Assembly (NCBI GenBank): GCA_043228905.1
Contig: JBHGNT010000007.1
Span: 19,282,001-19,346,000 of the forward strand
DNA: 64,000 nt
Source of the DNA: Azolla caroliniana
Taxonomy: Eukaryota > Plantae > Polypodiophyta
Direction of reading: 5' to 3'
Shown: positions 1-64,000 of the stretch, piece by piece
Layout of the letters: every line of letters begins with the position of its first letter
Numbering within the stretch: position 1 is the first letter of the stretch
Notes under the pieces: generated by a model
What the model saw: only the letters and a program-made list of their open reading frames with translations
Databases searched by the model: none
Told to the model about the DNA's origin: nothing
Made by a program: the position numbers and the translations under genes

Positions 1-135
1 TAAGTTCCAACTATGGCATTAAAATCTTCCACAACTAGCATATTTCCAATCTTCTCATATGTAAGAATGTCAGCACACACACATCAAAAAAAAGGATCAT
101 CACGATCTACCTCATACAAATTATAGTACTTGGAT
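1..135 (-). mobile_element. LINE ORF2 endonuclease-domain remnant (runs off the window edge)
   Basis: The minus strand translates ..CADILTYEKIGNMLVVEDFNAIVGT, a decayed APE 'GDFNA' motif. Confidence 0.5.
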
Positions 136-399
136 TCTCTGTAGATTGTAATTATATAATGTTACTTCAACCCACATAGATAGAGAGATAAATAGATTGA
201 GCGAGGTTAGATTAGATTAAATATTTTTTAGCGTCCATAGAGAGGCCAATATTGACCCATGGGACCTAAGTACACAAATTTTCTTGATGTGTGTCTCCTT
301 CCTAAGAAGGGATTTTCACACTTCAAAGCAGAAAGTATCAATTGGTGAGTAAGGCATACATATATCAACTCAACCTTCTACATGTGCTCTTTAGTGTGA

Positions 400-725
400 C
401 ACTCAAGTAATCATCCCCTCTTAATATGTCATCATAGCTTTCACGAATTACACTATATGTTGAGCATGTAAAAAACAATCACCCTCTGCTAGCAATTCCT
501 TGCATAACTTATATGTCTTTATATTTCATAGATTTTGATTCCATAATACAAATTCAATCCCTTGGTTGTGTGATTGATTGTGAAGGAGTATGAGGGCTCT
601 ATGAGAGTTCATACTTATGTTAGTAATTTGATAAGGTTGAATATAGTGTCATGAAGTTACATTGGACCATGTGTGGGTTATTGGTTTCAATGGCTCCCAA
701 CTTTCTTTAAGTATTTTTTGGATAA
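400..725 (-). mobile_element. LINE ORF2 C-terminal (Cys/His) remnant
   Basis: The minus strand reads ..ICKLCK.. and ..FTCSTYSVIRESYDDILRG, similar to the LINE C-termini at ~2800 and ~6500. Confidence 0.45.
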
Positions 726-742
726 GCTTTTTCAACCCCACT

Positions 743-1034
743 ATGTGTGTGCGTGTGTGCGTGTGTATGTTTTATGTGTCAAGTCTACAATTATATGCAC
801 AATTATTTAAATGTGGCTGTGTAAATGCATAAATGTACTTTGTATAGGTATTGTATGTATGTGTTAATTTATATGAATGCATATATATATATATATGTAT
901 GTATATATATATATATATGTATGTATGTATTAAAATGTGTAGGAGTACGTGAATTAGGTTATCAACATAAATGATGGCGCATGAGTGTATTTCATGTAAA
1001 TATGTATAAGTACATATAAGTGTATGTATGTATA
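743..1034. repeat. (TG)n/(TA)n/(TATG)n compound microsatellite, low complexity
   Basis: Dinucleotide and tetranucleotide runs are directly visible. Confidence 0.85.
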
Positions 1035-1074
1035 GGTTTACGTTGTCCTGATGTGGCATGTTCAAAGATAGAAA

Positions 1075-2236
1075 TAGGGATTGACAATGGCTTGGTTCAA
1101 GCCTAAACCAGTTAAAGCAACTTAGTGGCTCGGCTCGGCTCGAGCCTTGCCAAACTGGCTCAAACTAGTTAAGTTGCTTATCTTATTTAATAAGTAGGGT
1201 TTAGAAAGATAGAAGGTAGAACTTAGAGAGAGAGAGAGAGAAATAGAAGCTCGGGATAAGTCATACTTGTCTCAGCCTTTCAGCTAGTATCAAGTGTAGT
1301 ATCTATTCATGTTAGTTTAATACCTGATATGTGGCTATCGGATAGAGAGAGAGAGAGAGAGAGCTTGCATAGTGGATGAGAATGAGGACATCCTTCTTGT
1401 TATATACATTGTTTCTTCTTTATGTACAATGTACATATAGGTGAAAACTTAGTTGAAGCTCCAATTCTCTCCGAATTGGACCTAGGACCTAGGGCATGGG
1501 GGACTCGACGTGAACGTGGTTGAGGGATGGGCAATAGCAATCGAGAGGTCCGGGAAGGGTTACATCAACTGATCAACCGTAGAAGTCTATAGAGAGAGAA
1601 AGAGTCGTGGAGGTGGGACTCGGCATTGAAGGACTTGGTGGTAAGACCGAGGGGGGTGGGAGTTATGAGGAGGAGAAGAAGAGTAGGAGGAAGTGGTAGT
1701 GATGTTTTTTGGGTTTCTTCACACCTCTAAAGGTTTTTTGTCCCAAACCGATTCACAAACCGGTTTAGGGATCAGTTTGGTTTAAGTTTGAGAACCCCAA
1801 AACGGTTTAGGATTAACTGGTTTGGGTTGGGTAAGGCCAAGCCAATTAAGCCTAAATCGAACCATGGTTGAGGGATGGGCAATAGCAATCGAGAGGTCTG
1901 GGAAGGGTTACATCAATTGATCAACTGTAGAAGTCTACAGAGAGAGAGAGAGAGAGAGAGTCGTGGAGGTGGGACTCAGAGTTGAAGGACTCATTGGTGG
2001 TAAGGTTGAGGGGGGAGGGAGTTATGAGGAGAAGAAGAAGAGTCGGAGGAAGTGGTAGTGATGTTTTTTGGGTTTCTTCACACCTCTAAAGGTTTTTTGT
2101 CCCAAACCGATTCACAAACTGGTTTAGGGATCAGTTTGGTTTAAGTTTGAGAACCCCAAAACGGTTTAGGCTTAATTGGTTTGGCTTGGGTAAGGCCAAG
2201 CCAGTTAAGCCTAAACCGAACCGTTGCCGATTCCTA
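1075..2236. mobile_element. Non-autonomous hAT-type DNA transposon
   Basis: Imperfect TIRs TAGGGATTGACAATGGCTTGG (1075) and CCGAACCGTTGCCGATTCCTA (to 2236). 8-bp TSD GATAGAAA (1067-1074) / GATAAAAA (2237-2244). AAACC/GGTTT subterminal repeats. Confidence 0.85.
1516..2222. repeat. ~350-bp internal tandem duplication within the hAT element
   Basis: 'tggttgagggatgggcaatagcaatcgagagg...taagcctaaa(t/c)cgaacc' occurs at ~1517-1863 and again at ~1865-2222. Confidence 0.9.
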
Positions 2237-2539
2237 GATAAAAATAGGGAAAGGGACAAAAGGGGACAACCACAAAATATAAATATAAATATACACAAAC
2301 ATAAATATAAGAATAAGAAGTAAATGGCTATTGTCGTTATTGTTGCTTCATCTTGAGGGGATAATTGACAACTACTCTTTCTCTCCTCTTTCATTCTTCC
2401 TCATGTTCTCATGCTCGTCGACCACTCACTCCTGTATTCTTTATTTTTCGCTTTCGTGGGGGATTTCCCTGAAGGAACTCTTTGTTGCATGATTCCACGA
2501 AAGGTCATATCATATCATTGATCTTTGAGAGAGAGAGAG

Positions 2540-5500
2540 ATAAAGAGATTCTATTATAGACTTTGTAGGCCAAATATGATATATGAGACCAAAAATATTA
2601 CAATTCACGTAGTACATGTGAAAGCGAGTAACGATTCTCGATGTTCAAGAACTTTACCTATGAATATTGCAATTGAGAGTGCACATTGTGGTTGTCAGAG
2701 AAATTCGTGCAAGGATTGGGTTTGGTTAAAGATATGTGGAAATCATATTTGAAGATGATAAAAGGTAGAGCATTGTTTTAAAGTGTGATACTCAAACTCC
2801 CAAACTTATATTAGGCAAAATGTGCATAGTCGGCCACTCTCATCACTTGTGCCCCAATGCTCCATCTCACCTCGCATTGTGTGTGAACTAAGTTGCATGG
2901 AAGTAATGGTTCAGATGGTAGACAATGGGATGGGCTCTAACATGTATCGATGTCTATTGTTTCCTCATTTAGCGAATACTATGGTTTTGTCATTAAGCGC
3001 AATATGTGTAGTATAATATGTGAAGCGTGAACATCCATATTTTTCCCATGCCATGATACACTATCGTTGCAAAAATGCCTCATATACATAGGAATCTAAT
3101 GTTGCATCATGAAGCAAGTGTATTGCATCCCATCTTCCAACCCATTTTTACATATCTTGCATCTAACTGGTAAAAGTTTTGTTGTTATGCGTCTTTTGGA
3201 TCTTTTTGCTTGTATCCCACATGATTTTAGGAAGTTGATATGCGAGACTTTTTTGAACCTTAAACATGTATTCAACAACCCTTTCCATGGCCATGGTTGC
3301 AATGGGAAGTGACCTTGTCTTAAGTAGGAGGGTGCTTTTGGAAATTTTCAAACACTTTCCAAATAGACTTGGAGATGTTACCACCCCATATTCTCACAAC
3401 ATGAGAGAAGCACTAGAATCAGCAAAGTGGTGAAAATGTATTTCTTGAGGTCTTAACGCTTAATTTCGAAGTAGATTTAGGGATGTTGACTCTGGACGGT
3501 GGGTGACACATTCATTCCATATATGATTTGAAGGAACTTTAAGACAAAGATATTTGAAACTTTCTACACATTTAAGTGGCTCATTATTGTACACAATACA
3601 TGGTTTATCCTTTTTTTGCTATTCACAAGCACAATCTTTGTTTTAGAATTGTTGACACTTAATTTAGTATGCATGTTGCAATTTTTTCTCATGCCTTCAT
3701 AAATTTTTGTGAATCTCCTAAAGGATTTGCGAAAAACACTACATCATCTACATATAACAAAAACATGATAACTACATTCCCAATGGCAAATTCTTGAACC
3801 TCTTCTCCTTTACGAACGTGACAACCATTTCTTCCAATTCACCAATGCATAGACCAAATATAGTTGGTGATAGTGGGTATCGTTGCTTAACACCAATAGT
3901 GCTATTAAAAAAATATGAAAGTCTATCACCCATACGCTAAGAACCATTTAGCTAAACCAGTTTAAACCGGCTTAGTGGCTCGCCTTGCCTTGGCTTAGGC
4001 TTGAGCCTGCCTAAACGGTTTGAGTTCGGCTCAACTTGGCTTGAGCCTTGCCAAACTGGCTCAAACCAGTTAAGCTGATTATTAATTAGGTCATAGTACA
4101 TACTTAAAAGGTTAAAAAATTCAAGTTATAGTTAGAACTTAGATAATAGAAGGCTGAAGCAAAGAGTCAAGTGTTGAGTGTCCACAATTGACACAGACAT
4201 TACAAAGAGAGGGAGAGGGAGATGAGGACCTCCTGCAACCTGCATACTGCACACCTTCAGACTTCTACAGTCTATCGATGTCACATCGACTTCTACGGTA
4301 CATGCTAATATACGTGATGCCACAAATAAAAAAATTGAGAATTGTAAATCCATGTATGTGCATCAAAGTGCAATATGGTCGTGATGATGGCGTATTTGCA
4401 AAATCTTGATGATTACGTATCATGTAACTTTCTAGATGATGAGAAGATAAATGCATATGAACGATTTCTCTAATTTTCATGACGTATATTTTATATGCTT
4501 TAATAGGGAGCATATATGAATGTTTCAGGGTATGAGTGCTTATTGGGTTATGTTTACGTGTTGGAAGACAAATTCCACCCACGTTACACATGTTGTCTTT
4601 GTGTGGTTTATATTGAGTATAGAGCATAAAGTGGCTATGAAAGCAATGGGAGGTTATGACTACCAACTTTAGGGGATTGTGTAATGTTGGTTCACTAGGC
4701 AATTAATCGTGGAAAATGCTCCATGACATTGGTGTATGCTTTGTATCATATAACATGAGGAGGCAATGCTTATCTTTAATCATACATTCATGTCATAGTG
4801 TGGATATGTAGTCTATATGGGTATTGATTTTGGTAATGTATCATGGGTTATTGCTTTTTGGGTTGAATCATTGGAGGTTTTTGTATACAATTATTATCCA
4901 ACGGGAGAACCCCAATGAACAAGTCATCATATGAGCATAACATACTCTCTTTTTCTTCTTTAATACAATCATTTTCCTTACATTTTATGGCTTCCTTTTT
5001 TTTATCTGCTTCAACGGATTCATTTTCGTTACCTAACATATTGGATTCATTTGTGGGAGGAGGAGAGGAGGAAGGAAGAGAGAGAGAGGTTCATAAAGAC
5101 AAGTCTGAGTGAAGAAAGTTTGGATTAAGGTGGCTATGGTGGCAAGGCCGAGGGCAAGCCATGTCCATGTGCTAGGAAGCAAGGTGCCTTGTAGAAGCAG
5201 GGAATTTGGCATGCATGTCTTCATAGCCATCATATATTGTTTCTAAGATGGTGATGGTGGTCGTGGTGCTGATGATGATATTGTTGAGGTTGAGGGGAAG
5301 AAGAATAATGGCGAGGTGCACAAACTAGTTTAACCTAAACTGGTTTAGGGATTGGTTTGGTTCAGGTTTGAGAACCCCAAAACAGTTTAGGCTTAACCAG
5401 TTTGGCCTTATCCAAGCCAAACCGGTTTTAGCCTAAACCGAACCGTTGTCGATCCCTACCATATGCACACAACATATAACATCCTTATAAATTCGGAAAA

Positions 5501-6440
5501 TTGCAAGCATATATTCACTTGACACCTCAAGTTCTTCCATTCGCCTCCAAAGATACTCATGAGGTACCATATCAAGAGCCTTCTTGAAGTCTACAAAACA
5601 ACAATATAAACCTTTAATTGAAGGGTAACAAGGTGATTGATGGTGCTATGATGTTTTTGAAAGCCAACTTGCCCATAAACACTCTTACCATTTTTTCTAA
5701 CCCATGCACTTATGTTTGATTTCATTCAAATAGTTTTGCCAATAGCGAGCCAACCATTATGGTTCGATAATTGTTTACATTATTTATATCTCCACCTTTA
5801 TGTAAAACTTTGATCCAATTTGTAGTCCAATCATAATGTATGCCATATTGCAATGCATGATTAAACATATCACTTATCTATGCATGTGCTTCCTTTCCTG
5901 TCCATTTGAGCATTTAAAACTTTATATATTGAAGACCTCTTGCCTTTCGAGGGCCAATTTCTTAAGTCCTATGCATATATCTTCAATTGTAAAGAAAGGA
6001 GACAAATGTGAAAGAAAACCAAAACACATCATCTTTCCAACAATAGATAACTCATAAAAAGTCTTATAATGTGTAGACAAGTCAATAAGAGTTAAGTCAC
6101 CATAACTCACAATGTCATGTTTCCCCACTAGATTTCCCCAAAATTTAACACATGCATGTGCTTTTTCTTGTGTTTGGAGAAAATGTTGAGTAACTTCTCA
6201 TGAGAGAGAATAGATATTTTTTCGTTTAAGATGAGGCTAAGTTTGACCTATGGTACCAAATCAACATATCATCTTGTATCTTACTCCTTCCTAAGCATCA
6301 AGATTATGACTCTTGAATAAAAACTCTCAATGTGAAAATAATGCACACATATATGTGCTCGCCTTTTTTGGTTGAAATTTGAGTATGCCACTCACATTAT
6401 CACGCTCGTCTAACAAGTCATTATTTTTCGTGTGAATTAC
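2540..6440 (-). mobile_element. Degenerate LINE (RTE-like reverse transcriptase), split by a hAT insertion
   Basis: Minus strand: LYCCFVDFKKALDMVPHEYLWRRMEEL (~5540-5615), GVKQRYPLSPTIFGLCI, YVDDVV, KLSVNNSKTKI and EPLKCVESFKYL (~3550-3900), then a C-terminal Cys motif (~2800). Many stops; outer boundaries approximate. Confidence 0.75.
3938..5458. mobile_element. Non-autonomous hAT-type element (same family as 1075-2236)
   Basis: Right end ..AAACCGAACCGTTGTCGATCCCTA (5458). The left subterminal region is homologous to 1100-1180 but its TIR is eroded. 8-bp TSD CCATACGC (3930-3937) / CCATATGC (5459-5466). The LINE RT resumes on both sides. Confidence 0.8.
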
Positions 6441-7050
6441 CTTAAACGTTGAGCATGCTATAAGTGACGTTCATCTTCCACTATGTTTTCATCGCAAACT
6501 TTGCATATCTTCCTGTTTGCATGTACCTCAACAACTAACTTGTGTGAGTGAGTTTAAAGAAGTGTTAATTCTCTCTCAGAGCCAAGGCTCATGGGGGTAG
6601 TGAGATATGATTGGATATGTTTTGGCATTTTTTCTTTGTATTGAGACCAATATTGGGGGTTAATATTTGCAATGTAATATTCCAATTTTGACATTTTAGC
6701 ATCTTGGCACTTCATCCTTAGTGCCTCTAGCAAGCTATCCTCAATGATCACATACTTCATTGCATAATATCACATGAGCTCCAAGACATCTTTTACTCCC
6801 CTCCACATCTCTTAAACCATTTCATAATGTCAAGCGCCCAACCATATGGGAGGATTTTGCTCTTATTAGAGTTTTGTACTTGGGGCAATATATGATCAAA
6901 CATATCCTTGACTTCTGTGATATACATGTATACACTTGGAATGGCTAATAGAGAGTGAGAATGAGAGAGATTAGCGTATTCTAAGACCAAATTCGGCCCA
7001 TGAGACAATTGGTTGCAACAAAATGGGATGTGTACCCAATCATCAAAAAT
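6440..7050 (-). mobile_element. LINE ORF2 3' remnant
   Basis: Minus strand KLEYYIANINPQYW..SHKLVVEV..KICKVCDENIVEDERHL, a typical non-LTR C-terminal Cys/His region. Confidence 0.55.
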
Positions 7051-7747
7051 AAAAATAAAATAAACATAGATAAAAGAGTTTTAGTATGGTACAAAGATGT
7101 TATGCTGTAACATATATTCTATAAAGGAAATGGCTACGTGTTTGAACTAGGTTCAATTCTATCCTAGTCTCTTGAAAATGAGTGAGAGGTCAAAGGGTTT
7201 TGATGTGGGTGTGGCTTGTAGTCCCGATGTAAAAACTTCCAAGACCATAGCTTCTAGGCGGTGTAATTAATGTTCCCTTATCTTCTTAATTGCTTCTACA
7301 CGAGTGACTTTGAGGCCCGATATCTAATGGTGTTTGGTTGTTCTTTGATTTTCTACTTCAACGAGGGAGAGGTCGAGTGGTGTAGGTGTGTCCACGTTGA
7401 TCGTCCCTTCCCGTCCCTGAAAAATTTAAGTGGTTACATGTTGGTGAATATTAGAAAGGTTGTGGTGAACATTTTGTGGCTTATTTTATCTATGTTGTTT
7501 TAGCTATAAGATATTCCTACTTAGTGTCTTTATATCTAGGGCATCTCATGGTTGGGAGAGGGTCCTAACATGTCTTGGTATTTTACCCTTATCTCACTGT
7601 AAAATAAACACTTGCATGTAAAGTGATACTCATTCTCTACGTCTATGTAATATAATCTACATATCCTTCCCTCTTTGAGGACTCCATTCGCACGACCATT
7701 CTAAATCTCAAGTTGGTGAGATGGCATGTATTCCTCATGGTAGTGTG

Positions 7748-8341
7748 TAGGACTCGGTAACGGTTCGTTTTTGGCTTAACTAGTTTGGCCTTGGTAGTGA
7801 TTAAAAGGCAACTTGTTGCGGTAGGTTTCGATATTGGAAACGAGCCAAATTTGTTCCCAAGTCGATGATCATGTTTGGCGTCATGAATTGGTTTAGTCCA
7901 AAGCAATGAGGGTTATGTATTAATACAAATATTTGATTACGAGGAAAGAAGAAGAAGAGAGGGTTGTGTAAGAGTCAATACGTGTGCTTATGATCGAGGA
8001 CTAGCCATTGGCGGTCAAGGATCTGTCTGTTTGTCTGTCTCTCTCTCTTTGTGCTACACCTTCAAATCTCATTACTCAAAGGACCCCAATTGGAGGTCCC
8101 CACAAGAGAGGAGCGGGGTCTTGACCATCGCACTTGACTACCCAAGCTTGACCATCGACGTGTTCTTGATGGTGCCTTCAAATCACGTTACCCTAGAGGA
8201 CCCGAGCTAGAGGAGCGGGGTTTAGGTGAATTTCATTCACTGGCCCAAGGTATGAAACTCCCAAACCGGTTAAGGCTCAAGTGGTTTGGTTTGGACAAGG
8301 CCAAACCGGTTAAGCCGAATTCGAAGCATGGCCGATTCCTA
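7748..8341. mobile_element. hAT-family MITE-like sequence just upstream of the GT47 gene
   Basis: TAGGACTCGGTAACGGTTCG at 7748 and ..GCATGGCCGATTCCTA ending at 8341 match the family TIR. No TSD match, so this may be two fragments. Confidence 0.55.
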
Positions 8342-8487
8342 GAGAGGACACCCGTCCGTCTTTGACTGCCCGGACAGAAACCGGCCCAAGGTGTGAAACC
8401 TGAGTCTCTGCTAGGTATTGAGCTCATCGCCATCGCCATCGCCATCGCCATCATCCCCCACTTCCATCCCCACCTTCAATCATCGCC

Positions 8488-10104
8488 ATGGAAGCTGGCG
8501 ATGGCCATGAAGCCAAGCCTCCTTTCTCTCCAGCAGCGCTCTCTCCCTCTCATCCCCACGACCCTCGGAAATCGCCGCCGCCTCTCAGGCTGTTGAGCTC
8601 TCTCCATGGATTCTTCTCAGCAGATCGTACACTACGTCCATTCAATCGCGCTCGAATCCTCCTTCTGCTCTTTTCCTTCTTCATCCTTTTCACTATGACT
8701 AGCCTGTGGCTATGGCATGTCTCACTTCCTCCTTCCTCATCCCCATCGCCACCACTATTATCCCTTTCGTCTTTGCCTAAGTATCCATCAGGCGTGTCGC
8801 TGTCCATCAGCAGTACAAGAAACTCCATGGATGATAGTGATGATAACGATGATGATGGAAGGAAGCTATGTCCTTCAGGCAGAGTTTACGTCTACGATCT
8901 ACCATCAGAATTCAACGCAGAGCTTCTGAGGTCCTGCTCATCTCTAGTTCCGTGGACAGATATGTGTCCATCGCTAGACAACAACGGTGTTGGGATATCT
9001 GTAGATATGCCATTCTGGATGGGAGGCACAGGCTTCTGGTTCTTGACCAGCCAGTTTGGCGGCGAGGTCATCTTCCATAGCCGTCTCCTCCTCCATCCTT
9101 GCAGAACCATGGATCCACAGAAAGCTTCTGCATTCTTCATCCCTTTCTATACTGGTCTCGACATCGCTAGATATCTCTTCGCCCCTGGAGGTTCCACCCC
9201 GTCTCAGCGGGATGAGCTCAGCCATCGCCTCCTCGATTGGCTTAAGCAGCAGGAAACGTGGAAACGTAGAAACGGGAGAGACCACTTCCTCATGGTAGGA
9301 AGGATAACATGGGATTTCAGAAGAGAAAGCAATGGCGGATGGCTATGGCAGAAGCTATGGCCTCGAAGTGCTGCGGGTTGGGGGAACGACCTCTTCTTGA
9401 CAAAAGAGATGGAAAGGGGACCCCTTCGCCTGATAATCGAGAAGAGCATCTCCGACAAACAAGAAATGGCCATCCCATATCCGACCAGCTTTCATCCTAG
9501 ATCCAGCTCAGATGTGGCGAGATGGCAAGATATTGTTCGATCGTCTAGGAGAACCTTGCTGTTCAGCTATGCGGGAGGCCCGCGATCGCAGTTCCAAAAC
9601 GATTTCAGGAGCGTCTTGCTCGATCAATGCAAAGATTCGTCACCATCCGAGTGCCGATCCATGGATTGCAGTGATCAGAAGTGCGAGCATCCGTTAGCAG
9701 TAATGGAGCTGTTCTTAGATTCCGTGTTTTGCCTGCAACCTAGAGGGGATAGTTTTACAAGAAGGTCGATCTTCGACGCCATGATTGCTGGCTGTATCCC
9801 TGTGTTCTTCTGGAAGCGAACAGCTTATCTTCAGTATCAATGGCACCTTCCTTCTCAGATGGGACCGGATTCGTACTCAGTATTCATCGACAGAGCAGAA
9901 GTGAGGAGCGGGAAGCGACGTATAAGAGATGTTCTGTTGGGATTCTCTGAGAGGAAGGTTCGCAGGATGAGGGAAACCTTGATCGCATCCATACCTAGAC
10001 TTGTCTACGCCCTTCCTTCTTCTTCTTCTGTTAATTTCACAGATGCTTTCGACATAGCTCTTGATCAAACCCTAAATCTTCTCAGACAAAGGTCCATGTC
10101 ATAG
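8488..10104 (+). CDS. XLT2: Glycosyltransferase family 47 (exostosin-like) xyloglucan galactosyltransferase, XLT2/MUR3 clade; intronless type II Golgi membrane protein
   Basis: Intact 538-aa ORF with an N-terminal TM helix and Ser/Pro stem. Motifs VYVYDLP, EVIFHSR, DHFLMVGRITWDFRR, IPYPTSFHP, NDFRSVLL and FCLQPRGDSFTRRSIFD. The QPRGDSFTRRS and NDFR variants resemble XLT2 more than MUR3 (recalled, not searched). Confidence 0.9.
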   Translation: MEAGDGHEAKPPFSPAALSPSHPHDPRKSPPPLRLLSSLHGFFSADRTLRPFNRARILLLLFSFFILFTMTSLWLWHVSLPPSSSPSPPLLSLSSLPKYPSGVSLSISSTRNSMDDSDDNDDDGRKLCPSGRVYVYDLPSEFNAELLRSCSSLVPWTDMCPSLDNNGVGISVDMPFWMGGTGFWFLTSQFGGEVIFHSRLLLHPCRTMDPQKASAFFIPFYTGLDIARYLFAPGGSTPSQRDELSHRLLDWLKQQETWKRRNGRDHFLMVGRITWDFRRESNGGWLWQKLWPRSAAGWGNDLFLTKEMERGPLRLIIEKSISDKQEMAIPYPTSFHPRSSSDVARWQDIVRSSRRTLLFSYAGGPRSQFQNDFRSVLLDQCKDSSPSECRSMDCSDQKCEHPLAVMELFLDSVFCLQPRGDSFTRRSIFDAMIAGCIPVFFWKRTAYLQYQWHLPSQMGPDSYSVFIDRAEVRSGKRRIRDVLLGFSERKVRRMRETLIASIPRLVYALPSSSSVNFTDAFDIALDQTLNLLRQRSMS

Positions 10105-10259
10105 CTCTGGCTTCACATGAAACAAAATGAAAGATGCTTCATCTTCATCTTCATCTTCTATATCTTCTTTCAAAGGTGCATTGGATAAAGAACCATATTT
10201 TCACGTTTCAGGAACTCCAAATTACTGTGCTTCTCCATTAAATCTTCTTCGTCATCTTC

Positions 10260-10560
10260 ATGAAACCCTGGAACTTTCTCTCGGACAGATCACAATGCCA
10301 TGGTTTAATTTTCGCTTCTGTTTGCTTGAAAACCGTAGAACGATCTCTCCCTCTCTCAGACATTTTAGTTCACGTTTGCTCTCCATGCTTACTGAATCCT
10401 GGGATGAACTTTCTCTCTGACAGAACATGCCATAGCTTTATTTCTGCTTCTGTTTGCTTGCGAAACCCTAGAACCATTTCGATCAGACAGTTCCCAGACC
10501 ATTAGTTTCATTTCTGCTGCTGTTTGCTCACTAAACCCTAAAATAAACTTCCCTTCAGAC
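10260..10560. repeat. Three degenerate ~80-130-bp repeats downstream of the GT47 stop
   Basis: A core resembling 'ttt(c/g)cttctgtttgct...aaaccctag/a' recurs at ~10310, ~10440 and ~10510. Confidence 0.6.
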
Positions 10561-12089
10561 ATATCAGGCCATGTCTTTTTCTCTCGATCACTACAGACAC
10601 ATTTAAGTTCTTTCGCTCTCTCTCTTTTCCTCTCATGAATAGACTCTCAAACAAGCAGACAAACACAGGACTGACAGTACTCTCCTCAGTCTCTGAGCTT
10701 TTCTCTTTCTTTCACTTTCACTTTCTCTTTCTTTCTCTTTCCTTCTTTCTCTTCAGCAGGTTCATACGGATATACACAGAAAAAAAAAACAGTGAACTAG
10801 CTATGCTCTTCAATATTGCTGGATAAATTTCTTTAGCTTCAGCAGAATATCTCTTCAGGAATCCCTGCAGGGCCCTCCATACCGTTTTCTGAGAATCCTA
10901 ACTATTTGTTGGGCTTTCTTCTTCTTCCACTGGTAATGAAAGAATCAAAGGCATGGAGAAGAAACGAAGGTACAACAGAAGAAGAAGCAGAACACATATT
11001 TCTACTCCCATTTATATATACCACCTTGTTTGATTATTTCCATAACTCTACAGAGGGAGGATTGTTTTCCTTCATTGATTTAATTATAGCTATATACAGA
11101 AAAGAGAGGTTTTTTTTCATTACAACTCTCCGCAGAGTATTTCCAAAGCTTAATTAGCTAGTGCACATCATCTCATGTTTGTTTATCACCAATCTTCTTG
11201 TTCTTCTTATTTGCAGATTGCATCAATGCAAAATCTTTGTGATTTTATATCTATTAATCATTCTTCTTGTTCTAAATCATTAGTTAAATTTATTCCTTAT
11301 GGTGAAATCTTCTAAACGATTCTTAAAACGTGGATTGGGGCCGGATCAATTTCGAAATGATGAAAACCATCGAACATAGGTAGAAAACCCTGAATTGTGT
11401 AAGGTCATTCATTATGTGCGAGCTTACTTAATTCAGAATATTGGACATAGCTCCTCTGATGATGATATTTACTGATTTTCTTAATCAAAATGTGTTTGTT
11501 CTAATTGGAACAAAATGGATAATTAATGGTTTCGGCAACAATTAAGACAATCAGAAACAAGAGGATTATTGTTGATAGTAACCCGGATTAAAGATCAATA
11601 TATTTAGCCTTTGTTTAATTCAGGGCGTTGATGATGATACTGATTGTTGTGATTAGAAATTTGGTTCTAAGCAGGACCGGATCCGATAATGACTCGATTT
11701 CCAAACGATGAAAACAAGAGGATTAATTAAACTCCGGAACGAAGATCATTATATTCACCATTGCTGGAGTAAGACCATTAGTAATGATGATGATGGTTTC
11801 ATTCAATTGTCTTAAGTGGATACTACCTTCAATCGATTGTCTTTCTAAGAGGTTTTTCTTTATCCATCAAGGATACATTTCATTCAATTATTCTTACAAA
11901 GATGTTACACCCAATTCAATCAATGCCTTCTTTCGTATATGTACAATTGATCAAATTTGCAGTATTTTTCTTGTACAAATGTTGGCATTGAAACCCAATC
12001 CTCTCGACATCACTCTTGTTAGTGAGTTTTCAATTTCTCTCATGTAAGTTTGCAATTATCTTATGGAAGCTTGGCACATGGCATTGGTA

Positions 12090-12515
12090 GAAGCTCATAT
12101 TTCGGAATCATATGTTTCTTGACATCCGATCGAGGAATTGAGATGGATATGCCATTTCTTTGGCAACATAATGATGTAAGATGGATGGATACCTTTAAGA
12201 TCATTGATGCTCATGTTTCTTTGTTTTGATCCAATATCGACATAAAACCCTAATTGAAGAGGCCTAATCCTTTGGTTAGATTGATGCTTTGGCAAAACTG
12301 AATTAGCCGAAGCTCATATTTCGGAATAATATGTTTCTTGACACCCGTTTGAGGAGTTGAGATGGATATGCCATTTCTTTGGCAACATAATGATGTAACA
12401 TGGATACCTTTAAGATCATCGATGCTCATGTTTCTTTGTTTTGATACAATATTGACGTAGGACCCTAAATGTAAGAGGCCTATTCCTTTGGCCAGATTGA
12501 TGCTTTGGCAAAACC
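12090..12515. repeat. ~219-bp tandem duplication
   Basis: 'aagctcatatttcggaat..gattgatgctttggcaaaac' at 12091 and 12310. Confidence 0.9.
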
Positions 12516-12789
12516 AAATCTACTTCGCCAGTTCTTAGGATGTGACATGGTAATTCAAAGTTAGTTCCTCATGTTTCGAGCTCTCGATTCACATTATAAT
12601 TAGATTTGTCGTGCAACCACCCATGTGACTCACTAGTCTCATTGTTCCCTTTGCTTTTGACTTCTTAACGTTTTTTTCTCTCTTGACACATAGTCCACGA
12701 CAATGTCCATATATTTCTCACTTCAAACCATAGCATAGTGTAAAATTCAAGCGAAGGTTTATGAGAAAGAATATCAAATGTATTAGAAT

Positions 12790-13400
12790 ACATCTCCTTG
12801 CCCATGGAAATGTCGATGTCCTCACTTTTAATCGAATTGCATTCACCATGTCATGTTGAGACTCAGAGTAGGTCAGAGGTCACATTCATTGCGTCTACAT
12901 ATTTCTTGCCCACAGAAATGTCGATGTCAAAACCTCACTTTTAAACGAATTGCATTCACCATGTCAGGTTGAGACTCAAAGAGTAGATCCGAGTTCACAT
13001 TCATTGCATCTACATATTTCTTGCATCCTCTTACATTTCAAATTTCTCCCCGAATAAATGCATAGATTTTGAACACAACGATTGCGTGCATTTAAACATT
13101 GTTTCCAAACAACACAATCGTCATCCATCCAGACATTTGTTGACTCAAGCTTGCAATCAATGTGCATCGAATCATAATCATTGCTCATTACATTTATGGT
13201 AACCGACGTATCCATGCCATTCAAATTTCTTCGTGACTCGAAGTATAGCTTTCGAACACAACCATTGTGCATTTAAATGTTGTTTCCAAACAACACAGTC
13301 ACCATCCATCTAGTCATTGTTTCGAGTTACAATGACTTTGCATCCAATCATAATTATTTGATCATCAAATTTGTGGTAACCAACGTACCCATGCCATGCA
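12790..13400. repeat. Two adjacent tandem duplications (~110-bp and ~185-bp units)
   Basis: 'ttgccca..gaaatgtcgatgtc..gttgagactca..cacattcattgc' x2 (12790-13025), and 'ttcaaattt..gaacacaac(g/c)attg..gtggtaacc' x2 (13035-13400). Confidence 0.8.
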
Positions 13401-13877
13401 AGCACAAACTTTATTTATTTATTAGTTTCCCCTTTGTGAGCTCGGCCTTTGTGGGAGATTGTCGCAATTGGTAGTTCGCTCCTAAAACAAGTGCTTTTTT
13501 CAACGTTTTCTAAAATACAATTGAGCAAAATGATATCATTGCGCTATTGTCCGATAAATGATCACATAAACCTTTCCCTCGCTTGATTGACGACTGGCAA
13601 CAATGATTGGATTTTAGAGCAAGCAACAAGATATCAACAAAAATATATGTTTATTTGCACAAGATATCTAGAATGGCCACGATCTCCTTTGTGTTGTCGG
13701 GTAGGAAATGAGAGAAAACATTAAAAAGTCGGTCCTATCGTAAGTTGCACATTTGGAAGACAACCTTGGTCCTTCACACTTGGCATCAAATGAAAAAATA
13801 AACATTTTCTTCTTTTCCTACGACCAACCCTATTTTTGCGTGTAAAACTAGCTTCATGAGGTATGCTAATATAATAA

Positions 13878-16114
13878 TCTACATTAAAGAGTTAAAAAGG
13901 CTTTCTTCCACATGGGAATGCTTAAATGTCCTCAATTGTAGTGTAAATGGAAGTCCCTAGGTCCTCACAAATCTTAAAAGTCTACTTAACTTTAATTGTT
14001 CAATTTGAAATTTGTAAATGTGCACATGCCACAAGTCTTGCAAATCTAAGAAAACTTTATATTGTAAAGTATACTTCTAAATGGATCCTCAAGACATGAG
14101 TTGAATGCATAAATTGCAAACTTGTCTAGAACCCGACTAATGATCATATCAATCTAACAACAAAATTACCATCATCCATTTAAAAACCCTAATTTAAATT
14201 GGTCAATCCCATCATTAAATAAATTAGTTTTGTAAAATATTTGAGAAAACGATTAAGAAATTGGTAACCTCATTCATAAAAGAGCTCCATGAGGGGAATG
14301 CAACAAAGGTAAGAATCTTTGTTATGTTCATCACAAATGTGGCAAGTTGGTAATGTTTGATGAGTACTTTTGGCCTTAGTAGGCTGTAGATGTTGATCAT
14401 AGATTAAAAGAAATATATGATACATGCAAAGAGAATACTAGTTCAATGTTGAAATCAATGCATGTATTAGTTATCCTAGTGTTTTTGCCATGATGTTAGT
14501 TATCACCTACTCAATTCATTTTTGCTTCTCCCGTTACCTAACCTACTATTTATGCCACCAATGTGTAGAAGAATATGGTGTATCCATCTCGCTCAACATA
14601 CGAGCATTTAAGATCTACATACTATTGGTTTTCAACAATATCTCGATCTTCAACTTAACTTTATTATGTGAAGTGAGACTTTTCATACGGTGCAAAATAC
14701 AATGTGGGTTGCGCTTTTATGACTATGACCCATCTAAATGTGACAGAGAGTGAAGTTGTTAATTGACAAGAATAGGTTTGTTGGACTTTCTTGTTTTGAA
14801 AATTCATAAAAGACAGCAAGGGTTTGTTGAGATTCATTGTTGTGGACACATACACACACATACACACATCGTGGGCCCATGTGTGAAGAGTCCTTCTCGG
14901 TACATGGGTATACATACATGCACCATTGTAATAAATGGATGGGAGATACATTATATGGAATGAAGTGGATATTCTAAATATTCCACTCACTCTCCTTTCA
15001 TTATAGATTGATGCAAACTTTTATGTAGGTACAGAAAATGCTCTTGAAAAAGCTAAGCCCTCCCATCTTCATTTGGTTTCCTATATAAAGTTGTATCAAT
15101 TTTGAAGCCTTTACAACTCGAGACAAATGCTTACCCTCATTTCCCAACATTCTTGAAGTGGAGAGTACCACCAATTTAAAGGAATTTGCATTCCTGTCCT
15201 TGTCACTTGATTGGAGCTCCTGTCTATTTGCTACCACATCAAATAGGGGTCGCAAGGTAATCTCGGCAATGGATAGCAAAGAGAAAGCTTAAAGATTTGT
15301 GTGAAATTTGCACCATCAAATCAATGTAGACTTGAAAGCGTGTGAATCATAGGTCTATTATTTTTATCTTGGTTAATATTATATAACCCGATAGTCTTTT
15401 TATGTAGGCACTATATTCTAACACAACTTTATGTATCTAACTTTGTGTGTTATTTCTAAGCCGATTAATGTTTTCTAACCTAGTCATATTTCTAACCCAA
15501 CGTTCAGTATCTAACTTGCCTATTATTTCTAACCTAACCATATATTCTAACCAAATGATCTACATACAACCTGATTGTTTATTCTAACATGTATATCTAC
15601 ACTTAACGTTGCACTAAATTTGAATATTAATGTGTAGAATTTGAAAATCATGGAGCACCAAACATTTGTACATTGTTGTCATATCGGTTTCACGTGTTCA
15701 ACACATAAGCAGAGATTAACGACTATTTTGTGGAAGAGAAAGATTGGATATTTGAGGATGATTTTGAAATCGATGAAACATCATTAGATTCCGACTCCTC
15801 ATTGAGGTTCGAAGATGAGGATTTTTAGCACAAGATTAATGAAGCATTTGGGCTTATTGGAGCCCTTGATGTTTTTTCTATCTTTTTTTTCTTTCAAGCA
15901 CGTTTCCCATGAACTTGTTTGAAAGCGGAGGGTTTCTTTAACGATATCCTTTATGCTATCATTGGCGTTTTTTTTCCAAAACAAAATATCCTTCCATTAG
16001 TTGTATAAAAAGGGTCATATGGCTGCAACATACAAAGTTCCCTCCCCCTCCCTTCCCGTCCCCTAAACCCTTCCCCCCCCCCCCCCCCCTAGCCTGTCTT
16101 GTGTAAGACACTAG
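13878..16114 (+). mobile_element. Candidate non-autonomous Helitron
   Basis: A|TC start (TCTACATTAAAGAG, 13878). 3' hairpin TGTCTTgtgtAAGACA (16095-16110) followed by CTAG|T (16111-16114). Internal 'ttctaacc' minisatellite ~15380-15600. The 5' end is weak. Confidence 0.3.
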
Positions 16115-19070
16115 TTGAGGAAACAAATCCAAAGTAGAGAAAACAATCCACTAATATCAAGCTATTCCATAAACACAATGCAAGGCATCATATCCATAGA
16201 CAACAACCAAAGTATATATATTCGGAAACAAGCCCTCGCAAGTCATAGTTATGAACCTTTCAATACTTCTTCAACTTGCTCATGTTCAACATAATCTTTA
16301 TCCAAAAAACCCCCAATGCTACTAGAAATTTTCAAGGTAGATAACCGTGTATTCCATGCATGTATATCACAGATTTGAAGGTGATTCAATATATTATATT
16401 GTCAACTCAAAAAATATGCTTCCTCTTTCCACATCAACCATCTCGCCGGTTACCACCAACTTCTTGCACATCACAGATTTGAAGGCAATCCAATACATGA
16501 TACTGTCAACTTAACAAATATGCTTCCTCTTTCCACATCCACCATCTCGCCGGTTACCACCAACTTCTTGTCATACAACAACACATTAAGTCAATTTTCT
16601 CCTCTCCTCATGAGCTTATGCTTCGGCCCCCACACCGTCATCACTCATCCTTTAAAAAACATACAAATTGCTTCGTGAAGTCCACATCAACCGTCTCGCT
16701 GATTACCACCAAATTCCTGCACATAAACAATAAAATGGTTTTAAATTCCTCATCTTCTCATGAGAATATGCTTCGGCCTCCACACCATCATCACTCATCC
16801 TTATCCAAACCATAAAAATTGTTTCGTTAAGTCCACATCAATCATCTTGCCAAATACCACCAATATCCTGCACATACAACAATACAATGAATCTTGTTTC
16901 CTCATCTCCTCATGAGAATATGCTTCGCCCCACACCCTCATCAATCATTCTTATCAAAAACATAAATTCTTCTTCATCAAGTCCACATCAAACATCTCGC
17001 CAATTATCGCTAAAATCCTATACATACAAACAATTAATGAGTCTGGTCTTCTCAAGAGACTATGCTTCAGCCCGCACATCATCACTACTCATCCTTATAA
17101 AAAAAATGAATTGTGCTTCATAAATCGACATCAACCATCTCACTCACACTAATTTACCACCAAAATCGTGTACCTACAAAAATAAAGTGACACTACTCTC
17201 CTCGTCTGCTCATTAAATCCTGTTATAGCCCTCAACACATTCATCACTCATCCTTATCCAAAATTAGAAGATGCTTCATTTTCCGCATCCAACATCTCAC
17301 CCCTGTCACTCCACATGACTGCCCTTATCACATCCGCCTCTTTTAAGTCCTTCCTGTCAAACTGTAAGTTAAAAAGAGTAAGAAGAAAAAACTATATACC
17401 TCACAATTATCTTTGAAATAAGAAAGGACTAGGAGGAGGGAATAGCCAACGTGGTGGAGCATAATTCCAACGATCTTCATGTAATTCATCCAACCAGAGA
17501 GGTATTGGCCACCATATTTTACGAAGTTTTCGCCTTTTCCTTTAATACTATCATACTCTCCCTTAATTGTGTGCATCAAGTTGTCCCAAAACATCTTAAT
17601 CATATCCACCACATTGTACTCAATGCCTTCATATTTCTTGTTGCAATGACACTTGCACCACACCTATATAGCATTAACTGAAACAATATTCCAAACAAAA
17701 GAATTTCTAAAATATTTACCACCAACAATGTTTGGATGGACTGCTTCAATTGCACTCTCTTACATACGTAATGCTTCCGCGCATTGCTCTGCCTCGTACA
17801 AAGATACCTGCACATTCAAAGACCCCCAGAAAATAACCCCCCATGTAAAAACTGCTCCCTTATATTTACAAGAAAACATCCTCAATATTCTTCCTCAATA
17901 CTTTCGAGCTACACTACAAGTCCAAAATAAATGTTTTAAAGTTTCCTCCTATACTTGGCAACACACTCAGCAGCGGTCATCGACTTGCCCTTTTAAATGA
18001 AAACCTATAGGTAAAGCATAATGAATGATTAACCACTTAAAAGAAATTGCTCTCCGCATACATGGTAAAACCCATAAACTTTTCCAAAATGCCACCATAT
18101 ATTGCTGCGATATAGCACCTGACTCCCAATACTTTTGTGTAGTAGGATTTATGCAATGGTGTTGCATCAAAAAATGTCTCCCATATGCCACAGAGTATTA
18201 AAAAAAGGGGAGAATCCTACTTACTTGTTCATTTGTCGAGGAATAGTCAACCAACCCCCATGCATAATCAGTTGGGTCCCACTTAAGATGTGCCACTAGC
18301 TTACTTTGGAATACCCATATTTGTATTGCATGATCCGCCAAAAAAGGGCTCGAATCTAAGAAAATCTTCTTGTCTAACCAAACAATAACCCTAATGGGTT
18401 TTTCGGAGGCTCATTTCATAACTTCAGCTTCTTAATCCACTAAATATAAAAGACCATCATTGTGAACCTCATAAAATCTTATTTGACCCTGATTAGCATA
18501 AGCATGAGCACCTATTAAAACACCCAAAGAAGAGAAAAGACCATACCATGTGTAAGTATTAGCCAAATTAAGTCGCCTTTGACTATTCTGAAAAGCATGC
18601 CCCACGCAAGGAAGATAAGAATTGTTTTTTGGCCTCCTCCGAGAGCATTTGAAACCACTCCTAACCAACAACAGAGGTAGCTGGTCCATTTTCCCCCACG
18701 ATAAACATGGTCTAATTCCTAAACCATAGCCAAAGCTATCAGTAAACAAAGGGTTTCATAACAACGGTTTCTTTAAAAATTGGGCTTCTATTGCTGGAAG
18801 TTGAAATAGGAGAGCCTCTCTAATGTCCTTCCATGCCCTCAAAATACCTGTAAAGAATCTCATAGAACCAACATTATGAGCCTTAATTGAAAATTCAAAG
18901 TTAAACAACCATCGAAAACTATCCTACCACTGTCCTCTTATTGTAGGTTTAATGTTACAAAGAGATAACAACCATAACTTTTTCCACAACTCATTCCCAG
19001 GCATAAACCCTCTCACAACATGCTTTGCAAGAAGGGCCTTACTCTGGAGCAAAGGATCTATTAAGCCAAG
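16115..19070 (-). mobile_element. 5'-truncated degenerate L1-clade LINE with a long repetitive 3' region
   Basis: Minus strand LGLIDPLLQSKALLAKHVVRGFMPGNELW (~18990-19070), homologous to GLGLIDPLMQSRSLLAKMVVR in the L1 at ~29500. Decayed ORF2 continues to ~17350. Confidence 0.7.
16420..17330. repeat. Degenerate ~150-bp tandem repeat (about 6 units)
   Basis: Recurring 'ccacatcaacc(a/g)tctcgc..taccaccaa..tatgcttcg..atcactcatcctt'. Confidence 0.8.
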
Positions 19071-19159
19071 TCATGCTATCACTGACGTTATCCCTTTTGA
19101 TGTGGATTTTTGCATGTTCTTGAGGGAGGGAGGGCATGCGTGCCTTTGGTTCTGGGGTG

Positions 19160-19400
19160 GTTTTTGAACGAGTTTTTGGGTTTATGTCCAAGGAGTTGTC
19201 CTTCGATGTGGCATATGTAGGACCTCCCTTAATTTGTTAGGCATTATGTGCCGTGCTATGTCATGTAGTGGTGGGTTTGGGGTGGTTTCTACATGACTTT
19301 TTTGGTTTATGTCCAAGGAGTTGTCCTTTGATGTAGCATATGTAGGACCTCTGTTAATTTGTTGGGCATTATGTGCCATGCTATGTTGTGTAGTGGTGGC
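19160..19400. repeat. ~125-bp tandem duplication in a probable LTR-retroelement 3' region
   Basis: 'ttt(t/g)ggtttatgtccaaggagttgtcc..gtagtggtgg' x2. A PPT-like AGGGGAGG followed by TGTTG lies at ~20045-20057. Confidence 0.6.
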
Positions 19401-20096
19401 CTTAATATGTGACTTGCTTGCTATCCCGTGGTGAGAGAGGTTAGTGGTGAGTAAGTTTTTACCCGACCTTTAGAGATAGGGGTAATTTAGTTATTGGGAC
19501 CCAAATTTGTGTGGCTTGGAGAGGGCTCATGTTGGTTTGCTGGACATAAGACATGGTCTCCATTGGCTAGTCTTATGAATAGGGTTAATCTTATTCTTTT
19601 GGACCCAAATTTGTGTAGTTTGGCAAACTTTTGACCTTTTGATTGTTGGATGGAAAGAAATTGGCTTTGGTGTTTGGCCAATTAGTGTTGGTTGTGAGTT
19701 AGGAGAGGGTGTGATTGGGGAACTATTTCTCGCACTCAACTCAATGTGGGTAACCATAGCTATGTGATGACTTTGTGGCAACCTTATGCTTTTCTTAGTG
19801 TTTTATGGAATCACCACAAGGGTGCTTGATCTTTATTTTTCCTTCGGTGAATATGCCATGGATGATTTGCTATTCTTCTCAGGGATTGGTGCAAGGATTA
19901 TTGAGATTGTTCCTTGTGGATCAACAATTTCATGAGTTTTCTGTTTGGGTATCCACCACAATTTCATGGTTTTACATGCTTTAGATGATGTTTTTTGGAG
20001 GTGTGAAAGGCTCTCTAGTTCTTGAGGGAAAAATATATGCCCATAGGGGAGGTGTTGCCACATATAGTTACATCAAAGCAGAAAGCTGACAATGAA

Positions 20097-20923
20097 TGTA
20101 AGACACGAGACAAAATATTTAGAGACATATGACAAGAAAACATATTGAGAGAGAAAGAATGAATTGTACTTATGATTATGTAATTGGTGTAATACACCTT
20201 AATTGAGATCAAGATGAACAATTGTATTTATACATGTTTTTGAACACTACATGTGCATGCATGTAAGACATGAGACAAAATATTTAGAGACATATGACAA
20301 GAAAACATATTGAGAGAGAAAGAATGAATTGTACTTATGATTATGTAATTGGTGTAATACACCTTAATTGAGATCAAGATGAACAATTGTATTTATACAT
20401 GTTTTTGAACACTACATGTGCATGCATGTAAGACATGAGACAAAATATTTAGAGACATATGACAAGAAAACATATTGAGAGAGAAAGAATGAATTGTACT
20501 TATGATTATGTAATTGGTGTAATACACCTTAATTGAGATCAAGATGAACAATTGTATTTATACATGTTTTTGAACACTACATGTGCATGCATGTAAGACA
20601 TGAGACAAAATATTTAGAGACATATGACAAGAAAACATATTGAGAGAGAAAGAATGAATTGTACTTATGATTATGTAATTGGTGTAATACACCTTAATTG
20701 AGATCAAGATGAACAATTGTATTTATACATGTTTTTGAACACTACATGTGCATGCATGTAAGACATGAGACAAAATATTTAGAGACATATGACAAGAAAA
20801 CATATTGAGAGAGAAAGAATGAATTGTACTTATGATTATGTAATTGGTGTAATACACCTTAATTGAGATCAAGATGAACAATTGTATTTATACATGTTTT
20901 TGAACACTACATGTGCATGCATG
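20097..20923. repeat. Near-perfect 5 x 165-bp tandem array at the end of a gypsy LTR
   Basis: Units start at 20097, 20262, 20427, 20592 and 20757. Only one difference was seen (cacgag vs catgag in unit 1). Confidence 0.97.
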
Positions 20924-22423
20924 CTTGAGAAGTTTCTAGAACTTACCAAAGATTTCTAGAATGCGCGCTTCGAAAATTTCTAGAACTTGCGATTTCTAGA
21001 ATGACAAAACTCTGAATGTATCTTGTCTTAACTACATGATGTGCTGAGATACATTGGCTATGTCCTTGGTTTATGACATGGAAGGTTGGAGGTTTGATTA
21101 GATAGTCATTGGCATTATCCTCGCTCTAAGGCCAACCTCCAAAACATTGTCTCAACTTTGGCTTGTGTGGATATCATTGATGAAAATTGAGGACTACCTA
21201 CATCAATGACATTCTTTAAATGCTTTGCCAATTCCAAGGTTGCTCTCGAGATGGGATACCTTTTCCATAGACCACAAGGTATTGAAATTGTCGATGAAGG
21301 AGGCGAGAGTCGAGTATCCTGTCGGCCTCACACTCCTTTCCTGTTGACAATTCGATTGGTGAGGGAGGAGAACGATGGTATCCCTGAATTTGAGATGGAT
21401 GGAGAGGTTCAAGAATGGATACAAGGAAGATATTATGAATCCTAAAATATAAAGTGAGTTCTACGCAAAAAATGGAAAAGGTCCCAATTACTTGTACTCC
21501 AACTTCGCGATGGGGTGAGTGGTGACAATATTTTGATTTAGAAACCAAACCAAATCATTGACTTCAAAGTTGGGGATATTTGATCGATAATGGTCAGCCT
21601 AATCATTGTATTGCTTGCCAACAAGGGTGAGCTCTAAGGCTAGGTCATGTTTTATGTTCTCCAATTTATGGGCTTGTTCTTGTACTAAAGGACTTAAATA
21701 GAGTTGGAGTAGATGGAAATGTTGAAGTGAGTGTATAAGACGTAATTTGCAAAGAATGTGGCAAACTCCGGTGGACCCATGTAGCGAGTTATTGTAGAAC
21801 ACGTTCGCGTTCACAAGTGGAAGGATCGCGCAATAATGGAAGGATAAGGAATATTACATTTGATTTTAGGGTTTTTTTTGCCATTTCACAAAACACCTTG
21901 ATACTAGTATCACATGCTCTCAAAAACTTGATGAAAAAGCTAAAATTTTCACCATTTGGTAAAATTGAAAAATGCCAAAATTTGGCCAAATACGAAAAGT
22001 AACTTTGTGCATTTTTAAGAAGAAACTACAACTAGTAGTATTTTAGATCCTAAAAAAATCATAAGCGAAAGATTTCAAAACAATCAACTTTTTTATTTTA
22101 TTTGATAAAATATTGCCTAAATTTCTTACATATCGTTGCACAAAAAATACATTTAAGAGTTTTTTTTTTTTTTTTCCAAAATGAAGCTACTTTCCCATTA
22201 GTTAGGAAGGATTATTACATAGAGAGTCTACAAGGAGACTTATACACACATCGGGGAGTCTTCCTCCGATCAAGTAAAAGAAGATCAGCCTACTTACAAT
22301 GCCTTGCGGCCTAACTTAATGTAAGAAGCTACCTATATCTAAGGTGATGGCCTTCAATGTTGCCTAGTACGAGTCAGCTCTTGGGGCCTACAACGAAGAG
22401 AGGGTGGAAGGTGAGTAGGAAAC

Positions 22424-23092
22424 TGTTGGGATTACGGTCCCTCCGGATGGGATGGTTAGATGTCCGGGAATCGGGAATGAAGACCCGAATGAGGAGTACC
22501 CGGTATCAGAGCCGGATGATGAAGACCCGGTTACGGAGCCGGATGATGAAGACCCGGTTACGGAGCCGGATGATGAAGACCCGATTTCGGATCCGGATGA
22601 TGAAGACCCCGGCTACGAAGCCGGATGACGAATGTACCCGGAGAGAGATCCGGATGCGGGGACATATTTGTGAATATGTTTGCCAAGGGCCCTCTAGGCT
22701 ATATTTGTAAATAGCCCGAAAGTCATATGTGTATAAATATGACTTAGGGCAAACAGTTGTTGTTGTTGCTCATTTTTCTATTTTCCACTTAGAGTGAGAG
22801 AGAGTGAGAGAGAGAGAGAAAGGAAGAGGTCGACGCCTCTGTGTAATACCGCCGCCTGTGGCGAGGACAGCGAGCTCAAGGTCGTCGCCTTGCAGCTCGC
22901 CATTGTACATTCCCTGCGTATAGTGATAGTTGGAGTCTTGCACTCCCGTGGTTTTTCCCGTCTAGGGTTTTCCACGCTAAACCTTGTGCACTCGAGTCTC
23001 TCTCTGTGTTTTCGATTTACTACTGCATTGATTCGCGTTTCCTCGGTTGTGGCTGGGACGGTGAAGGAATTTGAAAGCGTCAATTTCCAGCA
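22424..23092 (+). repeat. Copia 5' LTR (669 bp)
   Basis: TGTTGGG..TTTCCAGCA, with TATAAATA at ~22732 and 27-bp U3 tandem repeats. Confidence 0.95.
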
Positions 23093-23095
23093 ATC

Positions 23096-23107
23096 TGGTA
23101 TCAGAGC
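23096..23107 (+). other. Primer-binding site complementary to initiator tRNA-Met
   Basis: TGGTATCAGAGC, 3 nt after the LTR end. Confidence 0.95.
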
Positions 23108-23123
23108 GACTGCAGTGCAGAAA

Positions 23124-26100
23124 ATGGAAGGCGGCAGCAGCGGGCAGCCGGGGATGATGGTGCTGAATGCGCAGAACTACGCCGACTGGAAGATAAAGAT
23201 GGAGGATCTGCTCATCGTTTGGGACCTGTATGAACCGATCGACAGGTCGGAAATACCCAAGGGGGTACTTGAGACGGAATGGAGGCTTCTGAACCGGAAA
23301 GCCGTTGCAACCATTCGGCAATACGTCGACGTGAGCGTTCTACAACATGTGGCGAACGACACCAACGCATATGAGATGTGGCAGAAGCTGTCGGGCCTCT
23401 ACGAGAGGAAGAATGCGTTGAACCGGACCTCCCTGATGAGGAAGATAGTGAACCTCAAGTACCGGGACGGCGAGAGTATGGTGGAACACGTAAGCACGTT
23501 CATGGGATTCGTGAACCAGCTTGCGGCGATCAAGTTCCCGTTGGAGGATGCAATGCAAGCCATCATGCTGATGTGTACATTGCCGGAAAGCTGGGAGAAC
23601 TTGGTGGTGACTCTCAGCACCTCCTGCACCGAAGATAACTTGTCCTTACAAACGGTAAAGACAAGCATTTTGAATGAAGAAGCGCGTCAGAGAGATAAAG
23701 AACCGGCCTCCGATCCGAAGATGCTGCTTACCAAATCGGATCGGGGAAGACAACGGAACCGGAGTCCGCAAAGACGGGAGAAGTCGGGGACCCAGTCGCA
23801 GTCAAGAGGAAAGGCCCACATGCTTCCACTGTGGGAAGCCGGGGCACTTCCGAAAGAATTGTCGGCATTACCGAAAAGACAACGGAGCCGACGACACCGA
23901 TACGAAGAAGTCTTCGGAATGGAACGGTGCTTACCGGGGAGCCACGGACCGGAATGGTTCGGATCGGCGAGGGCAGGACCGGAAAGGAATGACGGCACTC
24001 GCGGCAAGTGAAGAGGAGATCATGCTCATCACCGAAGAAGGTGAACTAAACATTGTCGGCGATGAGACTACCTGGGTGGTCGATTCCGGAGCGTCGTTCC
24101 ACCTGACCCCGGAAAGAAGATACTTCTCATCCTACACAGCCGGTGAGCATGGCTGTGTTTGGATGGGAAATGAAGGTACGTGCCGGATTGCCGGCATAGG
24201 AGACGTGTGGTTGACAACCTTGACCGGATGCAAAATGTTGCTGAAGGATGTCCGACACGTTCCGGAGGTTCGATTGAACCTGATTTCGGCCGGGAGGCTA
24301 GACGATGAAGGCTACACAGGTAGCATCCGGAACTGCGTAATGAAGTTCAGCAAGGGGAGCCTGATAATGGCTCGGGCCCGGAAAGTCAACACACTGTACC
24401 TTATGAATGCCTGGTTGTGTCCGGAGGAGTTGAACGTGGCAGCCGACACTGCCGGTGAGCTATGGCACAAGAGACTGTGCCACATGAGTGAGAAGGGGAT
24501 GAAGAGGCTCGCAGAAGACAACCTTATTCCAGTGAAGCATGTGCACCTGGAGAAGTGCACCGATTGCCTGGCCGATAAGCAGAACCGAACCTCCTTCCAC
24601 TCAAGGCCACCGACGAGACGTAGCGCACCATTGGAGTTGCTGCACACTGACGTGTGTCAAGTAGAAACGAAGTCACATGGCGGAGCCCAGTACTTCGTGA
24701 CATTCATTGATGACCATAGCCGGAAGCTGTGGACGGCACCGTTGAAAACAAAGGACCAAGTGTTGTGCGTCTTCAAAGAACTCCACGCGAGAGTGGAAAG
24801 GGAATCCGGCAAGAAGCTGAAAGCGATACGAGCGGATAACGGAGGGGAATACCGGGGGCAGTTCAAGGAGTACTGTCGCTCGAAGGGAATCCGGCTCGAG
24901 TTTACTGTGCCGAAGACGCCGGAACTGAACAGGCTGGCCGAGAGGATGAACCGGACCATAATGGAGAGGGTCCGGAGTATGCTGGCGCATGCGAAATTAC
25001 CCAAGGGGTTTTGGGCTGAGGCAATGTCGACGGCGACATACGTGATAAACAGATCACCCTCAGTACCTTTGGACGGAGACACGCCGCAGAGAGTGTGGAC
25101 CGGTAGGGAAGTATCCTACCGGCATCTGAAGGTGTTCGGGTGTCTCGCATATGTGCATGTGGCAAAGGACCGGAGAGGAAAGCTAGATCCAAAGACCCGG
25201 CCATGCATATTCCTCGGTTACGACGATGACGAGTTCGGCTACCGAGTATGGGACCCGGTCGACAAAAAGATATTCCGGAGTCGTGATATCATCTTCATGG
25301 AGGACAAGACACTCGCCGACTGGGAGTCGGAGAAGAAGATGAAGAGCTCCAAGTCGACCGGTGAGGATCAACTCTACGAGGAGCAGTCCCGACCGGCAAG
25401 GACCGGTTAGCACTCGAGGATCCGGCCGAAGACGGTGAAGAAACAGAACCGGCCGAGGAAGATGAAACTGATACCGGAACCGGCCCCGATCCCGAAATGG
25501 ATTCGGATGAAGAGGAAACGAAGGAGCCGGTTACCGAAGCTCCGGAACGGAGATATCCTCTAAGAGAGAGAAGGGCCCCCCGGAGATTTCCGGAACCAGA
25601 GCACGTGCTGCTAACCGACGAAGGGGAGCCGGAGAGTTTTGAAGAAGCAAAGCTTGACACCCATAGCCGCAGGTGGTTAAGTGCCATGCAGGAGGAGATG
25701 GATTCCCTGCATGAGAACCACACATATGAACTTGTGGAGTTGCCGAAAGGAAAGCGGGCACTTCGAAACAAGTGGGTGTTCAAGCTGAAACCGGGAGATG
25801 CCGGAAACTCCCCGAGATACAAAGCCAGGATCGTGGTGAAGGGGTTCCAGCAGAAGAAGGGCGTCGACTTCGACGAGATATTTGCCCCGGTAGTGAAGAT
25901 GACCTCCATCCGGACGGTGCTGAGCATAGCGGCAAGCATGGACCTCGAGGTAGAACAGATGGACGTGAAGACGGCATTCCTTCACGGTGACCTCGAAGAA
26001 GAGATCTACATGCAGCAACCGGAAGGATTCGAGAAGAAAGGGAAGGAGCACCTGGTATGCCGGTTGAAGAAGAGCCTTTACGGACTGAAGCAGGCTCCCC

Positions 26101-27197
26101 GGCAATGGTACCGGAAGTTCGACTCTTTCATGACCGACGAAGGGTACCACAAAACGCAGTCCGATCACTGCGTGTTTGTGAAGAAGTTCGAAGGAGGAGA
26201 TTTTCTAATACTCCTCCTGTACGTGGACGACATGTTGATCGTCGGACGGGACCAGGTCAAGATACGGATGCTGAAGAAAGCGCTTCACCGAACCTTCTCA
26301 ATGAAGGACCTGGGTCCGGCGAGGCAAATACTAGGGATGCACATCATCCGGGACCGGAAGAAGAAGCAGTTGTGGCTGTCACAGGAGAAGTACGTGACAA
26401 AGGTGCTTCACCGGTTCAACATGTCGGAAGCAAGACCGGTCGGGTCAACCCTCCCGGCAAACTGCAAGTTGTCCAGCAAGCAAAGCCCCAAGACAAAGGC
26501 TGAGAAGGAGGACATGATGAAAGTACCATATGCCTCTGCCGTCGGAAGCTTGATGTACGCAATGGTGTGTACAAGACCGGACATAGGATATGCAGTCGGA
26601 GTGGTGAGCCGGTACATGAGCAATCCCGGCAAAGAGCACTGGAACGCGGCCAAGTGGATACTCCGATACCTGAAGGGCACGGCAAACGTGTGCCTCCGAT
26701 TCGGCTCCGGTAAGCCCGAACTCGACGGCTTTACCGATTCGGATATGTCGGCTGATGCAGATACCAGCCGGTCCACATCAGGGTATGTGATGACGTATGC
26801 AGGGGGAGCTGTTTCGTGGCAGTCGAGGCTGCAGAAGACGGTTGCGTTGTCAACCACGGAGGCGGAGTACATGGCGGCCGTTGAAGCCGGCAAGGAAATA
26901 ATATGGATGAAGGACTTCATTAGAGAGCTCGGTATCCGGCAGGAGGAGTACCGACTCTACTGCGACAGTCAGAGTGTCATCCACCTTGCGAAGAATGCGG
27001 CCTATCACTCCCGGACGAAGCACATCCAGCGAAGATATCACTGGATCCGGGAAAGGATAGGAGACCAGGAGTTCGTGCTGACGAAGATCCACACGGACGA
27101 GAACGGGTCAGATATGCTGACCAAAGTACTCACACCCGACAAGCTGGAAGCGTGCCGGAAGAGGGTCGGACTGGAAAGACATCCCATGCCGAAGTGA
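23124..27197 (+). pseudogene. Copia gag-pol polyprotein with two frameshifts (~23810 and ~25390)
   Basis: Gag; CFHCGKPGHFRKNC knuckle; protease WVVDSGASFH; GAG-pre-integrase HKRLCH..C..C; integrase core; RT YVDD; RNase H TEAEY..KHI. The domains lie in three frames (ORFs 22794-24011, 23674-25410, 25497-27197). Confidence 0.92.
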
Positions 27198-27205
27198 AGG
27201 GGGAG
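27191..27205 (+). other. Copia polypurine tract overlapping the pol stop codon
   Basis: GAAGTGAAGGGGGAG directly before the 3' LTR. Confidence 0.9.
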
Positions 27206-27207
27206 TT

Positions 27208-27903
27208 TGTTGGGATTACGGTCCCTCCGGATGGGATGGTCAGATGTCCGGGAATCGGGAACGAAGACCCGAATGAGGAGTACCCGGTATCAGAGCCGGA
27301 TGATGAAGACCCGGTTACGGAGCCGGATGATGAAGACCCGGTTACGGAGCCAGATGATGAAGACCCGGTTACGGAGCCGGATGATGAAGACCCGGTTTCG
27401 GATCCGGATGATGAAGACCCCGGCTACGGAGCCGGATGACGAATGTACCCGGAGAGAGATCCGGATGCGGGGACATATTTGTGAATATGTTTGCCAAGGG
27501 CCCTCTAGGCTATATTTGTAAATAGCCCGAAAGTCATATGTGTATAAATATGACTTAGGGCAAACAGTTGTTGTTGTTGCTCATTTTTCTGTTTTCCACT
27601 TAGAGTGAGAGAGAGTGAGAGAGAGAGAGAAAGGAAGAGGTCGACGCCTCTGTGTAATACCGCCGCCTGTGGCGAGGACAGCGAGCTCAAGGTCGTCGCC
27701 TTGCAGCTCGCCATTGTACATTCCCTGCGTATAGTGATAGTTGGAGTCTTGCACTCCCGTGGTTTTTCCCGTCTAGGGTTTTCCACGCTAAACCCTGTGC
27801 ACTCGAGTCTCTCTCTGTGTTTTCGATTTACTACTGCATTGATTCGCGTTTCCTCGGTTGTGGCTGGGACGGTGAAGGAATTTGAAAGCGTCAATTTCCA
27901 ACA
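27208..27903 (+). repeat. Copia 3' LTR (696 bp)
   Basis: Matches the 5' LTR except for one extra 27-bp unit and about 7 transitions. Confidence 0.95.
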
Positions 27904-30900
27904 GAAACAACCAGCGTGGGGGCTGGTAATTCCACCTCGGGCCACTCTCGCCTTGCATCACCATAGGTGTTTTCCTCCATTTCTGCCAAAAGCGCAACCG
28001 GGCAGAGATCACGTCGTTGGAGTGGCTGCAAATCTCTTCCAGTTGCCCTCGTAGGCAGCTGATAATCGCGAACCATATGTCCATGATCACTTCCTCCGGG
28101 GGCCGTACCGTACCTTGGAAAACCTTGAGGCAACGCACTTTCCATATGTACCACAAGGTGAAACCTGCAATCAGCATCCAGATTTTTGGAAACCTAGGGG
28201 ATGTGGGCTGCAAGCCTCTTTCGAAACGGATCTTGACGATTTTGCCTCTCGTGCATACATAGCACCAACTATCCGCATTGACGGTGTCTGTCCACCCTTC
28301 GACTGAGTGATCAATCCATGCCGCAACGCTCCACGAGGCTGTTCCTTCAACTTCACATGCCGGAAGGAGGCGAGTCACTCTATCCCAGATCTTTTGAGCT
28401 TGAGGGCAATCCCACAGATAATGTCTCAGAGTCTCAATAGGTCGAGAGCACAGTGGGTAGCCTAACGGGCTGCCGCGTTTACCTAGCCATTCACCAACGG
28501 GCACCACATTATGACCGATCTGCCACCAAAAGAGCTTGATCTTTTCAGGCATGTGGAGGTGCCGGAGACCTTTCCAAAAGGTAATGAGCGCCTCATCAGG
28601 GATGCCCAATGTTTGCCAACCATTGCGAAGGGGGTTGCCCAGTTGCAGATGCAAAGTCCGACCCAATTTAGTGGTGTAATCGAAGAAGTGATGGAGTCTA
28701 TCATCATGTTTCCATCTGAAATCCCCTGGGTCCCAATCCAGATCGACAAGGGGGCGACATCCATATACCCTTAACCTCCAATGGGGTTCCACCTTAGCAA
28801 CATCTGGGTCTGTCTTCCAGATGTTGTCAACCTGTGCCACCACTCGGATTGGGTGCCAAGAGCCCCTGCTTTGATTGTCCCCAAAAACTGTATCTCTCCC
28901 CGATCCGCTCACACCCTTTAGCGACTTGACCATTCCAACCTCGTCAAAGAGACCGAACCATGCAGGTTCCCTCGCCTCCCCCATCGGAACCCTGTCAACT
29001 GCCTCAGCTATCAGTCTCCGCATTTTCGTAGCTCCCTTGAGGGGAGGGAAAAGGTCCTCTTAGGCTCTTCCTGAAATAGCCATGCGTCTCCAATCGTCTA
29101 TAGATAGGAGGCCTGTTTGTGCCAATGTTCCCCATGCTAGGCCCTTAAGTTGCCCTAGCATCGTGTTGTCACTTGTTCGCACGTGAGGATTCCAGAATAG
29201 TGGATGTCTAGTCCATTCGGGCAATGTCTCCGGGGTGTGTTTGACCAAATGTTGTCGTAGATGGCACCATGCCCACAAGATGGAGTTCGCGACCCTGTCC
29301 TCCAGATGGCAAGCTAGCTTGGGTGGGACTCTGCTCGTGTAGCACCAATTCAAGGAGTCGGGCCAAGGCCTACCATACTTGGGAGTCCCTGCTTGCAGCT
29401 TGTTGTGAAGAAGTACCTTCCAGCACCCCTTACCTGGTAGGAGGCAGCGAACCACCATTTTAGCCAGCAATGAACGACTTTGCATTAAGGGGTCTATGAG
29501 GCCAAGCCCCCCTTTGGCCCGCGGTTGCGTTAACCAACACCATGACACTCTGGCAGTAGCCCTTGGGTTGTCCTTACCTGACCATATAAACCCCCTGATG
29601 GCAGCCTTAATCGCGTGCAGACTTGCAGGGTCCATAATCCAGCAGGAGACTGAGTGCCACATGGTAGCGAGCAACACTTGGTTCGCAACAAGGACCCTAC
29701 CAGCGAATGATAGTTTAGATCTACTCCATTGGGTCAACTTCCTGTTTATTTTGGCTTGTACGTGGGCCAATTGCGCTCCCTTGGGGATTGACCTCCCCAT
29801 CGTAAATCCAAGGTACTTGAACGTTGTCCCATTAGGGACCCACATAAAATCGGCATGGGGTTGCCATCTTGGTTTCTCTTGTTCGCTGAACCATAGGCCT
29901 TGGGTTTTATTCCAATTGATCTTGGCACTAGCTGCCTGACAAAAGTTCTCGAAAAGATGTTCAACTCGCTGCAGATTCTCCTCATCACCTTGCAAGAAAA
30001 GAACCGTATCGTCGGCATATTCAGATAACAACAAATCTTCAGTCGCATTGGGGATGGGCATCTCCGCAGCCCGCTGGTTGGTGCTTGTAAGTAGGCGGAG
30101 AAAGCCTCACTTACAAAGAGATATGGGGCTAGGGGACAACCTTGCCTCACTGAGCGTTGTAGTTGGAAGGCGGGTCCCCTAGAACCAGCCAACAACATGC
30201 TACTCGTAGCTGTCCGGTAGAGTGCAGAAGTGCAATTCCTCCATTTTTGAGGTAGGCCCAAAGCTCACATCACATTTTCCAAAAAGGGCCATAACACCCG
30301 GTCGTAGGCCTTCTCGAAGTCTAATATCAGAATAGCCGAGCTCGATACGGAGTGGCCGGCCAATGCCTTAGCTTCCCAAAGAAGCAACACATTATCAAAG
30401 ATACACCTGTTCTTGACAAATCCAGTTTGATTGTCATGTATGATGTCCAATAAGAAGCTTGCTAACCGTCGAGCTAGGACTTTAGCGAGTATCTTGTATG
30501 CCGTATTAAGGATCGTGATTGGACGCCACTGGCGCAACTCTAGGCTTCGCTCTGACGCTTTGGGGATGAGATATATCATCCCCTCAGCCAAACCAATTGG
30601 CATCTTTCCTGAGGACCAAATCTCTTGAACTCCGGCTTCCAAACACGGGATGACACATTCCCAATGAATCTCGAAGAAATCTCGTGAGAGACCATCGGGG
30701 CCGGGGCATGCACCCCTTCGCAATCCCCTAAGCGCCTCTGAGAGTTCTAAACGAGAGATGGGGCTATCGAGCACAACTTCCATCGCCTGGGTTACCTTGG
30801 GGTGAATGCAAGACATCACTCGATCAGCCAGCTCCGTGTGTTGCCTCACCTGCATAGGTGCGAGGAGGTCACGATAGTATTGTGTTGCCATTTCCAGAAT

Positions 30901-32139
30901 CTCAGTCTTGTCCTCCGTTATCGAGCCGTTTGGTTTTCGCAACCCTTGTATACGTCCACCACCACCCTTGGGTGCCTTGTAGTGAAAGAAATGCCGGTTG
31001 ACCTTGTCGTCTTTTCTAGCCCACCATGCTGCATTTCTTCGAAACAACATTCAGTTCTTCTCCAAAGTCCTTTCCTGTACCTTCATCTTTGCTTCCTCCA
31101 GCTTAGCTTTAGACCAAGTGCAACCAGGGTCTACCTGTAGCAGTCGTTGCGTTGCCGCAACGGCCTTCCTTAATTTTGTTTCAATGGCTCTAACCTACTG
31201 GAGGGCGCGCTTGGTCTCCTGTTGTAAGAAGGAGGAGAGGGCCAATTTTTTTTGCAAATCTTCGCTGGATGATTCACTGCCCATGGTGTCCTACCATATA
31301 CTTTGTAAACCGGCCTTCACCTCCACTCTTCATGATCTTTGTGGGGATCTTCACATTGAGACTGCCCTTGCTATCGTTGGGTGGGTTAAGGTCTAGTCTC
31401 TCCAGTTGATGATCTGAAAAGGTAAGACCTGCCAAGATTGCAAAGGCGCCCCCAAGCTCTTCGAGGGATGAGCTGATGTATATGCGATCAAGCCGTGCAA
31501 GACTACCGCCCCTAGCATTCCCGGCGGCTCTGGAAAAGTGCAGTGAATGTGAGCTTCTCCTAAGGGAAGAGCCCCATGTATCCTTCACCCCGATTTTGCC
31601 AATTAGGAAAGCCCATGAATCCAGCTCCGCACCATAAATAAGCCTTTGGGTCCCTCCTTTCCTATCATCCAGGTGTTCAGTCATGTTGAAATCACCTGCC
31701 ATTACCCAAGCCTCGGCATCAGGTAATGTTGTCGCTAACATCCTCCAAAAGATTGCTCTCTCGGGGGCTGAGTTAGGGGCATAAATGTTTAGCACCCCAA
31801 CCTGTAGGTGATTCCATTTCAGAAGCACGTATAAGGCCCGACCCTCCACCAGCGTGCCAGATGATGTTACTTCGTATCGGGCCTTATCGCTGATCGAGAT
31901 GCAGACCCCTCCTCTTCGGTGGAGGTCACCTTGTGCAGCTGACCACCATGTGGTCCACCCACCCGACAAGTTGTTTACTAAGCTCTGAGTTCGCTCTTGC
32001 GAGAGGTGGTGTTCCTGCAAAAGCAATATGTCAATACGGCCCCCTATATTAAGGGGATTCAGCTCCTCCTGAAGTCTTCGGCACTCTTGGTGTTGTCGGC
32101 CTCCACCAAGGCCCTGTACATTCTACGTTAGGATCCTCA

Positions 32140-33907
32140 TCACAAAGCGGTGATGCTAACGCCCATGTTCGGGCCGATCCCCATGTTAAGGGGCAACCTA
32201 ACACCTATTTCGGGGGGTATGGTCTCCACAGCAGGCTGCAAATCCCCTACGGGATTCTCAGCCAGTCGTTCCCGACCCGCTTCAAATAGATCCCGCGATA
32301 CATTTGTGCTCCGAAGCGGTGGCACCTCTTGCATCCCTCTATCTAAGAGAGTCGTCGCCAAACCAGGTGTTGGTCGGCCTATCTTACCCTTTCCTTTGTC
32401 CTTGAGCTTGCCCGTCCGGATCCACGATTTCACTAATCTGAGGCCACTACCACCTTCACGTTCCAGCGGGAGGGGGGCCTTTGCCAACTTCTCTTCCGGG
32501 GTGGACGGTACGAGTTGGGGTTGCATCTCCATCGGGGTAGAGAACACAAGTTCAGGCTCTCATGGGGGAAGGCATGAGGAGTCGCATGGGGACAACATTG
32601 CTGCCAATGCTTCTGGGTCGCCATCCCCTAACCCTTGAAGAGGTGTAAATCTGTTGGTAGCTCTCACCTGTAGGTCGGGTGCATCAGCACTCCCGGAGAG
32701 GATCTTTACCCGTTTCAAGGGTTGCTCGTCCGCGCTTGCTGGTGACAAGGTAGCGGGACTTCTTTCAAAGGGGTGGTCACGAAAAAGGGTGGAAGAGGAT
32801 GCACCTAGGCCTCCAAGTTTCCCCTTCTTCTTAACGGGTATCCAAGGAGCCTCGTCACCCTTGGTTGGCCCGACTTTGCCCGAGGGTCGAGGTCCCGAGC
32901 TTCCCTTTCCAATATTGCGAGGACACGCCTTAGCTAGGTGTCCTGTCTGTTTGCAAATGAATCACTGCCCCGGGAGTCCCTCGTAAACCACTTTCACCAC
33001 TGTGAGACCTAGCTCCTAAGAGTAGAGTCTAATCCTTGATGGATGTCCTTGGAGGGAAAGCACCAAGATGCGCAACTTGGGCACCTCCACAACTGTGTCT
33101 GCCATTGACAGTTTTTGAGGACATATCATCCCTATTTGTTCGCCAAAAAGAGGGAGCAGATGGCACAAATGAGGAGGGAGGCCGGGAAATGTTGCGCTGA
33201 TCACCCTAGGGTTGTTGAGTTTCCGTAACTCTTCAATCGGATTGAACCCTGGTGACCATAGCTGGAGCAACACCTTCCCGTACTTCAGTTCGAGTACCTT
33301 GAGCTCGACCAGTGGTTGCGCCAGCGAGCCATTACCTAATTCGATGTGGAAGAAGTTTTTCCCTAAACCCCTAACACTCTTGATCATAGGCATGTTCTCC
33401 ATCACAGCCACCTAGAACATGTCCCGAACCATTCCCCGACTTGGTCTACCTGCCAGAAACCTACATATGAAGGAGGTACGCCGTAGACGTTCGATTTCCT
33501 CCGATAAGAAACGGTTGGCTTTAGGGGACAACATAATGTCGAGATCTGAACCACCTTCTTCATCGAGCAAAATGGTCGTTGGTGGAAGCTCGATTCCTCC
33601 CTCCATAGCGAGTTATGTGTCTTGCAAGGCTATCTATGTTGGTCTTCCCTTCCCCCTTTGTTTTGTGTGTTTTTTAATTAATTAATTAATGTGCGTTTTC
33701 TGGTTGGGGGAGGGAGGGAGGATTGTGGGTGTGGGAGTACCTGGACAACAGTTGGCGTTGTGCTCCTGCTCCTGCTCTGGTGGACAGCGCGCGCGTTCTT
33801 CATTGTGCACCTGCACCTGCACCTGCGCCTGCTCCTGTTCGCCCTGTCTGCGCGCCCTGTTCTGCTGCTCCCACTCCATGCTCTGCTGCTGCTCGCGCTC
33901 CCGCCAT
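32140..33907 (-). pseudogene. L1 ORF1 (Gly/Ala-rich N-terminus, DUF4283-like region, CCHC zinc knuckle), disrupted
   Basis: ATG at 33907 (MAGARAAAEH..). IKSVRGLGKNFFHIE..VLLQLWSPGFNP. Knuckle (*)FICKQTGHLAKAC. Several premature stops. Confidence 0.8.
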
Positions 33908-34507
33908 CACTCTCTCTAGTCAAAAGGGATGTTTCGTCTCTCTTACATTTAAGAGTTATTTGCATCACTACCATCATTCCTTTCCCGAGAATCACTACTG
34001 TAGCTAATGTACAATTGTGACTCTTCCTCCTCATTTTCAAATGTACCAATCAAATCATTGTCTTCACTAAATGGTGTCTCCAAATTGTGTGCACTAAATC
34101 TTGTTTGCCTTTAATTTGAGATATCTTCTAGTCTTGGTAATATCTTTTTTATTATGTCTATCGTTCTCGTCCTTAAACATCCAACTTTTGTCAGTGTAAA
34201 GTCATACACAATGATATCCACCTCACTAATGTCAATGATAGATGTATTATAGAAGTTTAATCCATCACCACATCCAAAACTTTACTAATGCAGAATTGGT
34301 GCCCTAGCTGATGGCCATCTACATGTATAATTATTAATATCCCCACCTTGAGTTCTTGCAAGTTTCCTTGTCACTTGAGTTATGCTTGTGTTGTCATCCT
34401 TAGTTCCACATAAATGTTTCTCTGTTGTAGATGAACCAAACTATGAAGATCAACATTAAGTGCTTGACGTGGTGATTAAGAACCACGAGAATATTTTATA
34501 CACCACA

Positions 34508-35841
34508 TAAATGGCATTTGCAAGGTTCAATTACCATCAACACAATTCTTAATGGTTTTTTGTTAATCAATGAAGCACATGTTCACCATAAGGTGTCTTG
34601 TTGTGCAACATACTTCTTTGGATTATTGATATGCATCTTTTTCTCTTGTAAAAACAGAGATTTTAGTATAATTCGAGTTCATCTAAACCCTAAACCTCTT
34701 TTATTTGAATAAAAAGATGATTTTTAAACATGAACTCCATACATTATTTCGAGTTGATGTAAAAAACAAAGTTTTGAAATTCATGTTCAAAGTTTATTTC
34801 TCGGATTTAAAAAAATAAAAAAATAAAACAATTGAGCTTGACTTGATGAAAAAACCAGTTTTTTCACCACAATTCAATACAATGTATGTATCGAGTTCGT
34901 GTTTAAAAATAGAGTTTTCAGCGCGAACTCGATATGCCATATCAAGTTTGTGTTGAAAAACTCAATTTTTTGACATGAACTCGATACAATGTATCGAGTT
35001 TGTGTTTAAAATATTTAAACACGAACTCAATACGGCGTATCAAATTCATGTTGAAAAGTCAACTTTTCGACACAAACTCAATACAATGTATCGAGTTCAT
35101 GTTGAAAAACAAAATTTTCAAGACCAACTCGATACATTGTATCGAGTTCGTGTCGAAAAATTGACTTTTTCACATGAATTCGATACAATGTATCGAGTTC
35201 ATGTTTAAAGGTTTTTTTGGAGGGTTTTAAAATAAACAAATTTGGTTTTTTTCTATTTATTTTGGGTCCTATTGGTTATTTAAAAAAAAAAAGGTTGAAA
35301 TGATGAAAAAACCAAAGTTTTCATCACAAGTCGATACAATGTATTGAATTCATGTTTAAAGTTTTTTTTTCCCCAAAAAAAAACAACAAAAAAAAACAAA
35401 TTGAAAAAAATTACTTTAAACATAAACTAGGTACATTGTACTGAATTGTGGTGAAAATTTTGGTTTTTTCATCAAGTCAAGTTCGATTTATTTATTTATT
35501 TATTATTTATTTTTTTTAATTCGGGAAAAAAAACTTTGAACATAAATTTGATACATTGTATGGAATTGTGATGAAAACTTTGTTTTTTACATCAACTCAA
35601 TACAATGTATGGAGTTCATGTTTAGAAATCTTTTTTTTTTTCAAATAAAAGAGGTTTAGGGTTTACATGAACTCGAATTGTACTAAAATATTTGTTTTGA
35701 CAAGAGTAAAAGATGCATATCGATGTTCTAAAGAATTATGTTGCACAACAAGATACCTTACAGTGAACATGTGCTTCCTTGATTAACAAAAAACCATTAA
35801 TAATTGTGTTGATGGTAATTGAACCTTGCAAATGCCATTTA
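34508..35841. mobile_element. Foldback element with long inverted arms and internal palindromic repeats
   Basis: 34508-~34900 is the reverse complement of ~35420-35841 (TAAATGGCATTTGCAAGG / CCTTGCAAATGCCATTTA). The centre holds AACTCGATACAATGTATCGAGTT palindromes at a ~50-bp period. Confidence 0.85.
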
Positions 35842-37555
35842 CTTCACAAATTTTGTAGGGGAGCTCTCAAAATGAAGAAGACGAGAGCATTGTGGATACC
35901 TTGATAAGTATGTGATATGTTCAAATTGATATATTAATGTTTACATATAAGTTTGGCAGTTTATGAATATCATCTACAGTTTAGGAGTTGTGGATTTATC
36001 AAAATTGTTTATGAATATTGTATACATTTCTTGAGTTGTGAATTTATGCATGTTAATGAGCACTAAATTTATAGATGATGGCATTAAGGATTACAATGGT
36101 ACCTCTTATACAAACATTTTCAAGTCTAACAATAGATGTAACTTCCACTTCTGGAACCTACATCTTCTCAAGATGGTGAAACCATTAATCTTAACTTGTG
36201 TGTTAAGTTAACCATTGTGATTTTCTTTAAGTTAACTACATTTCATATTTGCAAACCATCAACGTTTAAGCATTTATTGAAAAAACTATTCAATTTTAAA
36301 AATTATCATTTTGAAACTTGTTAAATCTCAAAAAATTAACAAATTTTACATGCTATTTAAAACATGTGATACTAGTGTATCAAGTTTCTGAAAATCGCTG
36401 AAAATCGCAAGATTATAAAAGGAATGTATAAGTGGAATGTGCAATCCTTCCACTTGTGAACACAAACGTCAACGAGTCTATCTCTACAATTGGGAGTAGG
36501 TCAACCCAATCATCTTGTTAGTAGCTGGTAGAGCACTGAAGGTATTGTTCTAGAATTTGGTTAACCTACTCTAGTTAGCCATTAGTTTGTAGATGATATG
36601 CTAAAGACAAATTTACCCAAGTGTCAAATGTTTCAAGGAGATCTTTAGAAATGATCTGAGACGAATTGAGATCCTCAACCTAAAAATGATAGCGCTTCAG
36701 CAATATGCAAGTTCAACACAATCCTTCAAGGACATAATAGATTGTCTCGATAGATGAATTCATTCTTAAATTTGAACTAAGTTCCACCCTATTCTTCTCT
36801 TTGGATGGGTTATTAAGTGTTACCTTAATTTCATTTGCAAATTTGTCGATTGCCAATGCCTCAATTATCCCCTTAAAAAGAGTCCTTGTATAGCATGTAT
36901 ATTGCAAAGATATGGAATTGATCTGGCTTCACAAACATTGGGATTGTTGGTCATTGGCTTCATCCCTTGGTTGGAGCTTGAATTCGAATAGTTTAGAAAG
37001 TGCATCGGCCTTGATGTGTTGGGTCCTAGAACGAAATAATGTTTTGAAGTCATAATTAACTAACAAAATCGACCAATGAGCTTGTCAGTTCAATTCAACG
37101 TTTGACTGGTTGAGAAGTAGACCAAATTCTTGTGATCAGTTATCACTTGGATATGATGTTGCCATTCTTTAAAAATTGTGATAATAGCAACAAGCTCCTT
37201 ATCGTATAATAGTTAGTTGATTTCTAGAGTAGTGAAGTTTTGATAGTAGTAGGGCATTGAATGAAAAAGGTCGGTGTCATCAAGCTGGGATAGGATGACA
37301 CCAATTGCAAAATCGGAGGCCTCAACTTCGACTTGGAAGGGTTTGGTTAGGTTAGGATGCAAGAGTATCAAGGTAGTGATGAATCTTTGCTTTAGTAACT
37401 TAAAGGCGTTTTGGGAATCCAATGAAAAAGAGCATCTTTACATGTAAGTGCTATCAAGGGTTGCACAATTGTCGAGAACCCCTCAATAAATCGTGGATAG
37501 TAATTCACAAACCAAGGAATGATTGCATATATTTTAGTAGAATTGGGGTGACACA

Positions 37556-38031
37556 TAACAATGGGCAATGGTTTGGTTTGGTTTGGTTTGAGGGTTTCAA
37601 ACTCAAACCATTTCAACCAAACCAAAATCATGAAACCATTTAAATTGAAATCATTTAAAACAAAACCATTTAAAGAGATCCAAACAAAAACCAAACGGCT
37701 TTAGAGATTTTCAAACCGTTAAACCAGTAAAACTATGGTTTCACGGTTTGGTTTTGGTTTTCAAGTTAGGTCAAATTTCAAAATTTCAAAATTCGGTTTT
37801 AGAATTGTAAAATTTTCAATATTTCAATTTAAAAATCCCCCCCCCCCCCAAAAAAAAATGTTAGAATTTGGCTTAAAAATGAAAAGGTCAAAAAATTATT
37901 TGGGAAAATAATAAAGTGGCAATCGTAAACCATCAAACCATTTAACCAAACTGAATAGCTTAAACTGTTAAATTGTTAAGCCATGGTTTCATGGTTTTGT
38001 TCGGTTCAAATCAAACCGTTGCCGATTGCTA
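37556..38031. mobile_element. hAT-type MITE inserted in the gypsy pol
   Basis: TIRs TAACAATGGGCAATGGTTTG / CAAACCGTTGCCGATTGCTA. Degenerate 8-bp TSD GTGACACA / GTGGTCCA. The gypsy pol continues on both sides. Confidence 0.75.
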
Positions 38032-38731
38032 GTGGTCCACTCTTGGATATTCTTGAACTTATGAGTATCCATTGTAATTCCCTTGTAAGAGATGACATAG
38101 CTAAGGAATTCCACGAAAGGTCTTTTGGCATATAGTTTGTTCTCTCGAAGCTTTGTGAGAACCAAGTGGACTTGTTGAATGTGCTCTTCCATGCTCATTA
38201 AGAAGACTAGAATGTTGTCAAGGTAGATAACAACAAAATGATCTAGATACTCTTGAAATATGTCATTCGTCATATGTTGAAAAACTACCCAAGCATTGGT
38301 GAGGCCAAATGGCATTAACTTGTATTCAAAATAGCTATTTTGCGTTCAAAATGTCGTTTTCAATTCATCACCAGGCTTGATATGCGCTAGTAGATCAGTT
38401 TTGGAGAGGACAAGAGTAGTTTAGAGATGGTTGAGGAGATTTGGAGTCAAAGGTATGGATAAAGATTATGTACAACGATTTTATCAAGGCCTTGATAGTC
38501 AACACAAGGACACAACTAGTCATCGTTCTTTTTGACCAACAAAATGGGTGCTCCCGTTGGAAACATAGATGGTTCAATGAAACCCTTTTTAAGGTTCTCA
38601 TCGATTTAAGTTTACAGATCCTCCAACTTTGGTTTAGATAGCCCATAAATGGGACAAAAGGGTGCACATACACCTTGCAGGTCAATAAAAAAATCATAGG
38701 GTCAATGTTAAGGAAGGAAATCCACATTCTT

Positions 38732-39107
38732 TGTTACCCGTACGAGAGGTATGGGGATGGATAAGGGTGAAAGTCTATAGTTTTGTTGTTGTGTATGTGC
38801 AAATGTGCACGAGTGTGAGTGAAAGTATATGCGTATGTGTATGAACACATGCACATGTGTGTGCATGTGGGTAAATATGGAAGAGTGTGGTGTGGGTAAG
38901 TTGTGTATGTAACTACCAAGCTACATGTCTAATTGTATCTTCTTGATTTGTAACCCTCAACCATGTACATATATAACCCCATATGGGGCATAAATGAAAG
39001 ACAATAGAAGAAGTTGCCTCTCTAAGTTATTGTTTCTCTCTCTCTCATGGCCAACCCCTTGGGAGGGGGGTGGAGCCATTCGTGGCTCTACCACCCACCC
39101 ATCAACA
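38732..39107 (+). mobile_element. Solo LTR (376 bp)
   Basis: TGTT..AACA termini and a perfect TSD TTCTT (38727-38731 / 39108-39112). TATATAA at ~38970. The host gypsy frame EDFDDMFEKK/NVDFLP resumes across it. Confidence 0.85.
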
Positions 39108-39140
39108 TTCTTTTTCTCGAACATGTCGTCAAAGTCTTCC

Positions 39141-39727
39141 TAGTTCATAAGTGGGGAGTCAGGGTGGGCAACCTAACCGGACTTGGTCCCCCTTAAGATA
39201 AAGGAATGAGCAACCAAGTCAAAATGGGTCCTCAAGGAAACTAGGAAGTGAGCCGCCAAGTCATATTAGATAATGTAAGCATGAAATAAGGAAATAAATG
39301 ATATATAGTAAAGAAAAAGAGAGAGAAAGAAGGGCGTCGATCCACCCCAACCACCCCCGAGCAAAGGGATCAAGATGAACTCGAGCCTTGATTGATGGAG
39401 CCCATGCCTTCACCATGATATCAAGTCGTACCTAGTACTGGTGTGCTTGCTACAAGAGGTTGTACACCACAAGATCACAGTCTCGACGTTGTTGAATGAT
39501 GGGTCTAAGGGGGGTAGCGAGGCCTCATATTTATAGCCAGACCTAAGGCCCCCAACCAAGTTCACTCTTGACCCTTATGGCTTGACTCAATTCTTAGGAT
39601 TAAAAGTAATCCTCCATTCTTTACATTCTTGGTTAACCCTTAAAGTTTTATCCTTGTGTGTAGAATACTATGATACAAACTACCACGGAATAAATCATTG
39701 TCATGCTCGTAATATATTCCCCCTCTT
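39141..39727 (-). mobile_element. Decayed LTR plus PPT of another retroelement (host of the 39832-43573 insertion)
   Basis: TCCCCCTCTTT at ~39718-39728 reads as a minus-strand PPT. Minus-strand TATAAATA at ~39528-39535. Boundaries uncertain. Confidence 0.4.
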
Positions 39728-39831
39728 TAAAACATTGCACACTTGCAATGCCAAATAATAATGGTCATGTAGTGTCCTTTATAGACTTATCCATCCATTT
39801 AATTTTAATTTCTTGGATTGTTATAGAGCGC

Positions 39832-40693
39832 TGTCGTAGTGTATTTCGTACACTACGTGAAAAAGTAAAAATAATATAACCGATTTAATTACATATAAAT
39901 AAATAAAATAATATATCAAGATATTTATCACATGCATAGGGCAAGATTCGAACCCTGTACCTCCATATAGTCAAACCTCAACTTTACCATTATACTACCT
40001 TATCTTTAGTGTTCTATAAATAGATTTAATAACTATAAGTGCTTTATTTGCGCCTACCTTTATTAAAAGGTAAATCGTGCATTTTTAGAGTGTGTGAATA
40101 TTTTATAGAAAAAACGCAAGCAACTAAAAAGTGACTCGTGCACATCTAGCGTGCATGAGCACTATATTTAGCAAATAAAAGCAAGGATTAGAAAAGCATC
40201 ACATGCATATTTAGTGTGCATGAACATATTAGAAAAAAAGCATGTAGCTATGCTTAGTCTCTCCCATCACTACATAAGGATGGGGAGCACAATGTAATAG
40301 GGTGTGAAATATTTGGGAAATTGGATATATTTCCTAAAACACCAATTAATAAAATATACTCGTGGGATTCACGAAGTTTAAGATAATCTATCTCTTTCAA
40401 TCTAAATTCATATTCTTACATAAATATTGATTAATGTAATACTTGTGGGATTCACAAGGTTTGATCTCTTTTCTCAATCTACTCTACTCTATTCTAAATT
40501 ATTTCAATTTATTACTACGATTTAGATAAACTAAAACAATTATACTTGTGGGATTCACAAGTTTCTATATCTCTTTCTTATAATCTATTCATATTCATAA
40601 CTAGATTAGCCTCAAATTCTTCCTCCTCCTAGTCCAAAACCTCGGTGGTTCCCACCCGACTCACGCAACGATCCGGAGCCGAAAGGCACGACA
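39832..40693 (+). repeat. 5' LTR (862 bp)
   Basis: Direct repeat of 42712-43573. Confidence 0.97.
39945..39997 (-). promoter_or_regulatory. tRNA-like RNA Pol III internal promoter (A box + B box) inside the LTR, antisense
   Basis: Minus strand TAGTATAATGG (39997-39987) and GTTCGAATC (39953-39945), 33 nt apart, with TTTT downstream at 39908-39905. The copy at 42825-42877 has B box GTTTGAATC. Confidence 0.6.
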
Positions 40694-40697
40694 CAGT

Positions 40698-40715
40698 TGG
40701 TGAACCCGACGTGAA
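40698..40715 (+). other. Primer-binding site complementary to tRNA-Trp
   Basis: TGGTGAACCCGACGTGAA is the reverse complement of TTCACGTCGGGTTCACCA, the 3' end of plant cytosolic tRNA-Trp(CCA) as recalled. Confidence 0.85.
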
Positions 40716-40731
40716 GGCGGGTGGCAAGGAG

Positions 40732-42426
40732 ATGGAGAATCAACAAGAGGGACTGAGCATAACGATGATGATGATGTTCGAGCGGATGCTACAAGAACAA
40801 CGAGTGATGTCGGAGATCACGGGGGCAGTAAAGCGGCTCGTACAACGAAACGGACAATTCAACGGAAACGATGTGTCACGCTATCTACGTGACTACAAGG
40901 CGGAGATGATACGATGTGGGATACCGGAAGGATTGCAAGTGACATCCTTCAATCGGGTAGCCGCGGATGAGTTACAAGAAAGAATCTACAAGATACGGCA
41001 ACAAAATCCAACATGGGGGTCCTTCGAAGAAGCTTTACGAGAGGCATATGATTACAAGAGATCGAAGGGAAAAGATCGGCGAGAATTCGACGAATGGGTG
41101 GCATCGGAGAAGACCCACCGAAGTGCAACACAAGCATTCCTAGAGTTCGAGCATCGTTTTGCTCGACTCTCGGAGCGAGAACAACGATTGGTGGGAGAGG
41201 ATAAAGTCCTAATGTTCGTAAAATCGATCGATCGAAAAGAAAGGATGGACATCGGGATCGAACTCGAAGACGATGAAGGTACGAATGGTCTTACCGAAGA
41301 TTGGGCCGAAGTCCAAAGGGTATGCCGGAGACATGATGAGAGGAAGATGAGAATCTTGTCAATGACATGGCCGATGAAGGATGGTCGATTGAAGACAAAT
41401 GATGGAGCCGATATGAAGGCCGAAATACAACATGATGGTGCGACGGAAGAGGGTGTAAAACAAGCTACCCTCTTGTCTTGCGAAAGAGCAACGACGAAGG
41501 ATAAGGCCGATAACCCAAGTGTAGAAGAAGATTTCGGAATACAAGTGTCCGAAACATCGGGTGAAAAAGGGGTAAGCATAATTGATGTTTGCATAATTGA
41601 TGCACTGAAAGAGAGCAAAGAGGACTTGATTGAGGAGGTCACCATGAAAGATGACATCGAATTGAAGGTGGCTATGGACGAATCAACGACGGATGGCCAT
41701 ATCGAGACTTCCCCACCACTGATTCTAGAGACTCCGGCGGTTGCGTTCGAAAGGCAACGTGAGACCGAAGAGACGGAAGGTGGCGGAGAGAAAACAAAGG
41801 TCGAAGTCGATGCATACGACGGAGAGATAGCCGAGAATATGGCTATGGGTGAAACAACGGAGGATGATAATACCGAGGATTCCTACCCACTAATTCTAGA
41901 GACTTCGGCGGTTGTGTCCGAGAACCAACGTGAGACCGGAGAGACGGGAGGTGGCAGCAAGAAAGGTAAAGTCGGAAGCCGGTTCGGATGGAAGGTGATC
42001 CGGACGGGATTCCGATCCGAAAGAAAGCCGAACCGGGTAAAAGAGGATTCGACTGAAAGACGATACAAACGAAAGCCGAACCGGGCAAATGAGGATTCAG
42101 CCGAAAGACGACCCAAAAGAAAGCCGACCCGAAAAGGGGTCGACTCGGTCAAAACCGATCGACTGAGTCTGACTTGGCCGAACGCGAATATGGATGGAAG
42201 CCGACCTAGCCAAAAGCCGATCGGACGAGACCGATCCAGAAAGAAGCTAATCCGACTCAACCGAAGGTTGGACCGGTCGAGGCTGGTGAAAACGAGGAAA
42301 AGAAAGCCAACCGAAACCGAAATCGATAGATCGAAACCGGGCCGGAAGGAGACCGACTCAATCGAAACCGAACAACCGATTCCGATTCGGCCGAATACGA
42401 ATCCGATCGGAAGCCGATCAAACTGA
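40732..42426 (+). CDS. Gag-derived protein (564 aa): capsid-like N-terminus, acidic middle, basic repetitive tail
   Basis: Uninterrupted ORF starting 17 nt after the PBS. The N-terminus (FNGNDVSRYLRDYKAEM..TWGSFEEALREAY) is homologous to the gag remnant at ~53420-53950. In frame with ORF 42466-42759 beyond a single TGA. Confidence 0.8.
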   Translation: MENQQEGLSITMMMMFERMLQEQRVMSEITGAVKRLVQRNGQFNGNDVSRYLRDYKAEMIRCGIPEGLQVTSFNRVAADELQERIYKIRQQNPTWGSFEEALREAYDYKRSKGKDRREFDEWVASEKTHRSATQAFLEFEHRFARLSEREQRLVGEDKVLMFVKSIDRKERMDIGIELEDDEGTNGLTEDWAEVQRVCRRHDERKMRILSMTWPMKDGRLKTNDGADMKAEIQHDGATEEGVKQATLLSCERATTKDKADNPSVEEDFGIQVSETSGEKGVSIIDVCIIDALKESKEDLIEEVTMKDDIELKVAMDESTTDGHIETSPPLILETPAVAFERQRETEETEGGGEKTKVEVDAYDGEIAENMAMGETTEDDNTEDSYPLILETSAVVSENQRETGETGGGSKKGKVGSRFGWKVIRTGFRSERKPNRVKEDSTERRYKRKPNRANEDSAERRPKRKPTRKGVDSVKTDRLSLTWPNANMDGSRPSQKPIGRDRSRKKLIRLNRRLDRSRLVKTRKRKPTETEIDRSKPGRKETDSIETEQPIPIRPNTNPIGSRSN

Positions 42427-42700
42427 AAGTCGATCGGACGAGAGCGATCCGGAAAAAAGTCAAGGTTGATGAAGACAAGAAAGAGGCCAGTAAAAGACAC
42501 TACCACGAATGACAAGGGCCAAGAATATGACGAGAGAGAACAAAGAATATGGTGGATCGGATGGCGACAATGGTTCGGGTGGAAAGAATGGGTCTACTCA
42601 AAATGGAGAGACAAAGTTGACATAGCGGGACAAATGGAGGATGAAGGGGAGACAACGAGCATCGGCAACTTCGGCACATACCGGAGGATGTGCGGGTTCC

Positions 42701-42711
42701 GAGGGGGCGAG
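42701..42711 (+). other. Polypurine tract
   Basis: GAGGGGGCGAG directly before the 3' LTR. Confidence 0.85.
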
Positions 42712-43573
42712 TGTCGTAGTGTATTTCGTACACTACGTGAAAAAGTAAAAATAATATAACCGATTTAATTACATATAAATAAATAAAATAATATATCAAG
42801 ATATTTATCACGTGCATAGGGCAGGATTCAAACCCTGTACCTCCACATAGTCAAACCTCAACTTTACCATTATACTACCTTATCTTTAGTGTTCTATAAA
42901 TAGATTTAATAACTATAAGTGCTTTATTTGCGCCTACCTTTATTAAAAGGTAAATCGTGCATTTTTAGAGTGTGTGAATATTTTATAGAAAAAACGCAAG
43001 CAACTAAAAAGTGACTCGTGCACATCTAGCGTGCATGAGCACTATATTTAGCAAATAAAAGCAAGGATTAGAAAAGCATCACATGCATATTTAGTGTGCA
43101 TGAACATATTAGAAAAAAAGCATGTAGCTATGCTTAGTCTCTCCCATCACTACATAAGGATGGGGAGCACAATGTAATAGGGTGTGAAATATTTGGGAAA
43201 TTGGATATATTTCCTAAAACACCAATTAATAAAATATACTCGTGGGATTCACGAAGTTTAAGATAATCTATCTCTTTCAATCTAAATTCATATTCTTACA
43301 TAAATATTGATTAATGTAATACTTGTGGGATTCACAAGGTTTGATCTCTTTTCTCAATCTACTCTAATCTATTCTAAATTATTTCAATTTATTACTACGA
43401 TTTAGATAAACTAAAACAATTATACTTGTGGGATTCACAAGTTTCTATATCTCTTTCTTATAATCTATTCATATTCATAACTAGATTAGCCTCAAATTCT
43501 TCCTCCTCCTAGTCCAAAACCTCGGTGGTTCCCACCCGACTCACGCAACGATCCGGAGCCGAAAGGCACGACA
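42712..43573 (+). repeat. 3' LTR (862 bp)
   Basis: Direct repeat of 39832-40693. Confidence 0.97.
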
Positions 43574-45374
43574 GCGCAAATGTCTTATTGCAAATAATAA
43601 TAGTAAAATGCTTCTTTTAGCATGCACCTCACCTTTTCTATTTTTCATGCATCCATACTTATCCCCCAAGGTGTCGAGAATGAGCAAAATGTTGATAATC
43701 ATGTCCATCCATTCATGTTGCTTCCATAAGATTCGACCTCTTGTCTCTTCATTTCGAGATTAAGTTCTTTTCTTCCAATGAGCACACTTCCACAAGATCT
43801 ATCCTCTCATCTGTCAAAGTTCTCCTACCTAGTTTGCATTTGGATCTTTTTTTTGAAGCTTTCGTGGGCATCCTAACATTTAGCACCATTTCCTAGTGAG
43901 GTGTAATTGTATATGGGTTGCACATTTCTTCTCATAGCATCCTCCATGAGTTTCATTTCACCTAGCCAAATTTGGTACTAAGCAATTGTCTTGTTTTTTA
44001 TGCATCAATTTGATTCAATGAAGCGGATGACTTCCCATCGAAGATCTTCTTGGAAGTCAACATTGCGGCTCTTCTTTGGTGTTGTAGGGTATCACAATAT
44101 ATACATCACCAATTGAACCCTTTCCACTAATTTGGCAAGAGTAAGCCTAATTTTCTAACCACCCGGACGATTTGAAGGTCTTATATCATTCTCACCAAAT
44201 CATTGATGGTTTCCCGTTTGACTAGTGCGTCTACTCTCTTCTTCTTAGTGCCAACCCTAGAACTAGTTTGGGTTGTGCACCGGATTTACAAAGTATCATG
44301 AAGCTTTCTTTATCGTGTTTTTCTCACTCACAAATGCCATATCATGACTGCATTTTGTGACATCTTTTAATATGAGGGAAGTTGATAGTAATGAATCTAA
44401 ATTGAAAGAAACCTCACAATGAGGCCTACAAAGTGAATCCTAACTACAATGCTCACCAATGATTAGGCTTAGAGACAACACATTTCGATGATGAGAATTT
44501 AGTTATCAATGAAGCATGCTTTCCAATGAAGGCTACCGACAAAAGCACACTTGACCTAGCACACTTTTCCGAATCTTGACGAACCTTCTATCCTGGTCTA
44601 CGATCCTCATGGTCCCACTCTCTCTTTCATACATTGTAGACCTCAGTGACATTGTATTGATTTCATACCTGAGGCAACCATATGCCACACATTTTGACAT
44701 GGATAGAGTGAGGGCTATGATCTATGTCGTACTTATTGAAGTAAGACGAAAGCTTTCATTTTCACCAATAATGCCACGAGAACTTTAAAAAGCGGTAGTT
44801 TGGTTGGAAGGTTCAACAAAATGTACTCATGAGTATTAAGATCGTAGATAAATAGGCCAAAAATACTTCATAGGATACTATGCTCAAAGTTTCCATTTCT
44901 TACTACTTGATACTACTAGCTATAATGATGTATTCACACTATTGTGTGCTGATCAAATCCATTCCCCTAGTGTTGACTATGAGGGTTTAGGAATCAATTA
45001 AATCTTATACAAGTAAATATGAGTTGTATAGAATGTGTGTAATTCCAAACAAAACATGAAGCGTGGTTGCCAAATGCATTTTTCGCCATTTTTTCCTAAA
45101 CGAATTCCATCGGAGGCATAGGATTTTCAGATTTTTCGGTCTTCGTCTTAAAACTCGGGGAAGAATGTCGCGCAAAGCTCTTGTTAAAAACTAGCATACT
45201 CATTGACTTGTTAAAAATATAAGAAAAAATGTGGTACTACTTCATAAAACAAATATGAAGAACTAAAATTGAACCAATGAAAAGGAGTTACATTGCAATG
45301 TGAGTGTTCGTGAGGGATATTCGATGCTTTATTGGAAGAGATTGCGCAAGCCAAAAGCCAAAATCAAATTAAGT

Positions 45375-46157
45375 CTAATATGGGGGAGGAGAGTAAGGTG
45401 GCTTGATGGAGGGCGGTTTAGGGTAAGAAGGAGAGGAAGGTGGCTTTTGGTAAGGAGGTTTAGGGTAAGAAGGTGGTTTAGGGTGGGAAGGAGAAGTAGG
45501 TGGTTTTTGATAAGAAGGTGGTTTGTAGGAAGGTGATTTGGGGGCATGGGGCTTGTGGTGGTGGGGAGAGTATGGGGTATTGTGAGTTGGGGGAGTGTAA
45601 TATGGTGGTGGTTTTGTAACAGGGGACGGCTCGTGGTGGTAAGCCGGAGGCGGTTTTGTGTAAACATGAGGAGGCTTGGTATAAGCCGGAGGTGGTTCGG
45701 TGTAAACGCGAGGAGGCTTCGTGTACGAAGCCGGAGGTGGTTTCGTGAGGACACGAGGCGGCTTGGTGTAAGTGGGGGGAGGATTCCAATAATCAGGAGG
45801 AGGTTCGTCGTAAGTTGGAGGAGGTTCGGTATAAATTGGGGGAGGTTCGGTATACACCGGAGGAGGTTTGGTATAAACCGGAGGAGGTTCAGTATAAACG
45901 GGGGGAGGTTCGGTATAAACCGGGGGAGGTTTGGTGTAAACCGGGGGTAAGTAGGTGTTAACCGGAGGAGGTTCGGTATAAACGGGGGGAGGTTCGGTAT
46001 AAACCGGGGGAGGTTTGGTGTAAACCGGAGGTAAGTAGGTGTTAACCGGAGGTGGTGGCGATGTATAGGTGTATGGCGGGTTTGCATTGGTCATTGTGGT
46101 AAACATGACCGCCAGAAGCACGGGAAGAAACACCGAAAAAGCCACCCATTTCGCCAT
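45375..46157 (-). CDS. Secreted proline-rich / extensin-like cell-wall protein (260 aa)
   Basis: Signal peptide MAKWVAFSVFLPVLLAVMFTTMTNA. PPPVYT(E/K) heptads, one SPPPP, and C-terminal KPPSY repeats ending YSPPPY. TATA box upstream and AATAAA at 45333-45328. Confidence 0.88.
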   Translation of the reverse strand: MAKWVAFSVFLPVLLAVMFTTMTNANPPYTYTSPPPPVNTYLPPVYTKPPPVYTEPPPVYTEPPPVNTYLPPVYTKPPPVYTEPPPVYTEPPPVYTKPPPVYTEPPPIYTEPPPTYDEPPPDYWNPPPTYTKPPRVLTKPPPASYTKPPRVYTEPPPAYTKPPHVYTKPPPAYHHEPSPVTKPPPYYTPPTHNTPYSPHHHKPHAPKSPSYKPPSYQKPPTSPSHPKPPSYPKPPYQKPPSSPSYPKPPSIKPPYSPPPY

Positions 46158-46239
46158 CTTTTGATCTCCACTCTCTCCCACCTCAACTTATCACAAAACC
46201 ATATGTTTGGTATCCTAATCATGGGTCCTTAGGCCCTCC

Positions 46240-46248
46240 TTTATATAT
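46240..46248 (-). promoter_or_regulatory. TATA box of the proline-rich protein gene
   Basis: Minus strand ATATATAAA about 85 nt upstream of the ATG. Confidence 0.6.
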
Positions 46249-47699
46249 GTGTTGTGTCTAGAATTTATGCATCACCTTAGTTCCTTCGACCCGTGATTCC
46301 TTAGATTTGCATTATTCGACGTAAAAGTTTGTGAATAAAGAAAGGCACTAGTGGACTTATGCATAAGAGCCAATGATAGGGTGGGGTGGGGGGTTCCATT
46401 TCAACACTTTTCTCGACAAGCTTTTGGCTTGAAGAGAGAGAATTTTCTCTATTTGTTGATCCTCAAAACACAAAGGCCGGTATAAGTGTTGAAAGGAACC
46501 CTTTGCTTGATAGTCACATTAGTTTAGCTTTTGTTCTCTCAAAACTTTGACAATGCATTTTGCAATGATTTTGTTTGTTTTCACTCATATTTTGGTAAAT
46601 TACATTTATACCCTCTCATTTTGTTTCACTACTCGCTTTTCCATTTCATTTCTTGGCCACAAGATCTTGAAATCCATTTGAGAACCACACTGGACTAACA
46701 ACATAACATTGTAAGTTAAAGCTACCATTATAGAACATCACTCGAATTCTCGCTGGAATCCACCTTGAAACTTAGCAAATTGTGGGTTACCTAACAACAC
46801 TTTCTCTAAGAGTTGCTATTTAATTATCTTATGGATCCTTTAATTAAAGAAAAAGAAGGGAATCAAAAGTACATATTCATGATGCATATCACTTGTGCTA
46901 CACTAGAGAGAAAGAAATTAAGATTAAACACCCATAGTTACATACTTTAGGGAAAGAAAAGAAAAGTATTGTGAATCGCACATTAGGCGGCATCCACCTA
47001 TTGTGAAATGCACATTCACGACAAACATTACACATTTAGAAAATGCATATTAGGGATGAACTTTTTAATAAAAGGTTCCCATAACTAGTTGAATATATTT
47101 GAACCTTGGTGAGAGCCCATAGAGTACACTTCTATTTTAGACCCCTACAATAATGGGATTGGTAAAATATGCATGACATTTGGGTTGAATAATTAGATTT
47201 ACCATAATTACTTATTATCCCTCAACTCACTATCTTTTGAATGATAAGATCACTTCTCATTGGCATTACGCCCATGAAAAGGGTTATCATGCACAGAAAT
47301 ATGATTCAAACAATCTCTTACAAAGGCTTCTTAGGAGTAGATGGGGGAGCAAGTGAAAATATTCGAAGGACACAAAAAGTAAAATATTCGAAACAAGTTT
47401 AGAATGGATGAAAGAAGTAAGCAAATGGTTTGGAAAAAGCAATGTATCGTAATATTTGCATCACCGTGCATCAACAAAATCCTCTTATGAATGCTCCTTT
47501 TATGAAACACAAATGTATCATACGTTGGGAAGATGTAAGAGCTAATATTTCACAAATTATATTAGAGTCCATCTATAATGTGTACACTATTCCACATGAA
47601 TTCATTCTCATTATCTTTGATATGAAATCAATTGTGTATATTTTGGCGTGAACAAGTTCAAGAGTCAAAGTATCACACTATGATACAATTTGTTGCATT

Positions 47700-47920
47700 C
47701 TCCTATACTCAAATTCCCTTTTCATACATTGTCAATCCAGTCCACTCCTTACACATATTCGTCTCACAATGATAATGTGCACTCTAAATAACAACGTTTA
47801 TGGTAAACTTCTTACCACACTCAAATTTCCTTTCCACACATTGTTAATATGGTCCACTTTGCACATACATTCCTCTCACAATCACAATGTGCCATCTAAA
47901 TTGCAATGCTTAATAATAAG
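47700..47920. repeat. ~110-bp degenerate tandem duplication
   Basis: 'actcaaatt..cattgt(c/t)aat..gtccact..ctcacaat..aatgtgc..tctaaat' x2. Confidence 0.7.
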
Positions 47921-48019
47921 CTTCTTGAAAATAGAGAGCCACTAATCAACTCCACAAATTTTATGTAAAAACATTTCAAGTTTAGTCCTACAAATCATAT
48001 TGGATAATGATAATATCTC

Positions 48020-51000
48020 TATCTTTTTCTCTCTTTTTTTCTCGTAAATCAATGTTTGTTATTAAAACAAGATTATAATACAACCCTTGCTATCTTCACT
48101 GCTTCATAAATAGTGATACTGCAAGGGAAACCCTCTCAACTGTTGCAAAACTAGATGACATACCTCTATCTCCTTTTGGGACAACGTCCCCATACAACAT
48201 AGTCCAATTCATCCTACGGAGTTGTTGGGTTACCCTATGAAGTCCATCAAACAAGAACCCATTTCTCATGGTCCAATTAAACCACATCCCCAAACACCTA
48301 AGGTAATCAAACACAACCTTATATGATGGTGATGGCACATATTTATCGTCATCAATAAAAACCCACTTAAAAGGTGATAAAATATTTCCTATTATCGATG
48401 CTCAAATTTGTGATATAACCATCTAAATGGCTTTATCAACCAGACATGTAATGAACCTATGTTTGGCATCTTCATCAACCACCATGCAAAAAAACATGTC
48501 CCATTCGAAATATGTCTTCGTTTAAAGGCCATCACCAAAGGCAACCCACCAACTATCAAACGCCAAAGAAACACCTTTGCATGGAATGGAAGATGAGATT
48601 GCCATCCTGCATCTAAGACTCTACACTGCCACTTTACATGTTGAATAATGTACCATGTATCCAAAACCTTATTTGCTAACCAAACTCTACCAACTTATGG
48701 TATACATCATTAGTGTGCACCACAAGAATCTATTGTCCAATACCAAACAACCAATCTTTCCATGGGTCTTCAACCACTAACTCTGGAATCGGGAAAACTA
48801 ATCTAGGCAATGCCAATATTGATTGCCAAATGTACCATATCCACATGGTATATGAAACCTATTTCCGATTGTCCGTAAGGTCATCATTTCCCTACGTGAC
48901 TCTAAGATACCATCTTCCATAGTTACCAAGCCCAACCTTGCCATTCGATTGAACAATGCAATTTAGATGGTCTTTTCCATCCCAATGTAATATCCTTGAA
49001 GCTACTAACACTTTTGCTACCAAGGAATTAATGTATTTTCTACGCTTAGGAGGCCTCCAATTAAACAATTTCAAAATTCGCTGCCAAGAAAACACTAATT
49101 GTTGAACCATAATAGATTTTGAACATTTAAATGCCCGAGTACTATTAACAACATGCCACCATGATCTTGTAATTCTAGTTTTCCCATGGTATATCCCAAC
49201 CTTTTCCACAAAATAACTAATGATTTCTACCCAAGGTTGGGTACCTATGCACATACCTTTCAATAGATTTCTGCCCAAGGTTGGGTACAGATATTGTTCC
49301 ATGATACCCAACTCATACCAAGTTTTGATTCTTTCTTCCACAATGTATATTTAAGTGAATGAGCTAATTGATCAAGTAATTTCTTTGTCCAAGGTAATAA
49401 TGGCAAAAAATAAGAAATCACTGGAAGCATTATAGCTTGTGCCACTTTGAGACGAGTACTAAACGACCATGCTTGAGACTTCCAATATATAAATTTGTTT
49501 AAAATGGTCACCGATATCCAATTCATACTTTGAGATGGTGAGATATCAATACCAATACCGTAACTTAAGTGCCGACACACATTCCCTTGATCCAATATTT
49601 GGCCACACCAACAAAGATCAACCAAATCACTCTCAGTGCATCTAATGAGCATCGACTTCCGCATATTTATATGTAATCTTGACGCCAATGTGAACACATT
49701 CCACACCTCCACGGGTTTTGCTATATTATCAAGTTCCGCTTTGAGAAATAAAAACAAATCATTGGGCAATGCTTGAGCTAGTAATTGTTTCCGTGATGGT
49801 AGAACTAGTCCAACTATTTCCCAACATGTTGCTAGCTCATGCATCTTCACCAAAATCGAGTGTGTAACAATTGCAAATAATAATGGAGTCAATGGGCATC
49901 CTTGTCTAAGTGATCTTGCCAATGGTATTGCCTTAGTAACTTCACCATTTAACATAATATGTGACACTGCACCTAATCCCACCAACAACAAAATACGAGA
50001 CATCCTTTCCCCAAAACTCATCTGAGACATAAGTTGAGTAATAAAAGACCAACTTACATGATCATATGCCTTCTCGATATCTAGTTGTATCATTACAATT
50101 TGTTGTTTGGATTCCTTTGCATAATCCACTACCATTTACACATTCAAAATATTATGCAAGTTATCCCTTCCCTTAATAAACCCATATGCATTGGATGGAC
50201 GACATACAACAATACCTTTTGAAGTCTATTGACAATTACTTTGGTAAAAATCTTATACAACCCACCCATTAATGATGTCGGTTTCCATTGAGCAAAATAC
50301 ATAGGAGATGCAACTTTTGGTATAAGTTTAACAATGCCAATTTTCCATGAATTGGGCATTTTACTAGAACTCCTTACCTCTTGGAATAACATTGTTAGAG
50401 GTCCTTTGAGTTGTTGTACAAAGGATTTAAAAAACTCCTTTGTAATGTCATCCCAACCTAGACTTTTATCAACTAAGAGATGTGACAATACACATTCTAC
50501 TACCTCCTCCTTTATATCCTCCAAGGCAAGCATGACATGTTGCCCACCAATCATCGTGATTGATATAAATAACATTGATCGCGCTTATGTTATGTCATCA
50601 TTTAGATTACATTCTTGACCAAAAAGATTCGTGAAATGTGTAACACAATCATCAATAATCACTTGTGGGTTTGTATTCAAAGTTCCATCAATCTCTACAC
50701 ATACCATGTCATTCATTCTAGCATGAGATGCACGCAACCCATGGCAAAACTTATGTGAATGAAAGTTGTGATCATGTACTTTAGTTTTCATAGCCATCAC
50801 TCGTGATTGTTGATAACTATGAACCTCTAACGCTTGTAAGGCTTGTGACAGTGTCTCTATAATATCTAATAACACATCATCAAATGGATTATTTGTAACA
50901 TTTGCCTAGAAATTTTTGGATTAAACTGATCTTTTGTTTACGGATGGATGCTTGATAAATTCCATAAGATCGTGTAAAGTGTTGAAGATTAGAAAGACAA

Positions 51001-51858
51001 ATATCCCATGACGAAACACCGTGGACATTGACTTGTCATGTAAACTCCCCAACCAATTGTCCCATAGCATGTTGAAAGTTATTATGTCCAGGAAAAGATG
51101 AATTAAACCACAACAACAGTTTTTCCAATAAAGATCTAAACTCATCTACAGTTTGATGTGTGCATTCCAAAAAAGCCAGGAAATGATCTGATGATCCAAT
51201 CCCCATATACACTGGCATAGTCATAAGCTCTGCCAAGAATGTCTCATCATGCATTATGTAAATGCGATCCAATCAACCCCAAGTTTATCTATATTGTGCA
51301 GCTTGAAATGTATAACCAACATCATGTCCATTGATCCAAGTCCGCGCATCATACCTTAAGACCTCTAACATAAACAAATCCCATACCTCTCATTCAAGAG
51401 CATCCATCAGGCCATGCATTGAGGTAGATTGACCCACCTGAGAACACATATTAAAATCACCTAACAAAAAACCCGATCTTCCATCACGTAGAACTTGATG
51501 TAAACCTCTCCAAAGATTCATACGTTGCCCTGCAACATTTGGTGCATAAATACCAACCACCCAAATCCTTTTCCCTTCATAATTAACTTCAACCACCAAG
51601 AACTGACCATTAACATCTCGTTGAACCACCACTAGTTGGAAACTATCCCTTACAATAAGCATTACACTTGAATCCAATGACTTCAGCATAAAGAACATGA
51701 TATTGCTTATCCTGAAGAGAAGACCCAAACTTAACATGCTCATTATGTTCTATTGCACATAATATATCCCATTGACTCTTAAACATACTTTTCCGTGTCA
51801 TACCATACCACTTGGATGGAGAACGAATTCCCCTTACATAACATGCGACTATCTTCAT
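48020..51858 (-). mobile_element. Degenerate L1-clade LINE ORF2 (EN-RT-zf-RVT)
   Basis: MKIVACYVRG (51858), GIYAPN, LLGDFN, LDIEKAYDHV, LRQGCPLTPLLF and KVFLWRL. A-rich tail at ~48024-48040. Many stops. Confidence 0.85.
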
Positions 51859-52004
51859 CACTTCATTAATTATGTTGCTTCTTGACATGTTCACATTCCA
51901 ATTGTCCAAATATCTTTGGTATATCCCCGAAATAATCACTTAAGACTGCAAATGCATTTTGCACAAATGGTCGATGATTATCGGTGGATGTAATTGTACC
52001 CTGT

Positions 52005-54260
52005 TGTCGTAGCGTACTTCGTACACATAGTGAAAAATGTATGGAGTACCCTAATTAATAGGTATGGAGAAATAGAAGAAAGTGTTAAAAAAAGAGCATA
52101 TGTTACATGCATAGTGTCATGAATACATAAACATCATGGTTTCACCTAGGCTGGAACCCAAGACCTTGTAATACATAATCAAGAACCTAACCATTAAGAT
52201 AGCCTATGATCATATGAGACAATAAAAGCTACTTTTTGTAATATACTGATTATGGTAAATACTTTGGAACATTATAGAACATCTTAGAATATTCTAGGTG
52301 TAGAACATTATAGAACATTATAGAAATCTCTAGGCTATTCTATAGGAACCTATAAATATAAACATACAATTCTTCTCAAACCAATTTGAATCAAACTTTC
52401 AAAACCAAGAATAAAAGATAGAGTGATGGAAGAAGGATATAAGAGAACACAAGACGAATGGAATGAAATGATAAGAGAAGAATGGGTGCATTACGATAGA
52501 AAGAGAATGGATATAAGATAAGCAATGAGAGCTTCAGACTGGTGTTGATTCGAATTGGTTTGAGAAGAATTGTATGTATATATATATATATATATATATA
52601 GGTTCCTATAGAATAGACTAGAGATTTCTATAATGTAGATACACATAGAATATTCTAAGATGTTCTAGGATATTCTAGAATGTTCTAGAATGTTCCAAAG
52701 TATTCACCATAATCAATATATTACAAAAAGTAGGTTTTGTTGTTGTATATGACCATAGGCTATCTTAATGGTTAGGTTTTTTTATTATGTATTATAAGGT
52801 CTTGGGTTCAAGCCTAGGTGAAGCCATGATGTTTATGTATTCATGGCACATAGGGCAAGATTCAATCCCAAGCCTTACCAATCTACTAACTCATTATGGG
52901 CAATATAATTATAGATTTAGTATTTACAAGAACTTATCCTCACATATAAATTCTAGGAAACTTATGCATGACTAGTGTGCATGAATACTATAGTTAGAGA
53001 AAGCATGAATTTGCTATGTGGCAAGTTATACTTAGCCTCTCCCATCACTATATAAGGGGAAGGGCAAAATGTAATGGGTTTTTCCCCCCCTCAAAGTGTT
53101 GATTAATCTAATGTACTATAATCTTGAAATTCACAAGTTTTCCTATCTCTCTCTTTTAGTCTATTCATAATTTTTATTTGTCTTAAATTCCTCCTCCTCC
53201 TAGTCCAAAACCTCAGCTGTTCCAACCGACTCACGTAACAATTCAATGTTGTATGGCATGACACATTTGGTGAACTCGACGTTAAGATGGGTGGCAAGGA
53301 GATGGAGGATCAACAAGAGGTGATCAACATGATGATAATGTTCGAGCGAATGTTGTGGGAACAACACATGATGTCGGAGATCACAATGGCAATAGAGTAG
53401 CTCGTGCAATGAAATGAGCAATTCAACGGAAAGGACGTGTCATGCTATCTACAGAACTACAAGGCAGAGATGTTGCGATGCGGGATCTCGGAAGGATTGC
53501 AAGTGATATCCTTCAATCCAATGGCTACGAATTGGCTTCAAGGGAGCATCCATGGAATACGACAACGAAATCCGTCGTGGGTGGCCTTTGAAGAAGAGCT
53601 AAAGACTACGTACGTTATCAAGGACTACTCCAAGGTAACGTGGAGGGGATTCAAGGATTGGGTGGAAACACCGGACATGGTGGCCTTTGAAGAAGAGCTA
53701 AAGACTACGTACGTTATCAAGGACTACTCCAAAGTAACGTGGAGGGGATTCAAGGATTGGGTGGAAACACCGGACAATTTTTCTCAGGAGGTTGTTGGTG
53801 AGAGTTCAAGCTATCCTCGCACCAGACAAAGTGATCATGTTCTTACCAACCGTGGATGCTCAAGACCGAAATGATCTTGGGACATTGTTGGAAGATGTAA
53901 CTACGGTTAGTGGGCTCACAAACAATTGGGAGAATGTGAGGACTAGCGTCGCCTGGTTCACAAAGAGGAGATAGTGGCTTGGTAATGAAGAGAAGAGAGT
54001 TTCAGAACTAATTTCGAGACCAAGATCCGGATCAAGGGACCACCAATTATGGATCCGGGGTCAAAGGGAATTGACATATCCGTGGTTGAGCAAATTCTAA
54101 AAGGGTTGGAGGACCTGAAAATAGATATGGTGAAGAAAACGGAGTATTGGCCTGCAAGTTCCAAGTATATGAACCATCGGTGTATATGGTGTGATAGCAC
54201 CAAACATGAATGCAAGGATTGTGATGAACAAAAGGATGCATTACTATGTCGACAGATCAA
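52005..54260 (+). mobile_element. Older truncated relative of the 39832-43573 family (5' LTR 52005-53263, Trp-type PBS, gag remnant with zinc knuckle)
   Basis: The LTR starts TGTCGTAGCGTACTTCGTACAC and ends GGCATGACA. PBS TGGTGAACTCGACGT at 53268. Gag YLQNYKAEMLRCGISEGLQVISFN and knuckle CIWCDSTKHECKDC. A 99-bp tandem duplication lies at ~53579-53776. Confidence 0.85.
52115..52848. mobile_element. 734-bp foldback element with TG..CA ends and a 5-bp TSD
   Basis: Arms 52115-~52394 and ~52546-52848 are reverse complements. TSD CATAG (52110-52114 / 52849-52853). The empty site 'catgcatagggcaagattc' is seen at 39931. Confidence 0.88.
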
Positions 54261-54571
54261 TGTCGACTATGTTCCTCTCAAAGTATGCAAAACAAACATG
54301 TTCCACAAGCAATGCTTCCTCTTCACAATGCAACTCCTAGAGGGGCTCCAAATAAATACCTTGTTTTGAAAGGAAGACAATATTGCCACCCCATTCACAA
54401 GACAATTTGACAATACCAATTGGATATGTTATTCCCCCATCCACGCATACAGGTATCAATTAGTTTATACTCTAAATCATTTGTTTTTACTTTAGTAAAG
54501 TTTATAATCTAAATCATTTGTTTTTACTTTAGTAAGGATTTATGAATTGAAAATCTTCAATTTACCTCAAT

Positions 54572-54914
54572 TGTAACCATGGTCAATTTGGAATTCGATA
54601 TTGCAAAATTGGCATTTCTTGAAACCACGATGTCGTGAAAATCCGCGCGTACGTGTCGACTTGGGTGGGACCACGGCGGTCTTGGACTAGGGAGTAAGAA
54701 GGGGAATGTGAGCTTATCCCTTACGGGCTCCCGAGCACGAAAGGGTAGGAACAATGTGCGAAGGATTAACACGACAAAGAACTAGAACAAGACCTTGTCC
54801 TCATGGTGCGAAAAGCCATTATTTCTCCTCTCTCTCTCTCTCTCATCCTAACTATATGCCACATTATGGCACTAAACATACGACATCATGGTCTTGAAAA
54901 GTCTCATGGTAACA
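54572..54914. mobile_element. Short TGT..ACA element (solo LTR or Ginger-like MITE)
   Basis: TGTAACCATG / CATGGTAACA termini, plus a subterminal inverted pair ACCACGATGTCGT / ACGACATCATGGT. Flanks CAAT / CAAC. Confidence 0.35.
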
Positions 54915-56857
54915 CAACCGTCTCAAGAGTCAATCAAGGACTGCAAATGTAGTCCCCTCAACCATTACACAATGTTCTAAAGGGTTTATAAAAGAGCATT
55001 TACTAAATATTCTCCATGTGCATAATATATAAAAACCTAATTTCAATGCCCCTAAAATAGTGTGGATTTTAGGGCAAGGTAAAACCTCAAGATGATGAGA
55101 GACTAACTGATATAAATGAAAATCCTCTAGGACCAACTTTTCCCCAAACCTCATTTGTGAGAGATACCAAACCAATTTTACTTTTAGCCTAAATAGATGC
55201 TATGCAACCCCATGTACCATAAAAATGACTATAGTTGTACAAATATTACACCCAATCACTTTGTTCTAAAGGCTAGTCTATTTTGCAAGAATTTATATAT
55301 CTCTTCAACACATGATTGCCTTGAATATGGGATATGCTTAAATCCATTCCCTTGCAGTTTTTTTCCTTTCACAATATCCAGTTTGCAAATATGTCTAGTT
55401 TACAACATCAAGTGGATTTGAAAACATTGCATTATGTGACTTCAAACCCATGTGTGTGCACTACTCACTTGCAATATGTTTTTATTAAGTCATCACTAGT
55501 AGTCTCATAGATGCTAGGACAGACATCACCAATCCCTTATGCCAAAGTCATAAACAAAGATAGACATGGAGACCATAGTATGAACTATACATACCATACG
55601 TGCATTCGCATTCGCAAGTGATTCAATAATTCGAGTATGCTAAAAACCCTTCAAGAATGGTAAATACCATACTTTTGGATTAACTATTTATTATGAGGTA
55701 AATAAACATAAAAAAAACAAAACAAAAAGAAAAAGAAACCTTAAAAAAAGGGAAAGAAACAAGAAAAAAACACAAGAATGTTTGAATAACATTCACATTT
55801 GTTTCCCAATGTAGGAAAACAAATGTTATGCTAGATGAACACGAATTTTACAAACTATGATGGAGACAATGTATAAGTCCAACAATGATAATAAGAACTT
55901 ATACCAATTGAAAGAAAATTGGCAGAGGTACCCCTAGTGGAACTAGGCCAAGAACCAATTTCACTCCATTTGTTAAATGATACAAATTCTTAGTTTGGAT
56001 GGGTCCATGGAGGTATGAGCATAAACAACTCACCGCATTGTTTTGCCATGCCTCAATGGGTCAATTACGCCAACTTTAACTAGTGTGTGTCAATTTCCCA
56101 TTTTCTTTCCTCCCCTCTAGTACTCCTATAAGGACTGTGACTACTTGACACTCCCATTCATCGTTCGAACTTGATACTTGCATGCATTATGTCTACTTTA
56201 TTGGCAAGTACTATGAGGCTTTTGCCCCATGCGTCCACCATAAGAAGTGCAATAGCCTCTTTTGCAACATCCAACTTGATAATCACGCTTATACATCTTT
56301 TGTATTCTTGCAAAATTACGAAAGTTGTGAAAATTTGAGCAAGGGAAGTTGGGCTTAGATGTTGTCACTCTTATAGATGCTTGGGTGCTGGACACTATAC
56401 ATATGAAACGGCACTAAAGCATACTTGTGATAAAAAAAATTCCTAGTGCGCACATGCGTGCTTTGTTTGCGTCATGTTTGAGTATGTATATGAATGTGGG
56501 TGTATTATGATGTATAGTGTAATTTTTATGTGAAATTAAATTTGTGTTATTTGTTATGTGTCTAGGAGAGGAAAGGGAAGGATACATAAGTATAGACAAT
56601 TAATAGAGAGGGGAAGTAAAAGGGAAGGCATGAACCCTAGGCTCAATGTCACGCCTAATACGTTCAAGGTTTGGGTTTCAAGATGGCTTCCTAGGCACAT
56701 GCAGTAACTTCATCGTTAGGCATCGGGGCAGGGGATGAAGGAACAATCCCAAGTGCCAGTAGTGCTGGGAGGAGCAAGAACAGAGAAGACATCCAAAAAT
56801 CCATTGTGTTATTATTTACATATCTCTAGTCACTTTTTAAAAATGAGAAAATGGGGG

Positions 56858-59800
56858 TGTAACACTAACGCAATTTTTGAGATAAGGATGGATCGCCGAT
56901 CGGTTGAACTCGCGTGTTGACGTTCTTCGTCTACAGGAATCAATGACTACAAGAGAGAAATTAGTCGGATCCGCCGAACTACCTCCCAACCACCCTCTAT
57001 CCAGCTTAAATAGAAGATCCTTCTTCATTCTCTTGTTAGCCCCCCCATATGGGACATGAGTACCTTATGGTGGTGAGTGCATTCTATCTAGAGAGATTCC
57101 ATCCATCACATAGATATTAGATTATTGAGTGCACTCTAGAGAGATTCCATCCATCACATAGATATTAGATTATTAAGTGCACTCTAGAGAGATTCCATCC
57201 ATCACATAGATATTAGATTATTGAGTGCACTCTAGAGAGATTCCATCCCTCACATAGGTATTACCTTATTGACTACACTATAGAGAGATTCCATCCCTCA
57301 CATTGCACTTTGGCAATGGTACAGAAGCCATAACCCCATGACTCACACCTTCAGTCATGGGTGTCTTCTCCATCCATCGTGAAGACTTAGAAGCCCACGA
57401 CTCTTACCCAGACTGATGGGAGGCTTCACTCTCCGTCGAGAAAGGTCCTCACCTCAATTTGTCGAGGTGTTGTGTTGCAGTTCCATTCATGGAACCCCTC
57501 AACACATCAGATGTGTTGCAATTCCCCCCCTTTGAAGAAGGCGTCCCCTCTTCATTTTAAAAGGGTGATGGGAATGAACCATATCTTCTAATTGCCACAA
57601 GGTCGTGCCTTCTCGCCACGAAAACCTCTTCCGTGGGTTTGCCTTTCCATTGGCAAAAAAAGAGCCTATTAGGCCCATTTTGGCTTGGTCGATCCTGATG
57701 ACGAAGGATGTCTTTCAAATGAAGTCATCACATTTGTCAATCAACAAGCCATCTCCTTTTTTTGAGTGGGGTATACTGTTTCTCGATCCATGAGATTCTC
57801 GCTCTCAAGGCCACCGACCTTCCATCTTGCATGAGCATTCCACCCATGGCATAATTAGATGCATCTATATGAAGCTAAAAGGGCTTGTCAAAGTCAGGTA
57901 TTGCCAAATATGGCGCCGTGCACAATGCCTCTTTTAAGGCATCAAAAGCACAAAGCGCATTTGTCACACCAAAACCACTTTTTCCACTTTTAGCAAGGTT
58001 AGAGAGAGGAGTATAGAGACGACCAAAACCATCAATAAACACACAATAGAGGAAGCTAAACCAAGGAAAGAATGGACATCCGTTACCGAACGAGGTGTAG
58101 GACACTCCTTAATTGCACAAAGCTTTTCCTCTTCGGGTTGTAGCTTAGCACGAGCTATTTTGAAGTCGAGGAAGTACACTACTTCCACACCAAATTCGCA
58201 CTTGAATTTCTTTACGTAGAGGTGGTTCTTCCTTTAATCTTTGGAGAGCCATCTCAACATCTTTCAAGTGTTGTTCCCAAGTAGGGCAAAAAACAAGCAA
58301 GTCATCAAGGTAGACCACAATGCATTTGTCGAGCTTTGGTCCAAACACTGGAGTCATGAGTGTGCTAAAGGTTGCTACCGCGTTGGTTAAGCCCATCGAC
58401 ATTACAAGCCACTCATTGGAGTCATAGCAAGTTCGCATGGCGGTTTTCTCCACATCACCTTCGGTGATCCTCACACTTGATAGTATCCTGAACGAAGATC
58501 CATCTCGGTGAAGTACCGCGCCTTCCCTATTTGATCGAACATCTCTCGAAGGTTAGGAAGAGGGTAGCGATTCTTGATGGCGAGGTTGTTCAATGATCGA
58601 TAATCAACACACATTCTCAAGCTTCCATCTTTCTTCTTGATGAAGAGCCCTGGTGCACCATAAGAAGATCTAGAAGGGCGTATGAATCCCACTTCTAGTA
58701 GCTCATTGAGTTGATGTTTAAACTATGCATTCTCGGCAATGCTTAGGCGATAAGGGCTCTTCACGGGAGGAGTGCACCCTGGAACCACCTCGATGCAATG
58801 ATTAACCTCCCTTTTTGGGGACAACTCCTTTGGTAAAGCGTAGGGCATGATGTCTTGAAACCTATCTAACAAAACCATCATGTTAGGATGAATGTCCTTT
58901 ACGGACAAGGGATCGTCACGATCATTGGTATCCTTAAAAATAACGGCTATCATAAGACAACCCTTTTGGGCTACCTTCTTGAGTTGCACGGAGAAGAGAA
59001 TTTTTTGGGAGGGGGTTAGGGCGAGAGGAAGAAGCTTTTACAATATGAAGTTTATCATGCATAAATAGAATTTGCTCGCCAAAAGGGTAGGGTAGTGCAT
59101 GTGCCAATCTCGCCCAAGATTGACCCAAGACCACATCAAAATCGTCCATCCCAACGATGCTAAATTCAACGCGCACTGTCACCTCTCCAACAGTAACCAC
59201 AACATTAGGAGCAATCCGCCCCACTTGCTTCTCCTTTCCGTTGACGGTCTTCCAAGTGCTCTTGGAATTGATCTCCATACGTAGCCCACAAGCTTTGGTG
59301 AGGGTCGACATCATGAACTCGTGAGATGCACCCATATCCACCATCGCTTGACACAAATGACCATTGATTAGAGCATTAACATAAAGTAATGAATGCTCAC
59401 CCAAGTTTATCTCACGGATCACAAACAAATGCTTGAAGTAGCCCATGGTTTGGTTGTTTGCATCATCATTCGAATCCTTAACAAGTGAGTGGAGTTGGCC
59501 CTTGAATGGCCAATCTCTTGCAAAAATGGTTGCCTTGGCAAATGAAGCACTTTAGCTTCCTTCCAACGGTAGCATCCTCGGGCTTGAAGGGATTCGCATT
59601 TGTAGTCTTCTTGGGAGGAGACTCCTTTCCTTTGCAACATTTTTGCCATAGTTGAGGGGGCGAGATCCACCTTCTTGCAAATTAGAAGCCACCTTCTTGA
59701 AGAGACGAGTATTATGTTTCTTCAAATTTGGAGGATCCCTCTTTTCTTTCCATTTGCCATCGGAGGAGCCACCTTGAGGATGCCATCGGTGAGGCGATCC

Positions 59801-61229
59801 GCCACTTCATAAGCGGCCACAATAGTTGTTACATTTTGTTAACGGAGCTCGTTTTGAGCCCACTCCTTCAACCGGTTGGTAAATGCAAAAAAAATGGTCT
59901 TCTTCTCCCATGGAGCGGATTTGTAACATAAGAGCATGAAAGGATTTAATGTAATCTGTGATATGCCCTGTGTGATGAAGTAGGTCAAGTTGTTGTCGAG
60001 CCTTCCACTCGGAATTAGAGGGAAGAAATTGTTTATTGTGAGCTTCCTTCAATTCTTCCCATGTATTCACGGGCATGGGACCCTTCCATTGAATACTATA
60101 ATTGAAAACGTTGTGCCACCATAGCTTAGCATCCCTGGCCAAGAAGGTGGAGCAATGGAAGACACGGTCCGCCTCGTTGAGGATACATGCGGCTAGGAAT
60201 AATTGCTCGCAATCCTAAATGAAGTTCTCTAAAACTTGGGCATCTCAAGTTCCATTGTAGCTTACGGGGTTCACGAGGCTTCACGCGTGCAGCTTCGTCG
60301 GCGCATCGAGCTACTTCTTTTCCCGCGTATTCTTGGCACAAGACTCTTTGGCAAGTAGGTGCACCAACTCCGCATTCGTGTTAGCGAGGCGAGCACTAAG
60401 GTCCCCGACCGTAGTGATAAGATTGTTGGCTTCACTTTTGAGTAAGGCCATTCTCGTCTCAAGTTCCTTAACACGGGGACAGAGGTTTCGAGGAGGTTTT
60501 ATAGGAAACTCCTCCGAGGTCGATGACACATTCGCCGGGTTGGAAGTAACAGAGGCATTGGGAGCGGCTTCCATGGTTGGTGCATCCATATTTTCTAGCA
60601 CAACCATTACTAGAATTAGTACTTCAAGAAAGCTATTTAAAAGAACACTACCCTTCGAATTCACGATTCCCACAAGCCGCAAGCATAATCGGTTCGAACT
60701 TGCGTGCTAACCCTCTTCGTCTACGGGAATCAATGACTACAAGAGAGAATTTAGTCGGATCCGCCGAACTACCTCCCAACCACCCTCTGTCCAGCTTAAA
60801 TAGAAGATCCTTCTTCATTCTCTTGTCAGTCCCCGCATATGGGACATGAGTACCTTATGGTAGTGAGTGCACTCTATCTAGAGAGATTCCATCCATCACA
60901 TAGATATTAGATTATTGAGTGCACTCTAGAGAGATTCCATCCACCACATAGATATTAGATTATTGAGTGCACTCTAGAGAGATTCCATCCCTCACATAGG
61001 TACTAGCTTATTGAGTGCATTGTAGAGAGATTTCATCCCTCACATTGCACTTTGGCAATGGTACACAAGCCATAACCCCATGAATCGCACCTTGAGTCAT
61101 GGGTGTCTTCCCCATCCATCGAGAAGACTTAGAATCCCACGACTCTTGCCCCGAGTCATGGGCGCCTTCTCTATCCGTCGAGAAAGGTCCTCGCCTCAAT
61201 CCGTCGAGGTGGTGTGTTGCGGTTCCAGT
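56858..61229 (-). mobile_element. Degenerate chromovirus-type Ty3/gypsy with the integrase core deleted
   Basis: 3' LTR 56858-57520 (TGTAACAC..GTGTTGCA), PPT ~57524-57533, partial 5' LTR ~60690-61229. Gag DAKLWW..WEELK, protease [27 protein letters not shown], RNase H start DFDKPF, chromo remnant WKGKPTEE. Confidence 0.88.
57076..57303. repeat. 48-bp tandem repeat in the gypsy LTR (5 units here, 4 at ~60865-61045)
   Basis: Unit gagtgcactctagagagattccatccatcacatagatattagattatt. Confidence 0.9.
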
Positions 61230-61420
61230 TACCAATGGGCACATTTTCGGCTCAAACCGAACCGAACCGTTAAACCCTGACTTAACAGTTTATCAGTTCA
61301 AAATTAAATAATGAGTTTGGTTTGGTTTAAAGAATGTAAGTTCGGTTTGGTTTCGGTTCAGTTCGGTTTAGCGTTTATCGGTTTAATGGTTTCTATTAAT
61401 TTGGTTTGGTTTATAGGTTT
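61230..61420. mobile_element. hAT-like terminus with AAACCG/GGTTT subterminal repeats
   Basis: TACCAATGGGCA resembles the TIR at 37556. It abuts and truncates the gypsy LTR. The other end is not seen. Confidence 0.5.
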
Positions 61421-62137
61421 ATAGGTTCTTATCCTACCCCTAAATTTTCAATTTTATACCCTTCCTATTTTTACTATGGGCATTGGGCATTGGGTAGTAG
61501 ACTATTACTAAGTACAGACTACAGTGGGTAACTGAGTACTAAGTAGGTTGTATCTACAGACTACTATCGAACGGAAGGGATTCAGGAAGCGCACACGACA
61601 CTGTGCAAGCTGAGGCGACAACGACCAATCACCACTTCATCGCTCTTCAGACTCCAGAGTGCAGACTTCTATGTTCTAATCGTGTTGTTTTCTCCACCTC
61701 TCAATTATCCATACTCCAGTCCTCTTGTTGTTGCTATTGCGGCCTATAACACAAGTATGATTCATGAATCAAACAAGACTTTTGCTTGCATCCAAGAGGA
61801 AGATTGCTTCATTCTTACAAATTTGTAATGCATCCTTCTATGATTGTAACTTTTATTGATTTCCCATTGGATTGACATCCATACCATGTATATTTTTGGG
61901 GGAAAACCTTTATGCTCACAATCATTTATTGTTTATTCTAAGAGCCTAGAGGGATAATTATGAGACCCAATCACTTTACTTACAACTCATTATCATAAGG
62001 CACTTAAATTGTTTGTATCATAACATATAACCACCAAAGCCATTATTTTTCGATACATAAAATTTGTCCTTCCTTATGGTGCATCTAACGAGTTAATAGC
62101 CACACATACTTGGTGATGACCCCCATTCTACCTCAAC

Positions 62138-62450
62138 AACTTTGAAGATTGTACGACATGAGCTCATTCATTTTGTGAAGAGTCCATTCTGTAGAGGAAA
62201 GAATGCAAACTTCCCTCGCCCTGTGCCATGTGGGGCAAACTCACATGTAAGAACTTGGAAGATTGTACAACACATTGAGCTCATTCTTTTGTCTCCTTGT
62301 TGAGGAAAGAATGCAAGCTTCCCTATCCCCTTGGGCCAATCTCATATGTAAGAACTTTAAGGATTGTATGACATGAGCACATTCATTTTGTGAAGAGTTC
62401 ATTCTTTTGGCTCTTTGTAGAGGAAAAATGCAAGCTTCCCTCACACCTTG
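62138..62450. repeat. Three degenerate ~105-bp tandem units
   Basis: 'aactt..agattgta..gagctcattc..gaggaaa..atgcaa(a/g)cttccct' x3. Confidence 0.75.
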
Positions 62451-62837
62451 GGATTATCAGAACATAAGATCGACACTAAGTGCATGCTCATTTCTTGACA
62501 TGTAACTTTTACACAAATAGTGTTTATACTTAATAATTTCATAAAAGTTGACTCCCATTCCTTCTAATGTGCTAATTGAAATGTTTACATATATTTCTTT
62601 CTCTGAAGTGTAACAATGTATCTTTCTATGGTAACATGTCTTTCTTTCTTTGAAGTGTTTAAAACAATTTGGAATTATGGTCTTGCAGAATGTTTGCCAT
62701 TGGTCATTTGAAATATATATTTAGATAAGGGTATTATCAATTATACTAGAAAAAAAATTACATAAGCCCATGAAATATTAGATATTTTAATGAGATAGTA
62801 AACAATTATTATGCAAACAATACTCCAATTTGGAGTA

Positions 62838-64000
62838 GCATATATACATATACTCTTTCATACATACATACATACATATACATGCATGCATGCATATGTA
62901 CCTACATTCAAACATTACATCCATGAATATGTATATACATACATTACACCGATTTATACATGCATACTTGACTAAATGTAACTATGCAATATGTACAAAT
63001 ATATATTACCATGTGTAAATATTTACATACACATACATAAATACATTGCATACTACATATATAAATACATGTATACATACATACATGTGTATGTATGTAT
63101 GCATGTATATAATAATATGTATGTATGTATAATCAACCATATATATATATTAGAATCAACCATATATATTGACATATATATATATATACTACACATTGTT
63201 ACAAACATATTTTATATACTACATATTACACACATATATCATTATACATACAATTATATGCAAACTCCATATATGTACATATACATACCAAACACAAAAA
63301 ATATACATAAATAAATAAATTACATATTATATATACATACACATACATATTAATACATAAGATTACATATTATATGTCTTACAAATTTTCACACATACAA
63401 ACAAGTTACGTATATTATATATGTTACTATGTATATATACACACACACGCACACACAAACACGTAAATAAATTAAATATTAGATATCATATAGTCCATAC
63501 ATATTACACAATAAATAAATTTACATACACATATGTACATACATACATTACATATTTACAAACATAGATATATTACATATAGACAAACATATTCCACATA
63601 TCACCATATATATAGATTATACGAAACCATGCAAACTACATTACTTACATATACACACACACATTAGATATATGTATACTTACACATACATCGGATATAT
63701 ACATGCATATTACATACATACATCCATATACGAGCCCTGAAAATATACATACATAAATACATTACATATATACACGTACATACATTCATACATGTACATA
63801 CATATCACCATATACACACACACATATATATATGCATACATACATTAAATATGTACATACATATTACAAACACACATCCATGCACATTGGCTCATGTACA
63901 TTGACAAATGTATATATGCACATACACATACATACATTACATATGTTACTATGTATATACATATTCCACATATATACATACATATTACAAACACACATCC
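62838..64000. repeat. Long (TA)/(CA)/(TACA)n low-complexity tract
   Basis: Directly visible. Confidence 0.9.

What the first reader, a model, noticed from the sequence alone, without database searches (positions are those of the whole stretch)
39905..40005. Antisense tRNA-like Pol III cassette built into the LTRs
Seen: the minus strand has A box TAGTATAATGG, a 33-nt spacer, B box GTTCGAATC and then TTTT, predicting a ~100-nt RNA antisense to the LTR. It does not fold as a full cloverleaf. The diverged relative keeps eroded boxes at the same LTR position (~52856-52888), so this looks like a family trait rather than a one-off SINE insertion. Four of the five inter-LTR differences (39932, 39944, 39950, 39966) cluster here. 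Known: Cassandra TRIMs carry 5S-derived Pol III boxes in their LTRs, and TFIIIC-bound B boxes can act as insulators. Inference: a tRNA-derived analogue of Cassandra, serving as a Pol III promoter, antisense regulator or anti-silencing barrier.
Basis: partly seen in the sequence, partly recalled or inferred. Interest (0 to 1): 0.8.

Follow-up and report, generated by a model that had tools for sequence, protein, structure and literature searches.

The report
Backward tRNA promoter in fern LTRs
A large family of jumping genes in what is likely a fern or fern relative carries, backwards in its end repeats, a decayed tRNA gene that still has its two promoter boxes; it points away from the element, so it cannot make the element's own RNA, and it likely survives as a docking site for the tRNA transcription machinery, though no RNA or binding data test this.

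Summary
A tRNA-type A box (39997-39987, minus strand), a 33-nt spacer and a B box lie in both 862-bp LTRs of a young gag-only element. The element has a 4-bp NCGN target duplication and a tRNA-Trp-type PBS, as Phygy Ty3/gypsy elements do; the host looks fern-lineage. The segment has tRNA geometry (22 of 24 landmarks) but is not a tRNA. It is a family trait: 8 of 9 further LTRs covering the site carry it whole or in part, and its B-box side occurs in contigs under five organism labels. Spacing and the A-box 3' half persist while the anticodon arm differs between subfamilies. However, box conservation is not significant with 9 copies, B-box C56 is lost in 4 of 8 copies and in this element's 3' LTR, and no RNA holder was listed. 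It is not a Cassandra/Helenus analogue in mechanism: those cassettes are sense, in short TRIMs. This one is antisense, in outer U3, and ends inside the LTR. Best guess: a TFIIIC docking site under weak selection (0.45) versus an inert relic (0.35). Similar heads sit in both arms of a nearby foldback element. New variant of a known kind; interest 0.4.

The parts
39828..39831 (+). Left target-site duplication GCGC (4 bp, NCGN)
   Evidence: NCGN is the Phygy signature
39832..40693 (+). 5' LTR, 862 bp, TG...CA
39934..40004 (-). tRNA-derived cassette (tRNA positions 1-72), 5' LTR copy; the only copy seen with all 10 core box positions
   Evidence: (ARAGORN at lowered threshold, where it is 1 of 39 calls in the window)
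39987..39997 (-). A box
39945..39954 (-). B box GGTTCGAATC; its CpG includes C56 (39950)
39905..39908 (-). First T4 run, candidate Pol III terminator, inside an AT-rich tract
   Evidence: in 5 of 6 other copies listed the first T4 is 23 nt after the B box
40271..40277 (+). Likely Pol II TATA position (TACATAA here; TATATAA in the window relative, L008, L010)
   Evidence: read; function inferred
40698..40714 (+). Primer-binding site, tRNA-Trp type (complementarity recalled, not checked against a host tRNA)
   Evidence: Phygy PBS is tRNA-Trp in 81% of 186 elements
40732..42426 (+). Single 564-aa ORF: gag-like N-terminus (53% over 204 aa to P0004, which goes on to DUF4100 and a weak aspartyl-protease match) plus a low-complexity tail; no Pfam hit, no pol
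42701..42711 (+). Polypurine tract
42712..43573 (+). 3' LTR, 5 substitutions from the 5' LTR
42814..42884 (-). Cassette copy in the 3' LTR; B-box C56 lost
43574..43577 (+). Right target-site duplication GCGC
52005..53263 (+). 5' LTR of an older relative, interrupted by a foldback insert
52849..52897 (-). Relative's cassette, 23-nt deletion through spacer and start of B box
   Evidence: E = 1.6e-5 over 93 kb
52114..52849 (.). Foldback (MITE-like) insert, 3-bp duplication ATA, inserted in the 3' end of the relative's cassette; each arm carries an outward-facing tRNA-like A/B head (52152-52209 minus; 52755-52811 plus)

Best explanation
The segment is a decayed tRNA-derived A-box/B-box cassette that sits backwards in the outer U3 region of a high-copy, likely Phygy-type LTR retrotransposon family, and it likely persists under weak selection as a docking site for TFIIIC/TFIIIB rather than as the promoter of the element's RNA. 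Shown: tRNA geometry, antisense position about 100-170 nt from the LTR's outer end, presence across subfamilies and organism labels, constant spacing. Inferred: (1) an ancestor captured it once from a tRNA pseudogene or tRNA-SINE head, and LTR copying spread it; (2) Pol II from the TATA region about 270 nt further in makes the genomic RNA; (3) in young copies TFIIIC binds the boxes and places TFIIIB on the side facing the Pol II promoter, keeping U3 open or shielding it from flanking silent chromatin; any Pol III product would be a roughly 90-110-nt by-product ending in the T run; (4) after insertion, deamination of the methylated B-box CpG (C56) switches most copies off.
For: 22 of 24 tRNA landmarks at fixed geometry; only 4 of about 128,000 window positions reach 18 or more, and the next best is 17 (landmark list recalled and partly chosen after viewing the sequence). 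Present whole or in part in 8 of 9 further LTRs that cover the site, from loci picked by a U5 motif and not by the cassette. One of them (L008) follows an RT-like stretch (E = 5e-4). A-to-B distance exact in 7 of 8 copies with both boxes. In contigs, 9 of 10 distinct listed loose ends that run from the B side through a different anticodon arm rejoin the A-box 3' half at the same spacing (the tables show only part of all loose ends). At 12% share or more, the only B-box variant is 39950, against 7 of 17 anticodon-arm positions. Changes shared by two or more copies: cassette 0.23 vs right flank 0.38, p = 0.04. In runs X17 and X20 the B-side block 39929-39963 has about 10- to 100-fold more contig depth than the bins from 39971 on; in X17 and X19 it is on a par with the LTR start and TATA region. 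C56 losses are scattered over a star-like tree with long tips, as expected for decay after insertion.
Against: Core positions vs anticodon arm p = 0.23; vs the rest of the LTR p = 0.52; cassette vs all non-cassette columns p = 0.34. A-box identity is 0.71 against an LTR mean of 0.74 without gaps. Only 1 of 9 aligned copies keeps all 10 core box positions. C56 is kept in 4 of 8 copies, and the B-box CpG is kept in 3 of 8 vs 111 of 155 cells at other LTR CpGs (p = 0.054). The C56 loss makes up 27-32% of depth in three runs while its CpG partner stays under 12%, which hints that B-box-dead lineages amplified (depth is not copy number). The best-conserved part is 3' of the B box (1 of 13 columns with a shared change), outside the Pol III promoter. 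The two 33-nt segments next to the A box keep their length in 6 of 9 copies each, so length constancy is not unique to the spacer. The barrier role of TFIIIB/C is described for yeast and animals in the passages read, not shown there for plants.
Confidence: 0.45

Rival explanations
1. Inert relic: a tRNA-SINE head or tRNA pseudogene was fixed in the master LTR and is carried along without a Pol III function; it looks conserved because it is less AT-rich and less indel-prone than its flanks.
For: No significant excess conservation of the boxes; C56 lost often; related heads occur outside this LTR family, in both arms of a foldback element and in an L002 flank (E = 0.004 and 0.012), so a donor pool is plausible; L007's 5' LTR lacks the cassette and its 3' LTR lacks the B box.
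Against: Subfamilies with different anticodon arms keep the spacing and the A-box 3' half; the cassette is kept among LTRs 17-27% diverged from the window copy while other U3 parts turn over; L007's two LTRs differ strongly, so its deletions may postdate insertion or be an assembly chimera.
Confidence: 0.35
2. Antisense regulator: Pol III makes a roughly 100-nt RNA complementary to U3 at the 3' end of the genomic RNA, which would tune copy number or feed small-RNA silencing.
For: Complete A-spacer-B-T4 layout in the 5' LTR; four clustered transitions, three at CG/CHG cytosines, fit a local methylation target.
Against: No compensatory base pair in the family; no strand bias of transitions across the cassette, 12 vs 13; the spacer sequence varies freely.
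Confidence: 0.1
3. The conserved thing is not the Pol III promoter but the B-side block: a minus-strand hairpin (39935-39967) or a Pol II factor site (CATGCA at 39931-39936, an RY-type motif by recall, which recurs 4 times in the LTR).
For: 13-pair consensus hairpin with 115 of 117 cells paired; the block 3' of the B box is the least variable; the cross-species depth peak covers this block; motif positions.
Against: 0 compensatory changes and 345 of 500 shuffles reach the paired percentage; per-copy minus-strand z-scores run from +0.5 to -3 with differing registers; CATGCA is common in this window (82 matches).
Confidence: 0.07
4. Cassandra/Helenus-like: the cassette drives the element's genomic RNA by Pol III.
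For: A small-RNA-derived promoter is in both LTRs, as in TRIMp3 elements.
Against: It is antisense to PBS, ORF and PPT, meets a T4 run 23-36 nt after the B box, and the element is 3.7 kb with a 564-aa ORF.
Confidence: 0.03

Closest known systems
Helenus (TRIMp3 with tRNA-like LTR sequence; Kojima 2024, PMC10886601; parts 1-4 of 6 of the text, find passages and 6 supplement passages read)
   Same: tRNA-derived sequence with A and B boxes in both LTRs, not a working tRNA, proposed origin by SINE insertion into an LTR. [quoted passage not shown]
   Different: Helenus elements are non-coding TRIMs of 311-1263 bp. In the roughly dozen LTR consensus sequences visible the cassette is sense and in the 3' part of the LTR. 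The only plant family is in Selaginella. Here the cassette is antisense, in outer U3 of an 862-bp LTR, in a 3.7-kb gag-coding element.
Cassandra (5S-derived Pol III promoter in LTRs; PMC10886601 Introduction; PMC7215508 passages)
   Same: Pol III promoter boxes inside LTRs; occurs in ferns.
   Different: 5S boxes A and C, sense, starts the element's transcript; TRIM. Here tRNA-type boxes, antisense, unable to make the genomic RNA.
Phygy non-chromovirus Ty3/gypsy lineage (Neumann et al. 2019, PMC6317226; passages and one supplement table row read)
   Same: 4-bp NCGN target duplication and tRNA-Trp PBS; 8 of 11 flanks after LTR ends are NCGN and 2 more are NTGN.
   Different: Phygy was defined in Physcomitrella by RT/RH/INT trees, at 7.7-10 kb. 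This element has no pol and sits in a fern-lineage genome; no tRNA-like LTR cassette is mentioned in the passages seen.
tDNA/TFIIIC barriers and B2 SINE boundaries (PMC9540200 and PMC7544208 passages; PMC8136502 search listing only)
   Same: A/B boxes placed between host chromatin and a promoter would suit this role.
   Different: Described for yeast and animals in the passages read; no binding or barrier datum here.

Membership tests
Helenus/TRIMp3 | tRNA-like sequence with boxes A and B in both LTRs | tested here: met
   (3' LTR copy lacks C56)
Helenus/TRIMp3 | Short non-coding TRIM (under about 1.3 kb) | tested here: not met
   3742 bp with a 564-aa ORF
Helenus/TRIMp3 | Cassette in sense, able to drive the element's RNA | tested here: not met
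   minus strand relative to PBS, ORF and PPT; Helenus examples sense
Helenus/TRIMp3 | Conservation concentrated on the boxes | tested here: inconclusive
   trend only, p = 0.23; loose ends favour it
Cassandra | 5S rRNA-derived boxes A and C | tested here: not met
   no Rfam 5S hit on the LTR; boxes are tRNA type
Functional tRNA gene | Cloverleaf and stable anticodon | tested here: not met
   anticodon position reads GAC, GTC, ATT, GTT or CTT across copies
Active type-2 Pol III promoter | TFIIIC binding and transcript | not testable with these tools
   no raw RNA reads were offered
tRNA-derived SINE insertion | Own target duplication, body and tail; free-standing copies | tested here: inconclusive
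   no duplication or body recognised around the cassette by eye; related heads outside LTRs exist; whole genome not held
Phygy (Ty3/gypsy) | 4-bp NCGN target duplication | tested here: met
   GCGC on both sides; 8 of 11 flanks NCGN; reference
Phygy (Ty3/gypsy) | tRNA-Trp PBS | tested here: inconclusive
   PBS at 40698-40714 seen; the match to tRNA-Trp is recalled, no host tRNA was compared
Phygy (Ty3/gypsy) | RT/RH/INT group with Phygy | not tested
   element has no pol; only a broken RT-like piece in L008

The most novel reading that the evidence does not exclude
A high-copy, protein-coding Phygy-like LTR family in a fern lineage keeps a working, outward-facing tRNA-type Pol III promoter at the outer end of U3 as a portable chromatin barrier. 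An unrelated foldback element in the same genome carries the same kind of outward-facing heads in both arms. This would point to repeated recruitment of TFIIIC at transposon ends as an anti-silencing device in plants.
Probability: 0.25. Interest if true: 0.7.

Novelty: new variant of a known kind. Interest (0 to 1): 0.4.

Why it matters
tRNA-derived boxes in LTRs are known (Helenus), but as sense promoters of tiny elements. An antisense, family-wide cassette in the U3 of a large coding family cannot serve that purpose, so if it is selected it must do something else. A TFIIIC barrier carried by a transposon would give a testable plant example of tDNA-type insulation, which the reviews read describe for yeast and animals. 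Many near-identical copies with and without B-box C56 offer a built-in comparison. If it is a relic, it is an annotation note: a source of tRNA-like noise in fern-lineage genomes.

Tried and rejected
RNA: no RNA holder listed. None of this bears on expression. Whole genome not held. Pattern scans of viral contigs and genome contigs found 0 matches. Rfam and ARAGORN at default find no tRNA at the cassette; at threshold 80 ARAGORN calls it among 39 window hits, which is not evidence. Conserved RNA structure: rejected as unsupported, with no compensatory pair and the shuffle control not exceeded. Transcription-linked strand bias: not seen. Isotype assignment failed. Pfam found nothing on the ORF or on the two L008 pieces. 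The majority G at 39994 in X2 and X7 was not listed for X1, so depth-weighted shares are noisy. Paper searches (listings and abstract starts only) showed no description of an antisense tRNA cassette in plant Ty3/gypsy LTRs or of tRNA heads in MITE arms; the library lacks most subscription journals and Repbase. Earlier notes on PPT-less elements in this genome concern another family: this element has a PPT.

Full report
Observation. The minus strand reads A box at 39997-39987, 33 nt, B box core at 39953-39945, and a first T4 at 39908-39905. The A+B pattern occurs once in the window against 0.07 expected. It is not a tRNA gene: ARAGORN 0, no Rfam tRNA hit, folding z = +0.40. Its geometry is that of a class-I tRNA: 22 of 24 recalled landmark positions match at fixed spacing. 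Only 4 of about 128,000 window positions reach 18: the two LTR copies and two arms of a foldback element. The landmark list was partly chosen after I had seen the sequence. The A-box/D-arm also resembles the Rfam tRNA consensus printed.

The element. LTRs 39832-40693 and 42712-43573 differ at 5 of 862 positions, so the copy is young. It has a 4-bp duplication GCGC, a PBS at 40698-40714, a PPT at 42701-42711 and one 564-aa ORF. The ORF has no Pfam hit, but its first 204 residues are 53% identical to P0004, which continues into DUF4100 and a weak protease match. It is therefore a gag-only, non-autonomous element. NCGN duplications and tRNA-Trp priming define Phygy in Neumann et al. 2019. Here 8 of 11 flanks after LTR ends are NCGN and 2 more are NTGN; the tRNA-Trp match is recalled. 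A GT47 gene in the window is 67-68% identical to Ceratopteris and Adiantum proteins and at most 53% to the listed lycophyte and seed-plant proteins, so the host is probably a fern or fern ally.

Family trait. A scan with a U5 motif, independent of the cassette, gave 12 loci. Nine LTRs cover the cassette site: 7 hold it whole, L007's 3' LTR holds it without the B box, and L007's 5' LTR lacks it. L004 is 5'-truncated; L005 and L006 end before the site, and L009 begins at its edge. L008 has an RT-like stretch just before its PPT, so pol-derived relatives share the LTR. Contigs from runs under five organism labels (A-E) cover the B side. The window's older relative keeps a copy with a 23-nt deletion.

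Is it selected? I aligned 9 LTRs: the window's 5' LTR plus 8 from the loci. I left out the window's 3' LTR (not independent), the relative (interrupted), L007's 5' LTR and L004, L005, L006, L009. For selection: cassette identity 0.73 vs 0.55 for the whole LTR with gaps counted. The A-to-B distance is exact in 7 of 8 copies with both boxes (L003 has 5 nt more). Shared changes are 0.23 vs 0.38 in the right flank, p = 0.04. In contig data the only B-box variant at 12% or more is 39950, against 7 of 17 anticodon-arm positions. Nine of 10 distinct listed loose ends that carry a different anticodon arm rejoin the A-box 3' half at the same spacing (partial tables). In X17 and X20 the depth peaks on 39929-39963. 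Against selection: A-box identity is at the 37th percentile without gaps. Core positions vs anticodon arm p = 0.23, vs the rest of the LTR p = 0.52. Only 1 of 9 copies in alignment A2 keeps all 10 core positions. C56 is kept in 4 of 8; its losses are scattered over a star-like tree with tips of 0.07-0.20, which fits decay after insertion. But C56 loss is 27-32% of depth in three runs while its CpG partner is under 12%, which hints at amplified dead lineages. The least variable part lies 3' of the B box. The verdict is a trend, not a proof.

The cluster of four LTR differences is real (P = 0.001-0.002). All four are transitions, three at CG/CHG cytosines, and all four sites are also listed family variants. 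Local deamination of methylated cytosines or a short conversion tract from a sibling copy both fit; I could not separate them. The cluster is not evidence of function, and one of the changes disables the 3' LTR's B box.

Structure. A 13-pair minus-strand hairpin is predicted over 39935-39967, but it has no compensatory change and does not beat the shuffle control. The plus strand folds less well. Transitions across the cassette show no strand bias.

How it most likely works. The cassette faces the LTR's outer end and meets a T4 run 23-36 nt after the B box, so it cannot make the genomic RNA. That RNA would come from Pol II at the TATA-like site near 40271-40277 (inferred). A and B boxes recruit TFIIIC and then TFIIIB (PMC7544208 passages), and these factors form barriers in yeast (PMC9540200 passages). 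The divergent placement between host flank and Pol II promoter suits such a role. I put 0.45 on a weakly selected docking site, 0.35 on an inert relic, 0.10 on an antisense RNA, 0.07 on a non-Pol III role of the B-side block and 0.03 on a Cassandra-like promoter. No raw RNA or binding data were available.

Comparison. Kojima 2024 (PMC10886601) already names tRNA-bearing LTR elements (Helenus) and notes that many Repbase LTRs hold tRNA-like parts. Helenus elements are short non-coding TRIMs, and the cassettes I saw were sense. This element fails those two membership features. Cassandra uses 5S boxes in sense. My searches showed no description of an antisense cassette in plant Ty3/gypsy LTRs. 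I did not see the rest of the Helenus supplement or Repbase, where such LTRs may be listed. Earlier scan notes report antisense tRNA relics inside Gypsy elements of protists and fungi (unchecked), which suggests such captures recur.

An extra feature: the foldback insert at 52114-52849 landed in the 3' end of the relative's cassette and has outward-facing tRNA-like heads in both arms (21 and 19 of 24 landmarks). A further head lies in an L002 flank outside any LTR (E = 0.012). This either marks a common donor pool (relic reading) or repeated recruitment of TFIIIC at element ends (novel reading).

Verdict: observation confirmed; interpretation partly supported; new variant of a known kind; interest 0.4.

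Noticed in passing
window 52114-52849: Foldback element with 3-bp duplication ATA whose two arms each carry an outward-facing tRNA-like A/B head; it inserted into the 3' end of the relative LTR's own cassette.
   Followed up: partly
L002 1383-1439: tRNA-like head outside any LTR, just beyond the LTR's 3' end; possible donor-family copy (E = 0.012).
   Followed up: partly
L007 3859-3942: tRNA-Leu(CAA) gene or pseudogene (Rfam 50.4 bits) a few hundred bases from the 5' LTR of a family element whose two LTRs differ strongly.
   Followed up: no
window 40732-42426: Intact gag-like ORF with a long acidic then basic low-complexity tail in place of protease and pol; 79% identical over the first 230 residues to P0001, so the gag-only form is itself a family.
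   Followed up: partly
window 40271-40277 and 43151-43157: The likely TATA box reads TACATAA in both LTRs of this young copy, TATATAA in relatives.
   Followed up: no
window 22481-27591: Young Ty1/copia-type element (long gag and pol frames at 22743-27197) with a 27-nt tandem repeat in its direct repeats.
   Followed up: no
window 27788-32122 (minus): LINE-like frames (endonuclease, RT) in several pieces (read from the translations).
   Followed up: no
window 34508-35841: Second large foldback element with 268-nt arms and internal 51-nt repeats.
   Followed up: no
window 8422-10104: Intron-free GT47 (exostosin family) glycosyltransferase gene, used here only to place the host.
   Followed up: partly
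window 45375-46187 (minus): Proline-rich, extensin-like frame with 21-nt repeats.
   Followed up: no
window 20092-21051: Tandem array with a 165-nt period, first copies 99% identical.
   Followed up: no
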